Positions 1-64,000 of a stretch of DNA of 64,000 nucleotides are shown piece by piece. Position 1 is the first letter of the stretch. The number at the start of each line of letters is the position of its first letter. Source of the stretch: Minisyncoccota bacterium (GTDB taxonomy: Bacteria; Patescibacteriota; Minisyncoccia; Minisyncoccales; GWA2-38-27); assembly GCA_028687715.1 (NCBI GenBank), contig JAQTZP010000001.1, positions 39,876-103,875 on the forward strand, read 5' to 3'. Under the pieces are notes generated by a model. The model ran no database searches. It saw only the letters and a program-made list of their open reading frames with translations, and was not told the DNA's origin. A program made the translations under genes and the position numbers.

Positions 1-874
1 TGTTAATAAATTTATAGATATTGTCATATCGGCTTATATTCACCGTGTATCCGATTTTAATCATTTCTCGGTATCTAAATTTTTTTGTATGTAATATTGA
101 AATGATGCCGAAGCGCAAAAGCAGATGCTGAAGACATTTTGCAATCTGATAAGATGAGGCGGCATAGAAAATCTGAGGACATTTATTTTTAAAGTTTATG
201 CATCCGTTTCCTTGAAACATTTTTCCTATTAAATGCTTGAGCTGCTCATTGGAGAGCTGAAAGATAAAATCAGGAAAGAATTTCTCTACTGCCTTTTTAT
301 ACCTTAACCCTAAGCTGTTTATCCATTCAACCGCTTCTGATTTTTCTTTTATTGATTTTCTTTTTGAATAAACAGCTTTTGCTGATTTTGAACTGTCTAT
401 CGTGAAAGTGGTATTTTTGAATTTCTCAAGGTTTCGGCAGTAATCTTTTATTTCTTCTTCTGATTTTGAATAGAAATAAAATCCATGAGGATGGCAAAAG
501 TTTCCTTCAGCAAGAAGATAGCCTAATATTGATAATTTGTAATCTTCAATCAGAACTTTTTTTTGAGGTTCTGGAATAATTCTGGGAACAGCTATTACTT
601 GGCCGTTTTTTAATTCTTCTAAATTCCTCCAGCCCCTTGGGGTAAAGAAAGGATGATTGGAGGTCGCGGTTATTTTTCTGCCGCTTTTTGTTTTAACTTC
701 AAAGGTTGGTTTTATGCCGTTTGAAAACACACCTGATATTTTTGAAGATTTAATTTTATTATTTTCATCAAGAGAAAAAGTTTCTTTTATCAGGCTCTTA
801 TTTCTAAAAAGCTCTTTTATTTTAATTAATTTTCCATTTTCTGCATTAATGATTTCTGCTTCACCGCTTAAGCA
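1..874 (-). mobile_element. Intein inside dnaE (N-splicing region plus LAGLIDADG homing-endonuclease domain), truncated by window edge
   Basis: After GFNK the frame reads CLSGEAEIINAENGKLIKIKEL (Cys1, block A-like), then ITATSNHPFFT (block B TxxH-like), then ILGYLLAEGNF and LIGKMFQGNGC (two LAGLIDADG-like motifs). The expected SH(S/A)AAY of DnaE is missing. Confidence 0.8.
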
Positions 875-3103
875 CTTATTGAATCCGTAGCTTGCAAAAG
901 GCAGAATCCACTGCCAGAGTTTTTCAGCTATTTGTTTTCCTACTCCGTTTTGATCAGCTCCGTTTACAAACTTCTGTTCTTGGGCATGAAGAAGCTCTTT
1001 TATTTTCTTTCCTACAGCTTTTCTTAAAATATCTGCTTCAGCTAAAGTAAATCCTGCTATTTCCTGGGCTATTTTCATCAATTGTTCCTGATAAATGCAG
1101 ATTCCCTGGGTTTCTTCCAAGATAGGCTTGAGTTTTGGGTGAAGATACTGAATAGCTTTCTTTTTCTGCTTTCTGGCAATATAGTCTGGGATAAATTGAA
1201 TAGGTCCTGGCCTGTAAAGAGCCACCATGGCAGTAATGTCTTCAAAGCAGGTTGGCTTTAATAATTTCAAGTATTTTTTCATTCCATCGCTTTCTAACTG
1301 GAATACTCCTGTGGTATTGGCTCCTTGGAACAGCCTGTATGTTTTTTCATCGTCAAAAGGAATATTTTCAATATCTATTTTCTCATTTTTAAGCACGTAA
1401 ATTCTGGCTAAGGTGTCTTCAATTATTGTTAAGTTTTTAAGTCCTAAGAAGTCCATTTTTAGAAGCCCTAAGTCTTCAATAGCATGCATTTCATACTGGG
1501 TGACAATGCTTCCATCATCCTGGGTCGGGTGCTGGAGAGGGACTAAATCAGTCAAGGGCTCGGCTGATATCACAACTCCGCAGGCATGAGTTGAGGCGTG
1601 CCGGGCAACTCCTTCAAGCTTCTTTGCCAGGTCAATGAGTTTTTTAGCTTTTTCATCGCTAAAGTAGGCTTCTTTAAAATCGCTTACTTTTTTAAGAGAT
1701 TCATCTAAGCTGAAGCCGAATGGAACCATTTTAGCCATTTGGTCGCAGTAGCCGTAGGCATAGCCAAGAGCCCTTCCAACATCTCTGATTACTGCTCTTG
1801 AAGCCATTGTTCCAAAGGTGATAATCTGGGCAACATGGTTTTCTCCGTATTTTTGGGCGACATATTTAATAACTTCATCTCTTCTTCTGTCGGTAAAGTC
1901 AAGGTCAATGTCAGGCATAGATACTCTTTCAGGATTTAAAAACCTTTCAAAAAGAAGGCCGTGCTTTATCGGGTCTATGTTCGTGATATTTATAAGATAG
2001 GCGACAAGAGAACCTCCTACTGAGCCTCTGCCCGGCCCGACAATAATTCTGTTTTCTTTCGCCCAATTGACAAAGTCAGAGACAATTAAAAAATATGATG
2101 CAAAGCCGGTTTCTTTGATAACTTTAAGTTCGTATTCCAGTCTTTTTAAGATTTCTTCATCTGTTTTGTCTTTATATCTTTTTTTAAGACCTTCCAGGCA
2201 TAATTCTTTTAAATATTCATCAGGGGTTTTTCCATCAGGAACCTGATAATAGGGAAGCTTATTCTTTCCAAGCTCAAATTCAAAATTGCACATATCTTTT
2301 ATCCTCCGGGTATTTTCAACAGCTTCAGGGATGTCTTTAAAAGCTTCAATCATTTCTTCCGGCTTTCTTAATGAAAAGTCATCTGTTTTTAAGGTCAAGC
2401 GCTCTGGGTCATTGGGGCTTGCTCCGGTGTTAATAAGCATTAAGATGTCTTGAGCTTCGGCATCTTCTTTTTTTAAGTAATGGCTGTCATTGGTAGCCAC
2501 CAAAGGAATATCGTATTTTTTAGAAATAGAGATAAGCCCTTCATTTACTGTTTTCTGTTCATTTGAATTAGGATGGTGCTGAAGCTCTAAATAAAAGCTG
2601 TCTTTTCCGAAAATATCCTGATACCTTTTAGCCAGTTTTTCCGCCTCTTCCATTTCTTTTGAAAGAATCAAGCGGGGGATTTTGCCCTGGATGCAGGCGC
2701 TTAGTCCGATTAATCCTTCAGAATATTGAGATAAAAGCTCATTGTCTATTCTCGGTTTGTAGTAGAATCCTTCAAGGTGGGCTTTGGTTATCAATTTGAC
2801 TAAGTTTTTGTATCCTTTTTCATTCTTTACAAGCAGAACCAGATGGTATCTTTTGTCGTCAATATTGGGTCTGCGCTGATTCATGCCTTCAAAGGCGATA
2901 TATACTTCGGCTCCGATAATAGGCTTTATTCCCTTTGCCTTTGCTTTTTTGTAGAATTCCACGGCGCCGTAGATGGTTCCGTGGTCGGTTAAAGCAACAG
3001 AATCCATTTCTAATTCCTTGACGTAATCCAAAAGCTCGTCTATTTTAGGCAGGCCGTCTAAAAGCGAATAATGGCTGTGGACATGGAGATGAGTGAATTT
3101 CAT
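1..3103 (-). CDS. dnaE: DNA polymerase III alpha subunit (DnaE), N-terminal ~743 aa of extein followed by an intein; ORF runs off the window start
   Basis: Hand translation of the minus strand from ATG 3103: MKFTHLHVHSHYSLLDG (PHP domain). The frame stays open to position 1. Extein sequence ...WQWILPFASYGFNK ends at 875. Absent from the ORF track because there is no stop inside the window. Confidence 0.9.
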   Translation of the reverse strand, partial: MKFTHLHVHSHYSLLDGLPKIDELLDYVKELEMDSVALTDHGTIYGAVEFYKKAKAKGIKPIIGAEVYIAFEGMNQRRPNIDDKRYHLVLLVKNEKGYKNLVKLITKAHLEGFYYKPRIDNELLSQYSEGLIGLSACIQGKIPRLILSKEMEEAEKLAKRYQDIFGKDSFYLELQHHPNSNEQKTVNEGLISISKKYDIPLVATNDSHYLKKEDAEAQDILMLINTGASPNDPERLTLKTDDFSLRKPEEMIEAFKDIPEAVENTRRIKDMCNFEFELGKNKLPYYQVPDGKTPDEYLKELCLEGLKKRYKDKTDEEILKRLEYELKVIKETGFASYFLIVSDFVNWAKENRIIVGPGRGSVGGSLVAYLINITNIDPIKHGLLFERFLNPERVSMPDIDLDFTDRRRDEVIKYVAQKYGENHVAQIITFGTMASRAVIRDVGRALGYAYGYCDQMAKMVPFGFSLDESLKKVSDFKEAYFSDEKAKKLIDLAKKLEGVARHASTHACGVVISAEPLTDLVPLQHPTQDDGSIVTQYEMHAIEDLGLLKMDFLGLKNLTIIEDTLARIYVLKNEKIDIENIPFDDEKTYRLFQGANTTGVFQLESDGMKKYLKLLKPTCFEDITAMVALYRPGPIQFIPDYIARKQKKKAIQYLHPKLKPILEETQGICIYQEQLMKIAQEIAGFTLAEADILRKAVGKKIKELLHAQEQKFVNGADQNGVGKQIAEKLWQWILPFASYGFNKCLSGEAEIINAENGKLIKIKELFRNKSLIKETFSLDENNKIKSSKISGVFSNGIKPTFEVKTKSGRKITATSNHPFFTPRGWRNLEELKNGQVIAVPRIIPEPQKKVLIEDYKLSILGYLLAEGNFCHPHGFYFYSKSEEEIKDYCRNLEKFKNTTFTIDSSKSAKAVYSKRKSIKEKSEAVEWINSLGLRYKKAVEKFFPDFIFQLSNEQLKHLIGKMFQGNGCINFKNKCPQIFYAASSYQIAKCLQHLLLRFGIISILHTKKFRYREMIKIGYTVNISRYDNIYKFIN

Positions 3104-3169
3104 ATCGTTGATTATACTATCTTACTTTTTATCATTTTTAAAGTCAAACAATGTGATATTATTAATAAT

Positions 3170-3799
3170 ATGAAGCATCCTAATTTTAATGAAGAAAAAA
3201 GATTAAAAAGGAAAGGCTATAAATTTATAATAGGATTAGATGAAGTTGGAAGAGGCTGTTTAGCCGGACCTGTTTTAGCGGCTGCAGTTTATATAACTAA
3301 TAATAAGTTTAAAGATAAAGGCATCAAAGACTCAAAAAAGCTGTCTTTTAGAAAAAGAGAACAAATCTATAATGATTTAATGGCTCGTTCTGATGTCAAA
3401 TGGGGGATAGGCAGAGTTTCAGAGAAGATAATAGATAAGATAAATATCTTTGAAGCTGCAAAGCTGGCTATGAAAAAGGCTGTTTTAGATTTAGAGAGAA
3501 AGATGAATATAAAGTCTGATTTCTTGATTTTAGACGGAAACTTCAAGATAGGTATAGATACTTTGCAGAAATCAATTATCAAAGCTGATGAGAAGGTTTT
3601 ATCCTGCGCTCTTGCTTCTATTATTGCCAAGGTCAAAAGGGATAGAATTATGTCAAATTATCACAACAGATATCCAGATTATCTTTTTAATAGGAATAAA
3701 GGGTATGGGACAAAGGTTCATATCAAGCAAATTAAAAATAACGGACCCTGTTTTATCCACAGGAAAACTTTTTTTCCTGTGAAAGAAATGATAGAATAA
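3170..3799 (+). CDS. rnhB: Ribonuclease HII
   Basis: IIGLDEVGRGCLAGPVLAAAV motif. The internal ATG at 3170 is preferred, because the 3071 start would overlap the dnaE start. Confidence 0.85.
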   Translation: MKHPNFNEEKRLKRKGYKFIIGLDEVGRGCLAGPVLAAAVYITNNKFKDKGIKDSKKLSFRKREQIYNDLMARSDVKWGIGRVSEKIIDKINIFEAAKLAMKKAVLDLERKMNIKSDFLILDGNFKIGIDTLQKSIIKADEKVLSCALASIIAKVKRDRIMSNYHNRYPDYLFNRNKGYGTKVHIKQIKNNGPCFIHRKTFFPVKEMIE

Positions 3800-3827
3800 C
3801 AGAATAATACAATAAACAACTTTTTCT

Positions 3828-6584
3828 ATGAAAAAAGAAACATTATATCTATTCTTGACTATTTCAATAATAGTTGCTTTTTTTATTCCTTTTGATTCTT
3901 ATGCTCTTTTAACTCCTCAAGTTTATTTAACTGAAATTCAATTGAATAAAGATACTTTTGAACCTAATCAGGAAATAACTGGAACTGTTAATTTGTGGAA
4001 TTATGAGAATTATGTGGTAAGCGACTTGTATTTTAATTTCCAGCTTATGGGAGAAGATGTTGATAATGTCCCTACTATGGCTATTGATGAGAAAACTGGT
4101 AATGAACAATTTACTCTACTGGCAGGGGAGAAAAAACACAAAAATTTTTCATATAGATTACCTAATAATTTACCGAACGGAAAACTTAAATTAAAGGTTC
4201 AGATTATTAACAGCAGGGGAGAGGGGATAAACTGGATATATAAAGAAATTATTATTGTAGGGGGAGGAAGATTTTTAAGTATAGGCAATTGTTGGTTTTT
4301 AAAAGAAGATTTAAAGTTTCCAACTGGAACAGGAGTTTACTACGAACCAAATGCAGTTCCGGAAGTGATTTTCGATATTATTAATTACTCTTCTTCTTCA
4401 ATCTCTGCTTACCCGAAGATAATAACCTATCGAAGAAACTCTATTGAAGCTGTAAGTGAAGATAAGGGCGGAATTGTAACTTTTAACCCTGATGATAAAA
4501 AAACACAAAGGCTTTTTCTTCCAAAACTTGAAAGGCCAGAATCATATTTAACAGCAATACGTTTCTACGATAGCGAAAGCAACGAACCAATTTCTAATAT
4601 CTCTTATTTCAGATGGATAATTTCAGGAGAAGATGACGCTCAAATTTTATTTGTCAGTTCGGATAAGAATTCTTATGAAGCAGATGAAATCGCAAAAATT
4701 AAAGTGCAGATTACTGGTCCGGCAGACCCAAGAGTTTCAGTAAATAGTTCAGATACAGAGATTAAAATACTTGACCAGAATGGCAAAGTTGTTGGAGAAA
4801 TTAAAAAAGAGACAAGATTTGGAGAGCTAGAGATTGATGTGCCGATTAAATCAAAGGTAGAAAATCCTAAAATTGAAGTAAAAATCACAAGCAATGGAAA
4901 GATTTTAGATGAGTATAATTTTATTGTTAATTCAGAGCAAAAAACAACTGAGCAAATACCTTTTTGGCAGAAAGATGGTTTTTTGACTAAATTTATTTTA
5001 TTTACAATATTATTTATAGCAGTTATGATAGGATTTATTTATTATTTTAGAAATAAAAAGAATAAATTTTTATTTATTTTATTGGCTATATTCTTAGGAA
5101 GTTTAGTTTTTATTTCTAATACGAGTGTAGTTTTTTCATTAGTGGAAGTTACAGAAGGCTGTCAAGATCCACATCATGGTGGCATGATTTCCGAAATTAG
5201 CATAAGTAGTCCTATTCCAAATTTAGTAATTAATCCTGGTGGTTCAATTCCGATAAATGGTCAAGTTTCAGTGGCAGATTGCGGCAACGGCTTATTTTTT
5301 AATAAGGTAACTTTTTACATAAAACAAGATGATAATGAACTAGAACATATGATAGATTGTTGCCAAAGAACTATAGAAAATTGTTCATTAGAGGGATGGT
5401 ATGGATGTGGCTGTTCTGTTGGTTGTGATAATTGTTATGGTGCTACCAGCCTTCATTACAAAGCATGTTATCCTTATACGGCGGTGCCTACTACAGGAGG
5501 ATGGAAGATTATAAAGGATGAAAACGCTGTTTTTTGTGATCAAGTAAAAGTATTAAAAACAGAGGGCAGTAACTTTATAAAATTGGGAGAATGTTATCCA
5601 AGAGATGTTCTAGAACATGGGCCTGGTACTTATATAGAATATAATCAAACCCCAAGTGTACCGTCTAATTTGGGATTTTATGGCAAAGCTCGTTTATATA
5701 TTCAGTTTTCTGGACTCCATGCAAGTAGCACTGGTTTAAGTGAATTTATGGCTGGTTGGTCTCCTCAATATGCAATAAAGATGGGTTGGGGAATCTGGAA
5801 GTGGGGTATTGTCTATCAAGATATATATATAAATAAACCTCCTTATACCAGTTCTTTGTCTGCTGACTCTAAGTATTGTGTTTCAGAGGGTATAGGAAGA
5901 GTTGATTTTAAATGGATATATAATGATGAAGATGTTATTGATGGAAATCTTGATAATCAGACCCAATATAATATTCAAATATCCGAAGATCAAAATTTTT
6001 ATAATCCGATAGTAGATAAATACATAAATCAGAATGTTCCTCCTTATAATCAAGGAACCTCTTCTGTTGTAGTCGTTCAAACACCTTCTTCCGGTCTTCA
6101 GATAGGATACAATAAGCATTATTATTGGAGAATAAGAGTTAAAGATAGTAATGAAGCTTGGTCCGGATGGTCGGGGGTAAATGATTTTTATACTCCTTCT
6201 CATCCTTACCCCTGGCCTAATTTTTCATCCGAACAGCTTCCCAATACTCAAAGAGTTAAATTTACAGATGAAACCAAGTTTTTTGATGGGAACTCAGGGC
6301 CGAGAACCTGGAGTTGGGATTTTGGAGACTCAACAGGTTCTTCTTTGCAAAATCCTGTTCATTTTTATTCACAAAGCGGGAGTTATCTAGTTAAATTACA
6401 TGTAGTTGATTCAGACGGTTACAGCTGTCCTCTTGAACCTAGGACTATTTCTGTTTCAAGCACGGATTTATTCAATATCCCAGGCTGGCGTGAAATTCCA
6501 CCCCCTATATTTAATCAAGGATTCTTAAACACTCTTTTTTCTCAAATCTTTGGCTTTATGCCCTGGAGCTTGCTAAATATTTGA
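3828..6584 (+). CDS. Large secreted/membrane protein with Cys-rich region, FN3-like and C-terminal PKD-like domain
   Basis: N-terminal signal-like segment and two mid-protein TM helices. WSWDFGDSTGSSLQNPVHFYSQSGSYLVKLHVVDSDG matches the PKD-domain pattern. Confidence 0.5.
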   Translation: MKKETLYLFLTISIIVAFFIPFDSYALLTPQVYLTEIQLNKDTFEPNQEITGTVNLWNYENYVVSDLYFNFQLMGEDVDNVPTMAIDEKTGNEQFTLLAGEKKHKNFSYRLPNNLPNGKLKLKVQIINSRGEGINWIYKEIIIVGGGRFLSIGNCWFLKEDLKFPTGTGVYYEPNAVPEVIFDIINYSSSSISAYPKIITYRRNSIEAVSEDKGGIVTFNPDDKKTQRLFLPKLERPESYLTAIRFYDSESNEPISNISYFRWIISGEDDAQILFVSSDKNSYEADEIAKIKVQITGPADPRVSVNSSDTEIKILDQNGKVVGEIKKETRFGELEIDVPIKSKVENPKIEVKITSNGKILDEYNFIVNSEQKTTEQIPFWQKDGFLTKFILFTILFIAVMIGFIYYFRNKKNKFLFILLAIFLGSLVFISNTSVVFSLVEVTEGCQDPHHGGMISEISISSPIPNLVINPGGSIPINGQVSVADCGNGLFFNKVTFYIKQDDNELEHMIDCCQRTIENCSLEGWYGCGCSVGCDNCYGATSLHYKACYPYTAVPTTGGWKIIKDENAVFCDQVKVLKTEGSNFIKLGECYPRDVLEHGPGTYIEYNQTPSVPSNLGFYGKARLYIQFSGLHASSTGLSEFMAGWSPQYAIKMGWGIWKWGIVYQDIYINKPPYTSSLSADSKYCVSEGIGRVDFKWIYNDEDVIDGNLDNQTQYNIQISEDQNFYNPIVDKYINQNVPPYNQGTSSVVVVQTPSSGLQIGYNKHYYWRIRVKDSNEAWSGWSGVNDFYTPSHPYPWPNFSSEQLPNTQRVKFTDETKFFDGNSGPRTWSWDFGDSTGSSLQNPVHFYSQSGSYLVKLHVVDSDGYSCPLEPRTISVSSTDLFNIPGWREIPPPIFNQGFLNTLFSQIFGFMPWSLLNI

Positions 6585-6608
6585 TTATGTTGTAGATTGG
6601 ATGATTAT

Positions 6609-6893
6609 ATGGCTAATCCAAAACAAAGACACACAAAATCCAGAAGGAATAAAAGAAGGGCCCATATTTATATCCAAGAGCCTATTTTAGGTTTGTGCCC
6701 TAAATGCGGCAAAAGGGTTAGGTCTCATACAGTCTGCCAGTACTGCGGTTATTATAAAGGAATAGAGATAATTGACGTTTTCAAGAAATTGACTAAAAAA
6801 GAGAAGAAGGCCAAAGAGAAAGAAATAGCGAATCAAGAAAAAGAAGATAAGAAGGCAAAGCCTCTTACAATGGAGGAATTGTCAAAGAAATAA
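6609..6893 (+). CDS. rpmF: Ribosomal protein L32 with Lys/Glu-rich C-terminal extension
   Basis: [19 protein letters not shown] plus zinc ribbon CPKCG...CQYCGYYKG. Confidence 0.85.
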
Positions 6894-6901
6894 CTTGTAT
6901 T

Positions 6902-7327
6902 ATGGCGAGCCGTCATTTATCAAGGTCAATTGCAATGCAGAGTCTGTACGAATGGGACTTTATGGGTAAAAAGCCTGATGCTTTGGAAAAGATTGTTGAA
7001 AAAAACATTAAAGAGTTTGGTCCCGGCCTTGAAAGCGAAACATTCATTTGGGAGCTTATAAACGGGGTTATTTCTCATATTAAAGATATTGACAAGATTA
7101 TTGAAAAGGCAGCTCCGGAATGGCCTATTGAGCAGATTACAATTATAGACAGGAATGTTCTAAGAATTGGATTATACGAGCTTTTATACGAAGATAAAAA
7201 AGAAGTTCCTCCAAAAGTAGCCATTAATGAGTCAATAGAGCTGGCAAAGACATTCGGGGGAGAGAGCTCGGGCAAATTCATTAACGGAGTATTGGGAACT
7301 GTTTACAGAGAAATAGAAAAAGAATAA
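6902..7327 (+). CDS. nusB: Transcription antitermination factor NusB
   Basis: [14 protein letters not shown] ... [17 protein letters not shown]; typical NusB size. Confidence 0.8.
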
Positions 7328-7336
7328 AGAGCTATT

Positions 7337-8032
7337 ATGACTAAGGATTTTTCTTCTGTTGAAAAGAAATTAAACTTAAAATTTAAGAATAAGGATTTAT
7401 TGATTCAAGCATTTGTTCACAGGTCTTTTTTAAATGAAAATCCTGATTTCAAGATTTTTCACAATGAAAGACTGGAATTTTTAGGAGATGCAATACTGGA
7501 GCATATTGTAACAGAATATCTTTACAAAAAGTATCCCAAAGAGCCTGAAGGAGAGCTGACAATATGGAGAGCTGCTCTGGTAAACACTAAAATGCTGGCA
7601 AAAGTTGCTGAAGAGCTTGGTTTCAATGATTTTCTTCTGCTTTCCCAGGGAGAAGCTAAAGAAACAGGCAAAGCCCGCCATTATATTTTAGCTGACAGCT
7701 TTGAAGCGTTTATAGGAGCTTTTTATTTAGACCAGGGGCTTGAGAAATGCCGTGAGTTTATCAATAAAAACCTTTTAAAGGAGCTTCCTGAGATTATTGA
7801 AAGCGGTATTTACAAAGACTCAAAATCCCATTTTCAGGAAAAAGCCCAGGAGAAAAGAGGCATTACCCCGACTTACAGCGTTTTAAAAGAATCAGGTCCT
7901 GACCATAATAAGCGCTTTGTTGTCGGTGTTTTCTTGGGCAGGGAATTAATAGCAAAAGGAGAGGGTCTTTCAAAGCAGGAGGCAGAAGAAGAAGCTGCTA
8001 AAAACGCTTTAGGGAAAAAAGAATGGCAATAA
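7337..8032 (+). CDS. rnc: Ribonuclease III
   Basis: NERLEFLGDAILEHIV signature plus a C-terminal dsRBD (HNKRFVVGV...GEGLSKQEAEEEAAKNAL). Confidence 0.9.
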   Translation: MTKDFSSVEKKLNLKFKNKDLLIQAFVHRSFLNENPDFKIFHNERLEFLGDAILEHIVTEYLYKKYPKEPEGELTIWRAALVNTKMLAKVAEELGFNDFLLLSQGEAKETGKARHYILADSFEAFIGAFYLDQGLEKCREFINKNLLKELPEIIESGIYKDSKSHFQEKAQEKRGITPTYSVLKESGPDHNKRFVVGVFLGRELIAKGEGLSKQEAEEEAAKNALGKKEWQ

Positions 8033-8051
8033 TTAATTAAGTTATAATATT

Positions 8052-8492
8052 ATGCTTGTTATAAGGTTATTAAGAACAGGAAAAAGAAATCAGCCTTTTT
8101 TTAAGATTGTGGTGACCGATAAAAGAAAACCTCCCAGAGGAGGCCGTTTTAAAGAAGATGTTGGTTTTTTAAATCCTTTGACAAAAGAAAAGAAGCTTAA
8201 GGCAGAAAGGATTAAATACTGGATTTCAGTCGGAGCAAAACCCTCAAATACTATCTATAATCTTTTAGTCAAAGAAAATATATTAGAAGGCAGGAAAATA
8301 CCGGTTCACAAGAAAAAGAAATCTAAACAAGGAGAGAAAGTTCAAAGCGCAGAAAAGCCAGAATCTATGGAAAAGCCTTCTGAGGGGGAACCAGTCATTG
8401 AAAAAGAGCCTGAAGCTTCTGAACCTAAACAGCTAAAAACAGAAGAGACAGAGGTTAAAGAAGAATTAAAGCCAGAGGAGGCGGAATCTTGA
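8052..8492 (+). CDS. rpsP: Ribosomal protein S16 with long acidic/Lys-Pro-Glu C-terminal extension
   Basis: MLVIRLLRTGKRNQPFFKIVVTDKRKPPRGGRF is canonical S16. About 60 extra residues are rich in E/K/P. Confidence 0.85.
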   Translation: MLVIRLLRTGKRNQPFFKIVVTDKRKPPRGGRFKEDVGFLNPLTKEKKLKAERIKYWISVGAKPSNTIYNLLVKENILEGRKIPVHKKKKSKQGEKVQSAEKPESMEKPSEGEPVIEKEPEASEPKQLKTEETEVKEELKPEEAES

Positions 8493-8640
8493 CTTTCTGC
8501 GTAGGTATTATAAGATAAAGAAGTAGCTTTTGGCTCGTTTGATGTAATATAATGCGTCAAATAATCTCCAAAAGACAGGGGATAGAAGATGAGCAGAGGA
8601 AAGGTCGGGCTACTTTAAAAGGAATATATTTGATAGAATT

Positions 8641-8952
8641 ATGGCAAAAGAATATAACGATCAAGAATTCCTTGAGTACATTGTTAAAACCTTGGTTGAC
8701 CATCCAGATGATGTGAAAATTGACAGAAAGGTTGATGAAATGGGGGTTTTACTTTCGCTTAAAGTAAATCCTGAAGATATGGGTCAGATAATTGGTCGTT
8801 CCGGGGCAACTGCCAGGGCTATTAGATCTTTAGTTCGCATCGTTGGCTTGAAAAATCATGCCAGAGTGAACTTAAAGATTGAAGAGCCGGAAGGCGGCAG
8901 GGTTCAAGGAAAGAAAGCTTCATCTGAATCACTTGAAGATCTGAAGCTCTAA
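8641..8952 (+). CDS. KH-domain RNA-binding protein (YlqC/UPF0109-like)
   Basis: IIGRSGATARAIRSLVRI is a GxxG KH motif. Position between rpsP and trmD is the usual synteny. Confidence 0.7.
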   Translation: MAKEYNDQEFLEYIVKTLVDHPDDVKIDRKVDEMGVLLSLKVNPEDMGQIIGRSGATARAIRSLVRIVGLKNHARVNLKIEEPEGGRVQGKKASSESLEDLKL

Positions 8953-9027
8953 AACGTATTTTCGTTTACGATTATTAAAAACAATGCTACCATAATATTA
9001 ATTGGCGGCATTGTTTTTTTAACTAAA

Positions 9028-9702
9028 ATGATTAAGTTTGACATTATCACAATACTTCCTGAAACCTTTGGTTCATATTTTTCAGAAAGTTTAATAGCCA
9101 GAGCATTAAAAAAGAAGATTATAAAGATAAAGGTCCATAATTTGAGGAAATGGGCGAAAGACAAGCATAAAACTGTTGATGACAGGCCTTTTGGGGGAGG
9201 TTTAGGCATGGTTATGAAGGTTGAGCCGATTTATAGGGCTGTAAAGTCGTTAAAAGGGAAATCAAAGGCTAAAAGAAGGATAATAATGTTTACTCCCAGG
9301 GGAAAGAAGTTTGACCAAAGACTTGCGTATAAGCTTTCAAAGTTTGACCAGCTTATTTTAATATGTGGAAGATATGAAGGAGTAGACGAAAGAGTTGCAG
9401 AACATATAGCTGATATGGAATTATCAATAGGGGATTATGTGCTTATGGGAGGAGAGATTCCAGCTATGGTTTTAATAGAAACTGTATCTAGACTTATTCC
9501 CGGAGTTATCTCCAAAGAAGAGCTTTTAAAAGAAAGAATAACCAAAGATAAAGGTTTTATTGAACATGTTCAGTACACTAGACCTGAAGTTTTTGAACCT
9601 GAAAAAGGAGTAAAATGGAAGGTGCCGAAGGTTCTCCTATCGGGCAATCATAAAGAAATCGAGAAATGGAGAAAGAAATATTTAAGAGTCATTGAAAAAT
9701 AA
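9028..9702 (+). CDS. trmD: tRNA (guanine37-N1)-methyltransferase
   Basis: FDIITILPETF, DDRPFGGGLGMVMK, YEGVDERV, GGEIPAMVLIE motifs. Confidence 0.9.
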   Translation: MIKFDIITILPETFGSYFSESLIARALKKKIIKIKVHNLRKWAKDKHKTVDDRPFGGGLGMVMKVEPIYRAVKSLKGKSKAKRRIIMFTPRGKKFDQRLAYKLSKFDQLILICGRYEGVDERVAEHIADMELSIGDYVLMGGEIPAMVLIETVSRLIPGVISKEELLKERITKDKGFIEHVQYTRPEVFEPEKGVKWKVPKVLLSGNHKEIEKWRKKYLRVIEK

Positions 9703-9781
9703 GTTGTTTTGTAGTAAAACTAAAAATAGTTAAAAAACAGTAAATTTATATTAAATTCTAAACTTCTAAAAGAATAAACTA

Positions 9782-9866
9782 GGGTGCGTAGTCCCGTACG
9801 GCGCGGGAGCGGTCTGTAAAACCGTCGTCATTACTGGCCCAGGTGGTTCGACTCCACTCGCACCCA
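9782..9866 (+). tRNA. tRNA-Tyr (anticodon GTA), long variable arm, no encoded CCA
   Basis: Hand fold: acceptor GGGTGCG/CGCACCC; anticodon stem GCGGT/ACCGT with loop CTGTAAA; T arm GGTGGTTCGACTCCAC. Confidence 0.8.
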
Positions 9867-10679
9867 ATGTTATCTAAAAATAGATTAGAAAAATTATATA
9901 AAAGCGGTTTATCTATAAAAAGAATATCTGAAATTGAAAATTTCCCTTACACCACTATAAAATATTGGATGAAAAGATATAATATTCCCCGCAGATCGAG
10001 AGTGGAGGCATGTTTTTACGGATATTGGGGTAAAAACAAAGAATTTTCAAGAATCCCAAAGCTTTTAACTATCGATAAAATCAAGGATTTTTATTATCGG
10101 AAGGGTTATAGTGTTAAAGAAGTAGCGGATTTACTTGGTTATTCTCCAAAAAGCATATATAGATTTATGGATAGAAATGATCTGAAGAGAAGGTCAAGTC
10201 GCGATACAAACAATCTTATTTTTATAAGGAAAAAACCTTCTTTCACTATTAAAAATGATTTAAAATTAGAAGAAGAAAAATTAAAATTAGCTGGTGTTAT
10301 GTTATATTGGGCAGAAGGAGCTAAGGATTTAAAAGAAAGAGACTGGAATACTGTTGATTTCGCAAATAGCGATCCCGAAATGATAAAAATTTTCTTAAAA
10401 TTTTTACGTGATATTTGTGGCGTCTATGAAAAACGATTAAGGGTTCAGTTATATTGTTACGTTGATCAAGATATAAATTTTTTAAAAAATCATTGGAAGA
10501 CAACTACAGGTATATCATTAGAACAATTTAATAGACCTTATATAAGAAAAGATTTTTTACCTGAAAAAAAGGGGAAAATGAAATTTGGAGTAGTTCATAT
10601 TAGATATTCGGATAAAAAGTTATTTCTACAAATAAAAGATTGGACAAGACAGTATTTGAATAAAATGTTGCCGATGTAG
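9867..10679 (+). CDS. HTH-containing LAGLIDADG-like (homing-endonuclease-like) protein filling the tRNA-Tyr/tRNA-Thr spacer
   Basis: The ATG immediately follows the tRNA-Tyr discriminator base, and the stop lies inside the first 10 nt of tRNA-Thr. Two HTH-like segments are present (LSIKRISEIENFPYTTIKYWMKRYNI; YSVKEVADLLGYSPKSIYRFM). KLAGVMLYWAEGAKD resembles a LAGLIDADG motif. Confidence 0.5.
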   Translation: MLSKNRLEKLYKSGLSIKRISEIENFPYTTIKYWMKRYNIPRRSRVEACFYGYWGKNKEFSRIPKLLTIDKIKDFYYRKGYSVKEVADLLGYSPKSIYRFMDRNDLKRRSSRDTNNLIFIRKKPSFTIKNDLKLEEEKLKLAGVMLYWAEGAKDLKERDWNTVDFANSDPEMIKIFLKFLRDICGVYEKRLRVQLYCYVDQDINFLKNHWKTTTGISLEQFNRPYIRKDFLPEKKGKMKFGVVHIRYSDKKLFLQIKDWTRQYLNKMLPM

Positions 10680-10741
10680 TTCAGTGGTAGAACACGTTCT
10701 TGGTAAGAACGAGGCCGAGAGTTCAATTCTCTCCATCGGCT
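10670..10741 (+). tRNA. tRNA-Thr (anticodon GGT)
   Basis: Acceptor GCCGATG/CATCGGC; anticodon stem CGTTC/GAACG with loop TTGGTAA; T arm GAGAGTTCAATTCTCTC. Confidence 0.85.
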
Positions 10742-10767
10742 CTTAATAAATTAAATTCCTTAAAATT

Positions 10768-10929
10768 ATGGCAAAAAGAAAACCATTTGTTAAACTTCAG
10801 TGTCAGGAATGCAAAAGAATAAATTATTTTACTCATAAGTCAAAAAAAGCAGATGAGAAGAAATTAGAGATAAAGAAATTCTGCAACTGGTGCAGGAAGC
10901 ACACAGTCCACAAAGAGGCGAAAAGGTAA
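10768..10929 (+). CDS. rpmG: Ribosomal protein L33 (53 aa; below ORF-track cutoff)
   Basis: Hand translation: MAKRKPFVKLQCQECKRINYFTHKSKKADEKKLEIKKFCNWCRKHTVHKEAKR*. Confidence 0.85.
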   Translation: MAKRKPFVKLQCQECKRINYFTHKSKKADEKKLEIKKFCNWCRKHTVHKEAKR

Positions 10930-10949
10930 AATAAAATAGAATTAAGCTT

Positions 10950-11237
10950 ATGAAAAGAGATAATAAAGAAATAAAAATCGGTGCCTGTGGGATTTGTTGT
11001 GAGAGTTGTGGTCTCTACACGAGGGCTGTTTGTTCTGGCTGTAATAAAACCGAAGAAGGCGTGAGATTCTTGAAAAGCATCAATGCTAATTGTCCTATTT
11101 TGGAATGTGCTGTGAGAAATAAGATAGATGTGTGCTCAAGAGATTGTGAAAATTTCCCGTGTGATAAATTTAGAGATTGGCCATTGGCTAAAGAATGGCT
11201 CGAAATGTATAAAGAAAGATTAAAAAGAAAGAAATAG
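10950..11237 (+). CDS. Small Cys-rich protein, DUF3795-like (putative metal/Fe-S binding)
   Basis: GACGICCESCGLY...CSGC...CPILECA...CSRDCENFPCDKF cysteine pattern. The family name is recalled from memory. Confidence 0.5.
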   Translation: MKRDNKEIKIGACGICCESCGLYTRAVCSGCNKTEEGVRFLKSINANCPILECAVRNKIDVCSRDCENFPCDKFRDWPLAKEWLEMYKERLKRKK

Positions 11238-11283
11238 GTTGTCCCACCGTTAGGAAAAATCCGTTATAATAAAAACAGAATTT

Positions 11284-11793
11284 ATGCTTAATAAATTCGT
11301 CAAGGGGAAAGTTTATGTTTTTATTGATGCCGCTAATACGTTTTATGCCCAGCGGACTTTAGGATGGAAAATATCTTACGAAAAGTTAATGCGATACTTT
11401 AAAAAAGAATGCGGAGAAGATACCAAATGTTTTATTTATGCCGCCTATGACGAAAGCAAACAAGCCGAACAGAAGTTTTTAGATATGCTGGATATCAATG
11501 GCTATATTTTACGTACTAAAGCCATTAAGAAAATCCAGATAAGCGCTAACCGCGATAAACATAAGGGCAACTTGGATATGGAGTTAGCTTTTGAAATGGT
11601 GGATTTAACAGATAAATATGATACAGCGATATTGATGTCTGGAGATAGTGATTTTTCTGTCCCCATTGATAAGATTAAAAAGAGAAGAAAACAAATCATT
11701 GTTATATCCACACGAGGGCGGATTTCCCGTGAACTTTTGGAAAGAGCAAAGTATATTGATTTACGTAAATTAAGAGATGAAATTTCGCAATAA
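11284..11793 (+). CDS. NYN-domain (LabA/DUF88-like, PIN-like fold) protein
   Basis: KVYVFIDAANTFY...LDMELAFEMV...AILMSGDSDF...IIVISTRG matches the NYN/LabA acidic-residue pattern. Confidence 0.7.
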   Translation: MLNKFVKGKVYVFIDAANTFYAQRTLGWKISYEKLMRYFKKECGEDTKCFIYAAYDESKQAEQKFLDMLDINGYILRTKAIKKIQISANRDKHKGNLDMELAFEMVDLTDKYDTAILMSGDSDFSVPIDKIKKRRKQIIVISTRGRISRELLERAKYIDLRKLRDEISQ

Positions 11794-11837
11794 AAAAATC
11801 TGGAGCTGTCCCGAAAGACACTCCAGAGTGCTATCAC
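11792..11837 (-). ncRNA. Candidate ~45-nt RNA: consensus promoter followed directly by a UUCG-capped hairpin and U-tract, convergent on the NYN gene
   Basis: Minus strand: TTGACA (11872-11867), 17-nt spacer, TATACT (11849-11844). Hairpin 11827-11799 is UCUGGAGUGUCU-UUCG-GGACAGCUCCAGA. U7 lies at 11798-11792, overlapping the NYN stop codon. Confidence 0.45.
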
Positions 11838-11940
11838 ATTATCAGTATAACAAACCTCAAAAAGCCTGTCAAGGCCAGTTGTCCACTTTTTAAATTAAAA
11901 AAATTATCCTGTTAAAGGTCTGCCTTAAAATCCCTGTATT

Positions 11941-12003
11941 GAATTGAAAAAATTCTGCAAGTGGTGCCGGAAGCACACGGTGCATAAAGAAACGAAGAAA
12001 TAA
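11941..12003 (+). repeat. Second copy of the rpmG 3' end (coding potential retained: ELKKFCKWCRKHTVHKETKK*)
   Basis: Aligns with 10868-10929 (EIKKFCNWCRKHTVHKEAKR*), differing mostly at synonymous or conservative positions. Confidence 0.8.
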
Positions 12004-12011
12004 TAAATGAT

Positions 12012-12353
12012 ATGAGTATAATAGCTGAATACAATCCAGACTTGGCTTTGAGAAATATATCTGAGTTTAAGTCGGGAGACAGAAAAGAAGAAGAATGTAT
12101 TCCAGAAAACCTTAAAGGAGGTGAAATATACCCTTTCTTAAAGAAAGGCCAAAGGCATTACTGGTTAGAAGGTGAAATACCTTTAGTTGAAACAAAAGGA
12201 GAAGGAAAACTTTCAAGACCCAAAGCCAGTATAATAGTTTTAGAAGCTACTTACTTTCTGAAAGATAAAGAAGTTTGGACAAGAGGAAAGTATAAAGTTA
12301 TAGAATTTTTTAATGATGATCAGATCCATTTTGAGGGATTTGAAAAACTTTAG
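12012..12353 (+). CDS. Hypothetical protein (113 aa); its last codons run into the third rpmG-3' copy
   Basis: ORF only; no motif recognised. Confidence 0.4.
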   Translation: MSIIAEYNPDLALRNISEFKSGDRKEEECIPENLKGGEIYPFLKKGQRHYWLEGEIPLVETKGEGKLSRPKASIIVLEATYFLKDKEVWTRGKYKVIEFFNDDQIHFEGFEKL

Positions 12354-12392
12354 AAGTGGTATAGAAAGCACACGGTTCATAAAGAAGTAAAT
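12345..12392 (+). repeat. Third, decayed copy of the rpmG 3' end
   Basis: gaaaaactttagaagtggtatagaaagcacacggttcataaagaagtaa aligns to copy 2, but with an in-frame stop and both Cys codons lost. Confidence 0.65.
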
Positions 12393-12414
12393 AATTATAC
12401 TAATTTATCAAAAT

Positions 12415-12852
12415 ATGAGATTAATGATCTGCGGCAGTATGTATTTTGCCAAAGAGATGCTTAAAGCAAAGAAAACATTAGAAGAGCTCGGCCATGAAGT
12501 TAGGGTTCCTTCAGATGTTTATCAGTGTATTGAAAATCCTGATTTAAATATGGATTTAGAATACTGCTTGGATACTGATATTGATAAGAAGGATTTTAAT
12601 CAAGTGGCGGAAAGCGAGGGGATAGTAGTTTTGAATTATCCCAAGAATAATATCATAGGATATATAGGAGGAGCTTCTCTTATGGAAATAGGGATTGCCA
12701 GGCATCTTGGAAAGAAGATATTTTTATTGTATAATCCTCCAAGCGAGAAGGATTTAAGATACGCGCTTGAGGTAAAGGTATCAAGGCCTATAATACTTAA
12801 TGGAGATTTTAAAAACATTAATAATTATATAGATAATCGGGTCCGTAGTTAA
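12415..12852 (+). CDS. Nucleoside 2-deoxyribosyltransferase-like small Rossmannoid protein
   Basis: MRLMICGSMYF...GIVVLNY...GGASLMEIGIARHLGKKIFLL pattern. The 3' end overlaps tRNA-Trp by ~14 nt. Confidence 0.45.
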   Translation: MRLMICGSMYFAKEMLKAKKTLEELGHEVRVPSDVYQCIENPDLNMDLEYCLDTDIDKKDFNQVAESEGIVVLNYPKNNIIGYIGGASLMEIGIARHLGKKIFLLYNPPSEKDLRYALEVKVSRPIILNGDFKNINNYIDNRVRS

Positions 12853-12909
12853 ATGGTATAATTTTGGTCTCCAAAACCGAAGTTCTCTGTTCGAATCAGA
12901 GCGGACCCG
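12839..12909 (+). tRNA. tRNA-Trp (anticodon CCA)
   Basis: Acceptor GGGTCCG/CGGACCC; anticodon loop CTCCAAA; T arm CTCTGTTCGAATCAGAG. Confidence 0.85.
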
Positions 12910-12917
12910 CAGCACGA

Positions 12918-12943
12918 ACATGCCTTTTGGCGTGTATTTTTTT
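12918..12943 (+). terminator. Intrinsic terminator after tRNA-Trp
   Basis: ACATGCC-TTTT-GGCGTGT followed by ATTTTTTT. Confidence 0.6.
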
Positions 12944-12966
12944 ACATTTTAGGTTAAAATAAAATA

Positions 12967-13455
12967 ATGATAATGGAAATTAAAAAATATAAAGATAGAG
13001 TTTTAAGGAAAAAGTGCCAGGAAGTTAAAGAAATAACTCCGGAGATTTTAAAGATAATAGATGGTATGTCTGAAACGATTAAAAAAGAAAGAGGCGTTGG
13101 TTTAGCCGCTCCGCAGGTAGGAGTAAGCAAGAGAATGATAGTTATTAATCTTGATTTTATGAAATCGGGAGTTTTTGAAGTCATTAATCCTAAAATTATC
13201 AGAAAAAGCAAGGAAGAAGAAATAGGAGAAGAAGGATGTTTAAGCTTCCCCAATGTTTTTTTAGAGATTAAACGGTCCAAAGAAGTAGAGGTTATAGGCT
13301 TGGATAGATACGGCAGAAAGTTTGAAATGAAAGCCGAAGGGATATTGGCAAGGATTTTTCAGCATGAAATTGATCATTTAGACGGCATTTTATTTTTTGA
13401 CAGGCTTCCTTTTATTAAGAGGTTGAAATTCAAGATTTTTGCAAAGAAGAAATGA
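12967..13455 (+). CDS. def: Peptide deformylase
   Basis: GVGLAAPQVG, EGCLSFP and HEIDHLDG motifs. Confidence 0.9.
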   Translation: MIMEIKKYKDRVLRKKCQEVKEITPEILKIIDGMSETIKKERGVGLAAPQVGVSKRMIVINLDFMKSGVFEVINPKIIRKSKEEEIGEEGCLSFPNVFLEIKRSKEVEVIGLDRYGRKFEMKAEGILARIFQHEIDHLDGILFFDRLPFIKRLKFKIFAKKK

Positions 13456-14072
13456 ACTTAATAGATTCTTTGATAAAAGACAATTGGCTTAAAACTCCTT
13501 TGATAATAGAGGCCTTTAGAAAGATTAAAAGGGCTGATTTTCTGCCAGAGGGAATCACTGAACTGGCCGAATTAAACGAAGCAATTCCTATTGGATTCGG
13601 ACAAACCATTTCTCAGCCGCTTGTTGTTGCTTTTATGATAGAGCAGTTAAATCCTAGACCAGGCCATAAAATCTTAGATATTGGTTCTGGTTCAGGATGG
13701 ACCACTGCTTTATTGTCGTATATTGTAGGAAGTAAATCTGAAGGTAAGGTTATAGCGCTTGAGATAGTGCCGGAGCTAAAGGAATTCGGAGAGGAAAATG
13801 CATCAAAGTACGACTTTATTAAAAAAGGCATAGCTGAATTTATTTCTATTGACGGCTCCTTCGGCTATTTAAAAAAAGCTCCCTATGACGGGATAATAGC
13901 TTCCGCTAGTTCTCAGATAATTCCTGAACCTTGGAAAGAACAATTGAAAATAGGAGGAAGAATCGTTGCTCCTGTTAAATCATCTATCTGGGTCTTAGAG
14001 AAGAAATCTGAAAGAGAATTCATTGAAGCTGAATATCCTGGTTTCAGCTTCGTTCCCCTGGTTTCAAAATAA
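13452..14072 (+). CDS. pcm: Protein-L-isoaspartate O-methyltransferase
   Basis: GFGQTISQP and ILDIGSGSGW (SAM-binding) motifs. Confidence 0.8.
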   Translation: MNLIDSLIKDNWLKTPLIIEAFRKIKRADFLPEGITELAELNEAIPIGFGQTISQPLVVAFMIEQLNPRPGHKILDIGSGSGWTTALLSYIVGSKSEGKVIALEIVPELKEFGEENASKYDFIKKGIAEFISIDGSFGYLKKAPYDGIIASASSQIIPEPWKEQLKIGGRIVAPVKSSIWVLEKKSEREFIEAEYPGFSFVPLVSK

Positions 14073-15070
14073 TGAAGTATTTTAGATTTACAATTATATC
14101 ATTGGTTGTTCTGTCAGGCATAGCTTCTTTTTTTATTTGGATAGGCATTTATCTTCCAATAGATTCAAACTCAAAAGAGGAGATGGTTTTTTCAATAAAA
14201 AGAGGAGAAGGATTAAATGACATATCCTTGAATTTAGAAAAAGAGGGGATTCTAAGACGGGGTTGTCTTTTCAGATTATATGTTATTTTAACGGGAAAAC
14301 AGTCCAAACTTAAAGCTGGAAACTATATCCTTTTAAAATCAATGAGCATTGATGAAATTGCTGATAAGTTTGTCTTAGGGGACTTTATCAAGAATAAAGT
14401 TACCATAGTAGAGGGCTGGAGTCTAAAAGATATCGCTGATTATCTTGAAGAAAAAGGAATCATAAAAAAAGATGATTTTATAGCATCAGCTGGTTCTAAT
14501 AACGATTTAATCAGTAAATACAGCTTTTTGTCTGACAAGCCCGAGGGATTAAGCTTGGAAGGCTATCTTTTCCCAGATACTTATGAAATATTTGAGGGGG
14601 AGACAGCTAGTGAGATTATCAGGGATATGCTTGATAATTTTAACAGAAAACTGACAACTGAAATTAAAGAAGAGATTAAGAATCAGCAAAAAAGCATCTT
14701 TGATATTGTCACAATGGCGTCAATGATAGAGAAGGAGGTTATAACAATAGAAGATAAAAAAGTCGTTTCAGGGATTTTGTGGAAGAGGCTTAAAACAGGA
14801 ATGCCTCTTCAGGTAGACGCCACTATCTCATATATAACAGACAAGAAAACCACAGCTATCTCATTATCAGATTTAAATATTGATTCCTTTTACAACACCT
14901 ATAAGTATAAAGGGCTTCCTATAGGTCCTATTTCCAATCCGGGAATAGAAAGCATATTAGCGGCAGTTTATCCTACAGAAAGCGAATACTGGTATTATCT
15001 TTCAACTCCTGAAGGAGAAACAATTTTCAATAAGACTTTAAAAGAGCATGAGCTTGATAGGACTAAATAA
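14072..15070 (+). CDS. mltG: Endolytic murein transglycosylase MltG (YceG-like)
   Basis: N-terminal TM helix, LEGYLFPDTY, and QVDATISY near the C-terminus. Confidence 0.8.
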   Translation: MKYFRFTIISLVVLSGIASFFIWIGIYLPIDSNSKEEMVFSIKRGEGLNDISLNLEKEGILRRGCLFRLYVILTGKQSKLKAGNYILLKSMSIDEIADKFVLGDFIKNKVTIVEGWSLKDIADYLEEKGIIKKDDFIASAGSNNDLISKYSFLSDKPEGLSLEGYLFPDTYEIFEGETASEIIRDMLDNFNRKLTTEIKEEIKNQQKSIFDIVTMASMIEKEVITIEDKKVVSGILWKRLKTGMPLQVDATISYITDKKTTAISLSDLNIDSFYNTYKYKGLPIGPISNPGIESILAAVYPTESEYWYYLSTPEGETIFNKTLKEHELDRTK

Positions 15071-15742
15071 ATGAAATCTTTTACAATAATTTTAGCAATT
15101 GGTATAATAATTCTAATAAGCGTCTTTTTGGTTTATAAAATGATTAATGAAAAAGCCGCCTCAGATGAGGTTGAGAAGAGTTTGGAAAAAGCATATATGG
15201 AGAAATCACTTCAAGGTAAAAAAATAGCTATAATTATTGCTTTCAGGGACTTTAAGGACGAAGAATACTTTATCCCTAAAAACATTCTAGAATCAGCAGG
15301 CGCTTTAATTTATACCATAAGCAGTTCTTTGGGAACCGCACTGGGATCTTCAGGCGGAGAGGCAGAGATTGACAGGCTCTTAAAGGATTTGAATGTTTCA
15401 GATTACGATGCTGTTTTATTTATCGGAGGTTCTGGCGCTTCTAAATATATAGATGATAAAGACAGCCATAGAGTTATTGAGCAGGCAGTTGATAATAATA
15501 AGGTTTTAGGGGCAATCTGCATTGCTCCGGCAATCTTGGCAAAGGCTGGCGTCCTAAAAGGCAAAAAAGCAGCTGTCTGGAGCTCTTTAATGGATAAATC
15601 CGCTGTAAAGATTCTGAAAGAGGAGGGAGCTCTCTATCTTCAAGATTCAGTAGTTATCGACGGAAAGATAATTACTGCTTCTGGGCCTGATTATTCAAAA
15701 GAGTTTTCTGAAAAGGTAATTGAGGTTTTAAAAAATGAATAA
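15071..15742 (+). CDS. DJ-1/PfpI family protein with N-terminal membrane anchor
   Basis: VLFIGGSGA...LGAICIAPAILAKAGVLKGKK nucleophile-elbow Cys pattern. Confidence 0.7.
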   Translation: MKSFTIILAIGIIILISVFLVYKMINEKAASDEVEKSLEKAYMEKSLQGKKIAIIIAFRDFKDEEYFIPKNILESAGALIYTISSSLGTALGSSGGEAEIDRLLKDLNVSDYDAVLFIGGSGASKYIDDKDSHRVIEQAVDNNKVLGAICIAPAILAKAGVLKGKKAAVWSSLMDKSAVKILKEEGALYLQDSVVIDGKIITASGPDYSKEFSEKVIEVLKNE

Positions 15743-16376
15743 TTTTGATTTATTCTCAAATCTTCATTTGATATTTTTCACCATTTTCTTTTTAGTTGTT
15801 TTTGTTTTATTCCACTTTGCTGTAATTTCTTTGATACTGGCAAAAGGAAATCCTGAAAAGATATTAAAGGGCAGGAAGATTCTCAAGTCAGCCTTTATCT
15901 CTCTGTCTGTCTTTCTGTTTACTCTTTTGATTTTCTATTCAGTCTCTTATTTTATAAAAAAAGGAGAGGTTTTAGAGCCTTCAGAGGATAGTTTGAAAAA
16001 TTTGCCCCAGCTTTCATATCAGAGAACTAGTTTCCCGGAACCTCCCAATTTTATTGAAATAGGCAAGTATTATTTTTCAGGCCCTGTGCCTCTTGAGGGA
16101 AATGAAAAGCTTAAAAAGGAATCTATATTTGCGGTTTTATGCCAAAAAGACAATGACTATGCTATATTGTATATTGGAGACGGACAAAGCGGTTTAAACC
16201 TTTTGAAACATTATCAGTATAACTGCTGGCTCTCAAGCTGTTTTAACAGCAAAAAAAGCCTTTATCTGGCAGTAATTCCATTTGCTTCTGATGATTCTTT
16301 AACTATAGGAGAGTCAAAGAAAGATATAATGAGAAAAGAAATAATTAAAAATACTAATCCTGTCTGTTTTGATTAA
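15735..16376 (+). CDS. Hypothetical membrane protein
   Basis: Two predicted TM helices; no recognised motif. Confidence 0.4.
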   Translation: MNNFDLFSNLHLIFFTIFFLVVFVLFHFAVISLILAKGNPEKILKGRKILKSAFISLSVFLFTLLIFYSVSYFIKKGEVLEPSEDSLKNLPQLSYQRTSFPEPPNFIEIGKYYFSGPVPLEGNEKLKKESIFAVLCQKDNDYAILYIGDGQSGLNLLKHYQYNCWLSSCFNSKKSLYLAVIPFASDDSLTIGESKKDIMRKEIIKNTNPVCFD

Positions 16377-16400
16377 TAATTAAACTTAAAAATTAAAAAT

Positions 16401-17534
16401 ATGTGGCCATTTAGTTTAGAAAAAAGCTTAGGGTATCTCTTAATTTTCGCTATTTTAATCACCTTAATATTTCTAGGTTATATATTTATTGGATTCTTTT
16501 CAAAAAAGGTTGAAGTTTTATCTCCTAACGGAGGAGAAGAAATGGCTTTGGGGGAGATGTATAAAGTATCGTGGTCATCCAGAGGCGTAGACAGAGTGGG
16601 AATAGTCTTATTTGAAGGCACCGAGCCTAAATGGATTGCCGAAAACATTGATGCTAAGTTGGGGGAGTATAATTGGAAGATTTATCCCGGCCAGAACTAC
16701 GGAGACAACTACTGGGTTAGTGTATTCGAATATCCCTGGAAAAAGGGGAACAAGATAGATTATTCTGACGGAGCTTTTGCCATTGTTTACTCAGAATTAA
16801 GCGGCTGCGAAGCCTTATCGGTTCAGAATCAATGGCCTTATCTTCCCAGTGATTTAGATAAAGTGAGGAGGGTCTTTATCACTCAAAGCAGTTATTCCGG
16901 AAACTTAGAAGGATTGGAGGGAGCTGATAGAATCTGTATGAGCGAAGCTGTCAAACAGGGTTATGACGGATCCTGGCATGCTTTCATAGGAGGGGACAGC
17001 GATGCAGATACAGCAGTAGAAAGACTTAAAAAGACATCAAGCGGACAGACCGGTGTTTTTGTTGAGGCAAAGCAGGCTTCTTCTTTAATCAGAGGAGCCA
17101 GCTGCCATCGTCTTTTAGGCAAGGACCTAAGCGCTTTCATAGAGATTTTCTCTAACTCGTCTTTGATTAATAAGGAAAAATTAAGCCAGGAGTTTTTAAC
17201 TGATTTAGATAATATCTGGCTTGGCAGAATAAATACCAAAAGCAAAAAGAACTGCATTGGCATTTCTTCTACCTCGGCTTACCAGCCGGCGGGAGAAAAA
17301 CAAAGCTACACTTCAACCTGTCAGAACTGGACAGCCGGAGGAGAGTTTGTAGAAGGTTATCCCGGTTCTGGTTCTTTTCCAACCTGTTATACTACTTCAG
17401 GTTCAGCGATAAAAACAGTGGGTCTGGCTGGTTTAGGCATTGGATCTCTTGGAACTGGCAATGAAAAAGCTTTTACTCCTTTTGAGGGCAAGAAATGCAG
17501 TGAAAGTCATAAGCTTATCTGTATAGAAGAATAG
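16401..17534 (+). CDS. Hypothetical membrane-anchored extracytoplasmic Cys-containing protein
   Basis: N-terminal TM helix. VFITQSSYSGNLEGLEGADRICMSEA loosely recalls DUF1554-type proteins (memory only). Confidence 0.35.
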   Translation: MWPFSLEKSLGYLLIFAILITLIFLGYIFIGFFSKKVEVLSPNGGEEMALGEMYKVSWSSRGVDRVGIVLFEGTEPKWIAENIDAKLGEYNWKIYPGQNYGDNYWVSVFEYPWKKGNKIDYSDGAFAIVYSELSGCEALSVQNQWPYLPSDLDKVRRVFITQSSYSGNLEGLEGADRICMSEAVKQGYDGSWHAFIGGDSDADTAVERLKKTSSGQTGVFVEAKQASSLIRGASCHRLLGKDLSAFIEIFSNSSLINKEKLSQEFLTDLDNIWLGRINTKSKKNCIGISSTSAYQPAGEKQSYTSTCQNWTAGGEFVEGYPGSGSFPTCYTTSGSAIKTVGLAGLGIGSLGTGNEKAFTPFEGKKCSESHKLICIEE

Positions 17535-17654
17535 AGATAAAACTAATTATTGATATAATTTCTTAGTTTTATGCTATTAAAATTAGTATAAATAAATATA
17601 CTCTAAAAAGAATTGTGTCCATTTTTTGATTTTGCTATAATAAAAGAGAAGATT

Positions 17655-18551
17655 ATGTATAAATTAAAAGACCAATTTTATACAAAGCCAAAAGTAGCAG
17701 AATACTGTTTTGATAGGTTTAAAGAAATCTCAAAAGATTTAGGAATTGATTTAAATAAATATACTTTTATTGAGCCTTCAGCTGGGTGCGGTTTTTTTTA
17801 TCAATTACTGCCTAAAAAACGCAGAATAGGGATTGATATTGAACCAAAGGAATTATCGGGGGTAGATAATAAAGGAATAATAAAGTTCGATTATCTTAAA
17901 TGGCATCCGAAAAATAAAAAGAAAAAATATATAGTGATTGGAAATCCTCCTTTTGGACTAAGGGGCAATTTAGCCCTTCAATTTATTAATAAATCTTGCT
18001 TGTACGCTGATATGGTAGCATTTATTCTGCCACAGCTCTTTAATTCAGACGGTAAGGGCGTCGCTGGCAAAAGAGTTATGGGATACAGATTAGCTTATAA
18101 CGAACATCTGCCGCCCGATTCTTTTATTTATCCTAATGGTGAAGAAGTTAAAATAAATACCGTGTTTCAAGTTTGGACTAAAATAAATACTGATAGAATA
18201 AGAATAGAACAGCCTAAAACTTGTGATAGTTTTATCGAGGTCTATTCTTTGTCTGACGGCGGTCTGCCGGCAAATACAAGAAATAAAGATATGATTGGAA
18301 AATGTGATGTATATCTGCCATCAACTACTTTTTCCGGCATGAAAGCGTACAATTCTTTTTCCGAATTACCCAACAGAAGAGGTTATGGTATTGTTATTAA
18401 AAAAAATAAATATGAAATTAAAAAACTTCTTTTCAATACCAATTGGAAGCAGACAGCTTTTTTTTCAACCAATTCTGCTCTCAATTTGAGAACAAGTGTG
18501 ATTAAAGATATTTTAATAAAATCAGGTTATCACGATAAAAATTTAATATGA
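17655..18551 (+). CDS. Type II N6-adenine DNA methyltransferase (gamma-type motif order)
   Basis: QFYTKP near the N-terminus, FIEPSAGCGFF (SAM motif I), VIGNPPFG (motif IV). The internal ATG at 17655 is preferred. Confidence 0.7.
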   Translation: MYKLKDQFYTKPKVAEYCFDRFKEISKDLGIDLNKYTFIEPSAGCGFFYQLLPKKRRIGIDIEPKELSGVDNKGIIKFDYLKWHPKNKKKKYIVIGNPPFGLRGNLALQFINKSCLYADMVAFILPQLFNSDGKGVAGKRVMGYRLAYNEHLPPDSFIYPNGEEVKINTVFQVWTKINTDRIRIEQPKTCDSFIEVYSLSDGGLPANTRNKDMIGKCDVYLPSTTFSGMKAYNSFSELPNRRGYGIVIKKNKYEIKKLLFNTNWKQTAFFSTNSALNLRTSVIKDILIKSGYHDKNLI

Positions 18552-19108
18552 AAATATCGGAAATAATTTTAAAAAAGATAGAGGAGATAAAGAAAAGAAA
18601 ACCACCTCAAAAGTTTGATTGGAACGATAGTTTGTATGAAGATGTGCAGTTTTTAACGATTGATGAAAGGGGACAGCTTGGCGAGGAAATAACAGTTGAT
18701 ATTTTAAAGAAGTTTAAATGTAAAATTAAATATGATGCAGGTATAACAGGCGCGTTAAAAGGTTGGGATTTTATTTCTAACGGTTTGAAAATAGAAGTCA
18801 AACTTGCTACTATCACAGTTGGTACTGGACAATTTCAGCATGAAAATCTACATCCTCAAAGAGATTTTGACGGCATATTATTTATAGACGTTGCGCCTAA
18901 TGAAATATATCTTACCGCTGTTTGTAAAAAAGATATTAATTGGAAAAAAATACATAGACGAGAAAGTGGCGTTTATAAGTGCGACTTTACTATAAAAAAT
19001 ATACAAGATGATAAAATACCAAAATTTGTAGAATATAAGACAGGATTAATTAATTCGGAAAATGATTTTTTTGATACCTACAGATGGCTAGAGGATAATT
19101 CTAAATAA
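18548..19108 (+). CDS. Putative cognate restriction endonuclease (PD-(D/E)xK-like)
   Basis: ATGA overlap with the methyltransferase gene. GWDFISNGLKIEVKLAT fits D-x9-E-x-K. Confidence 0.45.
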   Translation: MKISEIILKKIEEIKKRKPPQKFDWNDSLYEDVQFLTIDERGQLGEEITVDILKKFKCKIKYDAGITGALKGWDFISNGLKIEVKLATITVGTGQFQHENLHPQRDFDGILFIDVAPNEIYLTAVCKKDINWKKIHRRESGVYKCDFTIKNIQDDKIPKFVEYKTGLINSENDFFDTYRWLEDNSK

Positions 19109-19118
19109 GACAGGCCTC

Positions 19119-19147
19119 TTGACAACGGCATCTTAAAAAAGTAATAT
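19119..19147 (+). promoter_or_regulatory. Sigma70-type promoter of rplJL
   Basis: TTGACA (19119-19124), 17 nt, TAATAT (19142-19147). Confidence 0.6.
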
Positions 19148-19154
19148 CTAAAAT

Positions 19155-19270
19155 ATAATAAAATAGCCAAAGACAATGGGTTTGCGCATCGCTTTAAATC
19201 CCATCGAGGCAGTTTATTCCCTTTTTATTTTAAAGGGAGATAGAGCTGTCTCGGACAGCTTTTTAAATTT
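19155..19270 (+). promoter_or_regulatory. Structured rplJ leader with terminator-like hairpin (L10-leader-like autoregulatory element)
   Basis: Hairpins ATGGGTTT...AAATCCCAT and TCCCTTT...AAAGGGA, then GAGCTGTC-TCG-GACAGCTTTTT immediately before the rplJ ATG. Confidence 0.45.
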
Positions 19271-19801
19271 ATGGCTTTAAAAAAAGAGCAAAAACAAAAA
19301 ATAATAGAGAAGATAAAGAATGTTTTAGAAAAACAGAAAATAGCAGTTTTTGTAAGCATAGCTGGACTAAAAACAAAAGATGTCTCTGATTTGAGAAAGA
19401 AGCTGAAAGAGAAGAACTGCGTTTTTGGCGTTGTTAAGAAAACCCTTCTAAATATCGCTTTTGATAAGAATTTTGAAGCAGATATCAAGAATTTAAAGGG
19501 GGAGATTGCCCTAATTTCAGGAATAGATGATGAGATTTCAGCGCCAAAGATTGCTAATAAATTCTCTCTTAATAATAAAAACTTAGAGATTTTAGGAGGC
19601 GTTTTCAATAACGAGTTTATAGGAAGAGAAAAGGTAATAATTCTGGCAAATATCCCTTCAAAACAAGAACTTCTGGCTCAGCTTGTTGGAACCATCAAGG
19701 CGCCGATATCCAATTTTACCAATGTTGTTTTTTCAAATATTAAAGGTCTTGTTTATACATTAAATTCCATTAAAAATAATAAAGAGGCGGTAAATCAATA
19801 A
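19271..19801 (+). CDS. rplJ: Ribosomal protein L10
   Basis: Position directly upstream of L7/L12; KIAVFVSIAGLKTKDVSDLRKKL pattern. Confidence 0.85.
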   Translation: MALKKEQKQKIIEKIKNVLEKQKIAVFVSIAGLKTKDVSDLRKKLKEKNCVFGVVKKTLLNIAFDKNFEADIKNLKGEIALISGIDDEISAPKIANKFSLNNKNLEILGGVFNNEFIGREKVIILANIPSKQELLAQLVGTIKAPISNFTNVVFSNIKGLVYTLNSIKNNKEAVNQ

Positions 19802-19840
19802 ATAAAGAGCTCCTTTATTTAGAATTTATTGCTTAAATTT

Positions 19841-20269
19841 ATGGCAGAAGAAAAAGAAGAGGTTGAAGTTCCCAAGAAATTTAAATCGCTAGTAGAGGAA
19901 ATTGAAAAAATGTCTGTTTTAGATATGTCAGAGCTTGTTAAAGTTTTAGAGAAGAAATTTGGAGTTTCAGCCGCTATGCCTATGGCAGTAGCAGGAGCTG
20001 GGCAGGCTTCGGTCCAAGCCGAAGGAGCTGGTTCAGGCGAGCCGGCAAAAAGCTCTTTTACCATTGAGCTGAAAGACGCAGGAGAGAAAAAGATTGAAGT
20101 AATTAAAGTTATAAGGGATGTAGTCGGCAAAGGACTGAAAGAGGCAAAGGATATGGTTGATGCAGCAGCCAGCGGTCCTCAAATAGTAAAGGAAAATGTA
20201 AAGAAAGAAGAAGCAGAAGAGATTAAAAAGAAATTTGAAGCAGCCGGAGCAAAGGTTGAATTGAAGTAA
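19841..20269 (+). CDS. rplL: Ribosomal protein L7/L12
   Basis: MSVLDMSELVKVLEKKFGVSA, Ala/Gly hinge, and KVIRDVVGKGLKEAKDMVD...AAGAKVELK. Confidence 0.9.
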   Translation: MAEEKEEVEVPKKFKSLVEEIEKMSVLDMSELVKVLEKKFGVSAAMPMAVAGAGQASVQAEGAGSGEPAKSSFTIELKDAGEKKIEVIKVIRDVVGKGLKEAKDMVDAAASGPQIVKENVKKEEAEEIKKKFEAAGAKVELK

Positions 20270-20277
20270 TATAAAAG

Positions 20278-20308
20278 GCACTTTTCATCTTAAAGTGCTT
20301 TTTATTTT
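20278..20308 (+). terminator. Intrinsic terminator after rplL
   Basis: GCACTTT-loop-AAAGTGC followed by TTTTTATTTT. Confidence 0.7.
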
Positions 20309-20310
20309 GG

Positions 20311-22332
20311 CTACAATTCTATTTGATATATTTTGTTATCTGATAAAACCCAGATTATTTTCCCATCATCTGATATATCAAAATCCTTTAGGTTATAAAA
20401 CTTATCGCTTTGAAACTGCTTTATAATTCTTTTGTTTTTATCAGCCACAATTATACGTTTTGTTTCAGGCTCTAAAAGATAAAGATAGCTCAGTCCTGGC
20501 TTTGTTTTAATCTTGGCTATTTCTTGGATATTTGGGAAGACATCAAAGATAAATGATTCCTGGTAGTCTCCTTTAAAATAGCGGTAAATTGAGTTATCGC
20601 TGTTTAAAACCCATATTGATTCGTCAATTGATAAGGATTTCGGCTCTTTTTTATCAGATATCTGATTTTTAAGCCAGATTTGAGGCTGGTTCCAATTTAA
20701 CCCATTGTAGGAGTATTTTATAATCTCTCCGTTGATATCAATAAAATAGAGGTTAAAATTATACGAGGCAAACAGCATATAATCTGGTTTTTCTTTTAGC
20801 AGAGTTTCTTTCTGCCAAACTCCATTTTTTAAGAAAATCAGATTATTGGGTCTTGAGAAAAAATAGATAGAGCTTGAAGCGCTTCCCATTTCTAAGTTAT
20901 TTTCAAGATTAGTCAAATCAACTCTTTCTCCTTTTGAATTTAATTTTAAAACCAAAGAAGAGTTATGACTAAAAAGATAAAAATTGGACCCAAGCGATAA
21001 AATTGATGATGGATTAAAACCGAGTTCATTTGCGTCTAAATCCGCTATTGGTTTAGGATTTTCAATTTCAGTAAAATTATTTAAATCATAAAGCTGTGTC
21101 TCAATATCATTTTTCAAAGAGGCTATTTCTGGTTTTGATTTTCCTTTGATATATGGCGTTATTTCCAAAAGAGCTGCTTTTAAAACAGAGATAGCTTCAT
21201 CTTGATTATCAGCGTTTATAAGGTTTTGGGCAAAGCTTAATTTCTCTTCTGCTTCTTTTAAAACAGAATTGATAATCTTTGTTTCTTGATAGTCTTTATT
21301 CTTCTTAAATATTATAAATCCTAAGATTAGAATGGCTAAAAGAACAATAATCAATATCAGCTTCTTTCTAAATTCAGGGTTTTTAATCAGCTCTTTTATA
21401 TTTGATGAATAAGAAAAATAACCTTTTGTTTTTAAAGATTTTGAACTGCGGACCTTTTTAACATCCTTTTGTCTTTTGAAAAAAGATAGAGGATGGATTT
21501 TCAAAGACAGCTTTCTGAAATAACCAACGATATTTTTAAATCTCTGATATATTTTAATATCTCTTATTCTTTTTAGATATTTTTTAAAACCTGCTAAATA
21601 GATATTTTCTTTTTGTCTTGAGACGATTTCTTTTATGCCTTTTAAGTTTATTCTCTCTTTTTTTAAGCTTATTAGGAAACAAATTCCTGAAACATCAGCT
21701 CCTTTTCCTTTGGTAAATAATTCTTGGGGCAGAATTTCCTTTAAGGTCTTTCTGTCTATGGTTTTTGTCCTGGCTATCTTTCCTATTATTTTCTCTTCTA
21801 TGAAAAAATCAAAGATGTCTTTAGTTAGAACTAAGATTAAATCATTTTCCATTAAGCCCCCTGAAACGATATTGAAAAACACTTTTAAAGGATAAGGCTC
21901 TATTTCCTGGAGCTCCAGCCCTTTTCCGATATCATTTATTTTTCCTCCTCTTAAAAGAAGTATCTTTATATCCCCGGTTTTGATAAAGTGAAGGCTGAAT
22001 TGGTCTAAAGATAAAGCCGCAAAGCTTAGGTTTCCCAGCCAGCTTATATTCTCCTTTTTTACTTCTTCGGCCAAAAAGTCATTTGCTGATTTAGATCCTT
22101 CAATCAGAGCTTTAGAGCCGGATTTATAAGAGAGGCTGTAGTATTTCTTTTTTATCGCAGAGGCTAAATTATCTAAAAACCTTAAATTCTGGGGCAGGGT
22201 GTTTTTAAGATCTCCTACCATGTATAAACTGCCTAGTTTTCTTTCATAAGAATTTTCCGGTTCATAAATAAAGCTATCAAAGATTCTGTCTTCTTTTATT
22301 TTAGGATTAAAATGGAATTCAAAAATCTGCAT
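20311..22332 (-). CDS. Hypothetical membrane protein: N-terminal PP2C/SpoIIE-like-looking domain, one TM helix, C-terminal repeat (beta-propeller-like) region
   Basis: GSLYMVGDL...FAALSL...GDIKILLLRGG resembles a degenerate PP2C fold. TM helix LILIIVLLAILILGFIIF. Confidence 0.35.
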   Translation of the reverse strand: MQIFEFHFNPKIKEDRIFDSFIYEPENSYERKLGSLYMVGDLKNTLPQNLRFLDNLASAIKKKYYSLSYKSGSKALIEGSKSANDFLAEEVKKENISWLGNLSFAALSLDQFSLHFIKTGDIKILLLRGGKINDIGKGLELQEIEPYPLKVFFNIVSGGLMENDLILVLTKDIFDFFIEEKIIGKIARTKTIDRKTLKEILPQELFTKGKGADVSGICFLISLKKERINLKGIKEIVSRQKENIYLAGFKKYLKRIRDIKIYQRFKNIVGYFRKLSLKIHPLSFFKRQKDVKKVRSSKSLKTKGYFSYSSNIKELIKNPEFRKKLILIIVLLAILILGFIIFKKNKDYQETKIINSVLKEAEEKLSFAQNLINADNQDEAISVLKAALLEITPYIKGKSKPEIASLKNDIETQLYDLNNFTEIENPKPIADLDANELGFNPSSILSLGSNFYLFSHNSSLVLKLNSKGERVDLTNLENNLEMGSASSSIYFFSRPNNLIFLKNGVWQKETLLKEKPDYMLFASYNFNLYFIDINGEIIKYSYNGLNWNQPQIWLKNQISDKKEPKSLSIDESIWVLNSDNSIYRYFKGDYQESFIFDVFPNIQEIAKIKTKPGLSYLYLLEPETKRIIVADKNKRIIKQFQSDKFYNLKDFDISDDGKIIWVLSDNKIYQIEL

Positions 22333-22434
22333 ATTATTCTATTATACGGAATTTGGGGGAAAAATAAAACTCAAGTTTCTATTTTATGATATAATTTATT
22401 AATAAGGCAATTCTATGAAAAGAGGGATTAATTT

Positions 22435-24846
22435 TTGAGAAAATATATGAAATTTATAAGAGATAAATTTCAGAAAACCAAAAAGGCAGTTAAGAAAAAA
22501 ACAATAAGGCATGACGAAGAAATAATCAAGAATCTATTTTTGGGAATTGCTTCGTTTGTTTTTCTTGCGGTTATTGTTTTTCTATTCCAAGAAGAATCAA
22601 GATTTAGGCATAATTTTTTGGCATCTGTAAGTTTGACTTTGCAGAAATCTGCTCCAAGCCCCAATGTTTTCTTTGCTTCGGCTCCTGATATTTCTCAAGG
22701 ATTGCCTTCTAATAAAGTCTATCCTCAAGGCAAGATATTTCCGTTTTCAGGCATCGGCGGAAATGCAAGCATTGATAAGGCAAATATGTTTACCATGGCA
22801 GGACCCTATTATGCCCAAGATCAATCATATTATTTAGAGAGAGCTAAAGAGGCGGGGTTAAAATACATTTTTTCCGTAGGGTATAATATAAGGATGAATA
22901 TCGATAATTACGATATGCCTCCATTTAATTTGTCAGAAGAGCAGGTTGTTGAAGAAATTCGCAGCCAAATATCTCCCTATTTGCTAGATGATGCCATTTC
23001 CTGGTGGTATTTATTGCCTGAAGAATCAAGGTGGTGGCGCTCTAAAGAAATTGAATATATTAGAATTGCCTCTAATGCGATTCATAGTATCGATCCGAAG
23101 AAAAGGCCTGTTTGGATGTATGAGCCCTGCCATCGTTCTTCAGACAATCTTTCTAAAATGATTCCTTATTTAGATATTGAAGGAAAGGGAATGTATACAA
23201 ATCATGTTGATATGAAAGAATCCAGGATTTTTTGCACTTGGACTATAGAACAGGAAAAAGAAGCTATAAATATTGCCAATCGAAATGCTGTCCCGATTGC
23301 CGTTCCTGAGTTATTTGGAAATATAGTTGGAGCGGATGAATACAATCTTATTCCGAATTGGGTGCGCCACGATGTTTATTCCGCTTTGATAGCGGGAGCA
23401 AAAGGAATTGTCATTTACAAAACATATAATTCAAACACTTCTTATTACAGAGAATACTACGATGCTTATGCAAAAATAGCTAATGAATTAAACGGTAGCC
23501 TTAATTTGGGCCAGGTATTTTTATTTGGACAAAAGCGCAATGATTTAGAAGTTACAGTAATTCAGGGACCCAATACAGTTAATTTTCTCTTTCCTGCCGG
23601 TGATGTTGAATCTCCAATAATTTATCCTTCTGTTAATTTTCTTGATATAGCTTACGGAAATAATCGTTATCTTTTTTTAGTGAATTCTGCCAACGAGCCT
23701 GTTCAGACAGCAGTTCGCGGATTTCCCTTATCGCAAACTATAATTAGAGATATTTTTAACAAAAATAGCATTGTAAATAGTTCTAACGGAAGCTTTAATC
23801 TTAATCTTGCTTCGTTTGAAGTAAAAGCTTTTAAATTTGAGAAGTCTGAACCAGAAGAGCCTGAACCAGAAATTCCAGATTGTCCTTCAGATGATAATAT
23901 CTGTACAACAGAGACATATTCTAATGGAAGATGCATTTCATATTATAACACCAGCACTTGCGATGACAACAATCCCTGCACTGAAAATGACAAATGTCAA
24001 AATGGGATATGTTTTGGAACAGCGATTGACTGCAATGATAATAACTCCTGTACGGTTGACAGCTGTGTAAACGGAGCCTGCCAGCATATCTTTGACAGCA
24101 GCTTCTTCGGCTGTCAATGCATTTTAAATTCAGATTGCAATGATAATAACATTTGCACCAGCGAAGTCTGTATTAATGGAAGTTGCGTCTTTTTAAACAA
24201 TAATAATTCCTGCGATGACAACAATCCCTGCACTGAAAATGACAAATGTCAAAATGGGATATGTTTTGGAGATTTAAAAGACTGCAATGATAACATCAGC
24301 TGTACAGAGGATTTCTGTTCTGGAGGAGTATGCATTCATTCAAGCGAAAAGTGCGGCTGTTTGAGCGATAGCGAGTGCAACAGCAATAATACCTGCGTAA
24401 ATGACTTTTGCAATCCAACAACGATGAAATGCGATAAGACATTTAACACTAATTTATGCAATGATAATAATCCGTTTACTATAAATGACAGGTGCCATGA
24501 AGGCTTTTGTTTTGGCGAATTGATATGCAATTTTAACTCCAGATGCGATGCCGAAAAAGGAGAAAGCTGTCTTAATTGTTCCTTTGACTGCGGTTTCTGT
24601 ACGGTCTATGAATCTTCGGCAGATAATAAAAATATTACTAAAACTGCTGCTAAAAGAACAATAAGCGAAGAAGATAAATCTCTTTTTTCCGAAGGCATTA
24701 AAAGAGAAAAGTCAGCGCCTTTTTCTTCTTTAAAAGCGCTCAAAGATTTAGTTATAGAATTCTTTAAAAGCTTGGAAGGAAAAATAATTCTATTCAGCTC
24801 AATAGCAATTTTTATAATTATACAAATCATCCTTATGGTATTATAA
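22435..24846 (+). CDS. Large surface protein with tandem Cys-rich CxDxNxCTxDxCxxGxC repeats and C-terminal TM anchor
   Basis: N-terminal TM/signal segment. At least 7 Cys-rich repeat units between aa ~490 and 700. C-terminal helix ILFSSIAIFIIIQIILMVL. Confidence 0.5.
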   Translation: MRKYMKFIRDKFQKTKKAVKKKTIRHDEEIIKNLFLGIASFVFLAVIVFLFQEESRFRHNFLASVSLTLQKSAPSPNVFFASAPDISQGLPSNKVYPQGKIFPFSGIGGNASIDKANMFTMAGPYYAQDQSYYLERAKEAGLKYIFSVGYNIRMNIDNYDMPPFNLSEEQVVEEIRSQISPYLLDDAISWWYLLPEESRWWRSKEIEYIRIASNAIHSIDPKKRPVWMYEPCHRSSDNLSKMIPYLDIEGKGMYTNHVDMKESRIFCTWTIEQEKEAINIANRNAVPIAVPELFGNIVGADEYNLIPNWVRHDVYSALIAGAKGIVIYKTYNSNTSYYREYYDAYAKIANELNGSLNLGQVFLFGQKRNDLEVTVIQGPNTVNFLFPAGDVESPIIYPSVNFLDIAYGNNRYLFLVNSANEPVQTAVRGFPLSQTIIRDIFNKNSIVNSSNGSFNLNLASFEVKAFKFEKSEPEEPEPEIPDCPSDDNICTTETYSNGRCISYYNTSTCDDNNPCTENDKCQNGICFGTAIDCNDNNSCTVDSCVNGACQHIFDSSFFGCQCILNSDCNDNNICTSEVCINGSCVFLNNNNSCDDNNPCTENDKCQNGICFGDLKDCNDNISCTEDFCSGGVCIHSSEKCGCLSDSECNSNNTCVNDFCNPTTMKCDKTFNTNLCNDNNPFTINDRCHEGFCFGELICNFNSRCDAEKGESCLNCSFDCGFCTVYESSADNKNITKTAAKRTISEEDKSLFSEGIKREKSAPFSSLKALKDLVIEFFKSLEGKIILFSSIAIFIIIQIILMVL

Positions 24847-24856
24847 TAAATATCTG

Positions 24857-24931
24857 GGGCAATTAGCTCAGCGGCAGAGCGCATCGTTCACATCGATGAG
24901 GACGCAGGTTCAAATCCTGCATTGCCCACCA
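24857..24931 (+). tRNA. tRNA-Val (anticodon CAC), CCA encoded
   Basis: Acceptor GGGCAAT/ATTGCCC; anticodon stem CATCG/CGATG with loop TTCACAT; T arm GCAGGTTCAAATCCTGC; ACCA end. Confidence 0.85.
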
Positions 24932-25068
24932 AGACCAGATTCCTCGGCACCAAAATTGTTTTATTTTTGGATTTTCTGGTATAATAAAGTAAAAGTCGGA
25001 GAAATAAAAATAACTAACCCACAAAATCGGGTATCGCATCTACCAGATTTGTGGCATAATGAAAACAT

Positions 25069-25836
25069 ATGACAACACCATTTTTCTGGTTAATCGGAGT
25101 AATTGTTTTTTTTGTCCTCATTGGCTTGAGGGTAGTTGATCAATATGAACGGGGCGTTATCTTAACTCTTGGAAAATATACAGGTACAAGGCAACCGGGT
25201 TTAACCTGGATATTGATCGGTGTTCAAAGAATAATTAAGGTTGATTTGCGTATCGCAACCGTTGATATTCCGCAGCAGGAGGTTATTACAAAAGATAATG
25301 TAACTGTTGGGATTAATGCCGTTGTTTATTTCCGAGTAGACAGCGCAGAAAAAGCGGTTTTGGAAGTTCAAGATTTTCGCCACGCTGTTGCTCTCTACGC
25401 TCAGGCGGCATTGCGGGATGTAATTGGCGGAATAGAATTAGACTTTCTGCTTTCCGAGAGAGATAAAATTGCTGAAGAAATAAAAAAGATCGTTGATGTG
25501 GCAACTGACCCTTGGGGTATTGATGTTTCTATAATTAAAATTCAGGATATTGAACTTCCAGCCGATATGAAGCGAGTAATGGCTAAGCAGGCAGAGGCTG
25601 AACGAGAAAGAAGGGCAATTATTATCCGAGCAGAAGGAGAATACATAGCATCTCAAAAACTATCCCAAGCGGCGCAGGTTCTTAGTTCTGTGCCTGGAGG
25701 AATCTCAATGCGAACTCTTCAAACGATTGAAAAGATTAACCCTGACCCTTCAAAAACCGTACTCTTTGCCTTGCCGATTGAGTTTATGGAAGGGATTAAA
25801 TCCCTTTCCAGTTTTCTAAAAGAAAAAGGTAAATAA
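25069..25836 (+). CDS. SPFH/band-7 (stomatin/prohibitin-like) membrane protein
   Basis: N-terminal TM helix, VVDQYERGVILTLGKY...PGLTWI, and QAEAERERRAIIIRAEGE. Confidence 0.85.
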   Translation: MTTPFFWLIGVIVFFVLIGLRVVDQYERGVILTLGKYTGTRQPGLTWILIGVQRIIKVDLRIATVDIPQQEVITKDNVTVGINAVVYFRVDSAEKAVLEVQDFRHAVALYAQAALRDVIGGIELDFLLSERDKIAEEIKKIVDVATDPWGIDVSIIKIQDIELPADMKRVMAKQAEAERERRAIIIRAEGEYIASQKLSQAAQVLSSVPGGISMRTLQTIEKINPDPSKTVLFALPIEFMEGIKSLSSFLKEKGK

Positions 25837-25850
25837 ATAGAATCTTAAAG

Positions 25851-26111
25851 ATGTTAATAAACATATTAAAAAGATTGTTTATTCCGGATTTTGCGTTCTT
25901 TCAAGATATTCAAGATATTACTAAAGAAAATCTTGAATTGATGAAAAGGCGCCGTGGTATAAGAAATTACAACGAATGGCTTAAAAATAAAAGGGCATGT
26001 TTAGAAGCGATTAAAAAAGAACGAGAAAAAAAATCATTAAAGATTCCTGAATCTTATAGCGAAAAAATCAACTTGCTTGAGGAAGAAATTAAAGAAACTG
26101 GATGGTTTTAA
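25851..26111 (+). CDS. Hypothetical protein (86 aa)
   Basis: ORF only. Confidence 0.35.
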   Translation: MLINILKRLFIPDFAFFQDIQDITKENLELMKRRRGIRNYNEWLKNKRACLEAIKKEREKKSLKIPESYSEKINLLEEEIKETGWF

Positions 26112-26921
26112 TTACTTAACTTCTTTAAGAAATTGTTCTGCAAGATCAGCGGTATCCTTGCTGCTTTGGTAAAAAGATTTCCAGACAACTACAATATCAG
26201 CGTCATTAAATATCGCCCGCTGCGCCTCTTTTAACGTATCTCCGCCGGCGATGGCAATAAGAATATTATAACTTCCCTTGATTCTCCTGATTTCGTGCAG
26301 GGGAATTTGTTTCTCTTTGTTAAGTCTTTCCTCATCTACGCCGCGGTGAAGAACGACTACTCGTGGCACTTTTTTTAATTGGCGCAAGACCGAAAGAGGA
26401 TACTCAACATTCATCATATCCACTATTGCGTCTAATCCTAAATCTTCGCACTTTTGAATAAAAGCATTAAGGGATTCAATAGGTGAATGCCCGAGCGCCA
26501 CCGCGGCATCTGCGCCAGCGGCTGCGGCTATTTCAACTTCTGTTTCGCCTCTGTCCATCATCTTTAAGTCCGCTACAACATAGGGGATTATTTCTGATTC
26601 TGGCAATGGCTTTTGAGCTGTTTTCGGCTGAGAATAATTTTTTACAGCAGCTTTCAAAAATAACGAAACTAACGAATTCGAGCCTGAAAAAGATGTTGCT
26701 GGTTCTAGCGTTTGCCCCCAAATACGCTGTTTATACCATTGCTTAATTTGTCTTATTCCCTCCTTTCCATAGCGTTTAATAAGCGGCGTTCCCGCTTCAA
26801 TCAAAATTCTGTCGCTAATGGGGACTTGAGCGATTATTTTGTGCGCTTCTTCAAGCGTACTGTTGAGTGCAATTTGAAGATAACGTTTTCTAGGACTAAG
26901 TTTTGATATTATTTTATTCAT
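26112..26921 (-). CDS. OMP-decarboxylase-family protein, 3-hexulose-6-phosphate synthase-like, with an internal ~45-aa insertion
   Basis: YLQIALN...ILIEAGTPLIKRYG, VADLKMMDRGETEVEIAAAAGAD, VLHRGVDE and IAIAGG line up with the HPS/KGPDC pattern. Confidence 0.55.
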   Translation of the reverse strand: MNKIISKLSPRKRYLQIALNSTLEEAHKIIAQVPISDRILIEAGTPLIKRYGKEGIRQIKQWYKQRIWGQTLEPATSFSGSNSLVSLFLKAAVKNYSQPKTAQKPLPESEIIPYVVADLKMMDRGETEVEIAAAAGADAAVALGHSPIESLNAFIQKCEDLGLDAIVDMMNVEYPLSVLRQLKKVPRVVVLHRGVDEERLNKEKQIPLHEIRRIKGSYNILIAIAGGDTLKEAQRAIFNDADIVVVWKSFYQSSKDTADLAEQFLKEVK

Positions 26922-26984
26922 ATCTTACTGTACTTTTATTATATTAAGAATTCAAAAATAAAACAATCTCGTAAAATAATCAAT

Positions 26985-27060
26985 GGGCGGGAGGCAGCGG
27001 CTTTTTCCTAAAGTCGAGAATTTCTGATAAAATAAGTTCGAGCGGAGTCATATAGATACA
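26985..27060 (+). repeat. Degenerate fourth copy (D) of the junction element: half hairpin plus promoter-like TGATAAAAT plus AGTTCGAGC
   Basis: gggcgggaggcagcggctttttcc...gaatttctgataaaataagttcgagcggagtcatata aligns with copies B and C (58360-58420; 61665-61735). Confidence 0.5.
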
Positions 27061-27135
27061 TATTAATAATTTTGACAAATTATAAGCGGGTAGTATTATT
27101 AATCAATACAGCTCTTTTTTTCAAAGGAGAATCAG

Positions 27136-27360
27136 ATGAACTGGAAGCTGGCGGAAAAAGAAATTAATGTATTGGGCATAAAAAAAGAAAATAATGAGCT
27201 ATACGTGTTTTTATATGATGATGGAAATAAAGCAAAGATTATAGAGGTATTTCGCCGTTTTGCTTCAAATCCGGAACTCAGCTTTACTTCTTATGACGCA
27301 TATCGTTTAACTTGTAGAATCAATAGGCGTAGAAGTTATCGCAGGAAAAGGTTTAGATAG
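27136..27360 (+). CDS. Hypothetical small protein with Arg-rich tail (74 aa)
   Basis: GGAG RBS 7 nt upstream of the ATG; no recognised motif. Confidence 0.4.
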   Translation: MNWKLAEKEINVLGIKKENNELYVFLYDDGNKAKIIEVFRRFASNPELSFTSYDAYRLTCRINRRRSYRRKRFR

Positions 27361-27406
27361 TCAAGCACCTTATAAATCGGAGATTATTCTCCGCATTTTT
27401 TTATTT

Positions 27407-27604
27407 AATAAAATGCCCCTTTGAACTGGTCAAAGGGGCCGAGGGCGTATTGCCGGGGGACTAGGCAGAAGAACAACACGTCCTGTTCGCCGGTCCAAAT
27501 AACTATTCAGACCGGCCTTAGAAAGGCAGTTTGAGCCGCATTTCCTTTCTCCTAATTAGTCCAAGGAGCGGGACGTGCGATTACTCCTAACAAAAGGTGC
27601 AGAT
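27407..27604 (-). ncRNA. Orphan structured RNA candidate (~200 nt) of unassigned class
   Basis: Minus-strand promoter: TTGACT (27638-27633), 16 nt, TATAAT (27616-27611). G+C-rich body with several stems. Terminator GCCCCUUUGA-CCAGU-UCAAAGGGGC (27439-27415) followed by AUUUUAUU. Confidence 0.55.
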
Positions 27605-27694
27605 TATTTAATTATAGAGAAACCAGATAGCGAGTCAAGGGGTTTCTATCCACAGACAACTTGGTAGTTTTTTTTATTATGTTATAATTATTTA

Positions 27695-28081
27695 ATGGAA
27701 AGAGTAATTTTTTATAACTATTTAGTCTGGCATTTTATTGATATTCCCAAAAAGATTATAAAGGGGTGGAGCAACTTTCTTTACTTTAACTTCAATTATT
27801 TCTCAATCCCTGTGCTCATTATGACTTTATTCTCCCATTACAGAAGATATTATTATCCCTATGGAGATAAGTTGGATCCTTGGCGCTATGTTGAGGCTTT
27901 TGTTTTCAATAATATTCTTTCAAGGTTTATTGGAATGCTTTTTAGGAGCATTTTTATTATTTTAGGACTTATTATCGAAACCTTGATATTTATCATAGGA
28001 CTATTATTTTTATTAACCTGGCTTTTATCTCCTGTTTTAAGTATTTCCCTTTTCTTATTCGGGATAAATACTGCTTTTTAA
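27695..28081 (+). CDS. Hypothetical multi-pass membrane protein
   Basis: Hydrophobic helices; immediately upstream of the Clp-like ATPase. Confidence 0.45.
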   Translation: MERVIFYNYLVWHFIDIPKKIIKGWSNFLYFNFNYFSIPVLIMTLFSHYRRYYYPYGDKLDPWRYVEAFVFNNILSRFIGMLFRSIFIILGLIIETLIFIIGLLFLLTWLLSPVLSISLFLFGINTAF

Positions 28082-28082
28082 T

Positions 28083-30611
28083 ATGCTGAACTTCGATTTA
28101 AAAAACTCATCAATTTATCCTGCTTTGCGCTGGAGCTTTTATTTTAAAATAATAAGAGTTTTAAAAACAGCATCTTTTTTGATTTTCCTTTTCTTAGTTC
28201 CTTTATTAATTCAGGAATTGATGATAAAAGGTTTTTCAGATGTAAAATCAGAGTTTTTTTTAGGACTTTCAGCTGTTTTATTTTCTTTGACGTATATCTT
28301 TTGGGTTCAAGAGCTGTTTTTCAACTCAAAATTAAAAAGGCCCAGATTAAAAACTACAATTGATGAAGCTTTAGCCTGCCTAAATAAATATAATTTAGAT
28401 AAATATAATTTGGCAGAGTTTTTAAGCCTGGAAGCAGCTCAAGCAGTTGATAAAGCCCTAAATTATTCCAAGGTTAATTCAAGCTGTCTTTTGTATTTTC
28501 TAATAAATGATAATGACAAGCTTGATTTTGTTTTCCGCAGGCTTCTTTTGGATAAAGAAAGCATAAAAGAAAGGCTGAAAAGAGAAATGGGCAATAGCAA
28601 AGACAATAATTTAGAAAGTTTTGAAAGAGCTGTAATTTATTCTTTGAAAACAGCTCAGAAAAAAGAACATCTTAGGGTTGAGATAGGGGATATGCTTGTT
28701 GCTTTAAGCCAGTGCGATAACGTCTTTAAAAAAATCCTTGTAGAGTCTGACCTTAAAAGCGATGATATTGAGAATTTGACCTGGTGGTTTGAAAATATCC
28801 AGCAGAGGAAAATAAAAAGAAGAAGATTCTGGGATTACGATAATTTAGTAAGGAAAGGAACTTTAGCCAAAGAGTGGGCCAGCGGCTATACTATAACTTT
28901 GGATAGATATTCAACGGATATAACAGAGAGTATAAGGAAAAGCCTGCCTGATATTATCGGCCATGAAGAAGAAGTAAGATTAATGGAAAGAATTTTATCC
29001 AGGGGCCAGATCAGCAATGTTTTAATAGTAGGAGAGCCGGGCACAGGAAGAAAAAGCATGGTTTACGCTTTGGCTGAAAAAAGCCTTCTGGGGCAGGGTC
29101 TGGCTCAAGTGAATTATAAAAGGATTGTTGAGCTTGATATTTCCTCTATTTCAGCTGAATTCAATAATATTGAAGAAGTTGAATCTGTTTTAAATAAGAT
29201 TTTTGAGGAATCAGCAGCAGCCGGCAATGTTATTTTAGTCATTAACGAATTTCATAATTATATAGGCCAGGGTTTTAGGCCTGGAATTCTTGATATATCA
29301 GGCATTTTAGTCCCTTATCTTTCTCTTCCTGGTTTTCAGGTAGTGGCAATTACCAGCTACGAAGGTCTTCACAGATATATTGAAAAGAATCCTTCAATTT
29401 TGTCTCTTTTTGAAAAGCTTGAGGTTTCTGAAATAACTACAAGAGAAACTTTGATGCTTTTGGAGAATCTTAGTTTAGTCTTAGAAAGAAAATACAAAAA
29501 GATAATTTCTTATCAGACATTAAGAGAGATAATCTCTTTAACTGACAGATATATGCCTAATTTTTCTTTTCCTGAAAAAGCAATGGAGGTTTTGGAAGAA
29601 ACCGTAATTTATACAGCAAGCGCTGTAAAAGATAAGATAGTTCTACCCAAACATGCTTCAAAAGTAATAAGCAGAAAATCAGAGATTCCAATAGGAGAAA
29701 TAGAATCAAAAGAGAGAGAAGTTCTGCTTAATTTAGAAGAATTGATGCATCGGAGGATTATCAACCAAGAAGAAGCAGTAAGAGAGGTTTCTACTGCTTT
29801 GCGCCGGGCAAGGTCTGATATTGCCATTAAATCAGGGCCTATGGGGTGTTTTTTGTTCTTAGGTCCGACAGGGGTTGGAAAAACAGAAACTGCCAAGGCG
29901 ATAACAGAGATTTATTTCGGTTCTGAAAAGAAAATAATAAGGCTTGATATGTCGGAATTCCAGAATATCAAAGATATCCCTCGTTTGATAGGCTCTAATT
30001 TTGAACCAGGGCTTTTGACTACTCCGGTCAGGGAAAATCCTTTTTCTTTGGTTCTTTTAGATGAGATTGAAAAGGCAAATCTTAATATCTTGAATTTATT
30101 CCTTCAGGTTTTAGATGAAGGTTTTTTAACAGACGGAGCCGGTAAAAAGGTTGTCTTTAAAAACACTATAATAATTGCAACAAGCAATGCGGGTTATAAA
30201 GTGATTTTAGAAGCTCTTAAGGAAAAAAGCGATTGGTCTAAGGTAAAACAGAGGCTTTTGGATTATCTATTTAAAAATAGGATATTCAGGCCTGAATTTA
30301 TAAACAGGTTTGACGGAGTGGTAGTTTTTACTCCTTTGAGCAAGAAAAACCTTTTAGATATTGCTAATTTAATGCTATCTAAATTAAAAAAGAATCTTGA
30401 AGAAAAAGGAATAGATTTTTCTATAACAGACTCTTTGAAATCAAAGATTGCGGAGTTAGGCTATAATCCTGTTTTCGGCGCCAGAGAAATGAGAAGGGTA
30501 GTTCAGGATAAGGTTGAGAATATTTTCGCTGAGGCGCTCTTAAAGGGAGAGTTAAAAAGAGGAATGAGGGTTGAGGTAAATCCCAAAGATTTTAAATTAA
30601 TCATTAAATAG
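28083..30611 (+). CDS. ClpA/ClpB/ClpC-family AAA+ ATPase with N-terminal TM helices and atypical first nucleotide-binding domain
   Basis: NBD2: FLFLGPTGVGKTETAKA, LVLLDEIEKA, GAREMRRVV. NBD1 deviates: GEPGTGRKS (Walker A) and VILVINEFH (Walker B position). Confidence 0.75.
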   Translation: MLNFDLKNSSIYPALRWSFYFKIIRVLKTASFLIFLFLVPLLIQELMIKGFSDVKSEFFLGLSAVLFSLTYIFWVQELFFNSKLKRPRLKTTIDEALACLNKYNLDKYNLAEFLSLEAAQAVDKALNYSKVNSSCLLYFLINDNDKLDFVFRRLLLDKESIKERLKREMGNSKDNNLESFERAVIYSLKTAQKKEHLRVEIGDMLVALSQCDNVFKKILVESDLKSDDIENLTWWFENIQQRKIKRRRFWDYDNLVRKGTLAKEWASGYTITLDRYSTDITESIRKSLPDIIGHEEEVRLMERILSRGQISNVLIVGEPGTGRKSMVYALAEKSLLGQGLAQVNYKRIVELDISSISAEFNNIEEVESVLNKIFEESAAAGNVILVINEFHNYIGQGFRPGILDISGILVPYLSLPGFQVVAITSYEGLHRYIEKNPSILSLFEKLEVSEITTRETLMLLENLSLVLERKYKKIISYQTLREIISLTDRYMPNFSFPEKAMEVLEETVIYTASAVKDKIVLPKHASKVISRKSEIPIGEIESKEREVLLNLEELMHRRIINQEEAVREVSTALRRARSDIAIKSGPMGCFLFLGPTGVGKTETAKAITEIYFGSEKKIIRLDMSEFQNIKDIPRLIGSNFEPGLLTTPVRENPFSLVLLDEIEKANLNILNLFLQVLDEGFLTDGAGKKVVFKNTIIIATSNAGYKVILEALKEKSDWSKVKQRLLDYLFKNRIFRPEFINRFDGVVVFTPLSKKNLLDIANLMLSKLKKNLEEKGIDFSITDSLKSKIAELGYNPVFGAREMRRVVQDKVENIFAEALLKGELKRGMRVEVNPKDFKLIIK

Positions 30612-30620
30612 CATAAAAAT

Positions 30621-30803
30621 ATGAATCAGGGTCCGAAATTCAACAATAATAATTTTAATTTTGTTTCTAATCAGAATTATTCTGAATTAAAGCCTAAAAA
30701 TTATGGTTCTTCTAAGATATTGAAAATAATTATTGGATTATTAATTGTAATTGTTATCGGAACAGGGATTTTTCTTATTATAAGCTGGAATATTTCTCTT
30801 TAG
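30621..30803 (+). CDS. Small membrane protein (60 aa)
   Basis: Single TM helix ILKIIIGLLIVIVIGTGIFLII. Confidence 0.35.
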   Translation: MNQGPKFNNNNFNFVSNQNYSELKPKNYGSSKILKIIIGLLIVIVIGTGIFLIISWNISL

Positions 30804-30929
30804 TAAAAATAGATTTTAAAAGCAAGACACCTTTTTAATATATAAAGGTGTCTTTAATTTTAATATATATGTTAATTTTCTGTGGAAAAGCCTTGATTTT
30901 AAGTTTAAATCTACGGCCTTTTATTTTTA

Positions 30930-31020
30930 TTGACTTAATGTCATAAAGTGGGTTATAAAGAAAGTGTAGTGGGATATTGTGGAAAACTATGGGAAAACAC
31001 TCAAAAACTGGGGAAAACTA
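30930..31020 (+). promoter_or_regulatory. mraZ/dcw promoter with array of GTGG(G/A)-type direct repeats (putative MraZ operator)
   Basis: TTGACT (30930-30935), 17 nt, TTATAA. Repeats: GTGGG 30948, GTGGGA 30969, GTGGAAAAC 30979, TGGGAAAAC 30990, TGGGGAAAAC 31009. Confidence 0.55.
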
Positions 31021-31034
31021 ACTTTAAAACACTT

Positions 31035-31457
31035 ATGTTTATCGGAGAATACCATTATACAATTGATACGAAAAAAAGATTGTCTTTGCCGAATAAATTC
31101 AGAAAAGAAATAGGAGCAAAAGTTATCATAACAAAAGGATTAGAAAACTGCTTGGTGGTTTATCCGATAAAAGAGTGGGAAGTAAAATCTGAAAAAGTAG
31201 GGAATCTTCCTGACAGCCAGACCGAGGCAAGAGGATATTCAAGAATAATCTTGTCAGGAGCTATGGAAATTGAGATTGATAAGCTGGGAAGAATCCTTAT
31301 ACCTGATTATTTAAAAAAATACGCAGATTTAAAAAAGAATATTGTTATTTGCGGACTATTCAATAAATTAGAAATCTGGGACCAGGAGAAATGGGAAGAG
31401 TATAAATCAAAGACAGAAGAGGAGGTTGAGGAGCTTGCTTCAAGATTGGGGATATAG
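31035..31457 (+). CDS. mraZ: Transcriptional regulator MraZ
   Basis: MFIGEYHYTIDTKKRLSLPNKFR and a second LGRILIPDYLKKYA half (two SpoVT/AbrB-like repeats). The internal ATG is preferred over the track start at 30948. Confidence 0.85.
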   Translation: MFIGEYHYTIDTKKRLSLPNKFRKEIGAKVIITKGLENCLVVYPIKEWEVKSEKVGNLPDSQTEARGYSRIILSGAMEIEIDKLGRILIPDYLKKYADLKKNIVICGLFNKLEIWDQEKWEEYKSKTEEEVEELASRLGI

Positions 31458-31460
31458 CTT

Positions 31461-32351
31461 ATGGTCCATAATCCTGTTTTAAAAAAAGAAGTGATTGAGG
31501 TGCTTAATCCTAAATCTAATGAGAATTTTATTGATTCAACAGCAGGAGAAGGAGGACACAGTATTTTAATCCTCGAAAAGAACAAGCCGAACGGCAGGGT
31601 TCTGGCAATAGACTGGGATTTAAAGCAGATTGAGAACATTAAATTTAAAATAAAAGAAGACAGCGATTTAAGCAAGAGATTGATTTTAGCAAATGGTTCT
31701 TATCTAAATTTGAGAGAAATCGCTGAGAATAATGGTTTTAGAGATGCAGATGGGGTTTTATTCGATCTTGGAATGTCTTCCTGGCATTTGGAAAAATCAG
31801 GCAGGGGATTCTCATTTTTAAAAGATGAGCCCTTGGATATGAGGTTTGATCCAAATAACGATTTGACTGCTGAGAAAATCATAAATAGATATCCTATAAA
31901 AGAAATTGAGAGGATTTTAAAAGAATATGGAGAAGAAAGACTTTATAAAAGAATTGCTGAAGGTATTTGCAGAAATAGAGAAATAAAGTCTGTAAAGACC
32001 ACATTTGAGCTGGTGGGGATTATAAGAAGAGCGGTTCCATTAAGATATCAGAATAAAAGAATTAATCCTGCCACCCGCACTTTTCAGGCTTTAAGAATCG
32101 CTGTCAATGACGAGTTGAATAATTTAAAAGAAGCCCTTTATGGCGCAGTAGATATTTTAAAGCCAAAAGGCAGGCTGGTTGTAATATCATTTCATTCGCT
32201 TGAAGACAGAATAGTTAAAAACTTTTTAAAAGAATTAGATAATAAAAAAATTAAAATATTAATAAAAAAGCCGATAACCCCTGATAAAGAAGAAATTAAA
32301 ATTAATCGCAGGTCCCGCAGCGCAAAGCTGAGAGCCGCGGTAAAGATTTAA
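31461..32351 (+). CDS. rsmH: 16S rRNA (cytosine1402-N4)-methyltransferase
   Basis: HNPVLKKEV, DSTAGEGGHS, FDLGMSSWHLE, ISFHSLEDRIVK. Confidence 0.9.
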   Translation: MVHNPVLKKEVIEVLNPKSNENFIDSTAGEGGHSILILEKNKPNGRVLAIDWDLKQIENIKFKIKEDSDLSKRLILANGSYLNLREIAENNGFRDADGVLFDLGMSSWHLEKSGRGFSFLKDEPLDMRFDPNNDLTAEKIINRYPIKEIERILKEYGEERLYKRIAEGICRNREIKSVKTTFELVGIIRRAVPLRYQNKRINPATRTFQALRIAVNDELNNLKEALYGAVDILKPKGRLVVISFHSLEDRIVKNFLKELDNKKIKILIKKPITPDKEEIKINRRSRSAKLRAAVKI

Positions 32352-32355
32352 TAAT

Positions 32356-32703
32356 ATGACCAGCAGAGTAAAAACTTTAGCGCTAAGCAATAATTTATCA
32401 GTATTGTTTTTCAACACCAGGATTATTTTAAGCATTTTTTACATCCTCTCCCTTTTTATATTCTCAGGACTCTTGATTTTTTACGTCTTTCAGGTAAGCG
32501 CTGAAGCTTCAGAAAGATATCAGGTTGAAGATTATCAGAAAAAGCTCAATGAGATTTCAAAAGAAGAGGCTGATTTAGAGATTGTTTTAATGAACGGCAA
32601 TTCTCTAGACAATGTTGTAACTTTAGCCAGCGAATTAAACTTTGAGAAAATAGATAAAATTCATTATGTAAGAGTTCTTGAGAATAAAGTTGTAGCAAAG
32701 TAG
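32356..32703 (+). CDS. FtsL-like cell-division membrane protein
   Basis: Single TM helix plus coiled region; positioned between rsmH and ftsI. Confidence 0.45.
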   Translation: MTSRVKTLALSNNLSVLFFNTRIILSIFYILSLFIFSGLLIFYVFQVSAEASERYQVEDYQKKLNEISKEEADLEIVLMNGNSLDNVVTLASELNFEKIDKIHYVRVLENKVVAK

Positions 32704-32707
32704 AGAA

Positions 32708-34357
32708 ATGAAAAACTGGAGGCTTAATTTTATTCTTCTTCTTTTTCTTATCTTAGGGGCGGCTGTTATTGGCCGTCTTGTTCTTATTCAAGTTTTAAAA
32801 GATGACTACTATAAAGCTCTTGCCCAGGGCCAGCAGAAATTATTTAAAACATTAAAAGGGGAGCGGGGCAGTATTTTTTTCAAAGACGGGACAATTCTGG
32901 CAACGAACATAAAAGTCAAGAAAACATATGTTTCTCCTATTGAGATTGAAAACAAAGAGGAGACTGCTGAAAATCTTTCAATGATTTTATCTTTAGAGAA
33001 GTCAGAGATTATTGAAAAGATAAATAAAGAAAATATGTTTGAGGAAATTAAAACAGGATTAACTGATTTTGAGGTTGAAGAGCTGAATAAATTGAAAATA
33101 CCTGGGGTCTATATCACTGAAGAAAGCGTCAGGAGATATCCTCAACAATTTATGGCTTCTCAAGTCGTTGGTTTTTTAGGAGGAGAGGGGATAGGCCAAT
33201 ATGGAGTAGAAGGATATTACGATGATATTCTTCAAGGAAAAGAGATTTTAGGGAAAGAAACAATGGGTGTTTTGGCAAAAGGAGCTGATATCTTTTTAAC
33301 GCTTGATTATAATATCCAGTATATGGCTGAGAAAGCTTTGGAGGGAGCTAAGAAAGAGTTAAACATCGAAGGCGGGACAATTATAGTTGTAGAGCCGGAT
33401 TCAGGCAGAATCCTGGCAATGGCTAATTATCCAAACTTTGATCCTAATAATTACTCTGAAGTAACTGAATTTCAGGCCTTTCAAAATTCAGCTGTTCAAA
33501 AGCTTTATGAGCCTGGTTCTGTGTTTAAAGTAATTACTATGGCCGGGGCCTTAGATAAAGACAAAATAAACCCCCAGACTAGTTATGTTGACACAGGACA
33601 GGTAAAAATCACTGAAAAGTATACTATTACAAATTATAATAGAAGAGCCTACGGCCAGCAGACAATGACTGAGGTTTTAGAAAAGTCCATCAATACCGGA
33701 GCTGTTTTTGCCGAGAGACAATTGGGTAATGAGTTCTTTTTAGACTATGTAAAAAGATTTGGCTTTTTTGAATCAACGGGAATTGATCTTCAAGGAGAAG
33801 TATTTTCTTCAAACGAGGAGCTTAAAAAGGGTTATGAGATAAATTTTGCCACTGCTTCTTTCGGTCAAGGAATTGAAGTGACGCCAGTTCAAATAATAAA
33901 GGCTTTCTGCGCTATTGCCAACGGAGGCAGATTGATAAATCCCCATATAGTTGAAAAGATTATTAATAATGGAGAAATAGAAGAGATTAAAGCTGAGGCA
34001 GAAAGAAGCAGTGTTATTTCTTCAAAGGCTTTATCTCAGCTTACTGCAATGATGATAAGCGCCGTAGAAAACGGGTTTTCTAAAAAAGCCAAGGTGCCTG
34101 GCTATTATATTGCCGGAAAAACAGGAACTTCTCAGATTTCCTGGTCTTCTTTAAAAGTTAATAAAGAAGGCTATTCAGATAAAACCTGGCAGAGTTTTAT
34201 TGGCTTTGGACCCGCTTACAGCGCTAAGTTTCTAATCCTTATAAAGCTTGATAATCCAGAAGCTAATACTGCCGAGTACTCAGCAGTCCCTATTTTCAGA
34301 GAGCTTTCCAAATCAATCATAGATTATCTTCAGATACCTCCTGATTATATAGAATAA
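32708..34357 (+). CDS. ftsI: Penicillin-binding protein (FtsI/PBP2-type transpeptidase)
   Basis: N-terminal TM helix; SVFK (SxxK), SIN (SxN) and KTGT motifs. Confidence 0.85.
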   Translation: MKNWRLNFILLLFLILGAAVIGRLVLIQVLKDDYYKALAQGQQKLFKTLKGERGSIFFKDGTILATNIKVKKTYVSPIEIENKEETAENLSMILSLEKSEIIEKINKENMFEEIKTGLTDFEVEELNKLKIPGVYITEESVRRYPQQFMASQVVGFLGGEGIGQYGVEGYYDDILQGKEILGKETMGVLAKGADIFLTLDYNIQYMAEKALEGAKKELNIEGGTIIVVEPDSGRILAMANYPNFDPNNYSEVTEFQAFQNSAVQKLYEPGSVFKVITMAGALDKDKINPQTSYVDTGQVKITEKYTITNYNRRAYGQQTMTEVLEKSINTGAVFAERQLGNEFFLDYVKRFGFFESTGIDLQGEVFSSNEELKKGYEINFATASFGQGIEVTPVQIIKAFCAIANGGRLINPHIVEKIINNGEIEEIKAEAERSSVISSKALSQLTAMMISAVENGFSKKAKVPGYYIAGKTGTSQISWSSLKVNKEGYSDKTWQSFIGFGPAYSAKFLILIKLDNPEANTAEYSAVPIFRELSKSIIDYLQIPPDYIE

Positions 34358-34388
34358 TATGCTCTCTTTAATAAATAGAATACTATTA

Positions 34389-35138
34389 TTATAAATTATA
34401 TTCATCAAGCGGTTCTGGAATTATAACTTTAAGTTCATTATTTTTAACTTTGTCTTTTATTTCTTCTAAATCATTTCTTCTGAAATCCCTTTGTAAATGA
34501 GTCAGCGCCAAGTATTTTATGTTATTTCCTTCTGCCATTTTTACTAAATCCATAATACAGGCGTGGCCTATTATTTTTTTATCATATAAATATGCTTCAT
34601 GTATTAATAAATCACAATTTCTGTATAGTTTTTCTGTATTTTCATTAAACATTCCGTCTCCGCTATAAGATATTGATTTTTCTTTATTTTTTGTCCTTAT
34701 CGCTAAATTGTTCCCGGAATGAACAGTGTCAGCAAAAGATAATTCTAAATCATTAAATTTTATTCGAGTGTTTTTATCAACTTCTATAAATTTTATTTTA
34801 AATTTAAAATTCTTAGAAAAGCCAGGATAAGCAAATTCCATAACCCTTTCAAAATTATCTTTAAATCCGTTTTGACAGATAATAGTTATTGGTTTCTTTC
34901 TTTCTTCTTCCCACATTCTCATAAATAAAGCCGTCAAACCAAAATAATGGTCTGCGTGCTGATGGCTGATATAAACAGCGTCTAAAAGATTTTGGTCTGG
35001 ATTATACTTCCACAATTGCTTTGGTATGTCATATCCGCAGTCTAAAAGCAGTTTTGTCTTTTCTGTTATTATAAGGTGGGAATTATTCGGCAGATTTTCA
35101 TCAAATGCTTCACCTACTCCTAAAAATACAATTTTCAT
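34389..35138 (-). CDS. Metallo-beta-lactamase-fold hydrolase (RNase Z/BN-like)
   Basis: MKIVFLGVGEAF, LLLDCG, ISHQHADHYFG. The internal ATG at 35138 is preferred over 35225. Confidence 0.65.
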   Translation of the reverse strand: MKIVFLGVGEAFDENLPNNSHLIITEKTKLLLDCGYDIPKQLWKYNPDQNLLDAVYISHQHADHYFGLTALFMRMWEEERKKPITIICQNGFKDNFERVMEFAYPGFSKNFKFKIKFIEVDKNTRIKFNDLELSFADTVHSGNNLAIRTKNKEKSISYSGDGMFNENTEKLYRNCDLLIHEAYLYDKKIIGHACIMDLVKMAEGNNIKYLALTHLQRDFRRNDLEEIKDKVKNNELKVIIPEPLDEYNL

Positions 35139-35252
35139 AGTTACGCTGTATAAAAGAATATCATTGGAGTTGAAAATAATATCTTTATCATATTTCTGTT
35201 TTCCTACAGTGCAAACTATTGACAAAATATAATAGTTTGCTAAAGTGAAAAT

Positions 35253-35293
35253 GTCATACCTCTGGAGATCCTTCGGGATCTCCGGATTTTTTT
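35253..35293 (+). ncRNA. Second copy of the promoter-plus-UUCG-hairpin micro RNA, convergent on the second NYN gene
   Basis: TTGACA (35219-35224), 16 nt, TAAAGT (35241-35246). Hairpin UCUGGAGAUCC-UUCG-GGAUCUCCGGA (35261-35286) followed by U7 (35287-35293). Confidence 0.45.
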
Positions 35294-35314
35294 ATTACAT
35301 AGAAATTTGTTCTT

Positions 35315-35801
35315 TTAGTTTTTTAAGTTTATATACTTTGCTCTCTCTATAAGTTTCCGTGAAATATGACCTTTAGTAGACATCACAATAACCCACTTGT
35401 TTTGCCTTTTTAATTCATCGACTAAAGCTGTGAAATCGCTGTCACCAGACATTAAAATAAAAGTATCAAAATTATTTGTATTCTTTAAAGCATCAATAAT
35501 TAATTCAGCGTATAAATCGCCTTTTCTTTCATAAACATTAGGGGCAATTTTAATCATTTTTACTTCTTTTGACGTAATCTTATATCCATAACTCTATCAT
35601 TCTATTAAGAAATTTTGCTTGTTTATGGTCCTTGCCTATTTTTCCTGTATAAAGATAAAGTTCTACAAGTTCACATTCTTGTTCAAAATATGTCTTTAAT
35701 TTCTGATAATCTATTCTCCAGCCCAAATTTTTCTGCGAATAGAGAATATTTGCCGCATCTATAAATACACAAACTTTGCCTTTAACAAATTTGCTTATCA
35801 T
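35315..35801 (-). pseudogene. NYN-domain gene, paralog of 11284..11793, split by a frameshift into 73-aa and 80-aa ORFs
   Basis: N-terminal ORF: MISKFVKGKVCVFIDAANILY. A frame change lies near 35580 (...NRMIELWI* against GYKITSKEVKMIKI in another frame). C-terminal ORF: ...FILMSGDSDF...VIVMSTKG. Confidence 0.65.
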
Positions 35802-35857
35802 AAAATCTGATTTAAATTATAACATAAAAACCGAGGAAAATCTCGGTTTTTTTCTTG

Positions 35858-35930
35858 CGGCCCCAACGGGAGTCGAACCCGTGTTACATGGTTGAGAACC
35901 ATGCGTCCTAAGCCGCTAGACGATGGGGCC
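35858..35930 (-). tRNA. tRNA-Glu (anticodon CTC)
   Basis: Reverse complement: GGCCCCA...CATGG-TTCTCAA-CCATG...ACGGGTTCGACTCCCGT-TGGGGCC-G. Confidence 0.85.
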
Positions 35931-36022
35931 AAGGGCTGAATTTATTATAATCTTATCATAAAATCTGCGCTCTGTCGATTACAAAGGGTTGTTATCTAAC
36001 TCTTTTCTATTATAATAGAGTA

Positions 36023-38662
36023 ATGTATTCAATAATTGGTTCAGCGAATTGGCATAATTTAGATTGGCAGGAAACTGCCAGGATTTTAGGTACTGATGTT
36101 AAAAGGGGACTTTCTGAAGACGAAGCTAAAAATAGACAAAAAGAATTCGGCAGGAATCTGCTTCCTAAAGAGAAGCCTTTGTCAAAATTATTGATTCTTT
36201 TAGGCCAGTTCAAAAGCCCTTTGATTTATATCCTTGTCATTGCCGGCTTTATCTGCCTTTTTCTGAAATCTATCGCAGACGCTGTTGTTATTTTCGGCGC
36301 TGTCTTTATAAACACCATTGTCGGATATATTCAGGAGTATAAGGCTTCAAATGCCTTAAAGGAGCTTAAAAAGGCGGTACGGGCAGAAGCAGAAGTAGTA
36401 AGAGATGGAAATACCAAGATGATAGATTCAGAAGACGTTATTCCAGGCGATATCATTATTTTAAAAGCAGGAGATAAAGTTCCGGCAGATGCCAGGGTGT
36501 TTGAGAGTTATGAACTTAAGACCAATGAAATGGCTTTAAGCGGGGAGTGGCTTCCTGCAGATAAGAAAATAAGCAGTTTGGCGATAGAGACTCCCTTAGC
36601 TGACAGAGATAATATGGTTTATACAGGCACAGTTGTTGAATACGGAAAGGCTAAGGCTATTGCTGTTGCCATTGGTTCTGAAACAGAAATGGGCAAGGTG
36701 GCTAAAATGGTAAAAGAGACCAAAGAAGGAAAAACTCCTCTTCAGAAAAAAATATCCTATTTCTCTAAAATAATCTCAGCAGTTATTTTTCTAATCTGTA
36801 TCTTAATTTTAATAGAAGGCATTCTGACCGGGAATGATTTTTTAGAGATTTTTACGGTTTCTATTGCCGTAGCAGTAGCAGCTATTCCTGAAGGGCTTCC
36901 GATAGCTATGACCGTGATACTGGCAATAGGAATGCACAGGATTCTAAAAAAGAAAGGGCTGGTTAGAAAGCTCTTAGCAGCTGAAACGCTTGGAGGGACA
37001 AGCATTATCTGCACTGACAAGACCAGAACGCTTACTGAAGGGAAAATGATGGTTTCTGAAGTAATTGCCGGAGCTCAGTTCTTTAATAAAAACGATGCGA
37101 ATAAACTTCTTGTTTTAAAAATGGCTGCGTTAAATAATGAGGCTTTTATTGAAAACCCCGAGGAAACGACTAAAAAATGGATTATCCAGGGCAGGCCTAC
37201 TGACAAGGCCCTGCTTTTGGCGGGCATGGAGGCTGGATTTAATAAAAAAGAGCTGGAAAAACAGCTTTTGCCTGTCGCTGAGGTTCCTTTCGATTCAAAG
37301 GAAAAATATATGGCCCGCGCTTTTGAGATTAATAAAAGAGAAGATATTATTTATGTTTCAGGCGCTCCTGAAAAGATATTAAAGATGTCAAAATATGTAA
37401 TATTTTCCAGTAAGGAAAAACTACTTAATAAGAAATCAAGAAAAGAAATAGAGGATAAAATAAACGGGCTTGCTAAAAAGGGATTAAGAATAATCGGCTT
37501 TTCATATAAGAAAGTTAAAAATGTGAGAGACCTTTTCAACGATTTAGTCTTTGTAGGTTTGATTGCCCTAAAAGACCCTATCAGAAAGGAAGCTAAAGGA
37601 GCTATAGAGGCTTCAAGAAAAGCCGGAATGAAGCCCATTATTGTTACCGGCGACCATAAATTAACAGCAAAAGTGGTGGCAGAAGAGCTTGGATTTAAAA
37701 TAAATGGAAATAATATAATAGAAGGAAAAGATTTGGATATTCTTTCCGATAAAGAATTAAAAGAAAGATTAAAAGAGATAGAGATTTATGCCAGAGTTGA
37801 ACCTCGCCATAAAATGAGGATTATTGAAGCTTGGCAGGATCAAGGCGAGATAGTGGCAATGACCGGAGACGGAATCAATGACACTCCTGCTTTAAAAAAG
37901 GCTGATATAGGGATAGCTCTTGGCTCCGGAACTGAAGTTGCCAAAGGAGCCTCTGATTTAGTGCTTCTAAGCGATAATTTCAATGTTATTGTTGCTGCGA
38001 TAAAAGAAGGAAGAAAGATTATTGATAATGTCAGAAAAGTTATAACGTATCTTCTTTCTGATTCGTTCACTGAAACTATTTTAGTCAGTGGTGCTTTATT
38101 CTTCGGCTATCCTCTGCCAATTACCGCTGTTCAGATTCTTTGGGTCAATATTGTTGAGGATGGACTGCCTGACCTTGCTTTGGCTTTTGAGCCTGCTGAA
38201 AAAGATGTAATGAAGCTTAAGCCTGAAGATTATAAAAAAGAGCTTTTAACAAAAGAGATGAAAATCCTTATCTTTCTAATAGGGTTAGTCACAGATATAA
38301 TCTTATTAGGGTTATTCTTTGTTCTCTTTAATTATTCCGGATACGAAATAGGGCATATAAGGTCAGTAATCTTTGCCGCCTTGACAATCGATTCTCTTTT
38401 CACGGTTTTTTCTCTAAAAAGCCTGAGAAAGAATATATGGCAGATAGATATTTTCTCAAACAAGCTTTTGGTTTTTTCCTGGATATTCGGAGTTTTAATG
38501 ATTTTATCAGCCCTTTATATCCCAGTTTTAAATTCTTTTTTGAAAACTCAGCCCCTTAATTTCTACGATATGGTTTTTGTTTTTTCTTTAGGAATAATCC
38601 ATCTATTTTTAGTTGAGATGACAAAGTGGCTATTTATTGTAAAACCAGATAGAATTAAATAA
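36023..38662 (+). CDS. P-type cation-transporting ATPase (Ca2+/P2-like) with DKTRT in place of DKTGT
   Basis: TGE-type actuator region, ICTDKTRTLT, MTGDGINDTPALKKADIGIA, about 10 TM helices. Confidence 0.85.
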   Translation: MYSIIGSANWHNLDWQETARILGTDVKRGLSEDEAKNRQKEFGRNLLPKEKPLSKLLILLGQFKSPLIYILVIAGFICLFLKSIADAVVIFGAVFINTIVGYIQEYKASNALKELKKAVRAEAEVVRDGNTKMIDSEDVIPGDIIILKAGDKVPADARVFESYELKTNEMALSGEWLPADKKISSLAIETPLADRDNMVYTGTVVEYGKAKAIAVAIGSETEMGKVAKMVKETKEGKTPLQKKISYFSKIISAVIFLICILILIEGILTGNDFLEIFTVSIAVAVAAIPEGLPIAMTVILAIGMHRILKKKGLVRKLLAAETLGGTSIICTDKTRTLTEGKMMVSEVIAGAQFFNKNDANKLLVLKMAALNNEAFIENPEETTKKWIIQGRPTDKALLLAGMEAGFNKKELEKQLLPVAEVPFDSKEKYMARAFEINKREDIIYVSGAPEKILKMSKYVIFSSKEKLLNKKSRKEIEDKINGLAKKGLRIIGFSYKKVKNVRDLFNDLVFVGLIALKDPIRKEAKGAIEASRKAGMKPIIVTGDHKLTAKVVAEELGFKINGNNIIEGKDLDILSDKELKERLKEIEIYARVEPRHKMRIIEAWQDQGEIVAMTGDGINDTPALKKADIGIALGSGTEVAKGASDLVLLSDNFNVIVAAIKEGRKIIDNVRKVITYLLSDSFTETILVSGALFFGYPLPITAVQILWVNIVEDGLPDLALAFEPAEKDVMKLKPEDYKKELLTKEMKILIFLIGLVTDIILLGLFFVLFNYSGYEIGHIRSVIFAALTIDSLFTVFSLKSLRKNIWQIDIFSNKLLVFSWIFGVLMILSALYIPVLNSFLKTQPLNFYDMVFVFSLGIIHLFLVEMTKWLFIVKPDRIK

Positions 38663-38664
38663 AT

Positions 38665-39627
38665 ATGCTTTTTATATACATTCTAATTTTTATACTTTCT
38701 TGTTTTCTTTTGTTTTTTTCGGGTTCTAGAATAATAAAATCCTTGATAAATCTTGCCGTATTTTTGAATTGGCGTGAGTTTGTAGTCGCCTTTTTTGTTA
38801 TGGCTTTTGCTGCTTCTCTGCCTAATTTATTTGTCGGAATAACTTCTGCCCTTAACGGGATTCCTCAGCTTTCTTTTGGAGATGTGGCGGGCAACAACAT
38901 AGTAGCTTTAACCTTAGCAGTGGCATTTGCCTCTTTCTTTTCTAAAAAGGGCGGGGGACTGATGGCTAAAAGCAAAGCAATTCAGACAACTTCTTTTTTT
39001 ACTATTATTTCTGCTGTTATGCCTTTTCTTCTAATTTCAGACGGCGAACTTTCAAGATTAGACGGCATTATCCTTATAGGCTTCTTTTTTCTTTTTGTTT
39101 TTTGGCTTTTTTCAAAGAAAGAGAGGTTCATTAAATTTTATAAGAATAATTCTGGCGTTAAAGATGTTAAGTTTTTCTTAAAAGACTTAATAAATATTAT
39201 TTTAGGATTATTAATTTTAATTCTTTCTGCTCAAGGGATTGTTATCTCAGCTAAGTTTATTTCAATAAGTCTAAATCTATCAATAGTTTTGGTAGGTATT
39301 TTAATTACCGGTTTTGGAAGTGCATTGCCGGAGATTTATTTTGCGGTAATATCAGCAAGAAAAGGAGAGGGCTGGATGGTTTTAGGCGATTTGATGGGAG
39401 CAGTGATAATTCCAGCTACCTTAGTCTTAGGCATTGTAAGTTTGATTTGTCCTATTAAAGCAGAAAGCCTGCCTTCTTTTGCCATAGCCAGGATTTTTCT
39501 TATAATCTCAGCTGTTTTCTTCTTGATAGCAGTAAGAACTGATAAAAAAATAACCAAGAAAGAAGGCGTATTTCTTCTTTTAATCTATATTCTATTTATA
39601 ATAACCGAGCTTTACTTTAAGGATTAA
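38665..39627 (+). CDS. Ca2+/Na+ antiporter family (CaCA, YrbG-like) membrane protein
   Basis: Two alpha-repeat-like motifs: GDVAGNNIVALTL and GFGSALPE...GDLMGAVI. Confidence 0.7.
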   Translation: MLFIYILIFILSCFLLFFSGSRIIKSLINLAVFLNWREFVVAFFVMAFAASLPNLFVGITSALNGIPQLSFGDVAGNNIVALTLAVAFASFFSKKGGGLMAKSKAIQTTSFFTIISAVMPFLLISDGELSRLDGIILIGFFFLFVFWLFSKKERFIKFYKNNSGVKDVKFFLKDLINIILGLLILILSAQGIVISAKFISISLNLSIVLVGILITGFGSALPEIYFAVISARKGEGWMVLGDLMGAVIIPATLVLGIVSLICPIKAESLPSFAIARIFLIISAVFFLIAVRTDKKITKKEGVFLLLIYILFIITELYFKD

Positions 39628-39720
39628 AAAGCGTCTTTGGCAAGATCAAGATAATATAGATGAAAATCTAAATTAATAGAAATCATTGATTTTTATCATA
39701 AATTATTATAATTTTAACTT

Positions 39721-40749
39721 ATGGAAGAAATAATAATCTTTTTTTTAGCTTTTGTTATCATTGCTTTATCAGCAGTAATTTTTATTATCCTAAAGAAGCC
39801 TAAAGAAGACGACCAGCCGCTTCTTATGCTGCAGGAGCAGTTAAACCATATTGGACAACTGATGGACAATAAGCTGTCTGAGTCAAGCAGGACCATAGAA
39901 AACCAATTTACTCAAAGCGCGAATATCATAAGGGATGTTACAGAAAAATTAACCAGGCTTGATGAAACCAACAAGCAGGTTGTAAGTTTTGCCGACCAGC
40001 TTAAAAATCTTCAGGATATTTTGAAAAACCCTAAGCAAAGAGGCGTTTTAGGGGAGTATTATCTTGAGACAGTATTAAAGAATGTTCTGCCTCCGGGGTC
40101 ATACAAGATGCAGCATCAGTTCAAAGATGGATTGGTTGTTGACGCTGTTGTTTTAATAGACAAAAAGGTTATTCCCATAGATTCAAAGTTCTCATTGGAG
40201 AATTACAATAGGATGATTGAGACCCGCAATCCTGAAGAAAAAGAGAGATATGAAAAATCTTTTATCTCTGACCTTAAAATAAGGATTGATGAGACTTCGA
40301 AATATATAAAGCCTGAAGAGAAAACAATGGATTTCGCTTTTATGTTTATTCCTTCTGAAGCAGTTTATTACGACCTTTTAATCAATAAAGTAGGAGCTAT
40401 TGCTGATGAAACCAGCAACCTGTTGAATTATGCCTTAAGAAAGAAAGTAATAGTTGTTTCTCCGACTTCTTTTTTAGCTTACCTTCAAACAGTTCTTCAA
40501 GGATTAAGAGGCCAGAGAATTTCAGAGCAGGCCCAGGAGGTAATAAAGAGGGTGGAAAGACTGGGAAAGCATATAGCAGTTTATAATGAATTTGTAAAAA
40601 GGCTTGGGGCAAATCTTTCAACAACTGTTTCAAGCTACAATAAATCTTACAAAGAGCTTGCCAAGATAGATAAAGATGTGGTAAGAATTACAGATGGGAA
40701 GCCTTCAATTAAAATAAAGGAGGTTGAAGGCCCTTTATTAGAAGATTAA
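39721..40749 (+). CDS. rmuC: DNA recombination protein RmuC
   Basis: N-terminal TM helix, coiled coil, GVLGEYYLETVL, DAVVLIDKKVIPIDSKF, AFMFIPSEAVYY. Confidence 0.8.
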   Translation: MEEIIIFFLAFVIIALSAVIFIILKKPKEDDQPLLMLQEQLNHIGQLMDNKLSESSRTIENQFTQSANIIRDVTEKLTRLDETNKQVVSFADQLKNLQDILKNPKQRGVLGEYYLETVLKNVLPPGSYKMQHQFKDGLVVDAVVLIDKKVIPIDSKFSLENYNRMIETRNPEEKERYEKSFISDLKIRIDETSKYIKPEEKTMDFAFMFIPSEAVYYDLLINKVGAIADETSNLLNYALRKKVIVVSPTSFLAYLQTVLQGLRGQRISEQAQEVIKRVERLGKHIAVYNEFVKRLGANLSTTVSSYNKSYKELAKIDKDVVRITDGKPSIKIKEVEGPLLED

Positions 40750-40763
40750 TTTAATTAAAATAT

Positions 40764-41078
40764 ATGCTGGCAGTAATTAAAACAGGGGGCAAGCAATATC
40801 TTGTTTCGCCCAAGGAAAAAATAAAGATTGAGAAAATTAAAGGAGACAGCGGCAGGGAAGTATCTTTTAAAGAAGTCTTATTATTAGAGAAGAATAAGAA
40901 AATAGAGATTGGAACTCCTTTGGTAAAAGGGGCTAAAGTCATTGGAAAGATATTGAATCAGGGAAAAGATAAGAAAGTGATTGTTTTTAAACATAAATCA
41001 AAGACTAGATACAGAAAGAAAAAAGGCCATCGTCAGCCTTTTACCGAGATAGAGATTACTTCTATTGAGACTGAATAA
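40764..41078 (+). CDS. rplU: Ribosomal protein L21
   Basis: MLAVIKTGGKQYLVSPKEKIKIEKI ... KKKGHRQPFTEIEI. Confidence 0.9.
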   Translation: MLAVIKTGGKQYLVSPKEKIKIEKIKGDSGREVSFKEVLLLEKNKKIEIGTPLVKGAKVIGKILNQGKDKKVIVFKHKSKTRYRKKKGHRQPFTEIEITSIETE

Positions 41079-41105
41079 AACCCGAGAATTATTCTCGGGT
41101 TTTTT
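41079..41105 (+). terminator. Intrinsic terminator after rplU
   Basis: CCCGAGAAT-T-ATTCTCGGG followed by TTTTTT. Confidence 0.75.
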
Positions 41106-41226
41106 AGAATTTGGTGAATAATATTCTTTTTTAACTGTAAAACAAAAGCCCTTTGCAAATCGTTGAGACGAAATGCAAAGGGTTAAAAGTCCAAGGCCAA
41201 AGAGCAAAAGCTCAAAGTCCAAAGGA

Positions 41227-41745
41227 CTAACTTGAAGATACCTGCGAGACAGCCGATAAGCTCCCGACAAGCCAGTCGTCGACGAGCCAGCCGTCGATCC
41301 AGGGGAAGAGATCACCACCGCAGCGGTAAAGGTACAGCACGCTCCGGCGGCTAAACGGCGGCTGAAGCACAAGACCAGGAAAGTCGATGAAGGTAATCCC
41401 CTTGGTCTTGTAAAGCTGCTCCAGGACGCTGGCTTTCTTCTCCTCTTTCTCCTGGTAATCATTCCAGAGAGAAAGGAACGCCCGACCGCCCAGACGCACT
41501 TTACCGCCAACCTTCAGATGCTTCAATCTCTCTTCCCCGGTAATCGATGACTCGCCCTCTTTCAGGCAAGTCTCGAAATCCACCGTGGACCAGTCCAGTT
41601 CATTGATGCCGTCCTCGCGTTCATCGCGCTCAATGACCTTCCAGTCCTTGCCGACGAATTCAGCGGGGTTAAAGTTGGGGGCCAGCTTAAGGACGAACGA
41701 CGTAACGGTAGCCGTCATCTCACACCATCCTTTCTTTTCCTGCAC
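41227..41745 (-). CDS. G+C-rich hypothetical protein, paralog of 44645..45229 (start may be the internal ATG at 41718)
   Basis: Shares WK/R-V/I...LDWSTVDF/VDFSKVDF...LW.DY...SVLE..Y..KGI...F.G pattern with 44645..45229. Own terminator CCCTTTGCA...TGCAAAGGG plus CTTTTGTTTT on the minus strand (41176-41140). Confidence 0.55.
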   Translation of the reverse strand: MQEKKGWCEMTATVTSFVLKLAPNFNPAEFVGKDWKVIERDEREDGINELDWSTVDFETCLKEGESSITGEERLKHLKVGGKVRLGGRAFLSLWNDYQEKEEKKASVLEQLYKTKGITFIDFPGLVLQPPFSRRSVLYLYRCGGDLFPWIDGWLVDDWLVGSLSAVSQVSSS

Positions 41746-42025
41746 GCTTTTAGTCTCAGAACACCCGAGATTTTAAGCAATGCACTAGGATACATCTTTT
41801 AAAACACCTCTTAATGTTTTACACCTCTTAATGTTTTAAAAGATATATCCTATTCGCAAGTATTATATTAACTATATAAAGAACTATGTCTTAGATATTA
41901 GCACATATTAGCGTTTGTGTCAATGGAAATGTTTGGGGCTTATTATCTAGTCCCTAGGAACGTCTTAGCAGCAAAGGGGCGGTTTCGTACGATGCGATTC
42001 CGCCCCGCTTTTTTTTATTTCCCCC

Positions 42026-42679
42026 TTATTTTCTTCCCTCAAAAGCGCTTGATAATGTTTCTTCATCAGCATATTCAAGCTCTCCTCCTGTAGGCAGTCC
42101 TTTGGCTAAGCGGGTTATTTTAGGCATTTCCTTATTGTTCGGCATCTGAACTGATTTCAGTCTTCTTTCAATGTATAGAGCTGTTGTATCTCCTTCAGTG
42201 GTAGGATTAGTGGCAATGATGATTTCTTTAAAGTCAGCATCTGAAAGGCCAAAGGTTTTTGGGGTTTTAATTCTTTCTTCCAGCTCCTTGACCCTTATCT
42301 TCTCTAATTCTTCTTCTCTTAATCCTGAAACAGCTCCTCCTAAGATAAAATATATTCCTTTATACTTCTTAGTCTTTTCAATAGAGATTAAATCGCTTTC
42401 TTTTTCTACTAAACACAACAGACCTCTGTTTCTGGTTTTATCTCTGCATATAGGGCATAAGGCTTCATTTTCAGACAGCTCTATTAAGTCATAGGGATTA
42501 AAGCAGAAAGCGCATATTTTAATCATTTTTTTAAGATTAGTCATTTCATTAATTAATTCATTAAATTTATCCTGGGGCATTTTAATAAGGTAGTAAACAA
42601 AACGGCTCGCTGTCCGCGGCCCTACAGTTGGAAACTTTGAAAATAAATCTATAACTTTTTGGATAAGAGGGGATATCAT
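42026..42679 (-). CDS. recR: Recombination protein RecR
   Basis: FPTVGPRTASRFVYYL, zinc finger CAFCFN...CPIC, Toprim region, GGELEYADEETL. Confidence 0.9.
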   Translation of the reverse strand: MISPLIQKVIDLFSKFPTVGPRTASRFVYYLIKMPQDKFNELINEMTNLKKMIKICAFCFNPYDLIELSENEALCPICRDKTRNRGLLCLVEKESDLISIEKTKKYKGIYFILGGAVSGLREEELEKIRVKELEERIKTPKTFGLSDADFKEIIIATNPTTEGDTTALYIERRLKSVQMPNNKEMPKITRLAKGLPTGGELEYADEETLSSAFEGRK

Positions 42680-42691
42680 TATTTTTAATTA

Positions 42692-44089
42692 TCAGCCTGT
42701 AGCGTATTCATCTTGATTTAATTCTTCCTGTGGATATTCGTGCTTTTCAAGGTTTCTAAATGAAGCCCTTTGTTCGTCAAAATAAAGCTCAATTTTTCCA
42801 ACAGGTCCGTTTCTGTGCTTGGCAATGATTATATCAGCGATATTTTTTCTTGTTGTGTCTTCCCTGTATCTGTCTTCTCTGTAGATAAACAAAACAACAT
42901 CTGCGTCCTGTTCTAAAGAGCCCGATTCCCGCAGATCAGCTAAGCGGGGAACCTGAGGAGTTCTTTGTTCTACTGCTCTTGATAATTGGGACAGGGCTAA
43001 AACAGGGATATTAAGCTCTCTGGCTAAGATTTTTAAAGACCTGGATATTTCAGTAACCTGCTGGACCGGGCTGGCTGAAGGGTTTCTCGGCTCCATCAAT
43101 TGGAGATAGTCAATGATAAGCATTCCCAGACCCTTGTCAGCCTGAAGTCTTCTTGCCATTGCTCTCATCTGCAGGATATTTGATGAGGCGGCGTCATCGA
43201 TATAGATTGGGGCTTCAGACAGAATGCCCATAGACTGCTGGATTCTGGAGAAGTCGTTTTCTTCGCCCTCGCTTGAAAGTCTGCCTGTTCTTATCTTCCA
43301 TAAGTCAACATTGGAAAAATGAGATATCAGCCTGTCTACTATCTGGTCATTAGACATCTCCAAACTAAAGATTCCCACTGGTATTTTTTTTAAAGCAGCA
43401 ATATTTGCAGCAAAGTTCAAGGCCAGGCTTGATTTTCCCATAGACGGTCTTGAGGCTAAGATTATTAAGTCGGATTTTTGAAAGCCTGCCAGGATTTTAT
43501 CTAAATCATTAAATCCGCTGGGAACCCCCCTTAAGTCTCCTTGATGCTTTGATAATCGGTCAATTCTTTCAAAAGCCTCTTCAAGAGAATCTTTTACAAG
43601 GAGAAATTTCTGGGTCAGGCTTCCCTGGGCAATACTGAATATTTTCTGTTCTGCTTTATCTAAAAGAATATCAATATCTTCTTCTTCATTATGGCCGATT
43701 GAATCAATTTCCTTGCTGGCTTCAATTAAGTCTCTTAGAAGCCTTTTTCTATGGACTATTTTAGCGTAATTAGAAATATGGGTTGAGGTTGGGACAAAGT
43801 TTACAAGCTCTGTTAAATAGCTGGTTCCTCCTATTTCTTCTAAGAGGTTTTTTTCTTTCAGTCTGCCCGAGACAGCTAATAGGTCAATAGGCTCTTGCCT
43901 TTCAAACAGCTCTATGACTGTTTGATATATTTCCTGATGATTCTTTCTGTAGAAATCTTTTACCGAAAGAAAATCAGCAACTTTTATAATCGCATTTTTA
44001 TCAATAAGAAGAGCGCCTAAAACCGATTTCTCGGCTTCAATGCTTTGAGGGGGGATAATAGACTCTTTGTTTTTTAAATTATTCTCCAT
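42692..44089 (-). CDS. dnaB: Replicative DNA helicase DnaB
   Basis: PPQSIEAEKSVLGALL, GFNDLD, ASRPSMGKSSLALN, IIDYLQLM, LSQLSRAVEQR. Confidence 0.9.
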   Translation of the reverse strand: MENNLKNKESIIPPQSIEAEKSVLGALLIDKNAIIKVADFLSVKDFYRKNHQEIYQTVIELFERQEPIDLLAVSGRLKEKNLLEEIGGTSYLTELVNFVPTSTHISNYAKIVHRKRLLRDLIEASKEIDSIGHNEEEDIDILLDKAEQKIFSIAQGSLTQKFLLVKDSLEEAFERIDRLSKHQGDLRGVPSGFNDLDKILAGFQKSDLIILASRPSMGKSSLALNFAANIAALKKIPVGIFSLEMSNDQIVDRLISHFSNVDLWKIRTGRLSSEGEENDFSRIQQSMGILSEAPIYIDDAASSNILQMRAMARRLQADKGLGMLIIDYLQLMEPRNPSASPVQQVTEISRSLKILARELNIPVLALSQLSRAVEQRTPQVPRLADLRESGSLEQDADVVLFIYREDRYREDTTRKNIADIIIAKHRNGPVGKIELYFDEQRASFRNLEKHEYPQEELNQDEYATG

Positions 44090-44228
44090 ACCTTATCTAT
44101 AACAGAAAGCAAAACTGCTGACAAGATATTGACAATTACGATAAAATATGTTATATAATTAGTAGTGATAAGGACCCCCAGAGTCCTTTTTGCAAAACAG
44201 GCTTTTGGCATACAGGAGGAAGGACGCC

Positions 44229-44483
44229 ATGGCCATTATCGCGGGACGTGCAAACGGCAGGGGTGCGGGTTTGCGGCTTGTTCTGCCTGATTTCAGGCTG
44301 GAGCAGGTCAAAGAAGAGGTTCGGATTCACGGCAGGGTGGCCTTGGACAACAGGGTCAATCGGGCCAAGATGTCCGAACAGGAAGCCACTCGTCTTCGCG
44401 AGATCGCGGAGGGGCTTGAGCGTGAGGCAGAGCGGCTTTACGAAGAGGCCCGTCTGGTACGGCGGGCGATTACATCAAAATGA
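44229..44483 (+). CDS. G+C-rich small hypothetical protein (84 aa from the ATG at 44229), coiled-coil C-terminus
   Basis: RBS caggaggaagg precedes the ATG at 44229. Upstream promoter has TTGACA at 44130. Terminator GCCCTGACA...TGTCAGGGC plus TTTTTTA at 44509-44549. Confidence 0.45.
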   Translation: MAIIAGRANGRGAGLRLVLPDFRLEQVKEEVRIHGRVALDNRVNRAKMSEQEATRLREIAEGLEREAERLYEEARLVRRAITSK

Positions 44484-44644
44484 ATCATGCTCAGTGACCC
44501 AACGAGAAGCCCTGACAGCTTTAATTAAGAGTTGTCAGGGCATTTTTTATTTCTTTGACACAAAGAAGATAAAGGTATATAAGGTTAATTAGCAAGATGG
44601 AGGACGTCCTCTATCGTTTAAACAAGCCTTGAGGAGAGAGTCTG

Positions 44645-45229
44645 ATGATGAATAAGCAGGTGATTGAATTAATTATAAAGCTCTTAGAAAATCTTTCTGG
44701 CGAAGAACATAAGAAATGGGAGCTGGGGCTTAGAAGAATGATTCTTGGACTTAATCCCTGGGAGGATCTTAGAATTAAAACTCGTCCTTTTGACCCTGAT
44801 AAGTTTTTGTGGATTAGTTGGAGGATTGTACCTGAAGAGCAGGATCAGAAGTCTGCTAGTCTCCAAGAAGTGGATTTCTCAAAAGTTGATTTCGCAGGCC
44901 GCTTAAAAGAGAAAGAGAATTTAATAAGCTGCAGACTGATGCTCAATCTTCTTAGGAAATCCAACCGCATCCTCTACGGAGCCAGCGTCTTTATGGGATT
45001 GTGGATGGATTACGAGCTTACCAAAGAAGACAGCGTTTTGGAGTTTATCTATAGGGAGAAGGGGATTGAATCTTTCTGTTTTCTCGGCGATGTTATTGAA
45101 GATCCATCGGGCGAGCAGAGAATTTTGTCTTTACGCCGCAATAAAATTAATGGGGAATGGTTATGGCAGTATTTCAAGCTTGATGAACCTCACTCTATTG
45201 CCGTAGTTTCCAAAGAAGAATCTTCTTAG
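44645..45229 (+). CDS. Hypothetical protein, paralog of 41227..41745
   Basis: See the paralog entry. Own promoter-like TTGACA at 44556, and a GAGGACGTCCTC palindrome in the leader. Confidence 0.5.
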   Translation: MMNKQVIELIIKLLENLSGEEHKKWELGLRRMILGLNPWEDLRIKTRPFDPDKFLWISWRIVPEEQDQKSASLQEVDFSKVDFAGRLKEKENLISCRLMLNLLRKSNRILYGASVFMGLWMDYELTKEDSVLEFIYREKGIESFCFLGDVIEDPSGEQRILSLRRNKINGEWLWQYFKLDEPHSIAVVSKEESS

Positions 45230-45285
45230 AAGCGCTCTTTCTTTCTCAAAGCTTCGGCCTCTCTTTATATCTTTAGAGGGGCTTT

Positions 45286-46686
45286 TTATTTCTTATTCAG
45301 CTTTGGTCCTTGTTCAGTGTCTTCAATTATATAACCTAATTCTTCTATTTTCTTTCTTATCTCATCAGCTTTCTCCCAATTTCTTTCTTTTCTGCATCTT
45401 TCTCTTTGACTTAGGAGTTTTTTAATAAAGTAAGCAGGTTTTTCTTCTTTTATTTTATTAAAATCAATAATTTCAAATACCTTATTTATCTCTTTGAAAA
45501 ATTCAAATGTCTTTTTGGATTCCTTTTTAGAAATCAAGTTTTTATCAATCATAATATTTAACTTTCTTATAAAAGCGAATAAAGAGGCTAAGGCTTCAGG
45601 GGTGTTAAAATCATCGTCTAGATTGCTGTAGAATTCTTCTTTAGTCTTTTTAAATAATCCATTAAATTCTTTGCAGTTCTTAACGTAAGAGATTTTTATA
45701 CTTTTTAGCTTCTTTAGAAACTCTTCAATCTTTTTAAGAGCTGAATTTGATTCGTTTATTGATTTTTCAGAATAATCAAAAGGAGAGCGCCATAGATTTT
45801 TTAGAACTAAAAATCTTAATTCTGTATACGAATGCCTTTTGAAAAAATCTCCTATGGTTATAAAGTTATTCAGCGATTTAGACATCTTTTTCCCCTCAAT
45901 TGTTAGAAATCCTGTGTGCATCCAGTACTTTACCATAGGTGATTTATTTGAAACAGCTTCCATCTGGGCTATTTCTGCTTCGTGATGGGGAAATATAAGG
46001 TCATAGGCTCCTCCATGAATATCGTATTGAGAACCGAAGTATTTCTCGGTGATTGCCGTATCTTCAATATGCCAGCCAGGCCGTCCTTCTCCCCAGGGAC
46101 TTTTCCATTTAGGCTCTCCTTCCTTTGAAAACTTCCATAGGCAGAAATCTCCTTTGTTTTTTTTATCCTTATTGTCATCAATCCTTGAAACCGCATCATA
46201 ACTATCAGAGACTTTTCTTTTTGAGAGCTTTCCGTAACTTTTAAACTTAGAAATATCGTAATAGATTCCGTCTTTTATCCTGTATCCGTATCCTTTTTCA
46301 ATAAGCCTATTTATCTGGCTTATTATCTCTTTGATATAGTCTGTGGCTTTGGCGTATTTATCTACGCTGTTAATCTTTAAGTTTTTCATATCTTTTAGAT
46401 ATTCTTTTTCAAAAAACAGAGAAAGTTCTTTTGGCGAGACTTTTTTCTCTTTTGCTCTGATAATTATTTTATCATCTATGTCAGTGATATTCTGAAGATA
46501 GAAAACCTTAAATCCCTTGTGTTTTAAATATTTTACAAAAGCGTCAAAGATAATATAGGTTCTGGCGTGGCCTATATGGGAAAAATCGTAAGTAGTAGGC
46601 CCGCAGACAAAAAGCCTTGCCTTTTTCCCTTTCTCCAGCTTAAAGATTTCTTTTTTCCTGCTTATGGTGTTATATATCTTAAGCAT
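45286..46686 (-). CDS. cysS: Cysteinyl-tRNA synthetase
   Basis: HIGHARTY and KMSKSLNN class I signatures; CGPTTYD. Confidence 0.9.
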   Translation of the reverse strand: MLKIYNTISRKKEIFKLEKGKKARLFVCGPTTYDFSHIGHARTYIIFDAFVKYLKHKGFKVFYLQNITDIDDKIIIRAKEKKVSPKELSLFFEKEYLKDMKNLKINSVDKYAKATDYIKEIISQINRLIEKGYGYRIKDGIYYDISKFKSYGKLSKRKVSDSYDAVSRIDDNKDKKNKGDFCLWKFSKEGEPKWKSPWGEGRPGWHIEDTAITEKYFGSQYDIHGGAYDLIFPHHEAEIAQMEAVSNKSPMVKYWMHTGFLTIEGKKMSKSLNNFITIGDFFKRHSYTELRFLVLKNLWRSPFDYSEKSINESNSALKKIEEFLKKLKSIKISYVKNCKEFNGLFKKTKEEFYSNLDDDFNTPEALASLFAFIRKLNIMIDKNLISKKESKKTFEFFKEINKVFEIIDFNKIKEEKPAYFIKKLLSQRERCRKERNWEKADEIRKKIEELGYIIEDTEQGPKLNKK

Positions 46687-46784
46687 AATGGATATTAACT
46701 CATTTTAGCATAATTTAAATCTTTTCAAAGACTTTCCTTTATGTTAGGATTAAGAAATCATTAACTTTTAAAATAATAAAAACT

Positions 46785-47393
46785 ATGAAGAAATCTGATA
46801 TTGTCATATCTTTTTTAATAGGCGAGATAGTTGCTTTATACTTTATAAGCTTTTTGAAAGACATTCCTTTTTTCCAAACAGGCATAACAGCCCTTGTCCT
46901 AAAGAGCCTTCCAATTGTTTTTCCTCTGCTTAGCGTTTTCTGTCTTTGGATAGCCTATTTGATAGGGAAGAAGATATTATTTGTGTTCCAGCTTGCCAAA
47001 TTCTGTTTAATAGGAGCTCTAGCAACTATTTTTGACCTTGGAACTTTAGCTCTTTTTATCTCACTGACAAGCACTGCTTCAGGATTAGGATACTCATTCT
47101 TTAAAGGAGTTTCTTTTATCATAGCTACTATAGCTAAATATTTTGCAGACAAGTTTTGGGCTTTTGAAAAAAAGGAAACTCACAATATGACAAAAGAGTT
47201 CACTCAATTCTTTATAGTTACAATAATCGGTCTTGCTATTAATGTCGGTGCTGCCTCTTTTATAGTAAACCAGATAGGGCCTCAATTCGGCCTGCCGTCT
47301 AATGCCTGGGCTAATATAGGGGGCATAGGAGCAGTTTTTATAACCTTTATCTGGAACTTTATAGGTTATAAATTTATTGTATTTAAGAAATAA
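46785..47393 (+). CDS. GtrA-like membrane protein
   Basis: Four to five TM helices and KYFADKFWAFEKK / NFIGYKFIVFKK GtrA-type motifs. Confidence 0.65.
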   Translation: MKKSDIVISFLIGEIVALYFISFLKDIPFFQTGITALVLKSLPIVFPLLSVFCLWIAYLIGKKILFVFQLAKFCLIGALATIFDLGTLALFISLTSTASGLGYSFFKGVSFIIATIAKYFADKFWAFEKKETHNMTKEFTQFFIVTIIGLAINVGAASFIVNQIGPQFGLPSNAWANIGGIGAVFITFIWNFIGYKFIVFKK

Positions 47394-47396
47394 CTT

Positions 47397-48515
47397 ATGG
47401 GTAATTTAGTCCTATACCGCAAATACAGGCCCCAGACCTTTAAAGAGATTGTAGGCCAGGAGCATGTTGTTAAAACCCTAACCAACGCCCTGAAGCACAA
47501 GCTGATTTCTCATGCCTATATCTTTTCAGGGCCGAGAGGGAGCGGGAAAACAACGCTTGCCAGGATAATGGCAAAGTCTGTTAACTGCGAAAACAGAAAA
47601 GATCAAGAATTTGAACCCTGCAACAAATGCTCTTCCTGCTCGGAGATTATAACCGGCAGGTCTCTTGATTTAATAGAGATTGACGCTGCTTCCCACAGAG
47701 GGATTGATGAGATAAGAGAATTAAGGGAAGGCATCAGGTTTTCTCCCGTAAAATCAAAATACAAAGTCTTTATAATAGACGAGTCTCATCAGCTGACTAA
47801 AGAAGCAGCGAATGCTCTGCTTAAGACATTGGAAGAGCCTCCTTCCCACGCTATTTTTATTTTAGCCACAACAGAAATTCATAAGATGATTCCAACAATA
47901 ATATCAAGATGCCAGAGGTTTGATTTCAGAAAATTGAAGTTAGAAGAGATAGTAAGCCGTCTTGAGTTTATTGCCAAAAAAGAAAAAGCAAGGATTGAGA
48001 GGTCGGCTCTTGAACTTATAGCCCTAAATTCAGGCGGGGCTGTAAGAGACGCGGAAAGCTTATTAGACCAGACTCTTGCCTTTAGCGGAGCTTTAACAGA
48101 CTCTCAAGCAATAAAATCAGAGGATATAAAGGATTTGTTGGGAATAGCCGATACTAGCGTTATAAGTCAATTTACAGATTTTTTAATTGATAAAAATTCA
48201 AAAGAGGCTGTTAGATTCTTAAATGATAATTTTGAGAAAGGGAAAGATCCCCAGGAGTTTATAAAGTATCTGATAAATTATCTTAGGCAGATTATAATAT
48301 CAAAGATTAATCCTGAATTTGTAAACCCAATAATTTTAGGATTAACAAAAGAAGAGCGTGAAAAACTTCAATTTCAGGCAGAGAGGTTTGAAACTAAAGA
48401 GCTTCATTACGCCTTAAATCTTTTTATGGAAGCAGAGAACAAGATGAAGTATTCCTCAATACCGCAGCTTCCTTTGGAATTAGCTATTATTGACATTACA
48501 ATTAAAGAATCGTAA
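47397..48515 (+). CDS. dnaX: DNA polymerase III gamma/tau subunit
   Basis: LYRKYRPQTF, GPRGSGKTT, zinc module CENRKDQEFEPCNKCSSC, IIDESHQLT, SRCQRF. Confidence 0.9.
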   Translation: MGNLVLYRKYRPQTFKEIVGQEHVVKTLTNALKHKLISHAYIFSGPRGSGKTTLARIMAKSVNCENRKDQEFEPCNKCSSCSEIITGRSLDLIEIDAASHRGIDEIRELREGIRFSPVKSKYKVFIIDESHQLTKEAANALLKTLEEPPSHAIFILATTEIHKMIPTIISRCQRFDFRKLKLEEIVSRLEFIAKKEKARIERSALELIALNSGGAVRDAESLLDQTLAFSGALTDSQAIKSEDIKDLLGIADTSVISQFTDFLIDKNSKEAVRFLNDNFEKGKDPQEFIKYLINYLRQIIISKINPEFVNPIILGLTKEEREKLQFQAERFETKELHYALNLFMEAENKMKYSSIPQLPLELAIIDITIKES

Positions 48516-48526
48516 GAATATCTTAT

Positions 48527-48597
48527 TGCCGGGTCGTCTAATGGTAGGACATCACCCTTTGGAGGTGACTATCTTGGTTCGAATCCAAGCCCGGCAG
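48527..48597 (+). tRNA. tRNA-Gln (anticodon TTG)
   Basis: Acceptor TGCCGGG/CCCGGCA; anticodon stem TCACC/GGTGA with loop CTTTGGA; T arm CTTGGTTCGAATCCAAG. Confidence 0.85.
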
Positions 48598-49143
48598 CAA
48601 AGTTAGAGTGCAATCTGAGAAACCGAGATTTTTATTCAAACTGTGGTGTTGTCTCCGAGTAATCCAAAGAAATATTCTATATTGTTAAAAAATTAAAACT
48701 AAAGGTTTAAAAGAAAAACCCAGCATGGACGAACCATACAAGGGTTTTTTTCGTAGTAATCATCTTCATTATAGCAAAACATAAAAATGTATCAATAGTA
48801 TGTTGCCGAAAGGATAGATTAGCAAGGTTTATGAATATTATTTTACAGAATCTCGATTTAGGAATGAAGCGATTCGTGCTTTTGAAGAATTTTTTGACTG
48901 TTCAGATTTGCGTGAAAAGGGGACTGTAAACGTAAAAACTGATCCCGTTAGAGCGACCGAATTTTATTTATAATAAAGAAGTGATAAAATTTAAAAGAGA
49001 GAGGAAATAGAAATCGCTAAGCAAGCGATTTTTTAGTTATAATGATTCGGGTATTGACAGCCTATAGTTATGGGTGTATATTCATAATAGATGGTCAATT
49101 CAAAGGTCGGGCTGTCTGTTAAATAATAATAATCTATAAAAAT

Positions 49144-49383
49144 ATGCCAAGACGAAATGGAACTGGGCCTTTGGGAATGGGAGCTGGCACCGGCTGGGGC
49201 TTAGGTCCCTGCGGAATGGGTTTTAGGCGGGGATTTGGTGGTGGCTTCGGCAGACTCTGGAGATTTGGTTATCAAGTGCCGCCAAAAGAAGAAAAGCAAA
49301 TGTTAGAAGAAGAAGCTAAGATTCTGGAAGATGATTTAAAAGCAGTCAAAGAGCGTCTTTCTGAACTTAAGGCCCAAAAATAA
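49144..49383 (+). CDS. DUF5320-like Gly-rich small protein
   Basis: MPRRNGTGPLGMGAGTGWGLGPCG...coiled tail. Classic partner of DUF134 genes (from memory). Confidence 0.55.
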   Translation: MPRRNGTGPLGMGAGTGWGLGPCGMGFRRGFGGGFGRLWRFGYQVPPKEEKQMLEEEAKILEDDLKAVKERLSELKAQK

Positions 49384-49478
49384 AGAAGGCTTAAGAGCCC
49401 AGCCCTTCTTTTCAGGAGGGCTGGGGGAGCCTTCTTATTTAAACAATATCAGTTAATTTAGGTTATTTCAATAGATTT

Positions 49479-49757
49479 ATGCCAAGACCAAGACTCTACA
49501 GAAGAATACAATTTAATCCTAATGTTACCTACTTTAAGCCTCAGGGAGTGCCGATGAGGAATCTTGAAATTGTGGAGTTAACTACTGAAGAAGTAGAAGC
49601 TTTGAGATTGAGGAACATAAATGGCTTGGAGCAGGAAGAGGCTGCCAAGAAGATGAATACTTCGCAGAGCACTTATCAGAGGATTTTATCTTCTGCTTAT
49701 AAAAAAATAAGTGAAGCTTTAATAGAAGGAAAGGCTATTAGGATTATAAAGAGGTAA
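49479..49757 (+). CDS. DUF134/UPF0251 family HTH protein
   Basis: MPRPRLYRRI...YFKPQGVP...LTTEEVEALRLRNINGLEQEEAAKKMNTSQSTYQRIL. Confidence 0.65.
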   Translation: MPRPRLYRRIQFNPNVTYFKPQGVPMRNLEIVELTTEEVEALRLRNINGLEQEEAAKKMNTSQSTYQRILSSAYKKISEALIEGKAIRIIKR

Positions 49758-49852
49758 TTATTGAAATTTGTTTGTATTCAGGCGATTTAGTTTCAGTTTT
49801 TTTCTTTTTATAGTAAGATATATTAAAGATAGAATAATCTTAAACCTACTTT

Positions 49853-50704
49853 ATGTCTAAATTATTAAACCGAGGAGTATCTACAGCTTTAGCAATAGGG
49901 ATTATTGCTGTTTTAGCTGTCGTATTTTTAATAAGCCTAATAGCTTATGAATATTATATCCAGCAAAAAGATAATATTATTGAAGAGGAGACAGCTGATT
50001 TTTCATCTTTAGATAAAGATGAACTGCTTGGGAAGCTTTTTCCAAATCTTTCTTTTGAAAACGGAACAGCTGATTTATCGGATAAAATAGATTATCCGCT
50101 TAATCTCTATCTAAAAGATTCAATAGAAGACTATTTCATAGATTCCAGTCAAAAAAATCTGCTTCTTGTTGCGAATCTTGATGGAGTTGCTCACGCAGGG
50201 GGATTATACCATGCCTATTTGGGATTGTTTGACAAAGACGGAAATCTTTTAACCCCGAGCTCTCCTTTCCCAAGTGTTAATTATGACAATCCTTATGGAG
50301 ATGATTATTATGATTTCTTTTTAGATGAAGCCCAGTTTTCAGCAGATGAAGGGGGGTTTGGGTTTTACGATTGCAAGGGGATAAAATACATCTTATTTAT
50401 TTCTCACGGATGCCCTAATGGAACCTGCTGCAATGGAGGGGCGAGATTGTTTAGGATAAATAATGGCGCATTTGAAGATGTTCAGACTATTGATAATGAT
50501 TCTTTGGTTGAGATAAATAACGGCGTTTTATCAAAAGTTATTCCATTTACAGATGCTGCTGCTAGTGATTCTTATGCTTTCAGGTTAACATTATCCGATG
50601 ATAAAATTCTAGTTAAAAGAGTACCTACAATCTCTAATACAGGCTGTCCTGAAAGCAATTATAAAGAGTTAAAATGGAATAAAGACAGCTGTATGTTTGA
50701 ATGA
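49853..50704 (+). CDS. Hypothetical secreted/anchored protein
   Basis: N-terminal TM/signal segment; no recognised motif. Confidence 0.4.
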   Translation: MSKLLNRGVSTALAIGIIAVLAVVFLISLIAYEYYIQQKDNIIEEETADFSSLDKDELLGKLFPNLSFENGTADLSDKIDYPLNLYLKDSIEDYFIDSSQKNLLLVANLDGVAHAGGLYHAYLGLFDKDGNLLTPSSPFPSVNYDNPYGDDYYDFFLDEAQFSADEGGFGFYDCKGIKYILFISHGCPNGTCCNGGARLFRINNGAFEDVQTIDNDSLVEINNGVLSKVIPFTDAAASDSYAFRLTLSDDKILVKRVPTISNTGCPESNYKELKWNKDSCMFE

Positions 50705-50796
50705 TTATTTGTTATAAGATAATTAATAAAACAGGGGTTTTCAACAGCCCTGTTTTAATTTGTAAAATAGTTTAAAAAATACTACAATAGCATATT

Positions 50797-51492
50797 ATGG
50801 ATTTACAGCCTAATTTAGGCAAGAATTTAACTATTGAAGTTTCTGGCAAAAAATACGCCAGATATCCGATAAGAACACACCTGATTACTCCAAGCGATAA
50901 AGATTTGGCGGAAATAGTTAAAAAATACGCATATAATTATCTTAAAAAAGGAGATATTGTTTTTATTGGCGAGAAGGTTGTTTCAATCATCCAGGGCAGA
51001 GCTTATCCTATAGATGCTGTAAAGCCTTCAAAATTAGCTCAGTTTTTAGTTCGCTTTGTCAGTAAGACTCCTGTTGGAATAGGATTAGGCTCTCCTCAAA
51101 CAATGCAGCTTGCAATTGAAGAAGTAGGCGTTTTAAGAATCCTTGTAGCTTCTTTTTTCGCAGCCCTTACAAAGCCTTTTGGCATAAAGGGAATGTTCTA
51201 CATTATAGCCGGCAATAAAGCCAGAGGCATTGACGGAGCAGTTGAATACGCTATTCCTCCATATAATAGTTATGTAAGCAAGATACCTAAAGAACCCCAG
51301 AAAACAGCCCAGATGATAAGCGAAAAGATTAGCTATCCAGTGGCAATTGTTGATGTCTGCGACAGGGGTTCAAGGGTCTTGGGAGCAAGCAGGGGAGTGA
51401 ATAAAAGGCTTGTTGCCAGATGTCTTAGGGATAATCCATTGTGTCAGTCATCAGAACAGACCCCAATAGGAATAATCAGAGAATTGGATTAG
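50797..51492 (+). CDS. CofE-like (F420-0:gamma-glutamyl ligase fold) protein
   Basis: PIRTHLITPSDKDLAEIV...KGDIVFIGEKVVSIIQGRAY resembles the CofE N-terminal pattern. Confidence 0.4.
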   Translation: MDLQPNLGKNLTIEVSGKKYARYPIRTHLITPSDKDLAEIVKKYAYNYLKKGDIVFIGEKVVSIIQGRAYPIDAVKPSKLAQFLVRFVSKTPVGIGLGSPQTMQLAIEEVGVLRILVASFFAALTKPFGIKGMFYIIAGNKARGIDGAVEYAIPPYNSYVSKIPKEPQKTAQMISEKISYPVAIVDVCDRGSRVLGASRGVNKRLVARCLRDNPLCQSSEQTPIGIIRELD

Positions 51493-51495
51493 GTT

Positions 51496-53157
51496 ATGAT
51501 TAAAAGAGTTTTAAACGGCCAATTCCTTAATACCCAGACAGAAAATATTACTAAAGCCTCATTTATCTTGGGAGCTGCTTATCTTCTAAGCGGTGTTTTG
51601 GGCCTTGTAAGGGACGGGCTTTTAGCAGGCAGATTTGGAGCTGGTTCTGATTTGGATGTCTACTATGCGGCATTTAGAATTCCAGACTTTATTTCAATGG
51701 TTTTAATAATGGGTTCTATTTCTGCTGCCATTATTCCTATTTTCAGCGAGTATCTGGTCCGTTCTAAAGAAGAAGCCTGGAAGTTCTTCTCAAACCTGTT
51801 AAACCTGTTTTTATTCTCTTTGATAATAATATGCCTTATTTTGATTGTCTTTACGCCCCAGCTTATCTCTCTAATAGTGCCTGGGTTTTCTGCGGCTCAG
51901 AAAGAAACAGCTGTTTTTTTAACAAGGATTATGTTTTTAAGCCCCATTCTTTTGGGGATAAGCAATGTCATCTCCGGAGTTCTTTTGGTCTTTAAAAGGT
52001 TTTTAGTGACATCTTTAAGTCCTATTCTGTATAATCTTGGCATAATAATAGGCATTTTATTCTTTGTTCCTAAATTAGGAGTAAAAGGTCTTGGATGGGG
52101 AGTGGTTTTAGGAGGGGCTCTCCATCTTTTAATTCAACTGCCTGTTCTTTTTTCTTTGGGATTTAAAGTTAATAGGATATTTAATTTCTCAGAACCAGGA
52201 TTTTTAAAAACTATAAAGCTCACTATTCCCAGAGCCTTTGGTTTGGCAGTCTCCCAGATAAACCTAATTGCAGTCACAGTAATCGGTTCAACTCTTGCAG
52301 CAGGAAGCATCGCTGTTTTTAATTTTGCCAATAACTTTCAAGGCCTGCCTATAACCTTTATCGCTGTTTCTTTCTCCACTGCTGCTTTTCCTTTTTTAGC
52401 CCAATATTATTCCCAGAAGAATAGAGAAAAGCTTGTTGAAGAGTTTTCTAATGTATTCAGGCAGATTCTTTTTCTGATAATCCCTTTAAGCGTCCTGATA
52501 TTTGTTCTAAGGGCTCAGATAGTCAGGATAATTTTAGGCAGGGGCAAGTTCGGCTGGTTTGACACCCGTCTTACAGCAGCTTGTTTGGGAGTCTTTGCTT
52601 TAAGCATTTTTGCCTACGGTCTTTCTCTTTTAATCTCTAAGACGTTCTATGCTTTTCAAAATACCAAGATACCGGCAATAATAAGCTCTTTTTGCGTGTT
52701 TTTAAATATAGGGTTATCTATTCTGTTTGTTTGGCTTTCGAGCTTTGAAAACATATTTAGGATATATGTTGTTGATTTCCTTGACCTTGGAGGCCTAAAA
52801 GACATCTCTGTTGTCGGACTGCCTTTGGCATTTTCGCTGTCAGGCATAGTTCAGTTTATTCTGCTTTTGTTTTTTCTATACAAAAAGATAGGGGATTTTA
52901 AATCAAAAGAGATATTTGATTTTTTCATCAGGATATTTTTAGCAGGACTGCTCATGGGAATTGCTTCATACATTACGCTTTATTATATAAGCGGTTTCGT
53001 GAATATGCAGACATTTATCGGACTTTTCATCCAAGCAGGCTCTGCCGGTTTCTTAGGTATCATCGTCTATATCCTTTTTTCGCTATTAATAGACTTAAAA
53101 GATTTAAGAACTATTACTTTTTCTATTTTTAAGAAGTTTAGAAGAAATGGACAATAA
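51496..53157 (+). CDS. murJ: Lipid II flippase MurJ (MviN)
   Basis: About 14 TM helices. N-terminal LLSGVLGLVRDGLLAGRFGAGSDLDVYYAAFRIPDF is typical of MurJ. Confidence 0.8.
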   Translation: MIKRVLNGQFLNTQTENITKASFILGAAYLLSGVLGLVRDGLLAGRFGAGSDLDVYYAAFRIPDFISMVLIMGSISAAIIPIFSEYLVRSKEEAWKFFSNLLNLFLFSLIIICLILIVFTPQLISLIVPGFSAAQKETAVFLTRIMFLSPILLGISNVISGVLLVFKRFLVTSLSPILYNLGIIIGILFFVPKLGVKGLGWGVVLGGALHLLIQLPVLFSLGFKVNRIFNFSEPGFLKTIKLTIPRAFGLAVSQINLIAVTVIGSTLAAGSIAVFNFANNFQGLPITFIAVSFSTAAFPFLAQYYSQKNREKLVEEFSNVFRQILFLIIPLSVLIFVLRAQIVRIILGRGKFGWFDTRLTAACLGVFALSIFAYGLSLLISKTFYAFQNTKIPAIISSFCVFLNIGLSILFVWLSSFENIFRIYVVDFLDLGGLKDISVVGLPLAFSLSGIVQFILLLFFLYKKIGDFKSKEIFDFFIRIFLAGLLMGIASYITLYYISGFVNMQTFIGLFIQAGSAGFLGIIVYILFSLLIDLKDLRTITFSIFKKFRRNGQ

Positions 53158-54952
53158 AGAGATTAGAAATTTCGTTATTATCAGCCATATAGACCACGGA
53201 AAATCCACTTTAGCTGACAGATTCTTAGAATTAACAGGGGCAATCTCAAAAGATAAGATGAAGCCCCAGTTTTTAGATATGATGGATTTAGAAAGAGAAA
53301 AGGGGATTACTATAAAGATGCAGCCGGTAAGGATGCTTGTCAAAGATGCCTCAGGCAGAGAAATTATTCTCAATCTTATTGATACCCCAGGCCATGTTGA
53401 TTTCTCCTACGAGGTTTCCCGGTCTTTAGCCGCAGTTGAAGGAGCGGTTCTTTTAGTTGATGCAACCAAAGGAATTCAAGCCCAGACTTTGGCTAATTTA
53501 GAGCTGGCTGAAAATCAGAACCTAACGATTATTCCAGTGGTAAATAAAATAGATCTATCCCAGGCTCAGATTGAGAAAACAGAAAAAGAACTGGCCCAGC
53601 TTTTGAATATAGAAGCAGGAAAGATAGTAAAGATTTCTGCCAAGTCAGGCTTAAATGTGGAAAAGATACTTAATTTGATAATAACTGATATTGATGCGCC
53701 TGATAAAGATAATATCTATAAGCCTTTTAGAGCCCTTATATTCGATTCAGATTATGACCCGTATAAAGGAATAATCGCTTATGTCAGAGTAGTAGACGGA
53801 GAGATAAAATTAGGAGATAAAATAAGGCTGATGGCTCAGGAAGCAGAAGGGGATTCAAAAGAACTCGGGTATTTCACTCCTCAAATGTCTTCTGAGGATA
53901 GATTATCTGCTGGAGAAATAGGATATATTGCTACCGGCATCAAGGAACCTGATAAGATAAGAGTAGGCGATACGATAATTCTTTTAAAAGATAAAGATAA
54001 TCCTGAAGTTATTGCCCTGTCGGGGTATAAAGAGATAAGGCCTATGGTTTTTGCCAGTTTTTATCCAGAGAGCGCTGATGATTTTAATCTATTGAGGGAT
54101 TCGCTTAAGAAATTAAAACTCAATGACCCTTCTTTGACTTTTGAACCAGAAACAAAAGAGGCTTTGGGCAGAGGCTTCCGCTGCGGATTCTTGGGAACTC
54201 TCCATACCGAGATTATTTCTGAAAGGCTTAAAAGAGAATTTGGCTTAAATCTTGTTATTTCAAGCCCTTCGGTAGTTTATAGGGTAATTGATAACAAAGG
54301 ACAGGAAAAGTTCATCTATTCCGCTTCAAGCTGGCCTGAATCTTCTTTTATCAAAGAGTCTGAAGAGCCCTGGGTTTATTTAGAGGTTATAAGTCCTGTA
54401 AGCTATATCGGTTCTTTGAATGAGGTTTTAAAGAATCTAAGAGGAAGCTACATTGATACAAAGTATTTAGGCGAAGAAAAAGTCATACTATCTTATGAAG
54501 TTCCTTTAAGGGAGATTATTACAAACCTTTATGACAAGATAAAAAGCGCAACCCAGGGCTATGCTTCAATGAGCTATAAAGTGATTGATTACAGACCCAG
54601 CAATTTGGTTAAATTAGAGGTTCTAATTGCAGGTGAAAAAGAAGAGGCATTTTCAAAAATAGTAAGTGAAGAGCAATCCTATAAAGAAGCCAGAGCTTTG
54701 GTTTTAAAGATTAAAGAGTTTTTACCGAGCCAGCAGTTTTCTGTTTCAATCCAAGCTTTGGTTGGAGGAAAGATTATTGCCAGGGAAACTTTAAAGGCTC
54801 AGAGAAAAGATGTGACAGGATATTTATACGGAGGGGATTACACCCGAAAAAGGAAGCTTTTGGAAAAGCAGAAAAAAGGCAAGAAGAAATTAAAAGAAAT
54901 AGGGAAGATAAAAGTCCCTCCAAAAGTATTTTTAGAAGTTTTCAGAGGATAG
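53147..54952 (+). CDS. lepA: Elongation factor 4 (LepA)
   Basis: IRNFVIISHIDHGKSTLADR, DTPGHVDF, NKIDL, and a LepA-specific C-terminal region. Confidence 0.9.
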   Translation: MDNKEIRNFVIISHIDHGKSTLADRFLELTGAISKDKMKPQFLDMMDLEREKGITIKMQPVRMLVKDASGREIILNLIDTPGHVDFSYEVSRSLAAVEGAVLLVDATKGIQAQTLANLELAENQNLTIIPVVNKIDLSQAQIEKTEKELAQLLNIEAGKIVKISAKSGLNVEKILNLIITDIDAPDKDNIYKPFRALIFDSDYDPYKGIIAYVRVVDGEIKLGDKIRLMAQEAEGDSKELGYFTPQMSSEDRLSAGEIGYIATGIKEPDKIRVGDTIILLKDKDNPEVIALSGYKEIRPMVFASFYPESADDFNLLRDSLKKLKLNDPSLTFEPETKEALGRGFRCGFLGTLHTEIISERLKREFGLNLVISSPSVVYRVIDNKGQEKFIYSASSWPESSFIKESEEPWVYLEVISPVSYIGSLNEVLKNLRGSYIDTKYLGEEKVILSYEVPLREIITNLYDKIKSATQGYASMSYKVIDYRPSNLVKLEVLIAGEKEEAFSKIVSEEQSYKEARALVLKIKEFLPSQQFSVSIQALVGGKIIARETLKAQRKDVTGYLYGGDYTRKRKLLEKQKKGKKKLKEIGKIKVPPKVFLEVFRG

Positions 54953-55085
54953 CGCTGATGTTTTAAAATTGCCTTAAAAATGTTAAAATAAAGGCGCTAT
55001 AAGAAAAACAATCATTCCCAAGGTCACTATTGTTGCTGATACTATCCAGACTATTCTAATTAGTTTTTGATTCTTCATATTATCT

Positions 55086-55496
55086 ATGGTAGCAAAATTT
55101 AGAAAAATTAAAAAGAAGGGATTGAAAAAGAATTCTTCTTTTTCAATCCTTATAACCCTTATTCTAGTTTCAGCAATAGTTCTTTTGATAAATACAAACG
55201 TGAAGATAGGCAGTAAAAGGCAGGAGTTAATATCAAGAGCCAATTCTTTAAAAGAACAGATTGAAAACATAGAGGAGAAAAACAGCATTTTAAAAGAAAG
55301 TATTTCTCGGGCAGAAACTAATGATTATGTAGAAAAGATTGCCAGAGAGCAGCTTGGCATGAAAAAGCCAGGAGAAGAAGTAGTGGTTATAAATAAGGAA
55401 AAGAATGAAAAGGAATCTGTGGAATCAAAGAGCAGTCAAGTTAATAATTCATGGAGCTTTAAAGCAATCTGGGATTGGCTTAAAAGCAGGTTTTGA
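55086..55496 (+). CDS. Septum formation initiator (FtsB/DivIC family)
   Basis: TM helix plus coiled coil; YVEKIAREQLGMKKPGEEVVVI is the family-typical end. Confidence 0.6.
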   Translation: MVAKFRKIKKKGLKKNSSFSILITLILVSAIVLLINTNVKIGSKRQELISRANSLKEQIENIEEKNSILKESISRAETNDYVEKIAREQLGMKKPGEEVVVINKEKNEKESVESKSSQVNNSWSFKAIWDWLKSRF

Positions 55497-55504
55497 TTCA
55501 TTAT

Positions 55505-55578
55505 GCGAGGTTAGTATACTGGCATTATGCAACCTTCCCAAGGTTGAGAAGCGGGTTCGATTCCCGTACCTCGCTCCA
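55505..55578 (+). tRNA. tRNA-Gly (anticodon CCC), CCA encoded
   Basis: Acceptor GCGAGGT/ACCTCGC; anticodon stem CAACC/GGTTG with loop TTCCCAA; T arm GCGGGTTCGATTCCCGT. Confidence 0.8.
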
Positions 55579-55692
55579 CAATCAAACTTTTTTCGCTTTT
55601 CTTGAAATTTTTCGTGGCGGCGCTTTGCGCCGCCCGCGAAAATTTGGGAAAATTTCCAGAAAGTCAGATTATTGTGCGTTTATACAACCTCA

Positions 55693-55868
55693 CTCGAACT
55701 CATTTTATCAAAAATTCTTGAGAAAAACAATTGTCCCGCCCCGCTTGTGCGGGGCGGGACAGAAAACCCAAAAGTCGCTCGGGCGGGGCGGGAAGAAAAA
55801 GGGGTGTGGGGAAAATGAATTCCCGCCCCCGCCCTCGCTTTCTATGCGGGAAAAATTTATTTTTTAAA
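55693..55868 (-). repeat. Junction element copy A (two GC-rich hairpins, T-tract, promoter-like box); perfect inverted copy of 58231..58406
   Basis: Base-by-base comparison with the reverse complement of 58231-58406: 176/176 identical. Hairpin 1 is GTCCCGCCCCGC-TTGT-GCGGGGCGGGAC. Hairpin 2 is GGGCGGGGCGGGAA...TTCCCGCCCCCGCCC. Confidence 0.9.
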
Positions 55869-56318
55869 AATCATTTTAATCCTCGGCTCACCGTCTCCAA
55901 AATAATTTTCCTTTGGTTTTCCGACTTGTTTAAATCCAAAAAATTTATATATATGCATCGCTGCTGCATTGTCTGGATGTGTAAGCAGTTCAACTATTTT
56001 TACTTCTTTCAAATCTTCGAGTAAAATTTTTATGGCTTCTTTTCCAATTCCTTGGCCCTTATATTTTGAATTAACACAGAGCCCACTAATATATGCTGTA
56101 TTTTTATTTTTCATCTCATATGAAATATCACCCACGATTTCACCGTCCATAATAATGGCATAAACCATTGCATTTCCTTTTGCCAGCTCATCCAGCCATT
56201 CTTTTTCAGTCAGCATTGCTGAATATGTTTTTGAAGACGCAGTTTTTTCAATTTCAATCAATGTTGGAATGTCTTCCTCCTCAATTTTTCGTAAACTGAT
56301 TTTTAATTTATTTTTCAT
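55857..56318 (-). CDS. GNAT family N-acetyltransferase
   Basis: CVNSKYKGQGIGKEAIKILLE (acetyl-CoA loop Q/RxxGxG/A). The last 4 codons lie inside repeat A. Confidence 0.8.
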   Translation of the reverse strand: MKNKLKISLRKIEEEDIPTLIEIEKTASSKTYSAMLTEKEWLDELAKGNAMVYAIIMDGEIVGDISYEMKNKNTAYISGLCVNSKYKGQGIGKEAIKILLEDLKEVKIVELLTHPDNAAAMHIYKFFGFKQVGKPKENYFGDGEPRIKMIFKK

Positions 56319-56322
56319 AGGA

Positions 56323-56715
56323 TTACCTATTCAGTAAGAAATTTTTAATCTCTGGAGATATGTCTTGAATTTTCTGGTATTTAATTATTAAGTCGGCAAT
56401 CCCCCTTGTTGTGTCCTTAATTTGTGTTTCGTGTTTCATAATAACAATAACTTTTTTACCAAAAGCGTAAGCAATCCCGGCCTCATATGCCCTACCAGTC
56501 GGCTTGTCTGTCATATCGATCAAAAGAGCATCAGATTTTTTAATTTCGTCTTTTGTTTTTTGCATTAAATCTTTTGGATTATCAAAAACTTTTTGATAAT
56601 TTTCTACATCTCGTATAAAACAAAAGTCTTCAAAACCTGCGGTTTTTACTAAAGAACAAAGACTCTCTATATTTTGTTTGCTATCACCAAAAGATGCGGT
56701 AATAAAAATTCTCAT
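56323..56715 (-). CDS. Nucleoside 2-deoxyribosyltransferase-like small Rossmannoid protein
   Basis: MRIFITASF...ALLIDMTDKPTGRAYEAGIAYAFGKKVIVIMKH. Confidence 0.5.
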   Translation of the reverse strand: MRIFITASFGDSKQNIESLCSLVKTAGFEDFCFIRDVENYQKVFDNPKDLMQKTKDEIKKSDALLIDMTDKPTGRAYEAGIAYAFGKKVIVIMKHETQIKDTTRGIADLIIKYQKIQDISPEIKNFLLNR

Positions 56716-56716
56716 T

Positions 56717-57265
56717 TTATTTTTTTGAAATTAAACTCAAAAGTAAGGGAAACTTTTTGTATGGCTGATTAAACATATTAGAACCCATATGGCCTTCGTG
56801 TTTTATAATTTGCGTGCCACCAAGATTGTCAAAAAATAACCTACCTTGTTTATCGTTGTATTGCCATGGGTCATCATCTGAATTTATGTAATAGAATTCT
56901 TCTGCTTTGTCTTTTATTTTTGCCCAATCAAAATCATCAACGCTGTTTTCACTGTCTGCATTTTTCCGTAATGCTTTAGCATAACCAGATACCAAAATCG
57001 CCTGTTTGATTTTTACATCCAGTTTTTCTAAAACACTTGGAATTATTTGAGCGCCGGCCGAATGCCCAATAATAACTGTTTCAGAAGTAAACTCCCAATT
57101 TTCCAAAATAAAAGGCAACCAATCTTTGCGATTTGGTTTGTCGCTTGCAGGAAGTTGCGGAAGCCAGACTTTATATCCTATTTTTTCTAATTCCTCTTTA
57201 AGCCAAGGAAACCAAAAATCGGTTGGTTTGTCTTTTGTTCCGTGTAATATAATTGCGTTTTTCAT
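56717..57265 (-). CDS. Alpha/beta serine hydrolase (YdeN/RBBP9-like)
   Basis: AIILHGT..., nucleophile elbow IIGHSAGA, C-terminal HEGHMG. Confidence 0.65.
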   Translation of the reverse strand: MKNAIILHGTKDKPTDFWFPWLKEELEKIGYKVWLPQLPASDKPNRKDWLPFILENWEFTSETVIIGHSAGAQIIPSVLEKLDVKIKQAILVSGYAKALRKNADSENSVDDFDWAKIKDKAEEFYYINSDDDPWQYNDKQGRLFFDNLGGTQIIKHEGHMGSNMFNQPYKKFPLLLSLISKK

Positions 57266-57344
57266 AATTATTTTATCCTACCAAAAAATTGTGCTAATTA
57301 AAAGTTAAAGCCCCGTCGATTGCTCGTACGGGGCTCTTGCGATG

Positions 57345-57995
57345 TCAGCTGCAGCGCAGGCACTTCTTGCGATTGTGCCGGGACAGAATCCTTACCGTAC
57401 TAGACGGAGTTGGAATCTGCGATTCGATTTCGTAGACACAATTGAAGACGATGCCACAGCTTTTGCACTTTCCGACTTGCTCACTACTATCAGGTACAGG
57501 ACCCTGAACAGACTTGTTCCACCCTGGAGCGTGGGTTTCGCAAAGTCCGCCACCGGGCGTGGGTGTGTCGCAGAGTGCACACGTGCACTGGCAACTCTCC
57601 AAGTGTTCGTAACAGACGTAACAAATACACTTGCAGAAAGCAGTATCACGGTTGCACTTGTAGCACCAGGCAGGATCGTCGTAATCGTCATCATCATAGC
57701 CGTCGTCCGGCTCGATGATAGAACGGTTTTCTTCGATTGCCCGGAATTCCTCCTGCATCCACTTCCACTCTTGGTCGGTGATTTGGCCAGAGATCAGGTG
57801 AGCTGAGTTAAAGTCACCTGCCTCGGGACAATTACCACCAGTCACCTTTTTCAAGGCGCAGTCGTAGCACAACGGCTCGTCCTGCTTACGCCCAAGAGCG
57901 TACCCCCAATATGTGATTTCGTCGGAATCATTCCTCTCAAAGAACTTGTTGCAAATTTTACACTTCTGGCTTGAAACTTTCTTCTGCTTCGACAT
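57345..57995 (-). CDS. G+C-rich Cys-rich protein (216 aa) with several CxxC pairs and an acidic DDGYDDDDYDD patch
   Basis: KCKICNKFF...CYDC, WCYKCNRDTAFCKCICYVCYEHLESCQCTCALCD, KCKSCG, KKCLRCS. Own promoter (TTGACA-17-TAATAT at 58178-58150, minus strand). Terminator AGCCCCGT...ACGGGGCT (57310-57336). Confidence 0.6.
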   Translation of the reverse strand: MSKQKKVSSQKCKICNKFFERNDSDEITYWGYALGRKQDEPLCYDCALKKVTGGNCPEAGDFNSAHLISGQITDQEWKWMQEEFRAIEENRSIIEPDDGYDDDDYDDPAWCYKCNRDTAFCKCICYVCYEHLESCQCTCALCDTPTPGGGLCETHAPGWNKSVQGPVPDSSEQVGKCKSCGIVFNCVYEIESQIPTPSSTVRILSRHNRKKCLRCS

Positions 57996-58230
57996 TTCTC
58001 AATCTCCTTTTACCGGGTTTGTAAACAAACTGACGATAATTGGAGATATACCCGCTTGCTCCTTTCGGAGGGGTGAAGGGCTGAACCAATCTCTCTTGAT
58101 CCTGATTCCCAACAGACCAAGAGAATATATCTAAATTTGCTCCGTAATTATATTATCATATTATTAAATATATGTCAATAGTGTGTGGTCTAAACAGTGT
58201 GGGTGGCCACAACAACACAATAAAAAAATA

Positions 58231-58406
58231 TTTAAAAAATAAATTTTTCCCGCATAGAAAGCGAGGGCGGGGGCGGGAATTCATTTTCCCCACACCCCTT
58301 TTTCTTCCCGCCCCGCCCGAGCGACTTTTGGGTTTTCTGTCCCGCCCCGCACAAGCGGGGCGGGACAATTGTTTTTCTCAAGAATTTTTGATAAAATGAG
58401 TTCGAG
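58231..58406 (+). repeat. Junction element copy B (archetype orientation: hairpin 2, hairpin 1 plus T-tract, TTGTTT-17-TAAAAT, ATGAGTTCGAG)
   Basis: Identical to the reverse complement of 55693-55868. Lies in the divergent region between the Cys-rich gene and the kinase-like gene. Confidence 0.9.
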
Positions 58407-58514
58407 CAGAATTGTATATATGCTCCAGTATATTTACAACCACGCTTTAAATAAGACGTTGTTGTCTTATTTAAAGATCGTTCTTTCACAACAAAAATAA
58501 GGAGGACTCTGAAA

Positions 58515-59144
58515 ATGATCGTGCAAAAGTCTCTGTTCGTTACTTTTGAGGGCCCCAACGGCATCGGGAAGACTACCGTTATCAAAGATGTCGCGCAAAA
58601 ACTGAGCGTTTTGGGATGCAGTCTTCTGTGTACTAAAGAACCCACCGGTTCGTCGCTTGGTGACTTCTTGAGAAAAGCAGAGGAGTTATACGGGAGAGAA
58701 GTTCTCGCCTGTATTGCGGCGGCGGATCGATATTTTCACATAGAAAAAGAAATCGCACCAGCGTTAGCGACAGGTAGAATCGTTCTTTCCGACCGATACG
58801 TCGAATCGTCACTGGTACTTCAACGTCTTGACGGGTGTTCGCTCGAATTTATCTGGAGCATTAACTCGCAAATTCTTGTTCCTGATTTAAGCATCATTTT
58901 CTTCGCTGATCCTGTGATCATCGGACAACGACTCGTAACTAAGAGAACAAAGTTGAGTCGTTTTGAGCGCGATGAAACGAGAAAGCAAGAAATGTTCTTC
59001 TACCACGAAGCGGCAGAGTTCATCGCTCAAAAAGGATTTCATGTCCTTTTGTTGGAGAACGAAAAACAATCAGTGGGTGATACTTCTGAATACATTGTGG
59101 TTGAAGTCCAAAGGCTACTCAAAAAAAAGGAGGAAGCATCATGA
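58515..59144 (+). CDS. Thymidylate-kinase-family P-loop protein (dTMP-kinase-like)
   Basis: LFVTFEGPNGIGKTT (P-loop), TKEPTGSSLG, SDRYVESSLVLQ (DRY/DRH-like). AAGGAGG RBS. Confidence 0.65.
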   Translation: MIVQKSLFVTFEGPNGIGKTTVIKDVAQKLSVLGCSLLCTKEPTGSSLGDFLRKAEELYGREVLACIAAADRYFHIEKEIAPALATGRIVLSDRYVESSLVLQRLDGCSLEFIWSINSQILVPDLSIIFFADPVIIGQRLVTKRTKLSRFERDETRKQEMFFYHEAAEFIAQKGFHVLLLENEKQSVGDTSEYIVVEVQRLLKKKEEAS

Positions 59145-60211
59145 AAAAACCGATCATTTCCGTTAACCAAATGATGTCCTGTTATTTCCGTACTTCAGTT
59201 CAATCACCTTACCGGAAAGCGCTCGTGCAGATTACCGAATGGTGCAATCTGCATTGTTCGCATTGCTTTGTCTCGGCCGGACAATACGGTGACACCATGT
59301 CGCTGGAAAGTGTCCGTGATATTCTTGTGCCTCGTCTCAAAGAATGTCGCGTGCTGAACGTAACGCTTACTGGCGGCGAGCCATTCGCGCACCCTAACGT
59401 CATCGAGATTGTATCGCTTTGCAAAGATGCTGGCATGAAAGTTGGCATCTGTACGAACGCAACTTGCATTAGCGAAGATCAGATGAAAGCGCTCGCAGCG
59501 TTGGGAGCACATTGCAACGTCAGTTTGGACGGTTTCTCTCCGGAGAGTCATGGCAGGTTTCGCGGCGATAAAGCGTCGTTTGCAACCACCATTTCAACCA
59601 TTGAGATGGTGGCCAGATACGGTTTGTTGCAAGGGTTTTTGGTGACTCCTAACAATCTCGCCGAGGTCGAGGAGTATGCAAAGATTTGCGAGTTCGCTAC
59701 GGTAAACGGTGCAACGTATGTGTTGATGAATCCGCTTTCGTCCATGGGAAGAGGCGTAAAGACGGCGGGAAAGCTCGGAGTTTCCAACGAGGTAATGCGT
59801 CAGATTGCCAACGTAACTTCACAGTTCGCGGACAAAGTCGAGATAGTACCTATCCGATTTCCGAACGAAAAGAAGTTGCCGCTTACGGGATGCGAAGCGG
59901 GCAATATTATCTACGTTTTTACCCTCGGCGAACTCACGGTATGTCCCTATCTAGTGTTTTCAGCACGGACGCCGCAGAGTCAACACAAGGCAGAAGAATT
60001 TATCGTTGGCAATATCTTTCGCGATGCCAATATTGCCGTTCGCCTTGATGAATACAAACTCCTTGAGCGGTATCGTCTCGGTGGTAATCCGACATGCGGA
60101 GGATGTCGTCTTAACGCCGAGTGCGGCAAAGGATGTCCCGCAGCGATCATTTCCTCTGGCAAGCGAATAGAGGAAATGGACGCAGAGGTGTGTCCGGTCT
60201 TCATTCGGTAA
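59141..60211 (+). CDS. Radical SAM enzyme with C-terminal SPASM/twitch-type auxiliary-cluster domain
   Basis: CNLHCSHCF (CxxxCxxC), LTGGEPFAHP. C-terminal GCEAG...CPY...CGGCRLNAECGKGCPA...C. ATGA overlap with the kinase-like gene. Confidence 0.8.
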   Translation: MKKPIISVNQMMSCYFRTSVQSPYRKALVQITEWCNLHCSHCFVSAGQYGDTMSLESVRDILVPRLKECRVLNVTLTGGEPFAHPNVIEIVSLCKDAGMKVGICTNATCISEDQMKALAALGAHCNVSLDGFSPESHGRFRGDKASFATTISTIEMVARYGLLQGFLVTPNNLAEVEEYAKICEFATVNGATYVLMNPLSSMGRGVKTAGKLGVSNEVMRQIANVTSQFADKVEIVPIRFPNEKKLPLTGCEAGNIIYVFTLGELTVCPYLVFSARTPQSQHKAEEFIVGNIFRDANIAVRLDEYKLLERYRLGGNPTCGGCRLNAECGKGCPAAIISSGKRIEEMDAEVCPVFIR

Positions 60212-60217
60212 ACATAA

Positions 60218-60256
60218 CCCGCAGTGGAATTTTAACATTCTACTGCGGGATTTTTT
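60218..60256 (+). terminator. Intrinsic terminator after the radical SAM gene
   Basis: CCCGCAGT-loop-ACTGCGGG followed by ATTTTTT. Confidence 0.75.
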
Positions 60257-60277
60257 ATGGTAAAATAAAAAAATAAT

Positions 60278-61021
60278 ATGAATAATCTATCAATTTTTAT
60301 CTGGAATATAGCAAATCCGTCGTTTGAGCGTGCCGTTAAACAGGCAGAATGGATTCGCAGGAGAAAAGAAGACATTTTTGTCTTAACCGAGATAAAAGTA
60401 AGTAGCGGATGTTTGTTTCTTAAAAAATATTTCCAAGCATATGGGTATTACGTACTCTTCCCCGATATTGAAGATAGGGAATACGGAGTAATGATTTTGA
60501 GTAAGATTCCCCTGTCAGGGGGGACTCTTCAATATATGGATTTTATCCCATCGCGAGCTATGTATGGGAAGTTTTCATTTTTTGATAAAGATATAGAGAT
60601 TGGAGGTATTTATGTTCCTTCCCGCGATGCAAGCGAGAAGAAAATCAAAAAGAAGAAACTTTTTCTACAAACTCTTTTAGATGCTCTCCAAAAATCGAAC
60701 TTAGACAATCCGCGTATCGTTTGCGGAGATTTTAATATACTTGAACCTAATCATAATCCGCATTATCCTTTCTTCAAAGATTGGGAATATGATTTTTACA
60801 GTCAATTATCGAAACATCAATTAAGTGACGCGTGGCGTTTTTTGTATCCATCCAAACAAGAATATAGTTGGATTGGAAAAACGGGTGATGGATATCGATA
60901 TGATTATTGTTTTGTTTCAAATGTTTTATTGCCGTCGATAAAAAATTCGTTTTACCTCCATGAGCCAAGACTTCAAAAATTAAGCGACCATTCCGCGCTT
61001 ATTACTGAATTACATTTATGA
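60278..61021 (+). CDS. Endonuclease/exonuclease/phosphatase (EEP, ExoIII-like) family protein
   Basis: IFIWNIAN...DIFVLTEIK...CGDFNI...SDHSALITEL. Confidence 0.7.
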   Translation: MNNLSIFIWNIANPSFERAVKQAEWIRRRKEDIFVLTEIKVSSGCLFLKKYFQAYGYYVLFPDIEDREYGVMILSKIPLSGGTLQYMDFIPSRAMYGKFSFFDKDIEIGGIYVPSRDASEKKIKKKKLFLQTLLDALQKSNLDNPRIVCGDFNILEPNHNPHYPFFKDWEYDFYSQLSKHQLSDAWRFLYPSKQEYSWIGKTGDGYRYDYCFVSNVLLPSIKNSFYLHEPRLQKLSDHSALITELHL

Positions 61022-61617
61022 TTGAAGTAGAAAAAAAGTTTATATTGAACGAGCAAGATAAAAAGCGATTAACAAAGAACGCTCAATTTCTCAATGAGCG
61101 CATTTTTACTGATATTTATTACGATACAGAAATTTTTTCTCTAACATCAAAAGATAAATGGTTTCGTTCTCGTGAGGGCAGATTTGAGCTGAAACTCCCT
61201 CTACACGACGGAGTCGACAGATTAGCTGACCAATACGATGAGTTAGAAGATGAGCAGAAAATAAGAGAAGCTCTAAATCTGCCCTCTAACGGAAATCTTG
61301 CTGATGATTTGATAAAAGCCGGATATTCACCATTTTGCACTTGTAAAACTAATCGAAGAAAGTATAAGAAAGAGCCATTTATTATTAACCTTGATATTAT
61401 TGATTTTCAAGATTTTACCTACAACATCGGAGAAATTGAGTTGATGATTAGCAATAAATCTGAAATTGAAGATGCGAGTAAAAAGATAATGTATTTTGCA
61501 AAGACACAGAATCTTGTAGTCACACCAGTGCGGGGGAAAATTATTGAATATTTAAAACGTGCAAAACCAAATCACTATCAGACTCTTGTGAAGAGAGGGG
61601 TTGTTGAGGATTTTTAA
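61018..61617 (+). CDS. CYTH-domain (triphosphate tunnel metalloenzyme) protein
   Basis: MIEVEKKFIL (ExExK signature) and later RFELKLP, IGEIELM beta-strand acidic/basic pattern. ATGA overlap with the EEP gene. Confidence 0.7.
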   Translation: MIEVEKKFILNEQDKKRLTKNAQFLNERIFTDIYYDTEIFSLTSKDKWFRSREGRFELKLPLHDGVDRLADQYDELEDEQKIREALNLPSNGNLADDLIKAGYSPFCTCKTNRRKYKKEPFIINLDIIDFQDFTYNIGEIELMISNKSEIEDASKKIMYFAKTQNLVVTPVRGKIIEYLKRAKPNHYQTLVKRGVVEDF

Positions 61618-61620
61618 CCC

Positions 61621-61740
61621 TCTTTTTGCCCGCGAACCGACAGGTTTTCCTGCCCGCCCCCGCCGTTCGGCGGGACGGGACGTTGTTTTTTATAGGAATT
61701 CTTAATAAAATGAGTTCGAGCGTAGTTGTGAATATACTCC
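61621..61740 (+). repeat. Junction element copy C (diverged: single imperfect GC hairpin plus T-tract, TTGTTT-17-TAAAAT, ATGAGTTCGAGC)
   Basis: GCCCGCCCCCGCC-GTTC-GGCGGGACGGGAC followed by GTTGTTTTTT, then cttaataaaatgagttcgagcgtagttgtgaatatactcc. Aligns with copy B. Confidence 0.7.
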
Positions 61741-61824
61741 ATAATCAAACTTAACTCTTTTTCAGATACTTTTTGATGGACTTCCATTTTTAAACCCATA
61801 TTTTATTATTAAATAAAAATAATA

Positions 61825-63018
61825 ATGTTTAAGAAATCAATAATCTTAATTATTCTTTTTATTATTCTCTTAGGATTAATTTTAGTCTACATAGATAAAT
61901 CTGAGTTAGGCTATGTAGGAAAAGATAACCTGAATAACGAATTAACAGATGAAGAGCTTAAAGAGAAAATAGGGCAGATGATAATGACGGGTTTTAGGGG
62001 TACTGAAATTTTAGAGGGTTCTGATGCGTATAATATGATTAAAGATGTTAAAGTCGGAGGCGTAGTGCTTTTTGACTACGATGTTTTCTCAAATAGTTTC
62101 CCTAGGAATATCGTAGATTATGACCAGACTAAAAAACTTATCTCTGATATTCAAAGCTATTCTTCAATTCCTCTGTTTGTAGCTGTTGACGCAGAAGGCG
62201 GCAAGGTAAACCGCTTAAAAGAAGAATATGGATTTACAGCTGTTCTTTCAGCAGAAGAAATGGGCCGGGATAAAACATTAAAAACTACAGATAAAGAATC
62301 TTTAAAATTAGCTCTGGAGCTGAAAGAATTAGGGTTTAATATGAATCTTGCCCCAGTTGTTGATTTGAATATCAACCCTTCTAATCCGATTATTGGAGCC
62401 TTGGGCCGTTCTTTTTCTCAAGATAAAGAAGAAACTGCAAAACAGGCAGAAGTATTTATAGAAAACCATCTTAAAAATGGCATCGTATGCGTCGCAAAGC
62501 ATTTCCCGGGCCAGGGGAGCGCGGAAGAGGATACTCATTTGGGCTTAGCGGATATAACAGAGAGCTATAAAGAGGAGGAGTTTTTTCCTTATTATTATCT
62601 TAATGAAAAGGGATTGTTAAAGGCAGTTATGGCAGCTCATACAATAAATAGAAATATTGATAATGATTACCCCGCAGCCTTATCTTCTGTTTTCTTGGAA
62701 GATATTTTAAGGAATCAAATCGGGTTTGGTGGAGTTATTATCTCAGACGATATGCAAATGTCAGCAATAACCAATAACTATAATTTAGATGAGGCGGTGA
62801 TTAAAGCTGTAAATGCGGGAATAGACATAATTCTTATCTCTAACAATACTTCATACGGCTATGATAAAGACATAGCGCATAAAGTTAGAGATATAATCTT
62901 TAATGCTGTAAGAGACAACAGAATTAAAGAAGATAGAGTTATAGAGTCGTATAACCGCATTTTAGATTTAAAAAGAGAGTTTAGAATAATCCTATTCAAA
63001 ACTAGTTATTTTTGTTAG
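61825..63018 (+). CDS. nagZ: Glycoside hydrolase family 3 beta-N-acetylhexosaminidase (NagZ-like) with N-terminal anchor
   Basis: VAVDAEGGKVNRL, NLAPVVDL, KHFPGQGS..DTH, ISDDMQM. Confidence 0.75.
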   Translation: MFKKSIILIILFIILLGLILVYIDKSELGYVGKDNLNNELTDEELKEKIGQMIMTGFRGTEILEGSDAYNMIKDVKVGGVVLFDYDVFSNSFPRNIVDYDQTKKLISDIQSYSSIPLFVAVDAEGGKVNRLKEEYGFTAVLSAEEMGRDKTLKTTDKESLKLALELKELGFNMNLAPVVDLNINPSNPIIGALGRSFSQDKEETAKQAEVFIENHLKNGIVCVAKHFPGQGSAEEDTHLGLADITESYKEEEFFPYYYLNEKGLLKAVMAAHTINRNIDNDYPAALSSVFLEDILRNQIGFGGVIISDDMQMSAITNNYNLDEAVIKAVNAGIDIILISNNTSYGYDKDIAHKVRDIIFNAVRDNRIKEDRVIESYNRILDLKREFRIILFKTSYFC

Positions 63019-63034
63019 AATAATAAAATATCCC

Positions 63035-63106
63035 GCCAACGTAGCTCAGCGGCAGAGCAGGGCTTTCGTAAAGCTCAGGTCGTCGGTTCAAGTCCGACCG
63101 TTGGCT
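63035..63106 (+). tRNA. tRNA-Thr (anticodon CGT)
   Basis: Acceptor GCCAACG/CGTTGGC; anticodon stem GGGCT/AGCTC with loop TTCGTAA; T arm GTCGGTTCAAGTCCGAC. Confidence 0.85.
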
Positions 63107-63182
63107 CTTTTTGACTAATTAATCTATCCGTGTTAATTTAAATTCAGTTCCTTTTAGGTTTCTCTTCTTGGAGGGCTGTTAA

Positions 63183-63938
63183 ATGCCTGAATTGCCAAAG
63201 GCTGGTTTTTCTCTTGGATGGGTTTTTGATACTAGCCCGGCAGATGTAACTCTTGTTAGTATCTTGAACTTTTTGTACTACAAAGGAGTTGATGCTGTTG
63301 AGTTTTGTTTCAATTTGACCAGATTAAGGCATTTCTCTTTATTTTTAACAGAAGAATTGATAAAGAGAATAGAAAGGTTTGATTATGTTTCTCTGCATCT
63401 TCCTGATATAATAGGCGAAGCTGATGATGAGCTTACAATAGAAGTTATAAAGAGAGCTGTTTCCTTAAAGAGAAGATTTAGAGTTGATATGGTGGTTATT
63501 CATCCTGACAGCGTTAAAGATTGGGATTCTTTAGAGAATCTTGCCAGAGAGAGTCTCCTTCCGGTTGCGATTGAATTTCCTATGAATAAGAATAAAGAAA
63601 AGGGCAGAAAGCTTGAAGAATTAAGGGCTGTGTGCGAGCGGTATTTTCATTTTAACTATGTATTGGATGTTCAGCATGCCTATGAAAATGATAAAAGCGG
63701 AGAATTAGCGATTTGTTCTGCCAGGTTGATGGGGTCTCGGCTGGCTCATCTTCATGTGAGCGGCCAGACTCAATCATCAAGTCATTCTTATCTGTTTCGC
63801 GCAGACAATAGAGCTGAAATTAAAAGAGTAATTAAGGATCCTTCTTTGTCAGGCGTTTTAAGGATTTCAGAGGGTGAGTTTAAATGCTGCGATTATCAGG
63901 TAGCTAAAGAACTAAAGTGCTTGAAAGAGAAACAATAA
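63183..63938 (+). CDS. Hypothetical protein, possibly xylose-isomerase-like TIM barrel (AP endonuclease 2 / sugar-phosphate isomerase superfamily)
   Basis: SLHLPD, VVIHPD, DVQHAY and HLHVSG spacing resembles that superfamily. Terminator AGAGCC...GGCTCTTTTTT at 63941-63967. Confidence 0.3.
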   Translation: MPELPKAGFSLGWVFDTSPADVTLVSILNFLYYKGVDAVEFCFNLTRLRHFSLFLTEELIKRIERFDYVSLHLPDIIGEADDELTIEVIKRAVSLKRRFRVDMVVIHPDSVKDWDSLENLARESLLPVAIEFPMNKNKEKGRKLEELRAVCERYFHFNYVLDVQHAYENDKSGELAICSARLMGSRLAHLHVSGQTQSSSHSYLFRADNRAEIKRVIKDPSLSGVLRISEGEFKCCDYQVAKELKCLKEKQ

Positions 63939-64000
63939 AAGAGCCGTAAAATTCAGGCTCTTTTTTCCTTGTTTATGTTTTTAAATTATGTTAAATTATA

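Follow-up and report, generated by a model that had tools for sequence, protein, structure and literature searches.

Among the closest described counterparts of the DNA analyzed here are the SCC elements (SCCmec; CcrAB/CcrC), which likewise use a large serine recombinase (LSR), have the 3′ terminus of a conserved gene as their insertion site, accumulate there in tandem, occur as recombinase-less pseudo-elements bounded by short integration-site repeats, and carry small variable cargo. The serine integrases of phages and ICEs (A118, phiC31, Bxb1, TP901-1, TnpX/TndX) share with the recombinase described below the Resolvase, Recombinase and zinc-ribbon domains and a sequence switch confined to a few bases, which fits a 2-bp crossover. 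Serine integrases do not usually target tRNA genes. A tRNA 3′ anchor, atypical composition, variable cargo and tandem accretion are also found in the P4-like islands of tyrosine integrases. SSV1-type archaeal integrases, which are tyrosine recombinases, similarly have a tRNA target and an attachment site at or inside the recombinase ORF, and in Hin/Gin/Cin segments and yeast 2-micron FLP repeats, as here, inverted repeats enclose both the recombinase gene and, separately, a second unique segment. We analyzed a 64-kb stretch (the window), in which a 6.2-kb block after tRNA-Gly(CCC) probably represents two tandem relics, both lacking the recombinase, of a small LSR-type (A118/Ccr type) integrative element.

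The block downstream of tRNA-Gly(CCC)

This block consists of accessory DNA that is anchored at the tRNA 3′ end (Table 1), and both of its boundaries are supported as recombination-junction sequences. An earlier sequence-only reading had described a tRNA-anchored island with eight genes in two opposed blocks; ARAGORN and Rfam confirmed the anchor, and Pfam confirmed the genes, the Cys-rich protein being without a match. The mosaic composition also reported there was reproduced, with a GC content of 0.31–0.36 from GNAT through the hydrolase gene, 0.48–0.52 across the Cys-rich and radical SAM genes, and 0.30–0.40 in the flanks of the block. As that reading had stated, no recombinase or transposase domain was detected in window ORFs of at least 180 aa, and tblastn revealed no intact LSR gene in the 64 kb.

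Table 1 Features of the tRNA-Gly(CCC) locus and the solo M copy in the window
Feature	Positions	Strand	Basis
Module D, solo partial M copy	27014–27060	+	M profile, E = 3e-13
tRNA-Gly(CCC), anchor	55505–55578	+	ARAGORN; Rfam tRNA, 55.9 bits
LSR gene relic, last ~36 codons	55550–55663	−	BLASTP, tblastn
Junction core CTCCA, final 5 nt of tRNA-Gly(CCC)	55574–55578		
X_t, tRNA "trailer", antisense of LSR tail	55579–55659	+	nhmmer X profile
X_A, inverted X copy	55616–55680	−	X profile
Module A (near arm, M), left arm of 203-nt inverted repeat	55676–55878	−	Repeat search, 95%
Cargo segment S1 (GNAT, NDT-like, Ser_hydrolase, Cys-rich protein)	55857–57995	−	Pfam; GC 0.31 to 0.52
GNAT	55857–56318	−	Pfam
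NDT-like	56323–56715	−	Pfam
Ser_hydrolase	56717–57265	−	Pfam
Cys-rich protein	57345–57995	−	No Pfam match
Module B (far arm, M), right arm of inverted repeat	58221–58428	+	Repeat search
Cargo segment S2 (Tmk-like, radical SAM/SPASM, EEP, CYTH cassette)	58466–61629	+	
Thymidylate_kin (Tmk-like)	58515–59144	+	Pfam
Radical_SAM (radical SAM/SPASM)	59141–60211	+	Pfam
Exo_endo_phos (EEP)	60278–61021	+	Pfam
CYTH	61018–61617	+	Pfam
Module C (M): hairpin, 24-mer, core CTCCA (61737–61741)	about 61619–61742	+	
X remnant after module C	61742–61779	+	X profile, marginal
GH3/NagZ, next gene after block	61825–63018		

The three GC-rich junction repeats of the sequence-only reading are real, but all are copies of a single unit, M, of up to ~200 nt, and a fourth, partial copy (module D), with no tRNA nearby, lies elsewhere; the M profile detected four copies in the 64 kb, three of them at the tRNA-Gly locus. 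Modules A and B form a 203-nt inverted repeat enclosing the minus-strand block; both this repeat and the nature of the 16-mer discussed below had been overlooked in that reading. Module A extends over the final 22 nt of the GNAT gene and comprises a pair of GC hairpins, the hyperconserved 24-mer, a box resembling TATAAA and the core (M profile match at 55672–55727, E = 7e-16), and its hairpin with T-run (55761–55732) scored terminator-like. The inverted-repeat part of module B spans 58221–58423, and the module terminates in the core GCTCCA (match at 58372–58428, E = 1e-16). Module C (match at 61688–61742, E = 4e-13) is a direct copy of B at 74–80% identity and is 74% identical to the near arm of L100, an intact element described below. 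M may serve as a recombinase arm, as an outward promoter or as both; it was not scored as a σ70 promoter.

The second repeated unit, X, is the reverse complement of the final ~45 codons of an LSR gene. The relic at the tRNA was 50% identical to residues 481–516 of LSR P0121 (BLASTP, E = 5e-6) and overlaps the tRNA 3′ end by 28 nt, which is the register of intact loci. A profile built from 52 tRNA-adjacent LSR tails matched 55572–55659 in nhmmer (E = 4e-7). X_t, which contains a GC hairpin at 55613–55638, is near-identical to the trailers of two loci with intact LSR genes (L094 and L095). X_A (profile match at 55616–55678 on the minus strand, E = 2e-10) is joined to X_t at the common hairpin, terminates at the core CGCAC, and resembles the M-core-X arms of L096. 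The match after module C (61737–61779) was marginal (E = 0.039); within the remnant there, TAATCAAACTT agrees exactly with the beginning of X in L116.

The near-perfect 16-nt direct repeat was found as reported earlier (CTCCACAATCAAACTT at 55574–55589 and CTCCATAATCAAACTT at 61737–61752; 15/16), with just these two matches at ≤2 mismatches in the 64 kb. Shuffled sequence gave a mean of 0.14 matches to the 16-mer and two matches in 2 of 100 shuffles, and a second 15/16 repeat (59988/62444) arises by chance within the same 7.5 kb. A 15/16 repeat is thus not rare alone, and the significance of this pair comes from its position and family membership. The 16-mer consists of the 5-nt core at the tRNA end and the first 11 nt of X; these 11 nt, found beside many tRNAs and M copies across CPR genomes, open the X remnant where they complete the right-hand copy, which falls within module C. 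The pair is best read as core plus X at the tRNA and core plus X after module C. The classic att target duplication at a tRNA 3′ end, as which the repeat had first been taken, was rejected since the tRNA supplies only 5 nt and the LSR tail X the other 11.

A family of LSR elements in CPR genomes

The element family defined by M, X and the LSR, of which we found no description in the searchable literature, is abundant in CPR bacteria. The M 24-mer was present in 81 CPR genome stretches, frequently at the ends of contigs, against a chance expectation of ~0.07 by our own uniform-composition estimate, and the motif was absent from viral contigs (IMG/VR). The LSRs have Resolvase, Recombinase and Zn_ribbon domains; they gave a sequence match to the solved structure of the A118 integrase C-terminal domain (E = 2e-12), and the best NCBIfam match was CcrB, at 129 bits against a cut-off of 900. 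At 48 of the 57 full-length loci a convergent tRNA overlaps the LSR gene in fixed register (28 nt in 43 loci, 26–27 nt in the other five). The partner tRNAs represent 24 isoacceptors, and LSR DNA that is 85–91% identical nevertheless lies beside different tRNAs. Several copies are present in one genome (L020 and L063 are from the same assembly).

Intact elements have, from the tRNA, the layout tRNA/core/X – LSR – X′/core′/M′ (near arm) – cargo – M (far arm)/core/old downstream DNA, with a convergent LSR gene that reads 28 nt into the tRNA and a cargo of 1.3–5.9 kb. X comprises the last 113–148 nt of the LSR gene and recurs as an inverted copy upstream of it; the gene lies between M-core-X and the tRNA-joined inverted X in L021, L023, L032, L049, L060, L089, L091 and L092. 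The M arms measure 63–487 nt, mostly 95–250 nt, and carry GC hairpins and the conserved AT-rich 24-mer. Inverted repeats of X were present in 46 and of M in 23 of 56 loci, mostly at 96–100% identity, and wherever a module copy precedes the LSR gene the gene is co-directional with M (32/32). The near junction is chimeric between the far and the tRNA junctions. Junction identity switches within 2–6 nt at C72-N73-C74, the core tracking the tRNA discriminator; such a short switch, without a long duplication of the target, is what a serine recombinase would be expected to produce.

Cargo in 21 elements was heterogeneous and of accessory type, including DNA methylases (one TaqI-like specificity domain), ThsB-TIR, XRE regulators and surface proteins, the latter Ig-like in L060 and L089. 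S1 is enclosed by inverted M arms like the cargo in L060, L089, L091, L092 and L100. S2 showed 81.6% nucleotide identity over 3168 nt (81–84% at the amino-acid level) to the cargo of the intact element L100, where the four-gene cassette lies between M arms, with an intact LSR, at tRNA-Gly(TCC); the cassette also adjoins tRNA-Gly(TCC) in L173 and L176–L178. The radical SAM protein has homologues of 80–88% identity on ~3.3-kb contigs, whereas for NagZ identity rises to only 67–70%. The gene order MurJ-LepA-FtsB-tRNA-Gly(CCC) is common to the window, L009 and L023, and an intact LSR gene lies beside tRNA-Gly(CCC) in L023 (FtsB and LepA flanking), in L049, L089 and L093 (FtsB/DivIC) and in L136 (LepA). 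Close relatives yielded neither an empty site nor a presence/absence pair; the gene neighbours of NagZ were not syntenic, and exact look-ups matched the same sample only.

Origin of the block

The cargo is mobile, and the window keeps the family architecture and is homologous to intact elements but retains only 36 LSR codons. The earlier suggestion of an immobilised remnant fits, because the recombinase is missing through loss, the intact gene being present at the same site in relatives. Two tandem elements account for the region better than the single ~6.2-kb island proposed with it. In this scheme the LSR would recombine the element site M/core/X with the 3′ end of the tRNA gene at about positions 72–74, leaving no long target duplication, and a newer element would insert at the same tRNA ahead of the older one, creating M/core/old X junctions. 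Element 1 would extend from the tRNA core (55574) to the module B core (58428); its LSR would have been lost by deletion between the palindromic X and X′ hairpins, leaving the 36 codons, modules A and B, and S1. Element 2 would be reduced to S2, far arm C and ~40 nt of older X.

Several observations complicate this order of events. X_t and X_A are about two-thirds alike by eye, compared with 96–100% in most intact elements, and resemble different lineages (L095 and L096 type), so that a single simple deletion is insufficient. The old X, LSR and near arm expected between module B and S2 are absent, and a second, illegitimate deletion must therefore be assumed. The M copies flanking S2 are direct, not inverted, which counts against two relics, and this reading leaves unexplained why every element has an inverted junction duplicate. 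In L177 the S2 cassette is bracketed by a perfect 42-nt tRNA-derived direct repeat, without M, indicating that another integration route exists for this cargo. Short-read assemblies, moreover, cannot fix the orientation of segments between inverted repeats.

Alternatively, a host LSR invertase might flip the segments between the M pair and the X pair in the manner of a shufflon or of phase variation, M and X being host terminator/promoter modules, the eight genes resident and block 1 invertible. We regard such a domesticated system as unlikely, even though the inverted repeats are nearly identical within genomes and different between them, the LSR is highly conserved (70–89% identity) and lies among housekeeping genes, the motif is missing from viral contigs, and Ig-like surface proteins occur as cargo. 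Orientation also varies: cargo points the same way as the near arm in L089 and in the window, whereas in L060, L091 and L092 it follows the far arm, and the S2 cassette is oppositely oriented at the same site in L173 and L177. However, flipping either segment leaves all junction sequences unchanged and does not evidently affect expression, and the LSR gene keeps one direction relative to M. The variety of neighbouring tRNAs, even at ~90% identical LSR DNA, the several copies in one genome, the S2 cassette in different hosts and at different tRNAs, and the DNA methylases and Thoeris ThsB TIR-like domain in the cargo, typical of mobile DNA, also argue against it.

A classic tyrosine-integrase island, with the 16-mer pair as attL/attR and the integrase gene lost later, is highly improbable. 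A direct repeat spanning the tRNA 3′ end does mark both edges of a block of atypical composition, and the S2 cassette in L177 has its perfect tRNA-derived repeat on both sides; but beyond the 5 nt of tRNA the repeat and ~70 nt further are LSR tail, the right-hand copy falls inside module C, no tyrosine integrase was among the genes called at the fetched loci, and the same-site relatives carry an LSR. That M and X are ordinary repeated terminators or promoters and the 16-mer a by-product or chance is scarcely credible, for although a comparable repeat arose nearby by chance, M hairpins score as terminators and some M copies immediately precede tRNAs or genes that have a ribosome-binding site, M is concentrated at the tRNA-Gly locus, and the fixed-register LSR-tRNA overlap, the chimeric junctions and the LSR remnant would go unaccounted for.

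Comparison with known systems

The CPR elements differ from SCC in their target, tRNA 3′ ends of many isoacceptors rather than rlmH/orfX, and their LSR falls far under the Ccr cut-off. They are only about 4–8 kb long, their recombinase ORF reads into the target gene, and they have two pairs of near-perfect inverted repeats, which SCC lacks. Unlike the elements of phage and ICE serine integrases, they are without phage or conjugation genes, their motif is absent from IMG/VR, and they contain an inverted duplicate of their own attachment junction. Compared with Hin/Gin/Cin and FLP, the recombinase is an LSR rather than a small invertase or FLP, the repeats are 63–487 nt long rather than sites of about 26 bp, no expression switch is evident, and inversion is putative only. 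P4-like islands use another recombinase class and have a duplicated tRNA 3′ segment, whereas CPR elements share only the last 3–6 nt of the tRNA, and their convergent recombinase gene overlaps the tRNA. Finally, whereas the SSV1 gene is split on integration, the CPR crossover would fall at the very 3′ terminus of the ORF, which would leave the recombinase gene whole.

The tRNA-Gly(CCC) island and its repeat units

The sequence-only reading had placed a ~6.2-kb accessory island between tRNA-Gly(CCC) and nagZ, bounded by a 15/16 direct repeat (the 16-mer pair) and interpreted as the classic signature of site-specific integration at a tRNA 3′ end. The tRNA was called by ARAGORN, and both 16-mers lay at exactly the claimed positions, as the only two matches with ≤2 mismatches in the 64-kb window (mean in shuffled sequences, 0.14). 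A 15/16 repeat is unremarkable by itself, because an unrelated one was also present in the same 7.5 kb. Pfam searches confirmed all eight island genes, together with the flanking FtsB/DivIC and GH3 NagZ; the mosaic composition was reproduced, with GC content climbing from ~0.33 to ~0.5 at the Cys-rich gene and again at the Tmk and radical SAM genes, and no recombinase or transposase domain was found in any window ORF of ≥180 aa, in agreement with the reported absence. While the observation was confirmed, its interpretation was supported in part: both island boundaries are junction cores, a core being the few nucleotides at the tRNA 3′ end shared by the junctions, but only the CTCCA of the 16-mer comes from the tRNA, the remaining 11 nt being the tail of a large serine recombinase (LSR) gene.

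The three GC-rich junction repeats of the sequence-only reading were present but proved to be instances of a single repeat, termed M, whose copies reach ~200 nt. Copies A and B formed a 203-nt inverted repeat with 95% identity, 2342 nt apart, around the minus-strand block; copy C was a direct copy of B (74–80%), and a partial fourth copy, D, lay elsewhere in the window. The right-hand 16-mer was inside copy C, with similar sequence at the aligned positions of A and B, and is therefore part of a repeat family rather than a free-standing att site. M consisted of two GC hairpins with T runs after them, an AT-rich 24-mer, AATTTTTGATAAAATGAGTTCGAG, a TATAAA-like box and then C-N-C-C-A. What followed the M core was variable: a tRNA gene 7–17 nt downstream, a ribosome-binding site and start codon, or a conserved trailer, X, with the consensus C(T/A)CCA-nRATnWRACTTTC…GGGCGGCGC-loop-GCGCCGCCC, which also followed tRNA-Gly and other tRNAs in several genomes, and tRNA-Gly in the window. 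A search for the 24-mer, degenerate at four positions, in a set of genomes with one representative for each GTDB species (chance expectation ~0.07 by our own estimate) yielded 81 stretches, nearly all in Patescibacteria genome bins from many named lineages; many were at contig ends, and some formed inverted pairs.

Serine recombinase genes adjoining tRNAs in related genomes

A ~500-codon gene was found between M-core-trailer and an inverted trailer-core-tRNA-Gly in L023, L032 and L060 (L numbers denote related CPR loci). Its domains (Resolvase, Recombinase and Zn_ribbon_recom in Pfam, for L060) and its match to the solved A118 serine integrase (E = 2e-12, PDB 4kis) identify the predicted product as an LSR. 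The order MurJ-LepA-FtsB-tRNA-Gly(CCC) was common to L023 and the window, and intact LSR genes adjoined tRNA-Gly(CCC) with part of this order kept in L049, L089 and L093 (FtsB/DivIC) and in L136 (LepA). The family comprised at least ~8000 recombinase clusters at E ≤ 1e-40, which is all but one of the 8000 scored candidates; the best 120 of the 8000 were 70–89% identical to the query, many of them on ~2-kb contigs broken in the flanking repeats.

Scanning metagenomes with the LSR alignment added 80 further loci. Among full-length genes with downstream sequence, 48 of 57 converged on and overlapped a tRNA, in a fixed register (28 nt in 43 of the 48); the partner tRNAs spanned 24 isoacceptors, and LSR genes 85–91% identical in DNA adjoined different tRNAs. 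Read on the opposite strand, the trailer X was the end of the LSR gene, its final ~45 codons: AATCTGACTTTC within it is the complement of E-S-Q-I, and its GC hairpin encodes WAALCAA of the LSR consensus. An inverted copy of the last 113–148 nt of the LSR gene, mostly 96–100% identical, lay 52–260 nt upstream of the start at 46 of 56 loci, and at 23 of the 56 a second inverted repeat (M arms of 63–487 nt) began exactly at the end of the first and enclosed 1.3–5.9 kb of other genes; many contigs ended in the far arm. The cargo of 21 elements was heterogeneous and of accessory type, with XRE regulators, DNA methylases (including a TaqI-like specificity domain), ThsB-TIR, NUDIX, CYTH, Ddl, Vut_1 and Ig-like surface proteins.

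Alignment of the three junctions in twelve loci showed that the near junction (M-core-X) was chimeric, its left side being identical to the far junction (M-core-Y) and its right side to the tRNA junction (tRNA-core-X). The switch occurred within 2–6 nt, at tRNA positions 72–74, which is an indirect pointer on the question of a 2-bp crossover. The core tracked the tRNA discriminator, with CTCC for Gly and CACCA for Arg, Leu and Glu, and also for Tyr in L021. Beyond the far arm lay either the next tRNA of the cluster (tRNA-Thr(CGT) in L089) or a degenerate old X (L110, L116, L118, L120).

Two LSR genes stood in tandem on the single 4.8-kb contig of L131, the second frameshifted and adjoining tRNA-Arg(CCT), an arrangement consistent with nested insertions. 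L096 carried an intact LSR with M-core-X on each side, arms only 94% identical, core CGCAC and no tRNA, and was close in sequence to module A of the window and its inverted X; this configuration may be un-integrated or attP-like and was kept as a lead only. The inverted order X′-core′-M′ was seen in L096, L128, L132 and L153, and in contigs such as L096 and L128 may reflect ambiguous assembly. The palindromic contig L148, with a 476-nt inverted repeat at both ends, was rejected as evidence of an excised circle because de Bruijn graphs collapse inverted repeats.

We considered several roles for M. The core profile found only four copies in 64 kb, three of them at the island locus, so M is not the organism's general promoter; a generic promoter was rejected on this count, on the lack of any M hit in a sigma-70 promoter scan, and on the intact LSR genes having a promoter of their own. 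The latter, TTGCTT-N17-TATAAT-like as read from the sequence of intact loci, sits in the interval from the upstream X copy to the LSR start codon (canonical in L089, and at the equivalent positions in L091 and L100), and M is therefore probably not the LSR promoter. Transcripts from M would run into the X hairpin first. M may promote transcription outward into genes separated from the tRNA promoter, may be an arm for the recombinase or an accessory factor, or may do both. A structured RNA or tRNA fragment was rejected by reading: GTTCGAG is T-loop-like, but it lacks a T-stem and is wrongly spaced from CCA. Rfam gave nothing besides tRNA in the window, a weak match to Pxr being rejected at 26 bits versus 80, and the absence of the motif from IMG/VR led us to reject a phage origin. 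The palindromic tRNA flank with its inverted X looks like a MITE and is better explained as an LSR tail joined through the hairpin to an inverted copy of itself. Copy D is a solo M core, preceded by a degenerate GC hairpin and followed by a short X-like stretch, between an OMP-decarboxylase-like gene (minus strand) and a 74-aa ORF (plus strand), with no tRNA or LSR near. L043 holds two M cores in direct tandem, 61 nt apart, with a short X start after the first.

A decayed element in the window and its travelling cassette

The "island without integrase" is a decayed relic of an LSR element. A minus-strand peptide reaching into tRNA-Gly matched LSR residues 481–516 (50% identity, E = 5e-6), a C-terminal remnant of 36 codons with the canonical 28-nt tRNA overlap. 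Since only this remnant of an LSR-tRNA pair survives, the window holds a relic and not a functional element. An X profile built from 52 tRNA-adjacent LSR tails located X_t (the copy at tRNA-Gly), X_A (the inverted copy joined to module A) and, marginally, a remnant after module C (see table). The window thus retains tRNA-core-X and an inverted X joined to M, the two X copies having diverged and being fused at a hairpin common to both strong matches; X_t is of the L095 type and X_A of the L096 type with core CGCAC, the two only roughly two-thirds alike as judged by eye. This hairpin is palindromic, and its copies in X and X′ are therefore also direct repeats; a deletion between them would remove the LSR and leave exactly the structure of the window. 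Modules A and B are inverted M arms around variable cargo in the 1–6 kb range, and the cassette S2 (Tmk-radical SAM-EEP-CYTH) also occurs as cargo in an intact element; S1, the segment with GNAT, NDT-like, Ser hydrolase and Cys-rich protein genes in that order, yielded no counterpart.

The island boundaries coincide with two junction cores. The content of the island is best interpreted as a tandem pair of elements without a recombinase. The first would run from the tRNA as tRNA-core-X_t-hairpin-X_A′-core′-M_A′, then S1, then M_B-core; the second would comprise S2 followed by M_C-core-X remnant, and an old X, an LSR and a near arm, all expected in the interval from M_B to S2, would have been lost.

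A domesticated inversion system, as opposed to a mobile element, would fit the inverted repeats, which are near-perfect, and the cargo orientation, which was seen to differ between genomes only, but we consider it unlikely: it leaves unexplained the 24 tRNA partners of closely related LSR genes, the several copies per genome and the same cassette in different hosts, and 32 of 32 module copies preceding an LSR gene read in the direction of the gene. The tyrosine-integrase tRNA island suggested by the position of the repeat was rejected because only 5 nt of that repeat are tRNA and the rest is recombinase tail; such islands usually repeat at least 15–20 nt of the tRNA 3′ segment at the far end, compared with CTCCA here, no tyrosine integrase was found among the window ORFs of ≥180 aa, and relatives have an LSR at that position. 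Neither chance nor a repeat with a regulatory function only can be reconciled with the LSR relic in the window or with the fixed-register LSR-tRNA statistics.

Over 3168 nt, S2 shared 81.6% identity with the L100 cargo, which lies between inverted M arms beside an intact LSR and tRNA-Gly(TCC). The S2 operon also stood beside tRNA-Gly(TCC) in L173, with M arms, no LSR and a decayed cassette, and in L176–L178, between perfect 42-nt tRNA-derived direct repeats without M. In L177, from another CPR lineage, this repeat combines ~20 nt from the end of tRNA-Gly(TCC) with 22 nt of flank, there is no M or recombinase, and a third, partial tRNA 3′ fragment is present; the repeat resembles a classic att signature that arose by another route. 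Homologues of the S2 radical SAM protein at 80–88% identity were on ~3.3-kb contigs, the length of the B-to-C interval; for NagZ, no homologue exceeded 70% identity. The left edge of the travelling cassette is marked by an AT-rich hairpin (14-bp stem), which immediately precedes the Tmk ribosome-binding site and has the same position in L100.

S2 encodes dTMP-kinase-like, SPASM-type radical SAM, ExoIII-like EEP and CYTH proteins. The closest solved structures to the radical SAM protein were BlsE and SkfB, and its best NCBIfam matches, all below every cut-off, were SPASM-type maturases; this gene make-up and these relatives point to nucleotide or nucleoside chemistry, possibly defensive. Assignment as pVip was rejected, the PADLOC matches spanning residues 30–140 only, as was viperin (NCBIfam, 58.6 bits versus a cut-off of 180). 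S1 had no recognisable theme, and its Cys-rich protein had no Pfam family or solved relative. The S2 operon is a horizontally travelling unit that merits functional study.

No empty site was found in a close relative. NagZ homologues (67–70% identity) had no conserved neighbourhood and were uninformative on this point; exact-protein look-ups for NagZ, FtsB and GNAT returned nothing or the same sample only. The tRNA-Gly(CCC) site is occupied by different cargo in L089, and tRNA-Gly(CCC) and tRNA-Thr(CGT) are neighbours in L051 and split by an LSR element in L089. The window keeps this pair apart by the island plus nagZ, a spacing that raises the question of whether nagZ is perhaps a late arrival as well.

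Positions of features in the window and in related loci
Feature	Locus	Position	Strand	Remark
tRNA-Gly(CCC)	window	55505-55578		
tRNA-Thr(CGT)	window	63035-63107		
16-mer pair	window	55574-55589 and 61737-61752		
LSR remnant	window	55663-55550	-	
X_t	window	55572-55659	+	X profile, E = 4e-7
X_A	window	55616-55678	-	X profile, E = 2e-10
X remnant after module C	window	61737-61779	+	X profile, E = 0.039, marginal
Hairpin in both strong X matches	window	55613-55638		
M by module A	window	55672-55727		M profile match
M copy A	window	55676-55878	-	left arm of inverted repeat
M copy B	window	58221-58423	+	right arm of inverted repeat
M copy C	window	about 61619-61742	+	
M copy D	window	27014-27060	+	partial
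S2	window	58466-61629		
Hairpin upstream of Tmk	window	58445-58476		
Hairpin upstream of Tmk	L100	about 700-730		
tRNA-Gly(CCC)/tRNA-Thr(CGT)	L051	1975-2232		
tRNA-Gly(CCC)/tRNA-Thr(CGT)	L089	5468-5541 and 11521-11593		
LSR promoter	L089	9870-9900		
LSR domains	L060	4751-6301		
Tandem LSR genes	L131	412-1935 and 3036-4353		
LSR with M-core-X on each side	L096	1-1983		
Tandem M cores	L043	1378-1462		
42-nt direct repeat	L177	9022-9063 and 12600-12641		around Tmk-rSAM-EEP-CYTH
Partial tRNA 3′ fragment	L177	9135-9164		
278-aa ORF	window	9843-10679		
tRNA-Tyr	window	9782-9866		
tRNA-Thr(GGT)	window	10670-10742		
803-aa ORF	window	22435-24846		
Tandem repeats in 803-aa ORF	window	23890-24318		
Metallo-beta-lactamase-fold protein	window	34389-35225		

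Elsewhere in the window, a 278-aa ORF with homeodomain-like HTH matches (HTH_23, HTH_28, HTH_38, Terminase_5) fills the gap between tRNA-Tyr and tRNA-Thr(GGT) and, as mechanically called, overlaps both tRNA ends. Internal tandem repeats of 105–252 nt with a Cys/Asp/Asn-rich motif make an 803-aa ORF, which lacks any Pfam match, a probable surface protein. A metallo-beta-lactamase-fold protein matched anti-Pycsar Apyc1 weakly (33.6 bits, cut-off 50).

Proposed mechanism and known systems

In the mechanism that we propose, the LSR would recombine M-core-X, as an attP-like site, with the tRNA 3′ end as attB, through a short crossover and with no target duplication. A new element entering the same tRNA ahead of an older one would convert the far junction to M-core-old X, and so give rise to the 16-nt "direct repeat"; the recombinase genes would be lost afterwards. 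The family seems to be a so far undescribed form of serine-integrase element whose architecture is unusual and very regular, and the searchable literature held no description of the M motif or of CPR serine recombinases at tRNAs. A broader reading, offered tentatively as a serious possibility, is of a very large CPR/Patescibacteria family of miniature serine-integrase elements that insert at positions ~72–74 of essentially any tRNA, with the integrase ORF reading into the tRNA. They would always carry an inverted duplicate of the attachment junction, so that integrase and cargo each lie between near-perfect inverted repeats, would pile up in tandem, and would perhaps be a main vehicle by which cassettes of 1–4 genes (defence, DNA methylases, surface proteins, nucleotide-modifying operons) move between reduced genomes.

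CPR genomes are tiny, few mobile elements have been recognised in them, and gene exchange among these bacteria is poorly understood. If the model is right, it would supply a simple and abundant path for cassette exchange among them, and would account for many of the tRNA-adjacent contig breaks in metagenome-assembled CPR genomes. It would also provide a set of compact serine integrases that naturally target tRNA 3′ ends, of interest for genome engineering, whose specificity may depend partly on the base at the discriminator position.

Among known systems, phage serine integrases differ from the CPR elements, which have tRNA targets, no phage genes and a duplicated inverted junction. The likeness to SSV1-type systems is only in the location of the attachment site at the recombinase ORF, and the 2-micron plasmid has a like arrangement, with integrase and cargo each between near-perfect inverted repeats. 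The closest functional counterpart is SCCmec with its Ccr recombinases. The two are not of the same family (CcrB model, 128.7 bits versus a cut-off of 900), but both combine a large serine recombinase with insertion at the 3′ end of a conserved gene, build up tandem arrays, and leave behind pseudo-elements that lack the recombinase and are bounded by short repeats of the site.

Follow-up and report, generated by a model that had tools for sequence, protein, structure and literature searches.

The perfect inverted repeat that brackets four genes in the window (the whole 64,000-nucleotide stretch of DNA analyzed here) is probably the intrinsic inverted repeat of a decayed element that integrated at tRNA-Gly(ccc) by means of a large serine recombinase (LSR) and has lost that recombinase; the element probably belongs to a large family of LSR elements in Patescibacteria. 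On this reading, which is drawn from sequence comparison, the feature would be a fossil of horizontal transfer and not a phase-variation switch. The 55.6- to 58.4-kb region, probably out to 61.7 kb, would then be an island built at tRNA-Gly, which would explain its odd GC-rich hairpins. The features discussed are collected in Table 1.

Table 1. Features of the tRNA-Gly island, related cores, and matching assembled contigs (window coordinates)
Feature	Position	Strand	Description and evidence
Core D	27018..27063	+	Diverged fourth copy; nhmmer E 3.7e-11
tRNA-Gly(ccc)	55505..55578	+	ARAGORN; Rfam 55.9 bits; 3' end CTCCA
Imperfect palindrome	55579..55671		Two "post-tRNA" (P) arms sharing one hairpin, 55612-55640
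LSR remnant	55617..55721	+	Last 34 codons (...AALCAARENLGKFPESQIIVRLYNLTRTHFIKNS) and stop; BLASTP versus C terminus of L101 LSR
Core A	55672..55717	-	Candidate attP left arm with putative promoter; nhmmer E 1.8e-16
Arm A	55693..55868	-	Core positions 25-1, terminator hairpin 55732-55761, second long GC hairpin
GNAT acetyltransferase, cargo	55857..56318	-	Pfam Acetyltransf_1, E 1e-16
Nucleoside 2-deoxyribosyltransferase-like, cargo	56323..56715	-	Pfam Nuc_deoxyrib_tr, E 1.3e-6, 29.0 bits versus cutoff of 28.8
Serine hydrolase, cargo	56717..57265	-	Pfam Ser_hydrolase, E 2e-13
216-aa Cys-rich protein, cargo	57345..57995	-	No family match; raised G+C
Arm B	58231..58406	+	Hairpin 58265-58318, terminator 58338-58367, core positions 1-25
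Arm B promoter-like site	58369-58397	+	-35 TTGTTT 58369-58374, -10 TAAAAT 58392-58397
Core B	58382..58427	+	attR-type, ends CTCCA, then kinase/radical SAM genes; nhmmer E 2.6e-17
Core C and upstream terminator hairpin	61647..61741	+	Core 61696-61741; alignment, nhmmer E 2.1e-12, terminator scan
Logan contig L001	55839-57680		
Logan contig L002	58377-63082		
Logan contig L003	58382-60442		

The initial annotation had reported arm A to be a perfect match to the reverse complement of arm B, and the two agree at 176 of 176 positions. When mismatches are allowed, the inverted repeat extends to 203 nt at 95% identity (55676-55878 and 58221-58423). The repeat is 49% G+C in a window of 36% G+C, and no second repeat of comparable length was found between 54 and 60 kb, so this is not a chance match. 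The accompanying proposal of very recent duplication or gene conversion is a fair inference as to recent origin or homogenization. Equivalent arms in related elements are 97 to 100% identical over 141 to 394 nt in 6 of 10 measured pairs and are only 29 to 56 nt long in the other four.

Each arm is made up of two GC-rich hairpins, one of which is an intrinsic terminator, and the first 25 nt of a 46-nt core. In the terminators on the plus (58338-58367) and minus (55761-55732) strands, 11 of the 13 bp of the stem are G-C, and the tail is ATTGTTTTTC. A TTGTTT-17 nt-TAAAAT motif with an upstream TG, read directly from the sequence, follows the plus-strand terminator; the promoter scan did not return it because its -35 element matches at only 3 of 6 positions. 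The outward-facing terminator-plus-promoter unit that had been ascribed to each arm is thus present in both. Arm A is the end of the GNAT operon, which it would terminate, while arm B would direct a terminator and a putative promoter at the kinase/radical SAM genes. The GNAT gene does run into arm A as annotated, though by its stop and last three codons only (55857-55868) rather than by four codons and the stop. The sole open reading frame in the 176 to 203 nt of hairpins and core is an 8-codon remnant. A composite transposon was considered and rejected, as the arms contain no insertion-sequence copies encoding a transposase and no open reading frame beyond that remnant.

The four enclosed genes form a single leftward string with its own internal promoter-like site, placed at 58178-58150 by the promoter scan, within the enclosed segment and ahead of the Cys-rich gene. 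The Cys-rich protein had no match in Pfam or PADLOC. In the G+C profile, its gene, which lies inside the arms, groups with the kinase and radical SAM genes outside them, a grouping that the decayed-element model does not explain.

The 46-nt core (GAATTTTTGATAAAATGAGTTCGAGC...TATAAATAC(A/T)CCA) resembles the T-loop-to-CCA end of a tRNA. The strand opposite it codes for the C-terminal 16 residues of the LSR, and a stop (TGA, TAA, or TAG) directly follows ...KNS on that strand in 108 of 116 unique cores. An nhmmer core profile found four cores (A to D) in the window, all downstream of tRNA genes. Core A has diverged in its outer 21 nt and carries CACAA instead of CTCCA as its crossover pentamer, while the 50 nt at 58378-58427, which include core B, are 100% identical to the LSR-adjacent core of a relative, L012. 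Core C, a diverged third copy oriented like core B, probably represents the attR left by an older insertion at this tRNA-Gly. Core D lies 2.1 kb downstream of tRNA-Val(cac), and a P-like sequence stands directly after that tRNA (CACCA followed by AGACCAGA).

The core is present in at least 135 public contigs, and all of those with a taxon name are Patescibacteria metagenome-assembled genomes (MAGs) except one (L010); the survey was seeded with exact 20- to 25-mers of the core, so that conservation of those positions is by construction. The 25-mer search of one-genome-per-species contigs gave 15 loci. Twelve of these records bear titles of Patescibacteria lineages (Saccharibacteria, Roizman-, Shapiro-, and Giovannonibacteria, and "Ca. 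Geothermocultor"); of the other three, one has the title "Gammaproteobacteria" and two have no more than "bacterium." The 20-mer search gave at least 120 metagenome stretches, in records that carry no taxon names, and viral contigs contained no match to the core. Hairpin sequences vary widely among the relatives, while the core is constant. Outward-facing cores bracket 1.7 to 7.2 kb in 13 of 16 multicore loci, as they do in the window.

Of the 101 cores followed by at least 1.2 kb of sequence, 31 have an LSR open reading frame starting 108 to 569 nt downstream. The protein has Resolvase, Recombinase, and Zn_ribbon_recom domains; among solved structures, the A118 integrase is the nearest to it (E 3e-11). 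Relatives that encode their own recombinase include L009, L012, L054, L074, L079, L101, and L124. An antisense tRNA lies at the 3' end of the LSR gene in 17 of 19 core-LSR loci with enough sequence; the exceptions are L051, which has no tRNA there, and L107, whose tRNA escaped detection only because the LSR there is broken into two open reading frame fragments. The end of the core and the end of the tRNA share a covarying 5 to 6 nt in 14 of the 17 pairs compared: cores ending in CTCCA are paired with Gly(tcc) and Cys tRNAs, and those ending in CACCA with Arg, Val, Leu, and Ile tRNAs. At tRNA-Gly(ccc), the unusual ends CACCC and CTCAA are likewise common to core and tRNA, and beyond the shared end the sequences following core and tRNA are identical for the next 39 to 133 nt. 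We read the core in these relatives as the left arm of the attP of an LSR that would integrate at tRNA 3' ends.

The architecture of the relatives recurs in at least 13 unrelated contigs, one of them 354 kb long. Two inverted repeats of 310 and 138 nt, both 100% identical, meet within 4 nt in L054, and repeats of 193 and 136 nt meet within 6 nt in L079; repeats of 114 to 135 nt surround the LSR in L009, L012, and L016. In L101, which has a 236-nt perfect inverted repeat, the LSR ends inside the core with ...ARTHFIKNS and a stop. The end and start of L124 overlap by 127 nt, and joining them into a circle yields a complete 534-aa LSR that ends in ...ARTHFIKNL and a stop. L124 may thus be a free circle; L124 and L101 are good evidence for a free form but fall short of proof, as a graph walk through an integrated element could also yield both contigs. 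The natural LSR tail was present in 18 of the best 120 LSR homologs in assembled sequences. Many other homologs inspected switch to antisense-tRNA-like tails after ...ILE, and a pattern match confirmed this switch for only 16. Cargo varies among elements with homologous arms and includes a BsaWI-type restriction-modification system with a SMODS-domain nucleotidyltransferase, a LexA-methylase with a His-Me nuclease, and a Mur-ligase-like gene.

These observations are consistent with the following mechanism. The free element would be a circle (about 5.5 kb for L124, the only closed example) that two inverted copies of a module (hairpins-core-CTCCA-P) divide into an LSR arc and a variable cargo arc. 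The core copy upstream of the LSR reads as a putative extended -10 promoter, and the opposite strand of the other copy would supply the last 16 LSR residues and the stop. Crossover would take place within the final 5 to 6 nt (CTCCA or CACCA) common to the core and the tRNA end. Integration would split the 3' module copy into attL (tRNA-O-P) and attR (core-O-host) and leave the other copy whole, so that an integrated element would show two abutting inverted-repeat pairs, one for the cargo and one for the LSR.

In the window, the 3'-terminal CTCCA of tRNA-Gly(ccc) would be the integration point on the attL side, and core B at the far end of the segment ends in the same five nucleotides. Positions 2281 to 2414 of L074 match window positions 55502 to 55635, and positions 4230 to 4377 match 55618 to 55765. 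The two matches flank the LSR gene in L074, 1.8 kb apart, and their window counterparts overlap within the hairpin. We interpret the palindrome beside the tRNA as the scar of a recombinase gene deletion, in which the palindromic hairpins of the two P arms apparently allowed slippage that removed the LSR arc. The cargo arc would have been retained with its arms and its GNAT, deoxyribosyltransferase-like, hydrolase, and Cys-rich genes. The LSR remnant shares 20 of 34 residues with the C terminus of the L101 LSR, and the same stop (BLASTP E 2e-10). The 64-kb window contains no LSR gene and no serine-recombinase motif in any frame, so that membership of the window copy in the element family rests on remnants and synteny, and with only the 34-aa C-terminal remnant left it is classed as a decayed relic and not as an active member. 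Arm identity in the window ends at core position 25, whereas it extends as far as the crossover, at position 46, in intact relatives. The two P arms beside tRNA-Gly are visibly diverged from each other, compared with 98 to 100% identity in intact relatives. To accommodate this divergence, an additional recombination or replacement step has to be postulated, for which we suggest an exchange inside the core's most conserved block.

More tentatively, and with slightly less than balanced confidence, we propose that these loci belong to a very large Patescibacteria family of 5- to 8-kb elements, comprising at least about 8,000 recombinase clusters at 90% identity and characterized by a three-job core, gene-splitting integration, a flip-regulated recombinase, and defense cargo. 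If so, the 46-nt core would be at once an attP arm mimicking a tRNA 3' end, the recombinase promoter (in one copy), and the last 16 recombinase codons (in the inverted copy), and integration into a tRNA 3' end would sever the end of the recombinase gene. Such an overlap of attachment site, putative promoter, and coding sequence in one short stretch would be an unusual economy of sequence. Flipping of the arcs could toggle the recombinase between its own promoter with a foreign tail and tRNA-driven expression with the native tail. Patescibacteria have tiny genomes, their mobile elements are little described, and our literature searches gave no description of these Patescibacteria (CPR) LSR elements. 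The elements may be a main vehicle for restriction-modification and other defense cargo in such reduced genomes. A 46-nt marker open to simple pattern searching, with predictable attL, attR, and attP, would ease the mapping of islands and cargo in thousands of MAGs, and the family would supply natural serine integrases with defined tRNA-end targets.

Known systems share parts of this arrangement. The tycheposons of Prochlorococcus are small elements with variable cargo that integrate at tRNA genes, build islands by tandem pile-up, and leave degenerate remnants, and an LSR was present in 27 of 937 integrase-carrying elements screened, tycheposons and cryptic elements included (bioRxiv 10.1101/2020.12.28.424599). 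The present elements resemble them in each of these respects and have the recombinase type of that minority, but their attachment site lies inside the recombinase 3' end and has an inverted duplicate upstream of the gene, which yields two abutting long inverted repeats and not direct partial-tRNA repeats. Furthermore, no replication genes were seen in the present elements, and their hosts are Patescibacteria. Phage large serine integrases (A118/LI, Bxb1, and phiC31 type) have the same Resolvase, Recombinase, and zinc ribbon domains. They recombine conservatively at short attachment sites, with crossover in a few shared bases; a single attP usually lies beside the int gene and not inside it, and the targets are mostly protein coding or intergenic, not tRNA 3' ends. 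The present attP arm differs in doubling as putative promoter and coding sequence.

To our knowledge, the placement of attP within the gene for the recombinase had hitherto been characteristic of archaeal tyrosine integrases. The archaeal virus SSV1 encodes a tyrosine recombinase with attP within int; integration splits the gene into two substantial parts, and there is no inverted attP duplicate. The present elements would likewise partition the recombinase gene upon integration, with the last 16 LSR codons replaced by a tail read antisense through the tRNA. Long inverted repeats also hold the recombination sites of the yeast 2-micron circle (FLP/FRT; FLP is a tyrosine recombinase) and of the P1 C and Mu G segments (Cin and Gin, small serine invertases), with the recombinase gene in or beside one arc and the arcs flipping relative to each other. 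The likeness lies in a circle or segment divided by site-bearing long inverted repeats. Inversion is the purpose of those systems (copy-number amplification or tail-fiber switching), whereas the present sites have the appearance of integration sites, with no visible function that depends on orientation.

It is improbable that the arms are ordinary dispersed intergenic repeats, i.e., REP/BIME- or MITE-like terminator elements that are inverted by chance and unrelated to site-specific recombination. The REP/BIME elements of enterobacteria are GC-rich palindromes that form mosaic arrays after genes and have terminator-like activity; the arms are similarly GC-rich, palindromic, mosaic, and modular, follow genes in an AT-rich genome, and have many copies at contig ends. 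However, GC-rich hairpins of this type are confined within the 64 kb to the tRNA-Gly island (55.6 to 61.7 kb), the four cores are all tRNA linked, and the repeats are low in copy number, with no RAYT transposase seen. Neither the long, conserved, nonpalindromic core that codes for the end of the LSR, nor its strong link to LSR genes, antisense tRNAs, and covarying ends, nor the outward-facing geometry of multicore loci fits such repeats, and no target-site duplication was seen.

Somewhat less probable still is a programmed invertible switch, in which flipping of the segment by an invertase or homologous recombination would alter transcription of the flanking operons. The perfect flanking repeat and the outward terminator-promoter units would suit a switch, as would the serine recombinases that accompany the element family. 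The initial annotation held that the segment is invertible by homologous recombination, which is plausible: one related element has its cargo in opposite orientations across metagenome assemblies (L020 and L113 versus L049), although L049 and L113 end 104 nt into the second arm and their orientation may be the assembler's choice. Its further claim, that flipping would place different genes behind each promoter, is contradicted by the geometry. The putative promoters point outward from within the identical arms, so that a crossover there alters neither the arms nor anything beyond them; the enclosed genes carry a promoter-like site of their own and, whichever way the segment lies, run into the same terminator. 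The window has no dedicated invertase, in relatives the LSR stands beside the cargo arc, and the enclosed genes are unrelated from element to element, which fits cargo and not a switch. Under the decayed-element reading, the cargo could still be inverted by RecA-type recombination between the arms, but expression beyond the segment would not be affected.

An assembly artifact, whether a collapsed or duplicated repeat or a chimeric join, is very improbable. Logan assemblies of three SRA runs (SRR22315504, SRR22315507, and SRR22315508) are 100% identical to the window, and these independent assemblies give the two different repeat junctions. Their contigs end 30 nt inside the arms, which is where a genuine two-copy repeat would break contigs in a k=31 graph. 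This confirms the GNAT-arm and arm-kinase junctions; the short-read contigs break at the arms, and the confirmation does not extend to the orientation of the enclosed segment. The flanks of the arms are distinct and biologically coherent (the GNAT stop codon on one side, the LSR remnant on the other), and the recurrence of the architecture in unrelated contigs also argues against an artifact. Equally hard to credit is a structured small RNA or riboswitch-like leader in two copies, for although the arm ends in a terminator and its fold is much more stable than those of shuffled controls (-80.7 kcal/mol, z = -6.3, plus strand of arm B), terminator hairpins account for this stability, the hairpins differ widely among relatives around a fixed core, a transcript from arm A would enter a tRNA gene antisense, and the arms match no Rfam family (the best, Pxr, at 26.1 bits versus a gathering score of 80), with only tRNAs and an L10 leader passing the gathering score in the whole window. 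The contig L004, which is not an empty site, represents a strain in which core B is preceded by another hairpin module.

Two arms of a perfect inverted repeat enclose the four-gene segment, as the initial annotation had described. All bases of 55693-55868 match the reverse complement of 58231-58406 (176/176), and Logan assemblies of three SRA runs (SRR22315504, SRR22315507, and SRR22315508) are 100% identical to the window, which establishes the repeat as real. The Logan contigs break 30 nt inside the arms. This is how a true repeat behaves in a k=31 graph and therefore supports the repeat, but not the orientation of the segment that it encloses. With mismatches allowed, the repeat extends to 203 nt at 95% identity (55676-55878 / 58221-58423). 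Perfect identity ends at ...AATGAGTTCGAG, and likeness goes on for ∼20 bases further. A third, diverged copy of the outer ∼130 nt was found by alignment at 61620-61750(+), between the CYTH and GH3 genes. The arms are probably recent or homogenised. Their G+C content is 49% versus 36% for the window, and the arm strand folds with a predicted energy of -80.7 kcal/mol (z = -6.3). An Rfam scan of the arms and the whole window returned tRNAs and one L10 leader only, and no family for the arms. The ribosomal protein L10 leader (RF00557) lies at 19149-19274(+) and scores 46.5 bits against a gathering score of 44.

Each arm contains a putative outward-facing terminator-promoter unit, as had been proposed. 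Because these units are inside the arms and face outward, a crossover between the arms alters nothing outside them, which contradicts the idea that inversion would rewire promoters toward tRNA-Gly and the kinase/radical SAM operon. Inside the segment, a promoter-like site (58178-58150) belongs to the cargo, which meets the same terminator in either orientation. The repeat is not a promoter switch. The claim that the segment can invert holds insofar as two perfect 176-bp inverted copies are a substrate for homologous recombination, but relatives with opposite orientations are suggestive only. In three contigs of a related element (L020, L113, and L049), the flank, the large serine recombinase (LSR) gene, and the first arm line up without rearrangement at 100% identity, and the cargo past the first arm has one orientation in L020 and L113 and the opposite orientation in L049. 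Both L049 and L113 stop 104 nt into the second arm, and the difference in cargo orientation may be the assembler's choice.

At its outer end, each arm runs into a 46-nt core, GAATTTTTGATAAAATGAGTTCGAGCnnnnTTGTATAnAnnC(T/A)CCA, usually with a GC hairpin and a T tract upstream. A search of one-genome-per-species contigs with a core 25-mer gave 15 loci, 12 of them in records titled as Patescibacteria lineages, including Saccharibacteria, Roizmanbacteria, Shapirobacteria, Giovannonibacteria, and Ca. Geothermocultor. Two others (L011 and L012) are titled only "bacterium" or "uncultured bacterium," and L010 (CAYIVY010000050.1) is a MAG labelled Gammaproteobacteria, probably a binning error rather than a non-Patescibacteria host. 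A 20-mer matched at least 120 stretches in metagenome contigs, whose records are without taxon names, and a core search of viral contigs gave zero matches. Many core copies are at contig ends, as repeats would be. The consensus of 100 unique cores is ...CTGGtTTTTTTCAG / GAATTTTTGATAAAATGAGTTCGAGCggAATTGTATAaATAC(A/T)CCA / AAAtcAGACtTtC, in which core positions 6 to 25 were set by the search seed and are conserved by construction.

When the core is compared with tRNA 3' halves, AATGAGTTCGAG...CTCCA aligns to GGTTCGAATCC...GCTCCA, and the core looks like a decayed T-loop-to-CCA segment of a tRNA. It is at once the left arm of attP, the coding end of the LSR, and, in the inverted copy that lies upstream of the gene, a promoter-like sequence. 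Transcription starts are predicted near core position 23 (box TGATAAAAT) and/or close to the final A of CTCCA (box TATAAA). A 16-codon ORF opposite the core was considered as a leader peptide or attenuator and rejected: copies A and C have no downstream gene on that strand, and the ORF is the recombinase C terminus. A small ORF on the promoter strand (MSSS...) was also rejected, its length varying among 8, 14, and 34 codons as read from the sequence.

The core-adjacent ORFs of four loci (L006, L009, L012, and L016) contain Resolvase, Recombinase, and Zn_ribbon_recom domains, and the closest solved structure is phage A118 integrase. All 135 loci collected from public contigs were included in a survey of LSR and tRNA genes. 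An LSR ORF starts 108 to 569 nt downstream on the same strand in 31 of the 101 cores with enough downstream sequence, and an antisense tRNA gene is found at the LSR 3' end in 17 of the 19 loci with at least 2.3 kb downstream. In one of the two exceptions, L107, a tRNA-Glu is present and was missed since the LSR is split into two ORF fragments; in the other, L051, a tRNA is absent from this position. Target tRNAs include Gly(ccc), Gly(tcc), Val, Cys, Leu, Arg, Ile, and Pro.

Core and tRNA share their last 5 to 6 nt (O), which co-vary, in 14 of 17 compared pairs. Cores ending in CTCCA are partnered with tRNA-Gly(tcc) and tRNA-Cys, and those ending in CACCA with tRNA-Arg, -Val, -Leu, and -Ile. 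Two unusual ends at tRNA-Gly(ccc), CACCC and CTCAA, are likewise common to core and tRNA. For the three nonmatching pairs, the wrong tRNA or end was compared (L012 and L034) or the two sides have diverged (L070). The 39 to 133 nt after the shared end (P, the post-tRNA arm) are identical between the core side and the tRNA side. Together, the co-varying ends and the identical sequence that follows them argue for conservative site-specific recombination with the crossover within O.

When the LSR was used in a protein search, no fewer than 7,979 clusters scored E ≤ 1e-50; where they have a name, it is only "recombinase family protein," from CPR MAGs. The natural tail ...ART(H/Y)FI(K/R)N is present in 18 of the best 120 homologues. 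Many others that were inspected have, after ...ILE, tails such as RVTGIEP..., which is the tRNA T-arm read backwards; pattern matching on the other 102 homologues located the junction in 18 and confirmed an antisense-tRNA-like tail in 16. In integrated copies, the LSR frame crosses P' and O' as xTG-GAG, which is the frame of the natural tail. A stop is found on the opposite strand directly after ...KNS in 108 of 116 unique cores (TGA in 85, TAA in 14, and TAG in 9). Integration swaps out the last 16 residues of the LSR. The integrated LSR ORF can remain open for up to ∼140 codons as it crosses the P arm and at least one tRNA gene in antisense; such tails were seen in L009, L012, L016, and many of the best 120 homologues.

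Features of the window (window coordinates) and repeats of two related loci, L054 and L079 (coordinates of each locus)
Feature	Coordinates	Strand	Remarks
tRNA-Gly	55505-55578	+	Ends CTCCA; leftmost part of island
Imperfect palindrome, 93 nt	55579-55671		Two P arms with one hairpin in common
Core A	55672-55717	reversed	Followed by arm A, four cargo genes, arm B
Arm A	55693-55868	-	
GNAT acetyltransferase	55857-56318	-	Enclosed
Nucleoside 2-deoxyribosyltransferase-like	56323-56715	-	Enclosed; weak match
Serine hydrolase	56717-57265	-	Enclosed
216-aa Cys-rich protein	57345-57995	-	Enclosed; no family match
Arm B	58231-58406	+	
Arm part 1, long GC hairpin	58265-58279 paired with 58305-58318	B(+)/A(-)	
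Arm part 2, terminator hairpin	58338-58367	B(+)/A(-)	Perfect 13-bp stem, then ATTGTTTTTC
Arm part 3, TTGTTT	58369-58374	B(+)	
Arm part 4, TAAAAT	58392-58397	B(+)	TG just before; 17 bases after TTGTTT
Core B	58382-58427		Ends CTCCA; followed by kinase / radical SAM genes
Sequence right of core B	58428 onward		GTATATTTACAACCACGC
Logan contig L001	55839-57680		
Logan contig L002	58377-63082		
Logan contig L003	58382-60442		
L054 cargo repeat	4961-5270 / 9493-9802		310 nt, 100%; brackets 4.2 kb
L054 LSR repeat	9799-9936 / 11387-11524		138 nt, 100%; meets cargo repeat within 4 nt, at O
L079 cargo repeat	3704-3896 / 5453-5645		193 nt
L079 LSR repeat	5640-5775 / 7385-7520		136 nt; meets cargo repeat within 6 nt

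The far end of the L054 LSR repeat sits inside tRNA-Arg(cct), and the repeats that bracket the LSR in L009, L012, and L016 are 114 to 135 nt long. As in the window, outward-facing cores surround 1.7 to 7.2 kb in 13 of 16 multicore loci found by profile search; the other three comprise two inward-facing arrangements, one with the LSR between the cores, and one direct arrangement. Arm identity is 96 to 99% over 141 to 394 nt in 6 of 10 measured outward-facing pairs and usually ends 19 to 22 nt past core position 25, which is at O. The remaining four pairs (L014, L048, L056, and L085) have arms of 29 to 56 nt at 86 to 93% identity. The three site types, core-O-host (attR), core-O-P, and tRNA-O-P (attL), are explained by a circle that carries two inverted hairpins-core-O-P modules and integrates through one of them. 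The module used would be split into attL and attR, and the second would stay whole in the middle.

A free form of the element probably exists. In the contig L101, the LSR ORF (1962-3731, minus strand) ends ...ESQILEHLYDCARTHFIKNS with its stop within the core, and a 236-nt perfect inverted repeat surrounds it. The 5,670-nt contig L124 has a 127-nt overlap between its end and start, as circular contigs show, and closing the circle gives a complete 534-aa LSR ending ...ARTHFIKNL and a stop. Both are assemblies and could also be graph walks through an integrated copy. A third candidate, L047 (5,851 nt, with 694-nt perfect terminal inverted repeats), was rejected since at least one end is probably mis-extended: identity continues ∼305 nt past the crossover on both sides versus the 138-nt P arms of related integrated copies. 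Cargo is unrelated among the other elements with homologous arms. L047 carries a BsaWI-type restriction enzyme, two methylases, and a SMODS nucleotidyltransferase, L054 a LexA-methylase fusion and a His-Me nuclease, and L034 a Mur-ligase-like protein. Cargo that differs between homologous arms behaves as a cargo arc should.

The window contains no LSR gene. Among the intact-LSR loci compared in detail, the most similar are L074 and L081, likewise at tRNA-Gly(ccc). L074 positions 2281-2414 correspond to window 55502-55635 and positions 4230-4377 to window 55618-55765. Between these matches L074 has a 1.8-kb LSR gene; the corresponding window stretches run into each other, and their overlap falls in the palindromic hairpin. 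This hairpin reads alike on both strands, so that its two occurrences in the inverted P arms also count as direct repeats. Slippage from one to the other would remove the LSR and yield this scar. Window 55617-55721(+) reads AALCAARENLGKFPESQIIVRLYNLTRTHFIKNS followed by a stop, is 59% identical to the LSR C terminus, and stops at the same place. We consider it likely that an LSR integrative element at tRNA-Gly has decayed and that the window repeat is its remaining inverted repeat.

Some observations do not fit a simple decay of such an element. Arm identity in the window stops at core position 25, not at O; the outer 21 nt of core A, O included (CACAA), differ from core B; and the P arms at tRNA-Gly are visibly diverged in alignment versus 98 to 100% identical in intact relatives. 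An extra event would be needed, for which an exchange or gene conversion resolved in the most conserved block of the core is one candidate. Furthermore, the raised G+C at 57.3 to 60.2 kb extends from the Cys-rich gene through arm B into the kinase and radical SAM genes and thus crosses the proposed boundary.

Older insertions may be present as well. Core C (61696-61741) has the same orientation as core B and is followed by P-like sequence, consistent with its being the attR of an earlier insertion at tRNA-Gly, in the style of tandem accretion. Another diverged core, the fourth, occupies 27018-27063 (E 4e-11); tRNA-Val(cac), 2.1 kb upstream of it, is itself followed by P-like AGACCAGA. The stretch 24857-27063 may be a second, older insertion site; the intervening genes, including those for an SPFH/Band 7 protein and an OMP-decarboxylase-like protein, look like housekeeping genes. 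The contig L004 (SRR22315508) has core B and the kinase gene as in the window from 58378 onward, with another hairpin module upstream. Its positions 1-311 are a 311-nt GC-rich hairpin array that includes, oppositely oriented, the motif found in the loop of the window's long hairpin (GGGGGTGTGGGGG). These sequences suggest a different element at the same site in another strain.

The segment is flanked on the left by LepA, DivIC, and tRNA-Gly(ccc) and on the right by a thymidylate-kinase-like gene, a radical SAM gene, an EEP nuclease/phosphatase, and a CYTH protein. PADLOC gave zero matches to the four enclosed genes, and an identical-protein look-up for the Cys-rich protein and DivIC found none on record. 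In the Cys-rich protein, CxxC-type cysteine pairs are numerous and one stretch is acidic (DDDDYDD); it lacks a Pfam or PADLOC match, and its gene is divergent from the kinase/radical SAM pair and has the same raised G+C, which is 43 to 48% across all three genes. The kinase and radical SAM genes overlap by 4 nt (58515-60211). PADLOC partially matched the kinase gene to VakA, a model of viperin-associated kinases (E 1e-5), and the radical SAM protein to pVip models (E 1e-19, residues 30 to 140 only). The C terminus of the latter is Cys-rich and SPASM-like in look, unlike viperins.

The nearest concept to these elements is that of the tycheposons of Prochlorococcus, which are tRNA-targeting, cargo-carrying elements that build islands by tandem accretion; in the tycheposon screen, a minority of integrase-carrying elements had an LSR (10.1101/2020.12.28.424599). 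Judged by domain content, the enzyme described here is an ordinary large serine integrase. The elements differ from known systems in having an attP with an inverted duplicate upstream of the recombinase gene and in the three roles of one short sequence. The layout with inverted duplicates is like that of the yeast 2-micron plasmid or the phage P1 C segment. A further difference is the position of attP inside the 3' end of the recombinase gene, which we take to be a trait of SSV1-type archaeal tyrosine integrases. A search of the open-access literature, with the core string itself included as a query, gave no description of these elements. The window copy looks like a relic of a family that merits systematic study.

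Fragments of tRNA-Gly were observed in L012 (JBDRST010000025.1). Positions 1869-2161 comprise three tRNA-Gly-like 5' halves in tandem, with CCCCC(T/A)CAAATTTTT after each one, and then an intact tRNA-Gly(ccc), AAAAATTTGTGGGGGG, and a tRNA 3' half. The acceptor strand of this 3' half forms perfect pairs with the third 5' half, and the trailer is complementary to the leader, as in split tRNA genes of archaea. ARAGORN accepted most trial joins of 5' and 3' halves as cloverleaf tRNAs, with an anticodon that varies with the exact join. A split tRNA, a nested tRNA, or debris from recombination could account for the fragments.

Follow-up and report, generated by a model that had tools for sequence, protein, structure and literature searches.

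The locus described here lies within a 64,000-nucleotide stretch of DNA (the window) and includes, at positions 57345-60256, a block whose G+C content exceeds that of the rest of the window (47.1% vs. 35.3%). This shift had been recognized from the sequence alone, and the hand counts offered in its support proved exact upon recounting (32 of 60 nucleotides at 59221-59280 and 22 of 60 at 62041-62100). The three open reading frames assigned to the block are also in place, encoding a Cys-rich protein (57345-57995, minus strand), a thymidylate kinase (Tmk)-like protein (58515-59144, plus strand), and a radical SAM (rSAM) enzyme (59141-60211, plus strand), and their GC3 values are the top three among the 37 long open reading frames of the window (0.60, 0.535, and 0.46 vs. 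a background of 0.33 +/- 0.07). The block had been regarded as a single trio, but on comparative grounds it is two unrelated units, an orphan Cys-rich gene and a four-gene cassette. Specifically, blastn delimits two independently shared segments, 57301-58180 and 58449-61626, with a copy of a 203-nt repeat (58221-58427) between them. Nor does the plus-strand operon end at 60256 as proposed; it runs on through genes encoding an ExoIII/APE1-like nuclease/phosphatase of the EEP family (60278-61021, plus strand) and a CYTH triphosphate-tunnel enzyme (61018-61617, plus strand), both of which were omitted from the predicted block because of their A+T-rich composition.

The minus-strand segment at 57301-58180 is an independent unit, consisting of promoter, leader, 216-aa reading frame and terminator, that falls outside the cassette. 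The promoter (TTGACA-17-TAATAT with a TG extension, 58178-58150) and the terminator hairpin after the gene are as predicted; the leader, at approximately 148 nt, has the expected length and folds modestly better than shuffled sequences (z = -2.5), and the protein contains 21 rather than about 24 Cys residues. The whole unit shares 73% nucleotide identity with Staskawiczbacteria loci (L084-L087), where it occurs in a housekeeping context, and homologues of the Cys-rich protein occupy three unrelated contexts that contain neither rSAM nor Tmk genes. The protein returned zero matches in Pfam, NCBIfam, PADLOC and PHROG, and its AlphaFold model gave no PDB fold match with Foldseek, while profile searching against 1.84 billion representatives recovered 121 relatives, mostly stand-alone N-terminal domains of approximately 100 aa. 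When the co-occurrence of the three genes was checked, no Cys-rich homologue was found at any of 83 rSAM loci, an outcome that, for this gene, is the one the original proposal itself had named as refuting the trio. Co-occurrence and the separate homology boundaries together rule out the Cys-rich protein as a partner of the cassette, and by these comparisons its gene is an orphan, unrelated neighbor.

The second segment (58449-61626, plus strand) comprises a leader followed by the Tmk-like, rSAM, EEP and CYTH genes, and is 81-82% identical at the nucleotide level to L001, of which it matches the whole 3292-nt contig, and to L004, from Ryanbacteria (blastn). Homology to these loci ends at both 58449 and 61626, as seen by blastn and boundary alignments, such that the cassette forms a discrete unit of 3.18 kb common to candidate-phyla-radiation (CPR) lineages. 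Its genes are translationally coupled: start and stop codons overlap, including the predicted ATGA shared by the Tmk-like and rSAM genes at 59141-59144, and stop-to-stop distances equal gene lengths. Elsewhere, the rSAM, Tmk-like and EEP genes are adjacent in 77 of the 83 rSAM loci, three of the six exceptions being broken by contig ends, and EEP adjoins rSAM in 79. The kinase is missing from three loci (L018, L024, L152), leaving rSAM and EEP as the most constant pair, and one locus (L026) carries rSAM without EEP. Hosts include CPR bacteria, Actinomycetota, Bacteroidota, Bipolaricaulota and Melainabacteria, or at least five phyla, and the cassette is also found on a Streptomyces linear plasmid. 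The genes occur in two orders with unrelated flanks (780 flanking genes form 719 clusters, and flanks are almost never conserved). The gene content of the cassette, its conservation and its mobility are shown here, as are the intact active sites and altered kinase pocket described below. Judged by its gene neighborhoods, the cassette is a widely transferred, uncharacterized four-gene unit, and literature and family searches found no published account or curated family with this gene combination. The original prediction of an undescribed system stands insofar as the system is novel and conserved, but its membership differs and the Cys-rich third partner is lost. A phage origin finds no support among 50,697 phage records, which contain no orthologue, and four IMG/VR entries derive from isolate genomes. 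No system in PADLOC-DB 2.0 had all components matched; partial matches link the rSAM enzyme to the pVip core and the kinase to PDC-M51B (1e-9) and VakA (1e-5), while the EEP, CYTH and Cys-rich proteins have zero matches. The rSAM and EEP trees are incongruent, and since this may be an effect of composition, gene replacement is not claimed.

The first gene of the cassette encodes a P-loop NMP kinase of the Tmk family (PF02223, E = 3.9e-26) in which the FEGPNGIGKTT and DRY motifs noted earlier are present. A survey of 75 operon-linked homologues, using S. aureus numbering, shows little or no variation in the P-loop, R48, R70, DRY, S96/S97 and Q101; all but one gapped sequence retain the P-loop glycines and lysine, and R92 (of DRY) and R141 (of the LID) are invariant. 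Residue F66, in contrast, is replaced by C, V, I or A and is never aromatic, and in 75 of 75 sequences Y100 is replaced by L and S69 by D, such that the canonical thymidine pocket, with an aromatic F66 and Tyr or Phe at Y100, is absent. From S. aureus and M. tuberculosis TMK structures, we take F66 to stack on thymine and Y100 to lie beside the deoxyribose. As read from these alignments, the kinase is a paralogue with a remodeled nucleoside pocket, keeping the catalytic and pyrimidine (uracil-face)-reading residues while always losing the thymine-stacking Phe and sugar-side Tyr. Because the kinase passes the TIGR00041 cut-off (101.6 vs. 83.25 bits), is named dTMP kinase by PGAP and, in CPR genomes, is surrounded together with the rest of the cassette by housekeeping genes, one might propose that a housekeeping tmk simply lies by chance beside an unrelated rSAM gene and a DNA-repair xth gene. 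This explanation is very improbable and is already contradicted by co-occurrence data, in that these genes lie side by side with translational coupling in five or more phyla, in either of two orders and between unrelated flanks; only 289 relatives were found among 185,579 species genomes, and the altered pocket, and the second, separate Tmk gene present in the same locus in L153, point the same way.

The signature enzyme of the cassette is the rSAM protein (PF04055, PF13353), in which the predicted CNLHCSHCF motif and seven-Cys SPASM array are present. It carries both features that define SPASM radical SAM enzymes, a CX3CX2C motif and a C-terminal array of the form CX9-15GX4C ... CX2CX5CX3C ... 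C, and the cluster Cys residues (C35/C39/C42) and SPASM Cys residues (C251...G263-x4-C268, C319-x2-C322-x5-C328-x3-C332, C351) are invariant in 84 sequences. Homologues are 354-397 aa in length with no additional domain. One original proposal was that this enzyme acts upon the Cys-rich protein to introduce crosslinks, such as thioethers, and that the kinase has an accessory function. Consistent with such a role, the two genes are divergent neighbors in the window, many SPASM enzymes are peptide maturases, and the sactipeptide/ranthipeptide maturases SkfB, AlbA, StsB and PapB share with the cassette enzyme a radical SAM core and seven-Cys SPASM domain, providing its best sequence and fold matches. 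These matches are nonetheless distant: the enzyme reaches no NCBIfam equivalog, scoring 103 bits vs. a cut-off of 625 for StsB, the top model, 79 vs. 850 for AlbA and 61 vs. 340 for PapB, and the closest solved structures (SkfB, SuiB, BlsE) show at most 22% identity and a TM of approximately 0.6. Furthermore, an RRE/PqqD-like domain is absent, Pfam identifying PF04055 and PF13353 only and the core starting at about residue 30; the abutting and overlapping operon genes leave no room for a small open reading frame encoding a precursor; and identity of 55-88% between phyla is atypical of RiPP maturases. The conserved partners, moreover, are nucleotide enzymes. Together with the missing co-occurrence, the rSAM- and Tmk-free contexts of the Cys-rich homologues and the separate boundaries of the two units, these comparative genomic data effectively refute the substrate proposal, which is almost certainly incorrect.

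The EEP protein (PF03372, E = 7e-14) falls below the TIGR00633 xth cut-off of 99.05 bits (80.9 for the window protein, 66.3 for that of Streptomyces), while its best solved relatives are Mth212 and ExoIII (E = 1e-10), placing it closest to DNA AP endonucleases and ExoIII. The ExoIII/APE1 catalytic set is complete (N10, E38, Y112, D151, N153, D209, D237, H238), each residue being kept by 97% or more of 76 sequences, and several conserved basic residues are present as well. Fusion proteins, sought as Rosetta-stone evidence, were not found for EEP. Spore photoproduct lyase (SPL) is an rSAM enzyme that acts directly on DNA, and one could envision the cassette rSAM likewise modifying or repairing DNA or RNA, with the ExoIII-like enzyme nicking or trimming where the lesion or mark lies, assisted by the kinase and pyrophosphatase. 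The constancy of the rSAM-EEP pair in the kinase-less loci, the nature of the EEP relatives and the basic residues favor such activity on polymers. We nevertheless consider it distinctly improbable, given that an NMP kinase and interchangeable NTP pyrophosphatases indicate free nucleotides, that none of the conserved partners at cassette loci is a DNA-binding protein, helicase, methylase or glycosylase, and that the rSAM enzyme resembles SPL only in the common core.

The fourth slot is occupied in the window by the CYTH enzyme (PF01928, E = 7.5e-15), the gene for which overlaps the EEP stop codon. Other loci encode NUDIX (approximately 46 loci) or MazG-like (18) proteins here, CYTH being found in approximately 12, and by their family assignments the occupants are interchangeable, non-homologous NTP (pyro)phosphatases. 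An unlikely explanation for such a composition is sanitation, repair or resistance, in which the pyrophosphatase and ExoIII-like nuclease would rid both the nucleotide pool and the DNA of a pyrimidine nucleotide that is damaged or xenobiotic; the rSAM enzyme would return the resulting monophosphate to usable form and the kinase would phosphorylate it again, protecting the host against a nucleoside-analogue antibiotic or a specific lesion with no production involved. NUDIX members resemble MutT and the pyrimidine-dNTP pyrophosphatase type, and both MazG-like proteins and ExoIII are among the classic enzymes of house-cleaning and 3'-end repair. Also in keeping with this explanation are the divergent LysR-type regulator that precedes the cassette in 45 of 83 loci, mostly in Pseudonocardiales, such regulators being typical of substrate-induced operons; the housekeeping surroundings in CPR genomes; and the many hosts that are soil actinomycetes, organisms commonly exposed to nucleoside antibiotics. 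A remodeled pocket and a dedicated kinase beside a normal Tmk would, however, be needless were the product canonical dTMP, and we know of no rSAM enzyme that repairs a free nucleotide.

Taken together, the most likely function of the cassette is to produce or process an unusual pyrimidine nucleotide. This retains the logic of a second original proposal, a kinase paired with a nucleotide-modifying rSAM enzyme, which is supported by the adjacency in 77 of 83 loci, the nucleotide-enzyme partners and the remodeled kinase pocket; the defensive role suggested at the same time is only possible. We infer the substrate, chemistry, order of steps and biological role as follows. The Tmk-like kinase would phosphorylate a (d)NMP resembling thymidylate, which would either give the rSAM enzyme its substrate or activate the product of that enzyme, and the SPASM enzyme would perform the key radical modification of sugar or base. 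The fourth-slot pyrophosphatase, CYTH here and NUDIX or MazG-like elsewhere, would hydrolyze the triphosphate form, feeding the monophosphate pool and protecting the producer as does ThmC (discussed below), while the ExoIII-like EEP could trim the analogue off 3' DNA ends or dephosphorylate the product, which would be an antimetabolite serving as an antiviral or antibiotic. Our tentative preference, held with slightly less than even confidence, is for a compact, horizontally spread cassette that acts on a monomeric pyrimidine nucleotide and yields a nucleotide or nucleoside antimetabolite, with the pyrophosphatase and nuclease providing self-protection. A bolder version is possible but rather doubtful: a new rSAM reaction would alter a nucleotide resembling thymidylate, for instance by changing the sugar ring or by saturating or rearranging the base, and would generate a new natural antimetabolite, accompanied by modular immunity (NTP pyrophosphatase and 3'-end-cleaning nuclease) in a unit of about 3 kb that spreads from CPR bacteria to Streptomyces. 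Several observations sit uneasily with production. The LysR-preceded layout would equally suit an inducible detoxification or salvage operon, and a product-destroying pyrophosphatase is equally expected of a pure sanitation pathway; the CPR context is one of housekeeping genes, recognizable defense genes make up only approximately 6-7% of immediate neighbors, and no exporter is conserved; and some loci, as noted, lack the kinase or EEP.

In its logic the cassette appears analogous to kinase-linked viperins, thmABC and Ophion. Prokaryotic viperins (pVips) produce 3'-deoxy-3',4'-didehydro-NTPs, and those associated with a kinase share with the cassette an rSAM gene beside an NMP kinase gene and the nucleotide-analogue logic of a kinase plus an rSAM enzyme. 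PADLOC pVip models match the cassette enzyme only over core residues 30-140, and the NCBIfam viperin model NF038283 scores 58.6 bits vs. a cut-off of 180, over residues 31-148 only; the seven-Cys SPASM domain, which viperins lack, replaces the viperin C-terminus with its NTP-binding extension, and EEP and the NTP pyrophosphatase are extra conserved partners. The phage T4 pathway, composed of gp56 dCTPase/dUTPase, gp42 dCMP hydroxymethylase and gp1 dNMP kinase, offers a similar sequence of steps, from pyrophosphatase to dNMP, monophosphate-level modification and a dedicated kinase for the modified nucleotide, but the cassette modifier is a radical SAM/SPASM rather than a ThyA-family enzyme, and the cassette is cellular with no match in cultured phages. 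thmABC of Photorhabdus asymbiotica makes 4'-thiothymidine; its ThmC NTPase alone confers self-resistance, and its flanks vary between species (PMC12691670). Like the cassette, it is a compact set of genes for an rSAM enzyme, a nucleoside or nucleotide kinase and a nucleoside triphosphatase, co-clustered amid differing flanks; its chemistry is of the thymidine type, as proposed for the cassette. It differs in that ThmB is described as an AbmG-like nucleoside kinase, in that no ExoIII-like EEP is present, and in being reported from Gammaproteobacteria only; ThmA and the cassette rSAM are compared here by description. A plasmid-borne rSAM gene of E. coli and Salmonella, the product of which is 25% identical, was considered as a thmA-like gene and dropped, as it stands alone beside a Tn3 transposase. 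Lastly, Ophion (OpnABC) is an anti-jumbo-phage system of rSAM, PHP and PRTase proteins for which interference with nucleic acids has been proposed (bioRxiv 10.1101/2025.09.30.679545). It follows the same three-gene logic of an rSAM enzyme, a phosphoesterase/exonuclease-type enzyme and a nucleotide-salvage enzyme, but its partners (PHP rather than EEP, PRTase rather than Tmk-like) are non-homologous to those of the cassette, it comes from Gammaproteobacteria and it has no pyrophosphatase slot; OpnA, too, is compared by description.

Were the cassette to make a modified pyrimidine nucleotide, it would represent both a new rSAM reaction and a new natural nucleoside analogue, a class that is a proven source of antivirals and antibiotics. 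It would bring its own resistance genes within three to four genes and approximately 3 kb, small enough for direct expression, and ultra-small CPR bacteria and soil actinomycetes would share a mobile module of chemical warfare or immunity. As a sanitation or resistance module, it would still represent a new means of dealing with non-canonical nucleotides. The cassette would also account for a Tmk paralogue mislabeled as a housekeeping dTMP kinase in genome annotation.

Several structured elements accompany the cassette. A terminator-like scan identified a hairpin (58445-58476, plus strand) within the leader that precedes the Tmk-like gene; its stem is preserved among the window, L001 and L004 by compensatory changes (GAC/GTC, AGC/GCT, GGC/GCC), and the hairpin is limited to these closest relatives and absent in L005, L006, L150 and L153. 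The same scan identified a terminator-like hairpin with a T-run in the gap between the rSAM and EEP genes (60218-60249, plus strand), at the break in composition, which is conserved in L001 and L004 and has an equivalent in L150. Rfam yielded no match in the leader of either unit or in the repeat. As determined by blastn and folding, the repeat copy between the Cys-rich gene and the cassette (copy B) is 95% complementary over its 203 nt to 55676-55878 and holds a hairpin rich in G+C as well as a 59-nt module that resembles a promoter. A partial copy (copy C, 61670-61752, 75-80% identity) lies just past the cassette, in the same orientation as copy B, and further instances of the 59-nt module lie at 61683-61741 (80%) and 27005-27063 (68%).

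The three open reading frames of the original prediction lie where they were placed: a gene for a 216-aa Cys-rich protein on the minus strand (57345-57995) and, on the plus strand, genes for a thymidylate-kinase (Tmk)-like protein (58515-59144) and a radical SAM/SPASM enzyme (59141-60211), the latter two overlapping by ATGA. All of the motifs quoted for these proteins are present and the hand counts of G+C (32/60 and 22/60) are exact on recount, while the Cys-rich protein contains 21 Cys rather than about 24. The block stands out in composition, with 47.1% G+C vs 35.3% in the remaining window, and its three genes have the highest GC3 values of the 37 long ORFs (0.60, 0.535 and 0.46; background 0.33 +/- 0.07). 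The Cys-rich gene does possess its own signals, namely a near-consensus extended -10 promoter (58178-58150, minus strand), a leader of ~148 nt whose fold is only modestly better than that of shuffles (z = -2.5), and a terminator hairpin 3' of the gene. A foreign-looking stretch had thus been correctly observed, but its boundaries and the grouping of these three genes were wrong.

Membership was assessed among relatives of the radical SAM enzyme, 289 of which were obtained by scanning a single genome for each species; the best 80 of these 289, together with three contigs, gave 83 loci whose six-frame ORFs were searched with the window proteins. The genes for the radical SAM enzyme, the Tmk-like kinase and an ExoIII-like protein of the Exo_endo_phos family (EEP) are adjacent in 77 of the 83 loci; of the remaining six, three are truncated by contig ends. 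It is very improbable that they are coincidental neighbours. The Cys-rich protein, on the other hand, has no match in any of the 83. A word search gave 13 homologues of it and a profile search 121 representatives; these occupy three contexts, the thrS/NTPase-dnaE interval of Staskawiczbacteria and two further unrelated sites, and neither a radical SAM nor a Tmk gene was found at any of the three. The trio as proposed is no system, and that the Cys-rich protein should be the substrate of the radical SAM enzyme is the least credible of all the readings considered.

Consistent with this separation, the window shares two distinct units with other genomes at the DNA level. The first (57301-58180) comprises the Cys-rich gene plus its promoter, leader and terminator, and is 73% identical to Staskawiczbacteria loci; the second (58449-61626) carries the Tmk-like, radical SAM, EEP and CYTH genes and is 81-82% identical to a Ryanbacteria locus (L004) and a 3292-nt metagenome contig (L001), homology ending at both edges. 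Because homology extends across this second unit, the operon runs on through the A+T-rich EEP (60278-61021) and CYTH (61018-61617) genes, both of which lay outside the original prediction. Close homologues of the radical SAM enzyme, 55-88% identical, are found in bacteria of the candidate phyla radiation (CPR), in Streptomyces and other Actinomycetota, and in Abditibacteria. The order Tmk-rSAM-EEP (rSAM, the radical SAM gene) is seen in one CPR group that includes the window, and rSAM-Tmk-EEP in other CPR loci (such as L015), Actinomycetota, Bipolaricaulota, Melainabacteria and Ferruginibacter. At its smallest the set consists of rSAM and EEP (L018, L024 and L152), and no fusion proteins were found.

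The contrast in G+C, though real, runs through the cassette itself. In the window, L001 and L004, the Tmk-like and radical SAM genes are G+C-rich and the EEP and CYTH genes A+T-rich, and a further locus, L006, displays the same split for Tmk, rSAM and EEP; across these cassettes (window 58515-61617) GC3 is 0.40-0.66 for the former two genes and 0.21-0.35 for EEP and, where present, CYTH. A conserved terminator-like hairpin (60218-60249) lies exactly at the junction. Since the split recurs in L001, L004 and L006 across hosts that range from 36% to 45% G+C, the "foreign" signal is a property of the cassette and not a mark of recent entry into the window genome. In a Patescibacteria locus (L018, 4052-10516), partly syntenic with window 53147-61617, lepA is followed by rSAM-EEP-CYTH without Tmk, all A+T-rich; the site downstream of lepA may be ancestral, and the G+C-rich Tmk-rSAM part may have been added later.

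To survey the fourth gene, flanking ORFs were clustered, families were checked against Pfam and the loci were re-scanned. EEP is followed by one of three unrelated kinds of gene, encoding a NUDIX hydrolase (~46 loci, chiefly of Pseudonocardiales with some of CPR), a small MazG-like protein (18 loci, mostly Streptomyces) or a CYTH protein (~12 loci including the window), L004 containing both CYTH and NUDIX. On a Streptomyces linear plasmid, where stop and start codons overlap, PGAP annotates the series as radical SAM protein, dTMP kinase, endonuclease/exonuclease/phosphatase family protein and MazG-like family protein. Because three unrelated NTP (pyro)phosphohydrolase folds occupy a single slot, these sequence data provide strong evidence that the cassette handles a nucleoside triphosphate. 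In 45 loci, most of them from Pseudonocardiales, a divergent LysR-type regulator lies upstream of the operon. In Bipolaricaulota (L009, 7097-7732), a second P-loop kinase, dNK/CMK-like, replaces the pyrophosphatase after EEP.

The kinase passes TIGR00041. Its 75 operon-linked members keep R48, R70, the DRY Arg, Q101 and the LID arginine without exception, and the P-loop, S96 and S97 are almost as constant. Position F66 (S. aureus numbering) is always replaced, by C, V, I or A, and Y100 is Leu in 75/75; in TMK structures these are the Phe that stacks on thymine and the Tyr beside the sugar. At one CPR locus a further, ordinary Tmk gene lies near the cassette. From its sequence, the cassette kinase is predicted to be a paralogue dedicated to a non-canonical, thymidylate-like substrate. 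In the radical SAM enzyme, both the CX3CX2C motif and the full 7-Cys SPASM array are invariant across 84 sequences; Pfam detected no RRE domain, and no NCBIfam equivalog was reached, the top model being StsB (103 bits vs a cut-off of 625). Its AlphaFold model (pLDDT 71, pTM 0.76) gives only generic matches to SkfB, SuiB, BlsE, viperin and anSME (TM ~0.6, identity <=22%), and searching the solved structures by sequence leads to the same result. The closest solved relatives of EEP are Mth212, ExoIII and APE1; its catalytic residues are all kept, each in at least 97% of 76 sequences, and its score falls below the xth cut-off.

The best-supported reading, which we hold tentatively, is a monomer-level nucleotide pathway, in which the Tmk-like kinase and SPASM radical SAM enzyme would yield a non-canonical thymidylate-like nucleotide and the pyrophosphatase and ExoIII-like enzyme would serve supply and self-protection. 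By analogy, the dCTPase, dCMP hydroxymethylase and dNMP kinase of T4 form a pathway that illustrates why an enzyme modifying a monophosphate belongs with a pyrophosphatase and a special kinase, and kinase-linked viperins have logic in common with the cassette. In Photorhabdus, thmABC combines a radical SAM enzyme, a nucleoside kinase and an NTPase, has 4'-thiothymidine as its product, and has flanks that vary between species; its NTPase alone is sufficient for resistance (PMC12691670). A sanitation or resistance cassette is a rather unlikely alternative to the nucleotide pathway, and action on a DNA or RNA polymer is improbable. Ophion unites a radical SAM enzyme with PHP and PRTase proteins (bioRxiv 10.1101/2025.09.30.679545). 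The likenesses to thmABC and Ophion are ones of shared logic and gene make-up, and by its gene content the cassette may be counted among radical SAM-plus-kinase nucleotide systems. No model in NCBIfam, Pfam or PADLOC defines the system, a full-text literature search found no paper with this gene combination, and there is a fair chance that the cassette performs new chemistry.

At the 80 genomic loci, the 780 flanking genes form 719 clusters, of which 686 have a single member; what travels is the operon alone. Among 144 immediate neighbours, 11-14 are WhiJ-type HTH_31/DUF5753 regulators, and a small number have roles in defence or mobility (PglW, Cas3, type I and IIG R-M, LmuB, JetD and two integrases). 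The Ferruginibacter cassette (L059) has a TIR-domain gene on one side and a ParDE toxin-antitoxin pair on the other (4946-5926, 10695-11265), a type IIG R-M enzyme is upstream in L009 (81-3107), and HicAB is a neighbour in another locus (L026); in CPR genomes the cassette is surrounded by housekeeping genes. The radical SAM enzyme was not found in cultured phages, and the four IMG/VR entries with it derive from isolate genomes. A 478-aa radical SAM protein on E. coli/Salmonella IncF plasmids (NZ_LT985265.1; L156, 3605-5041), which shares 25% identity with the window enzyme across 88% of its length and adjoins a Tn3 transposase and recombinase, stands alone and was rejected as unrelated.

In the window the cassette is bracketed by a repeat of ~200 nt, which contains hairpins rich in G+C as well as a 59-nt module resembling a promoter and has no match in Rfam. 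Copies B (58221-58427, upstream) and C (61670-61752, downstream) are direct repeats; copy A (55661-55878), just 3' of tRNA-Gly (55505-55578), is inverted relative to B and 95-98% identical to it, the two surrounding a minus-strand block of GNAT, NDT-like, Ser hydrolase and Cys-rich genes. A weak copy lies at 27005-27063, and related motifs also flank the L004 cassette. Such a layout could permit inversion or cassette exchange. Contig L001 coincides exactly with the four-gene cassette and bears terminal inverted repeats of 29 nt (1-31 and 3262-3292), and because several of the closest radical SAM homologues also lie on contigs of 3.29-3.34 kb, assemblies seem to break at inverted repeats flanking the cassette.

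Within the repeat-bracketed block, beside GNAT and Ser_hydrolase, a 130-aa protein (56323-56715, minus strand) barely reaches Pfam Nuc_deoxyrib_tr (nucleoside 2-deoxyribosyltransferase; 29.0 bits vs a threshold of 28.8) and may represent a further nucleoside-salvage gene; it was not found near the cassette at other loci. The Cys-rich protein is a two-domain orphan (window 57345-57995, minus strand; Staskawiczbacteria locus L084, 8001-8633; its relative P0139; L155, 5422-6378). Its N-terminal Zn-ribbon/helical domain forms stand-alone proteins of ~100 aa in roughly 100 representatives, while the C-terminal module, WCYxCNRDTAFCxCIC...GGGLC, has a cold-shock domain as its fusion partner in P0139 and as its neighbour in L155, an association that hints at nucleic-acid binding. 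In each of two distinct hosts the gene retains a GC3 of ~0.6, and its leader shows conservation of nucleotide sequence.
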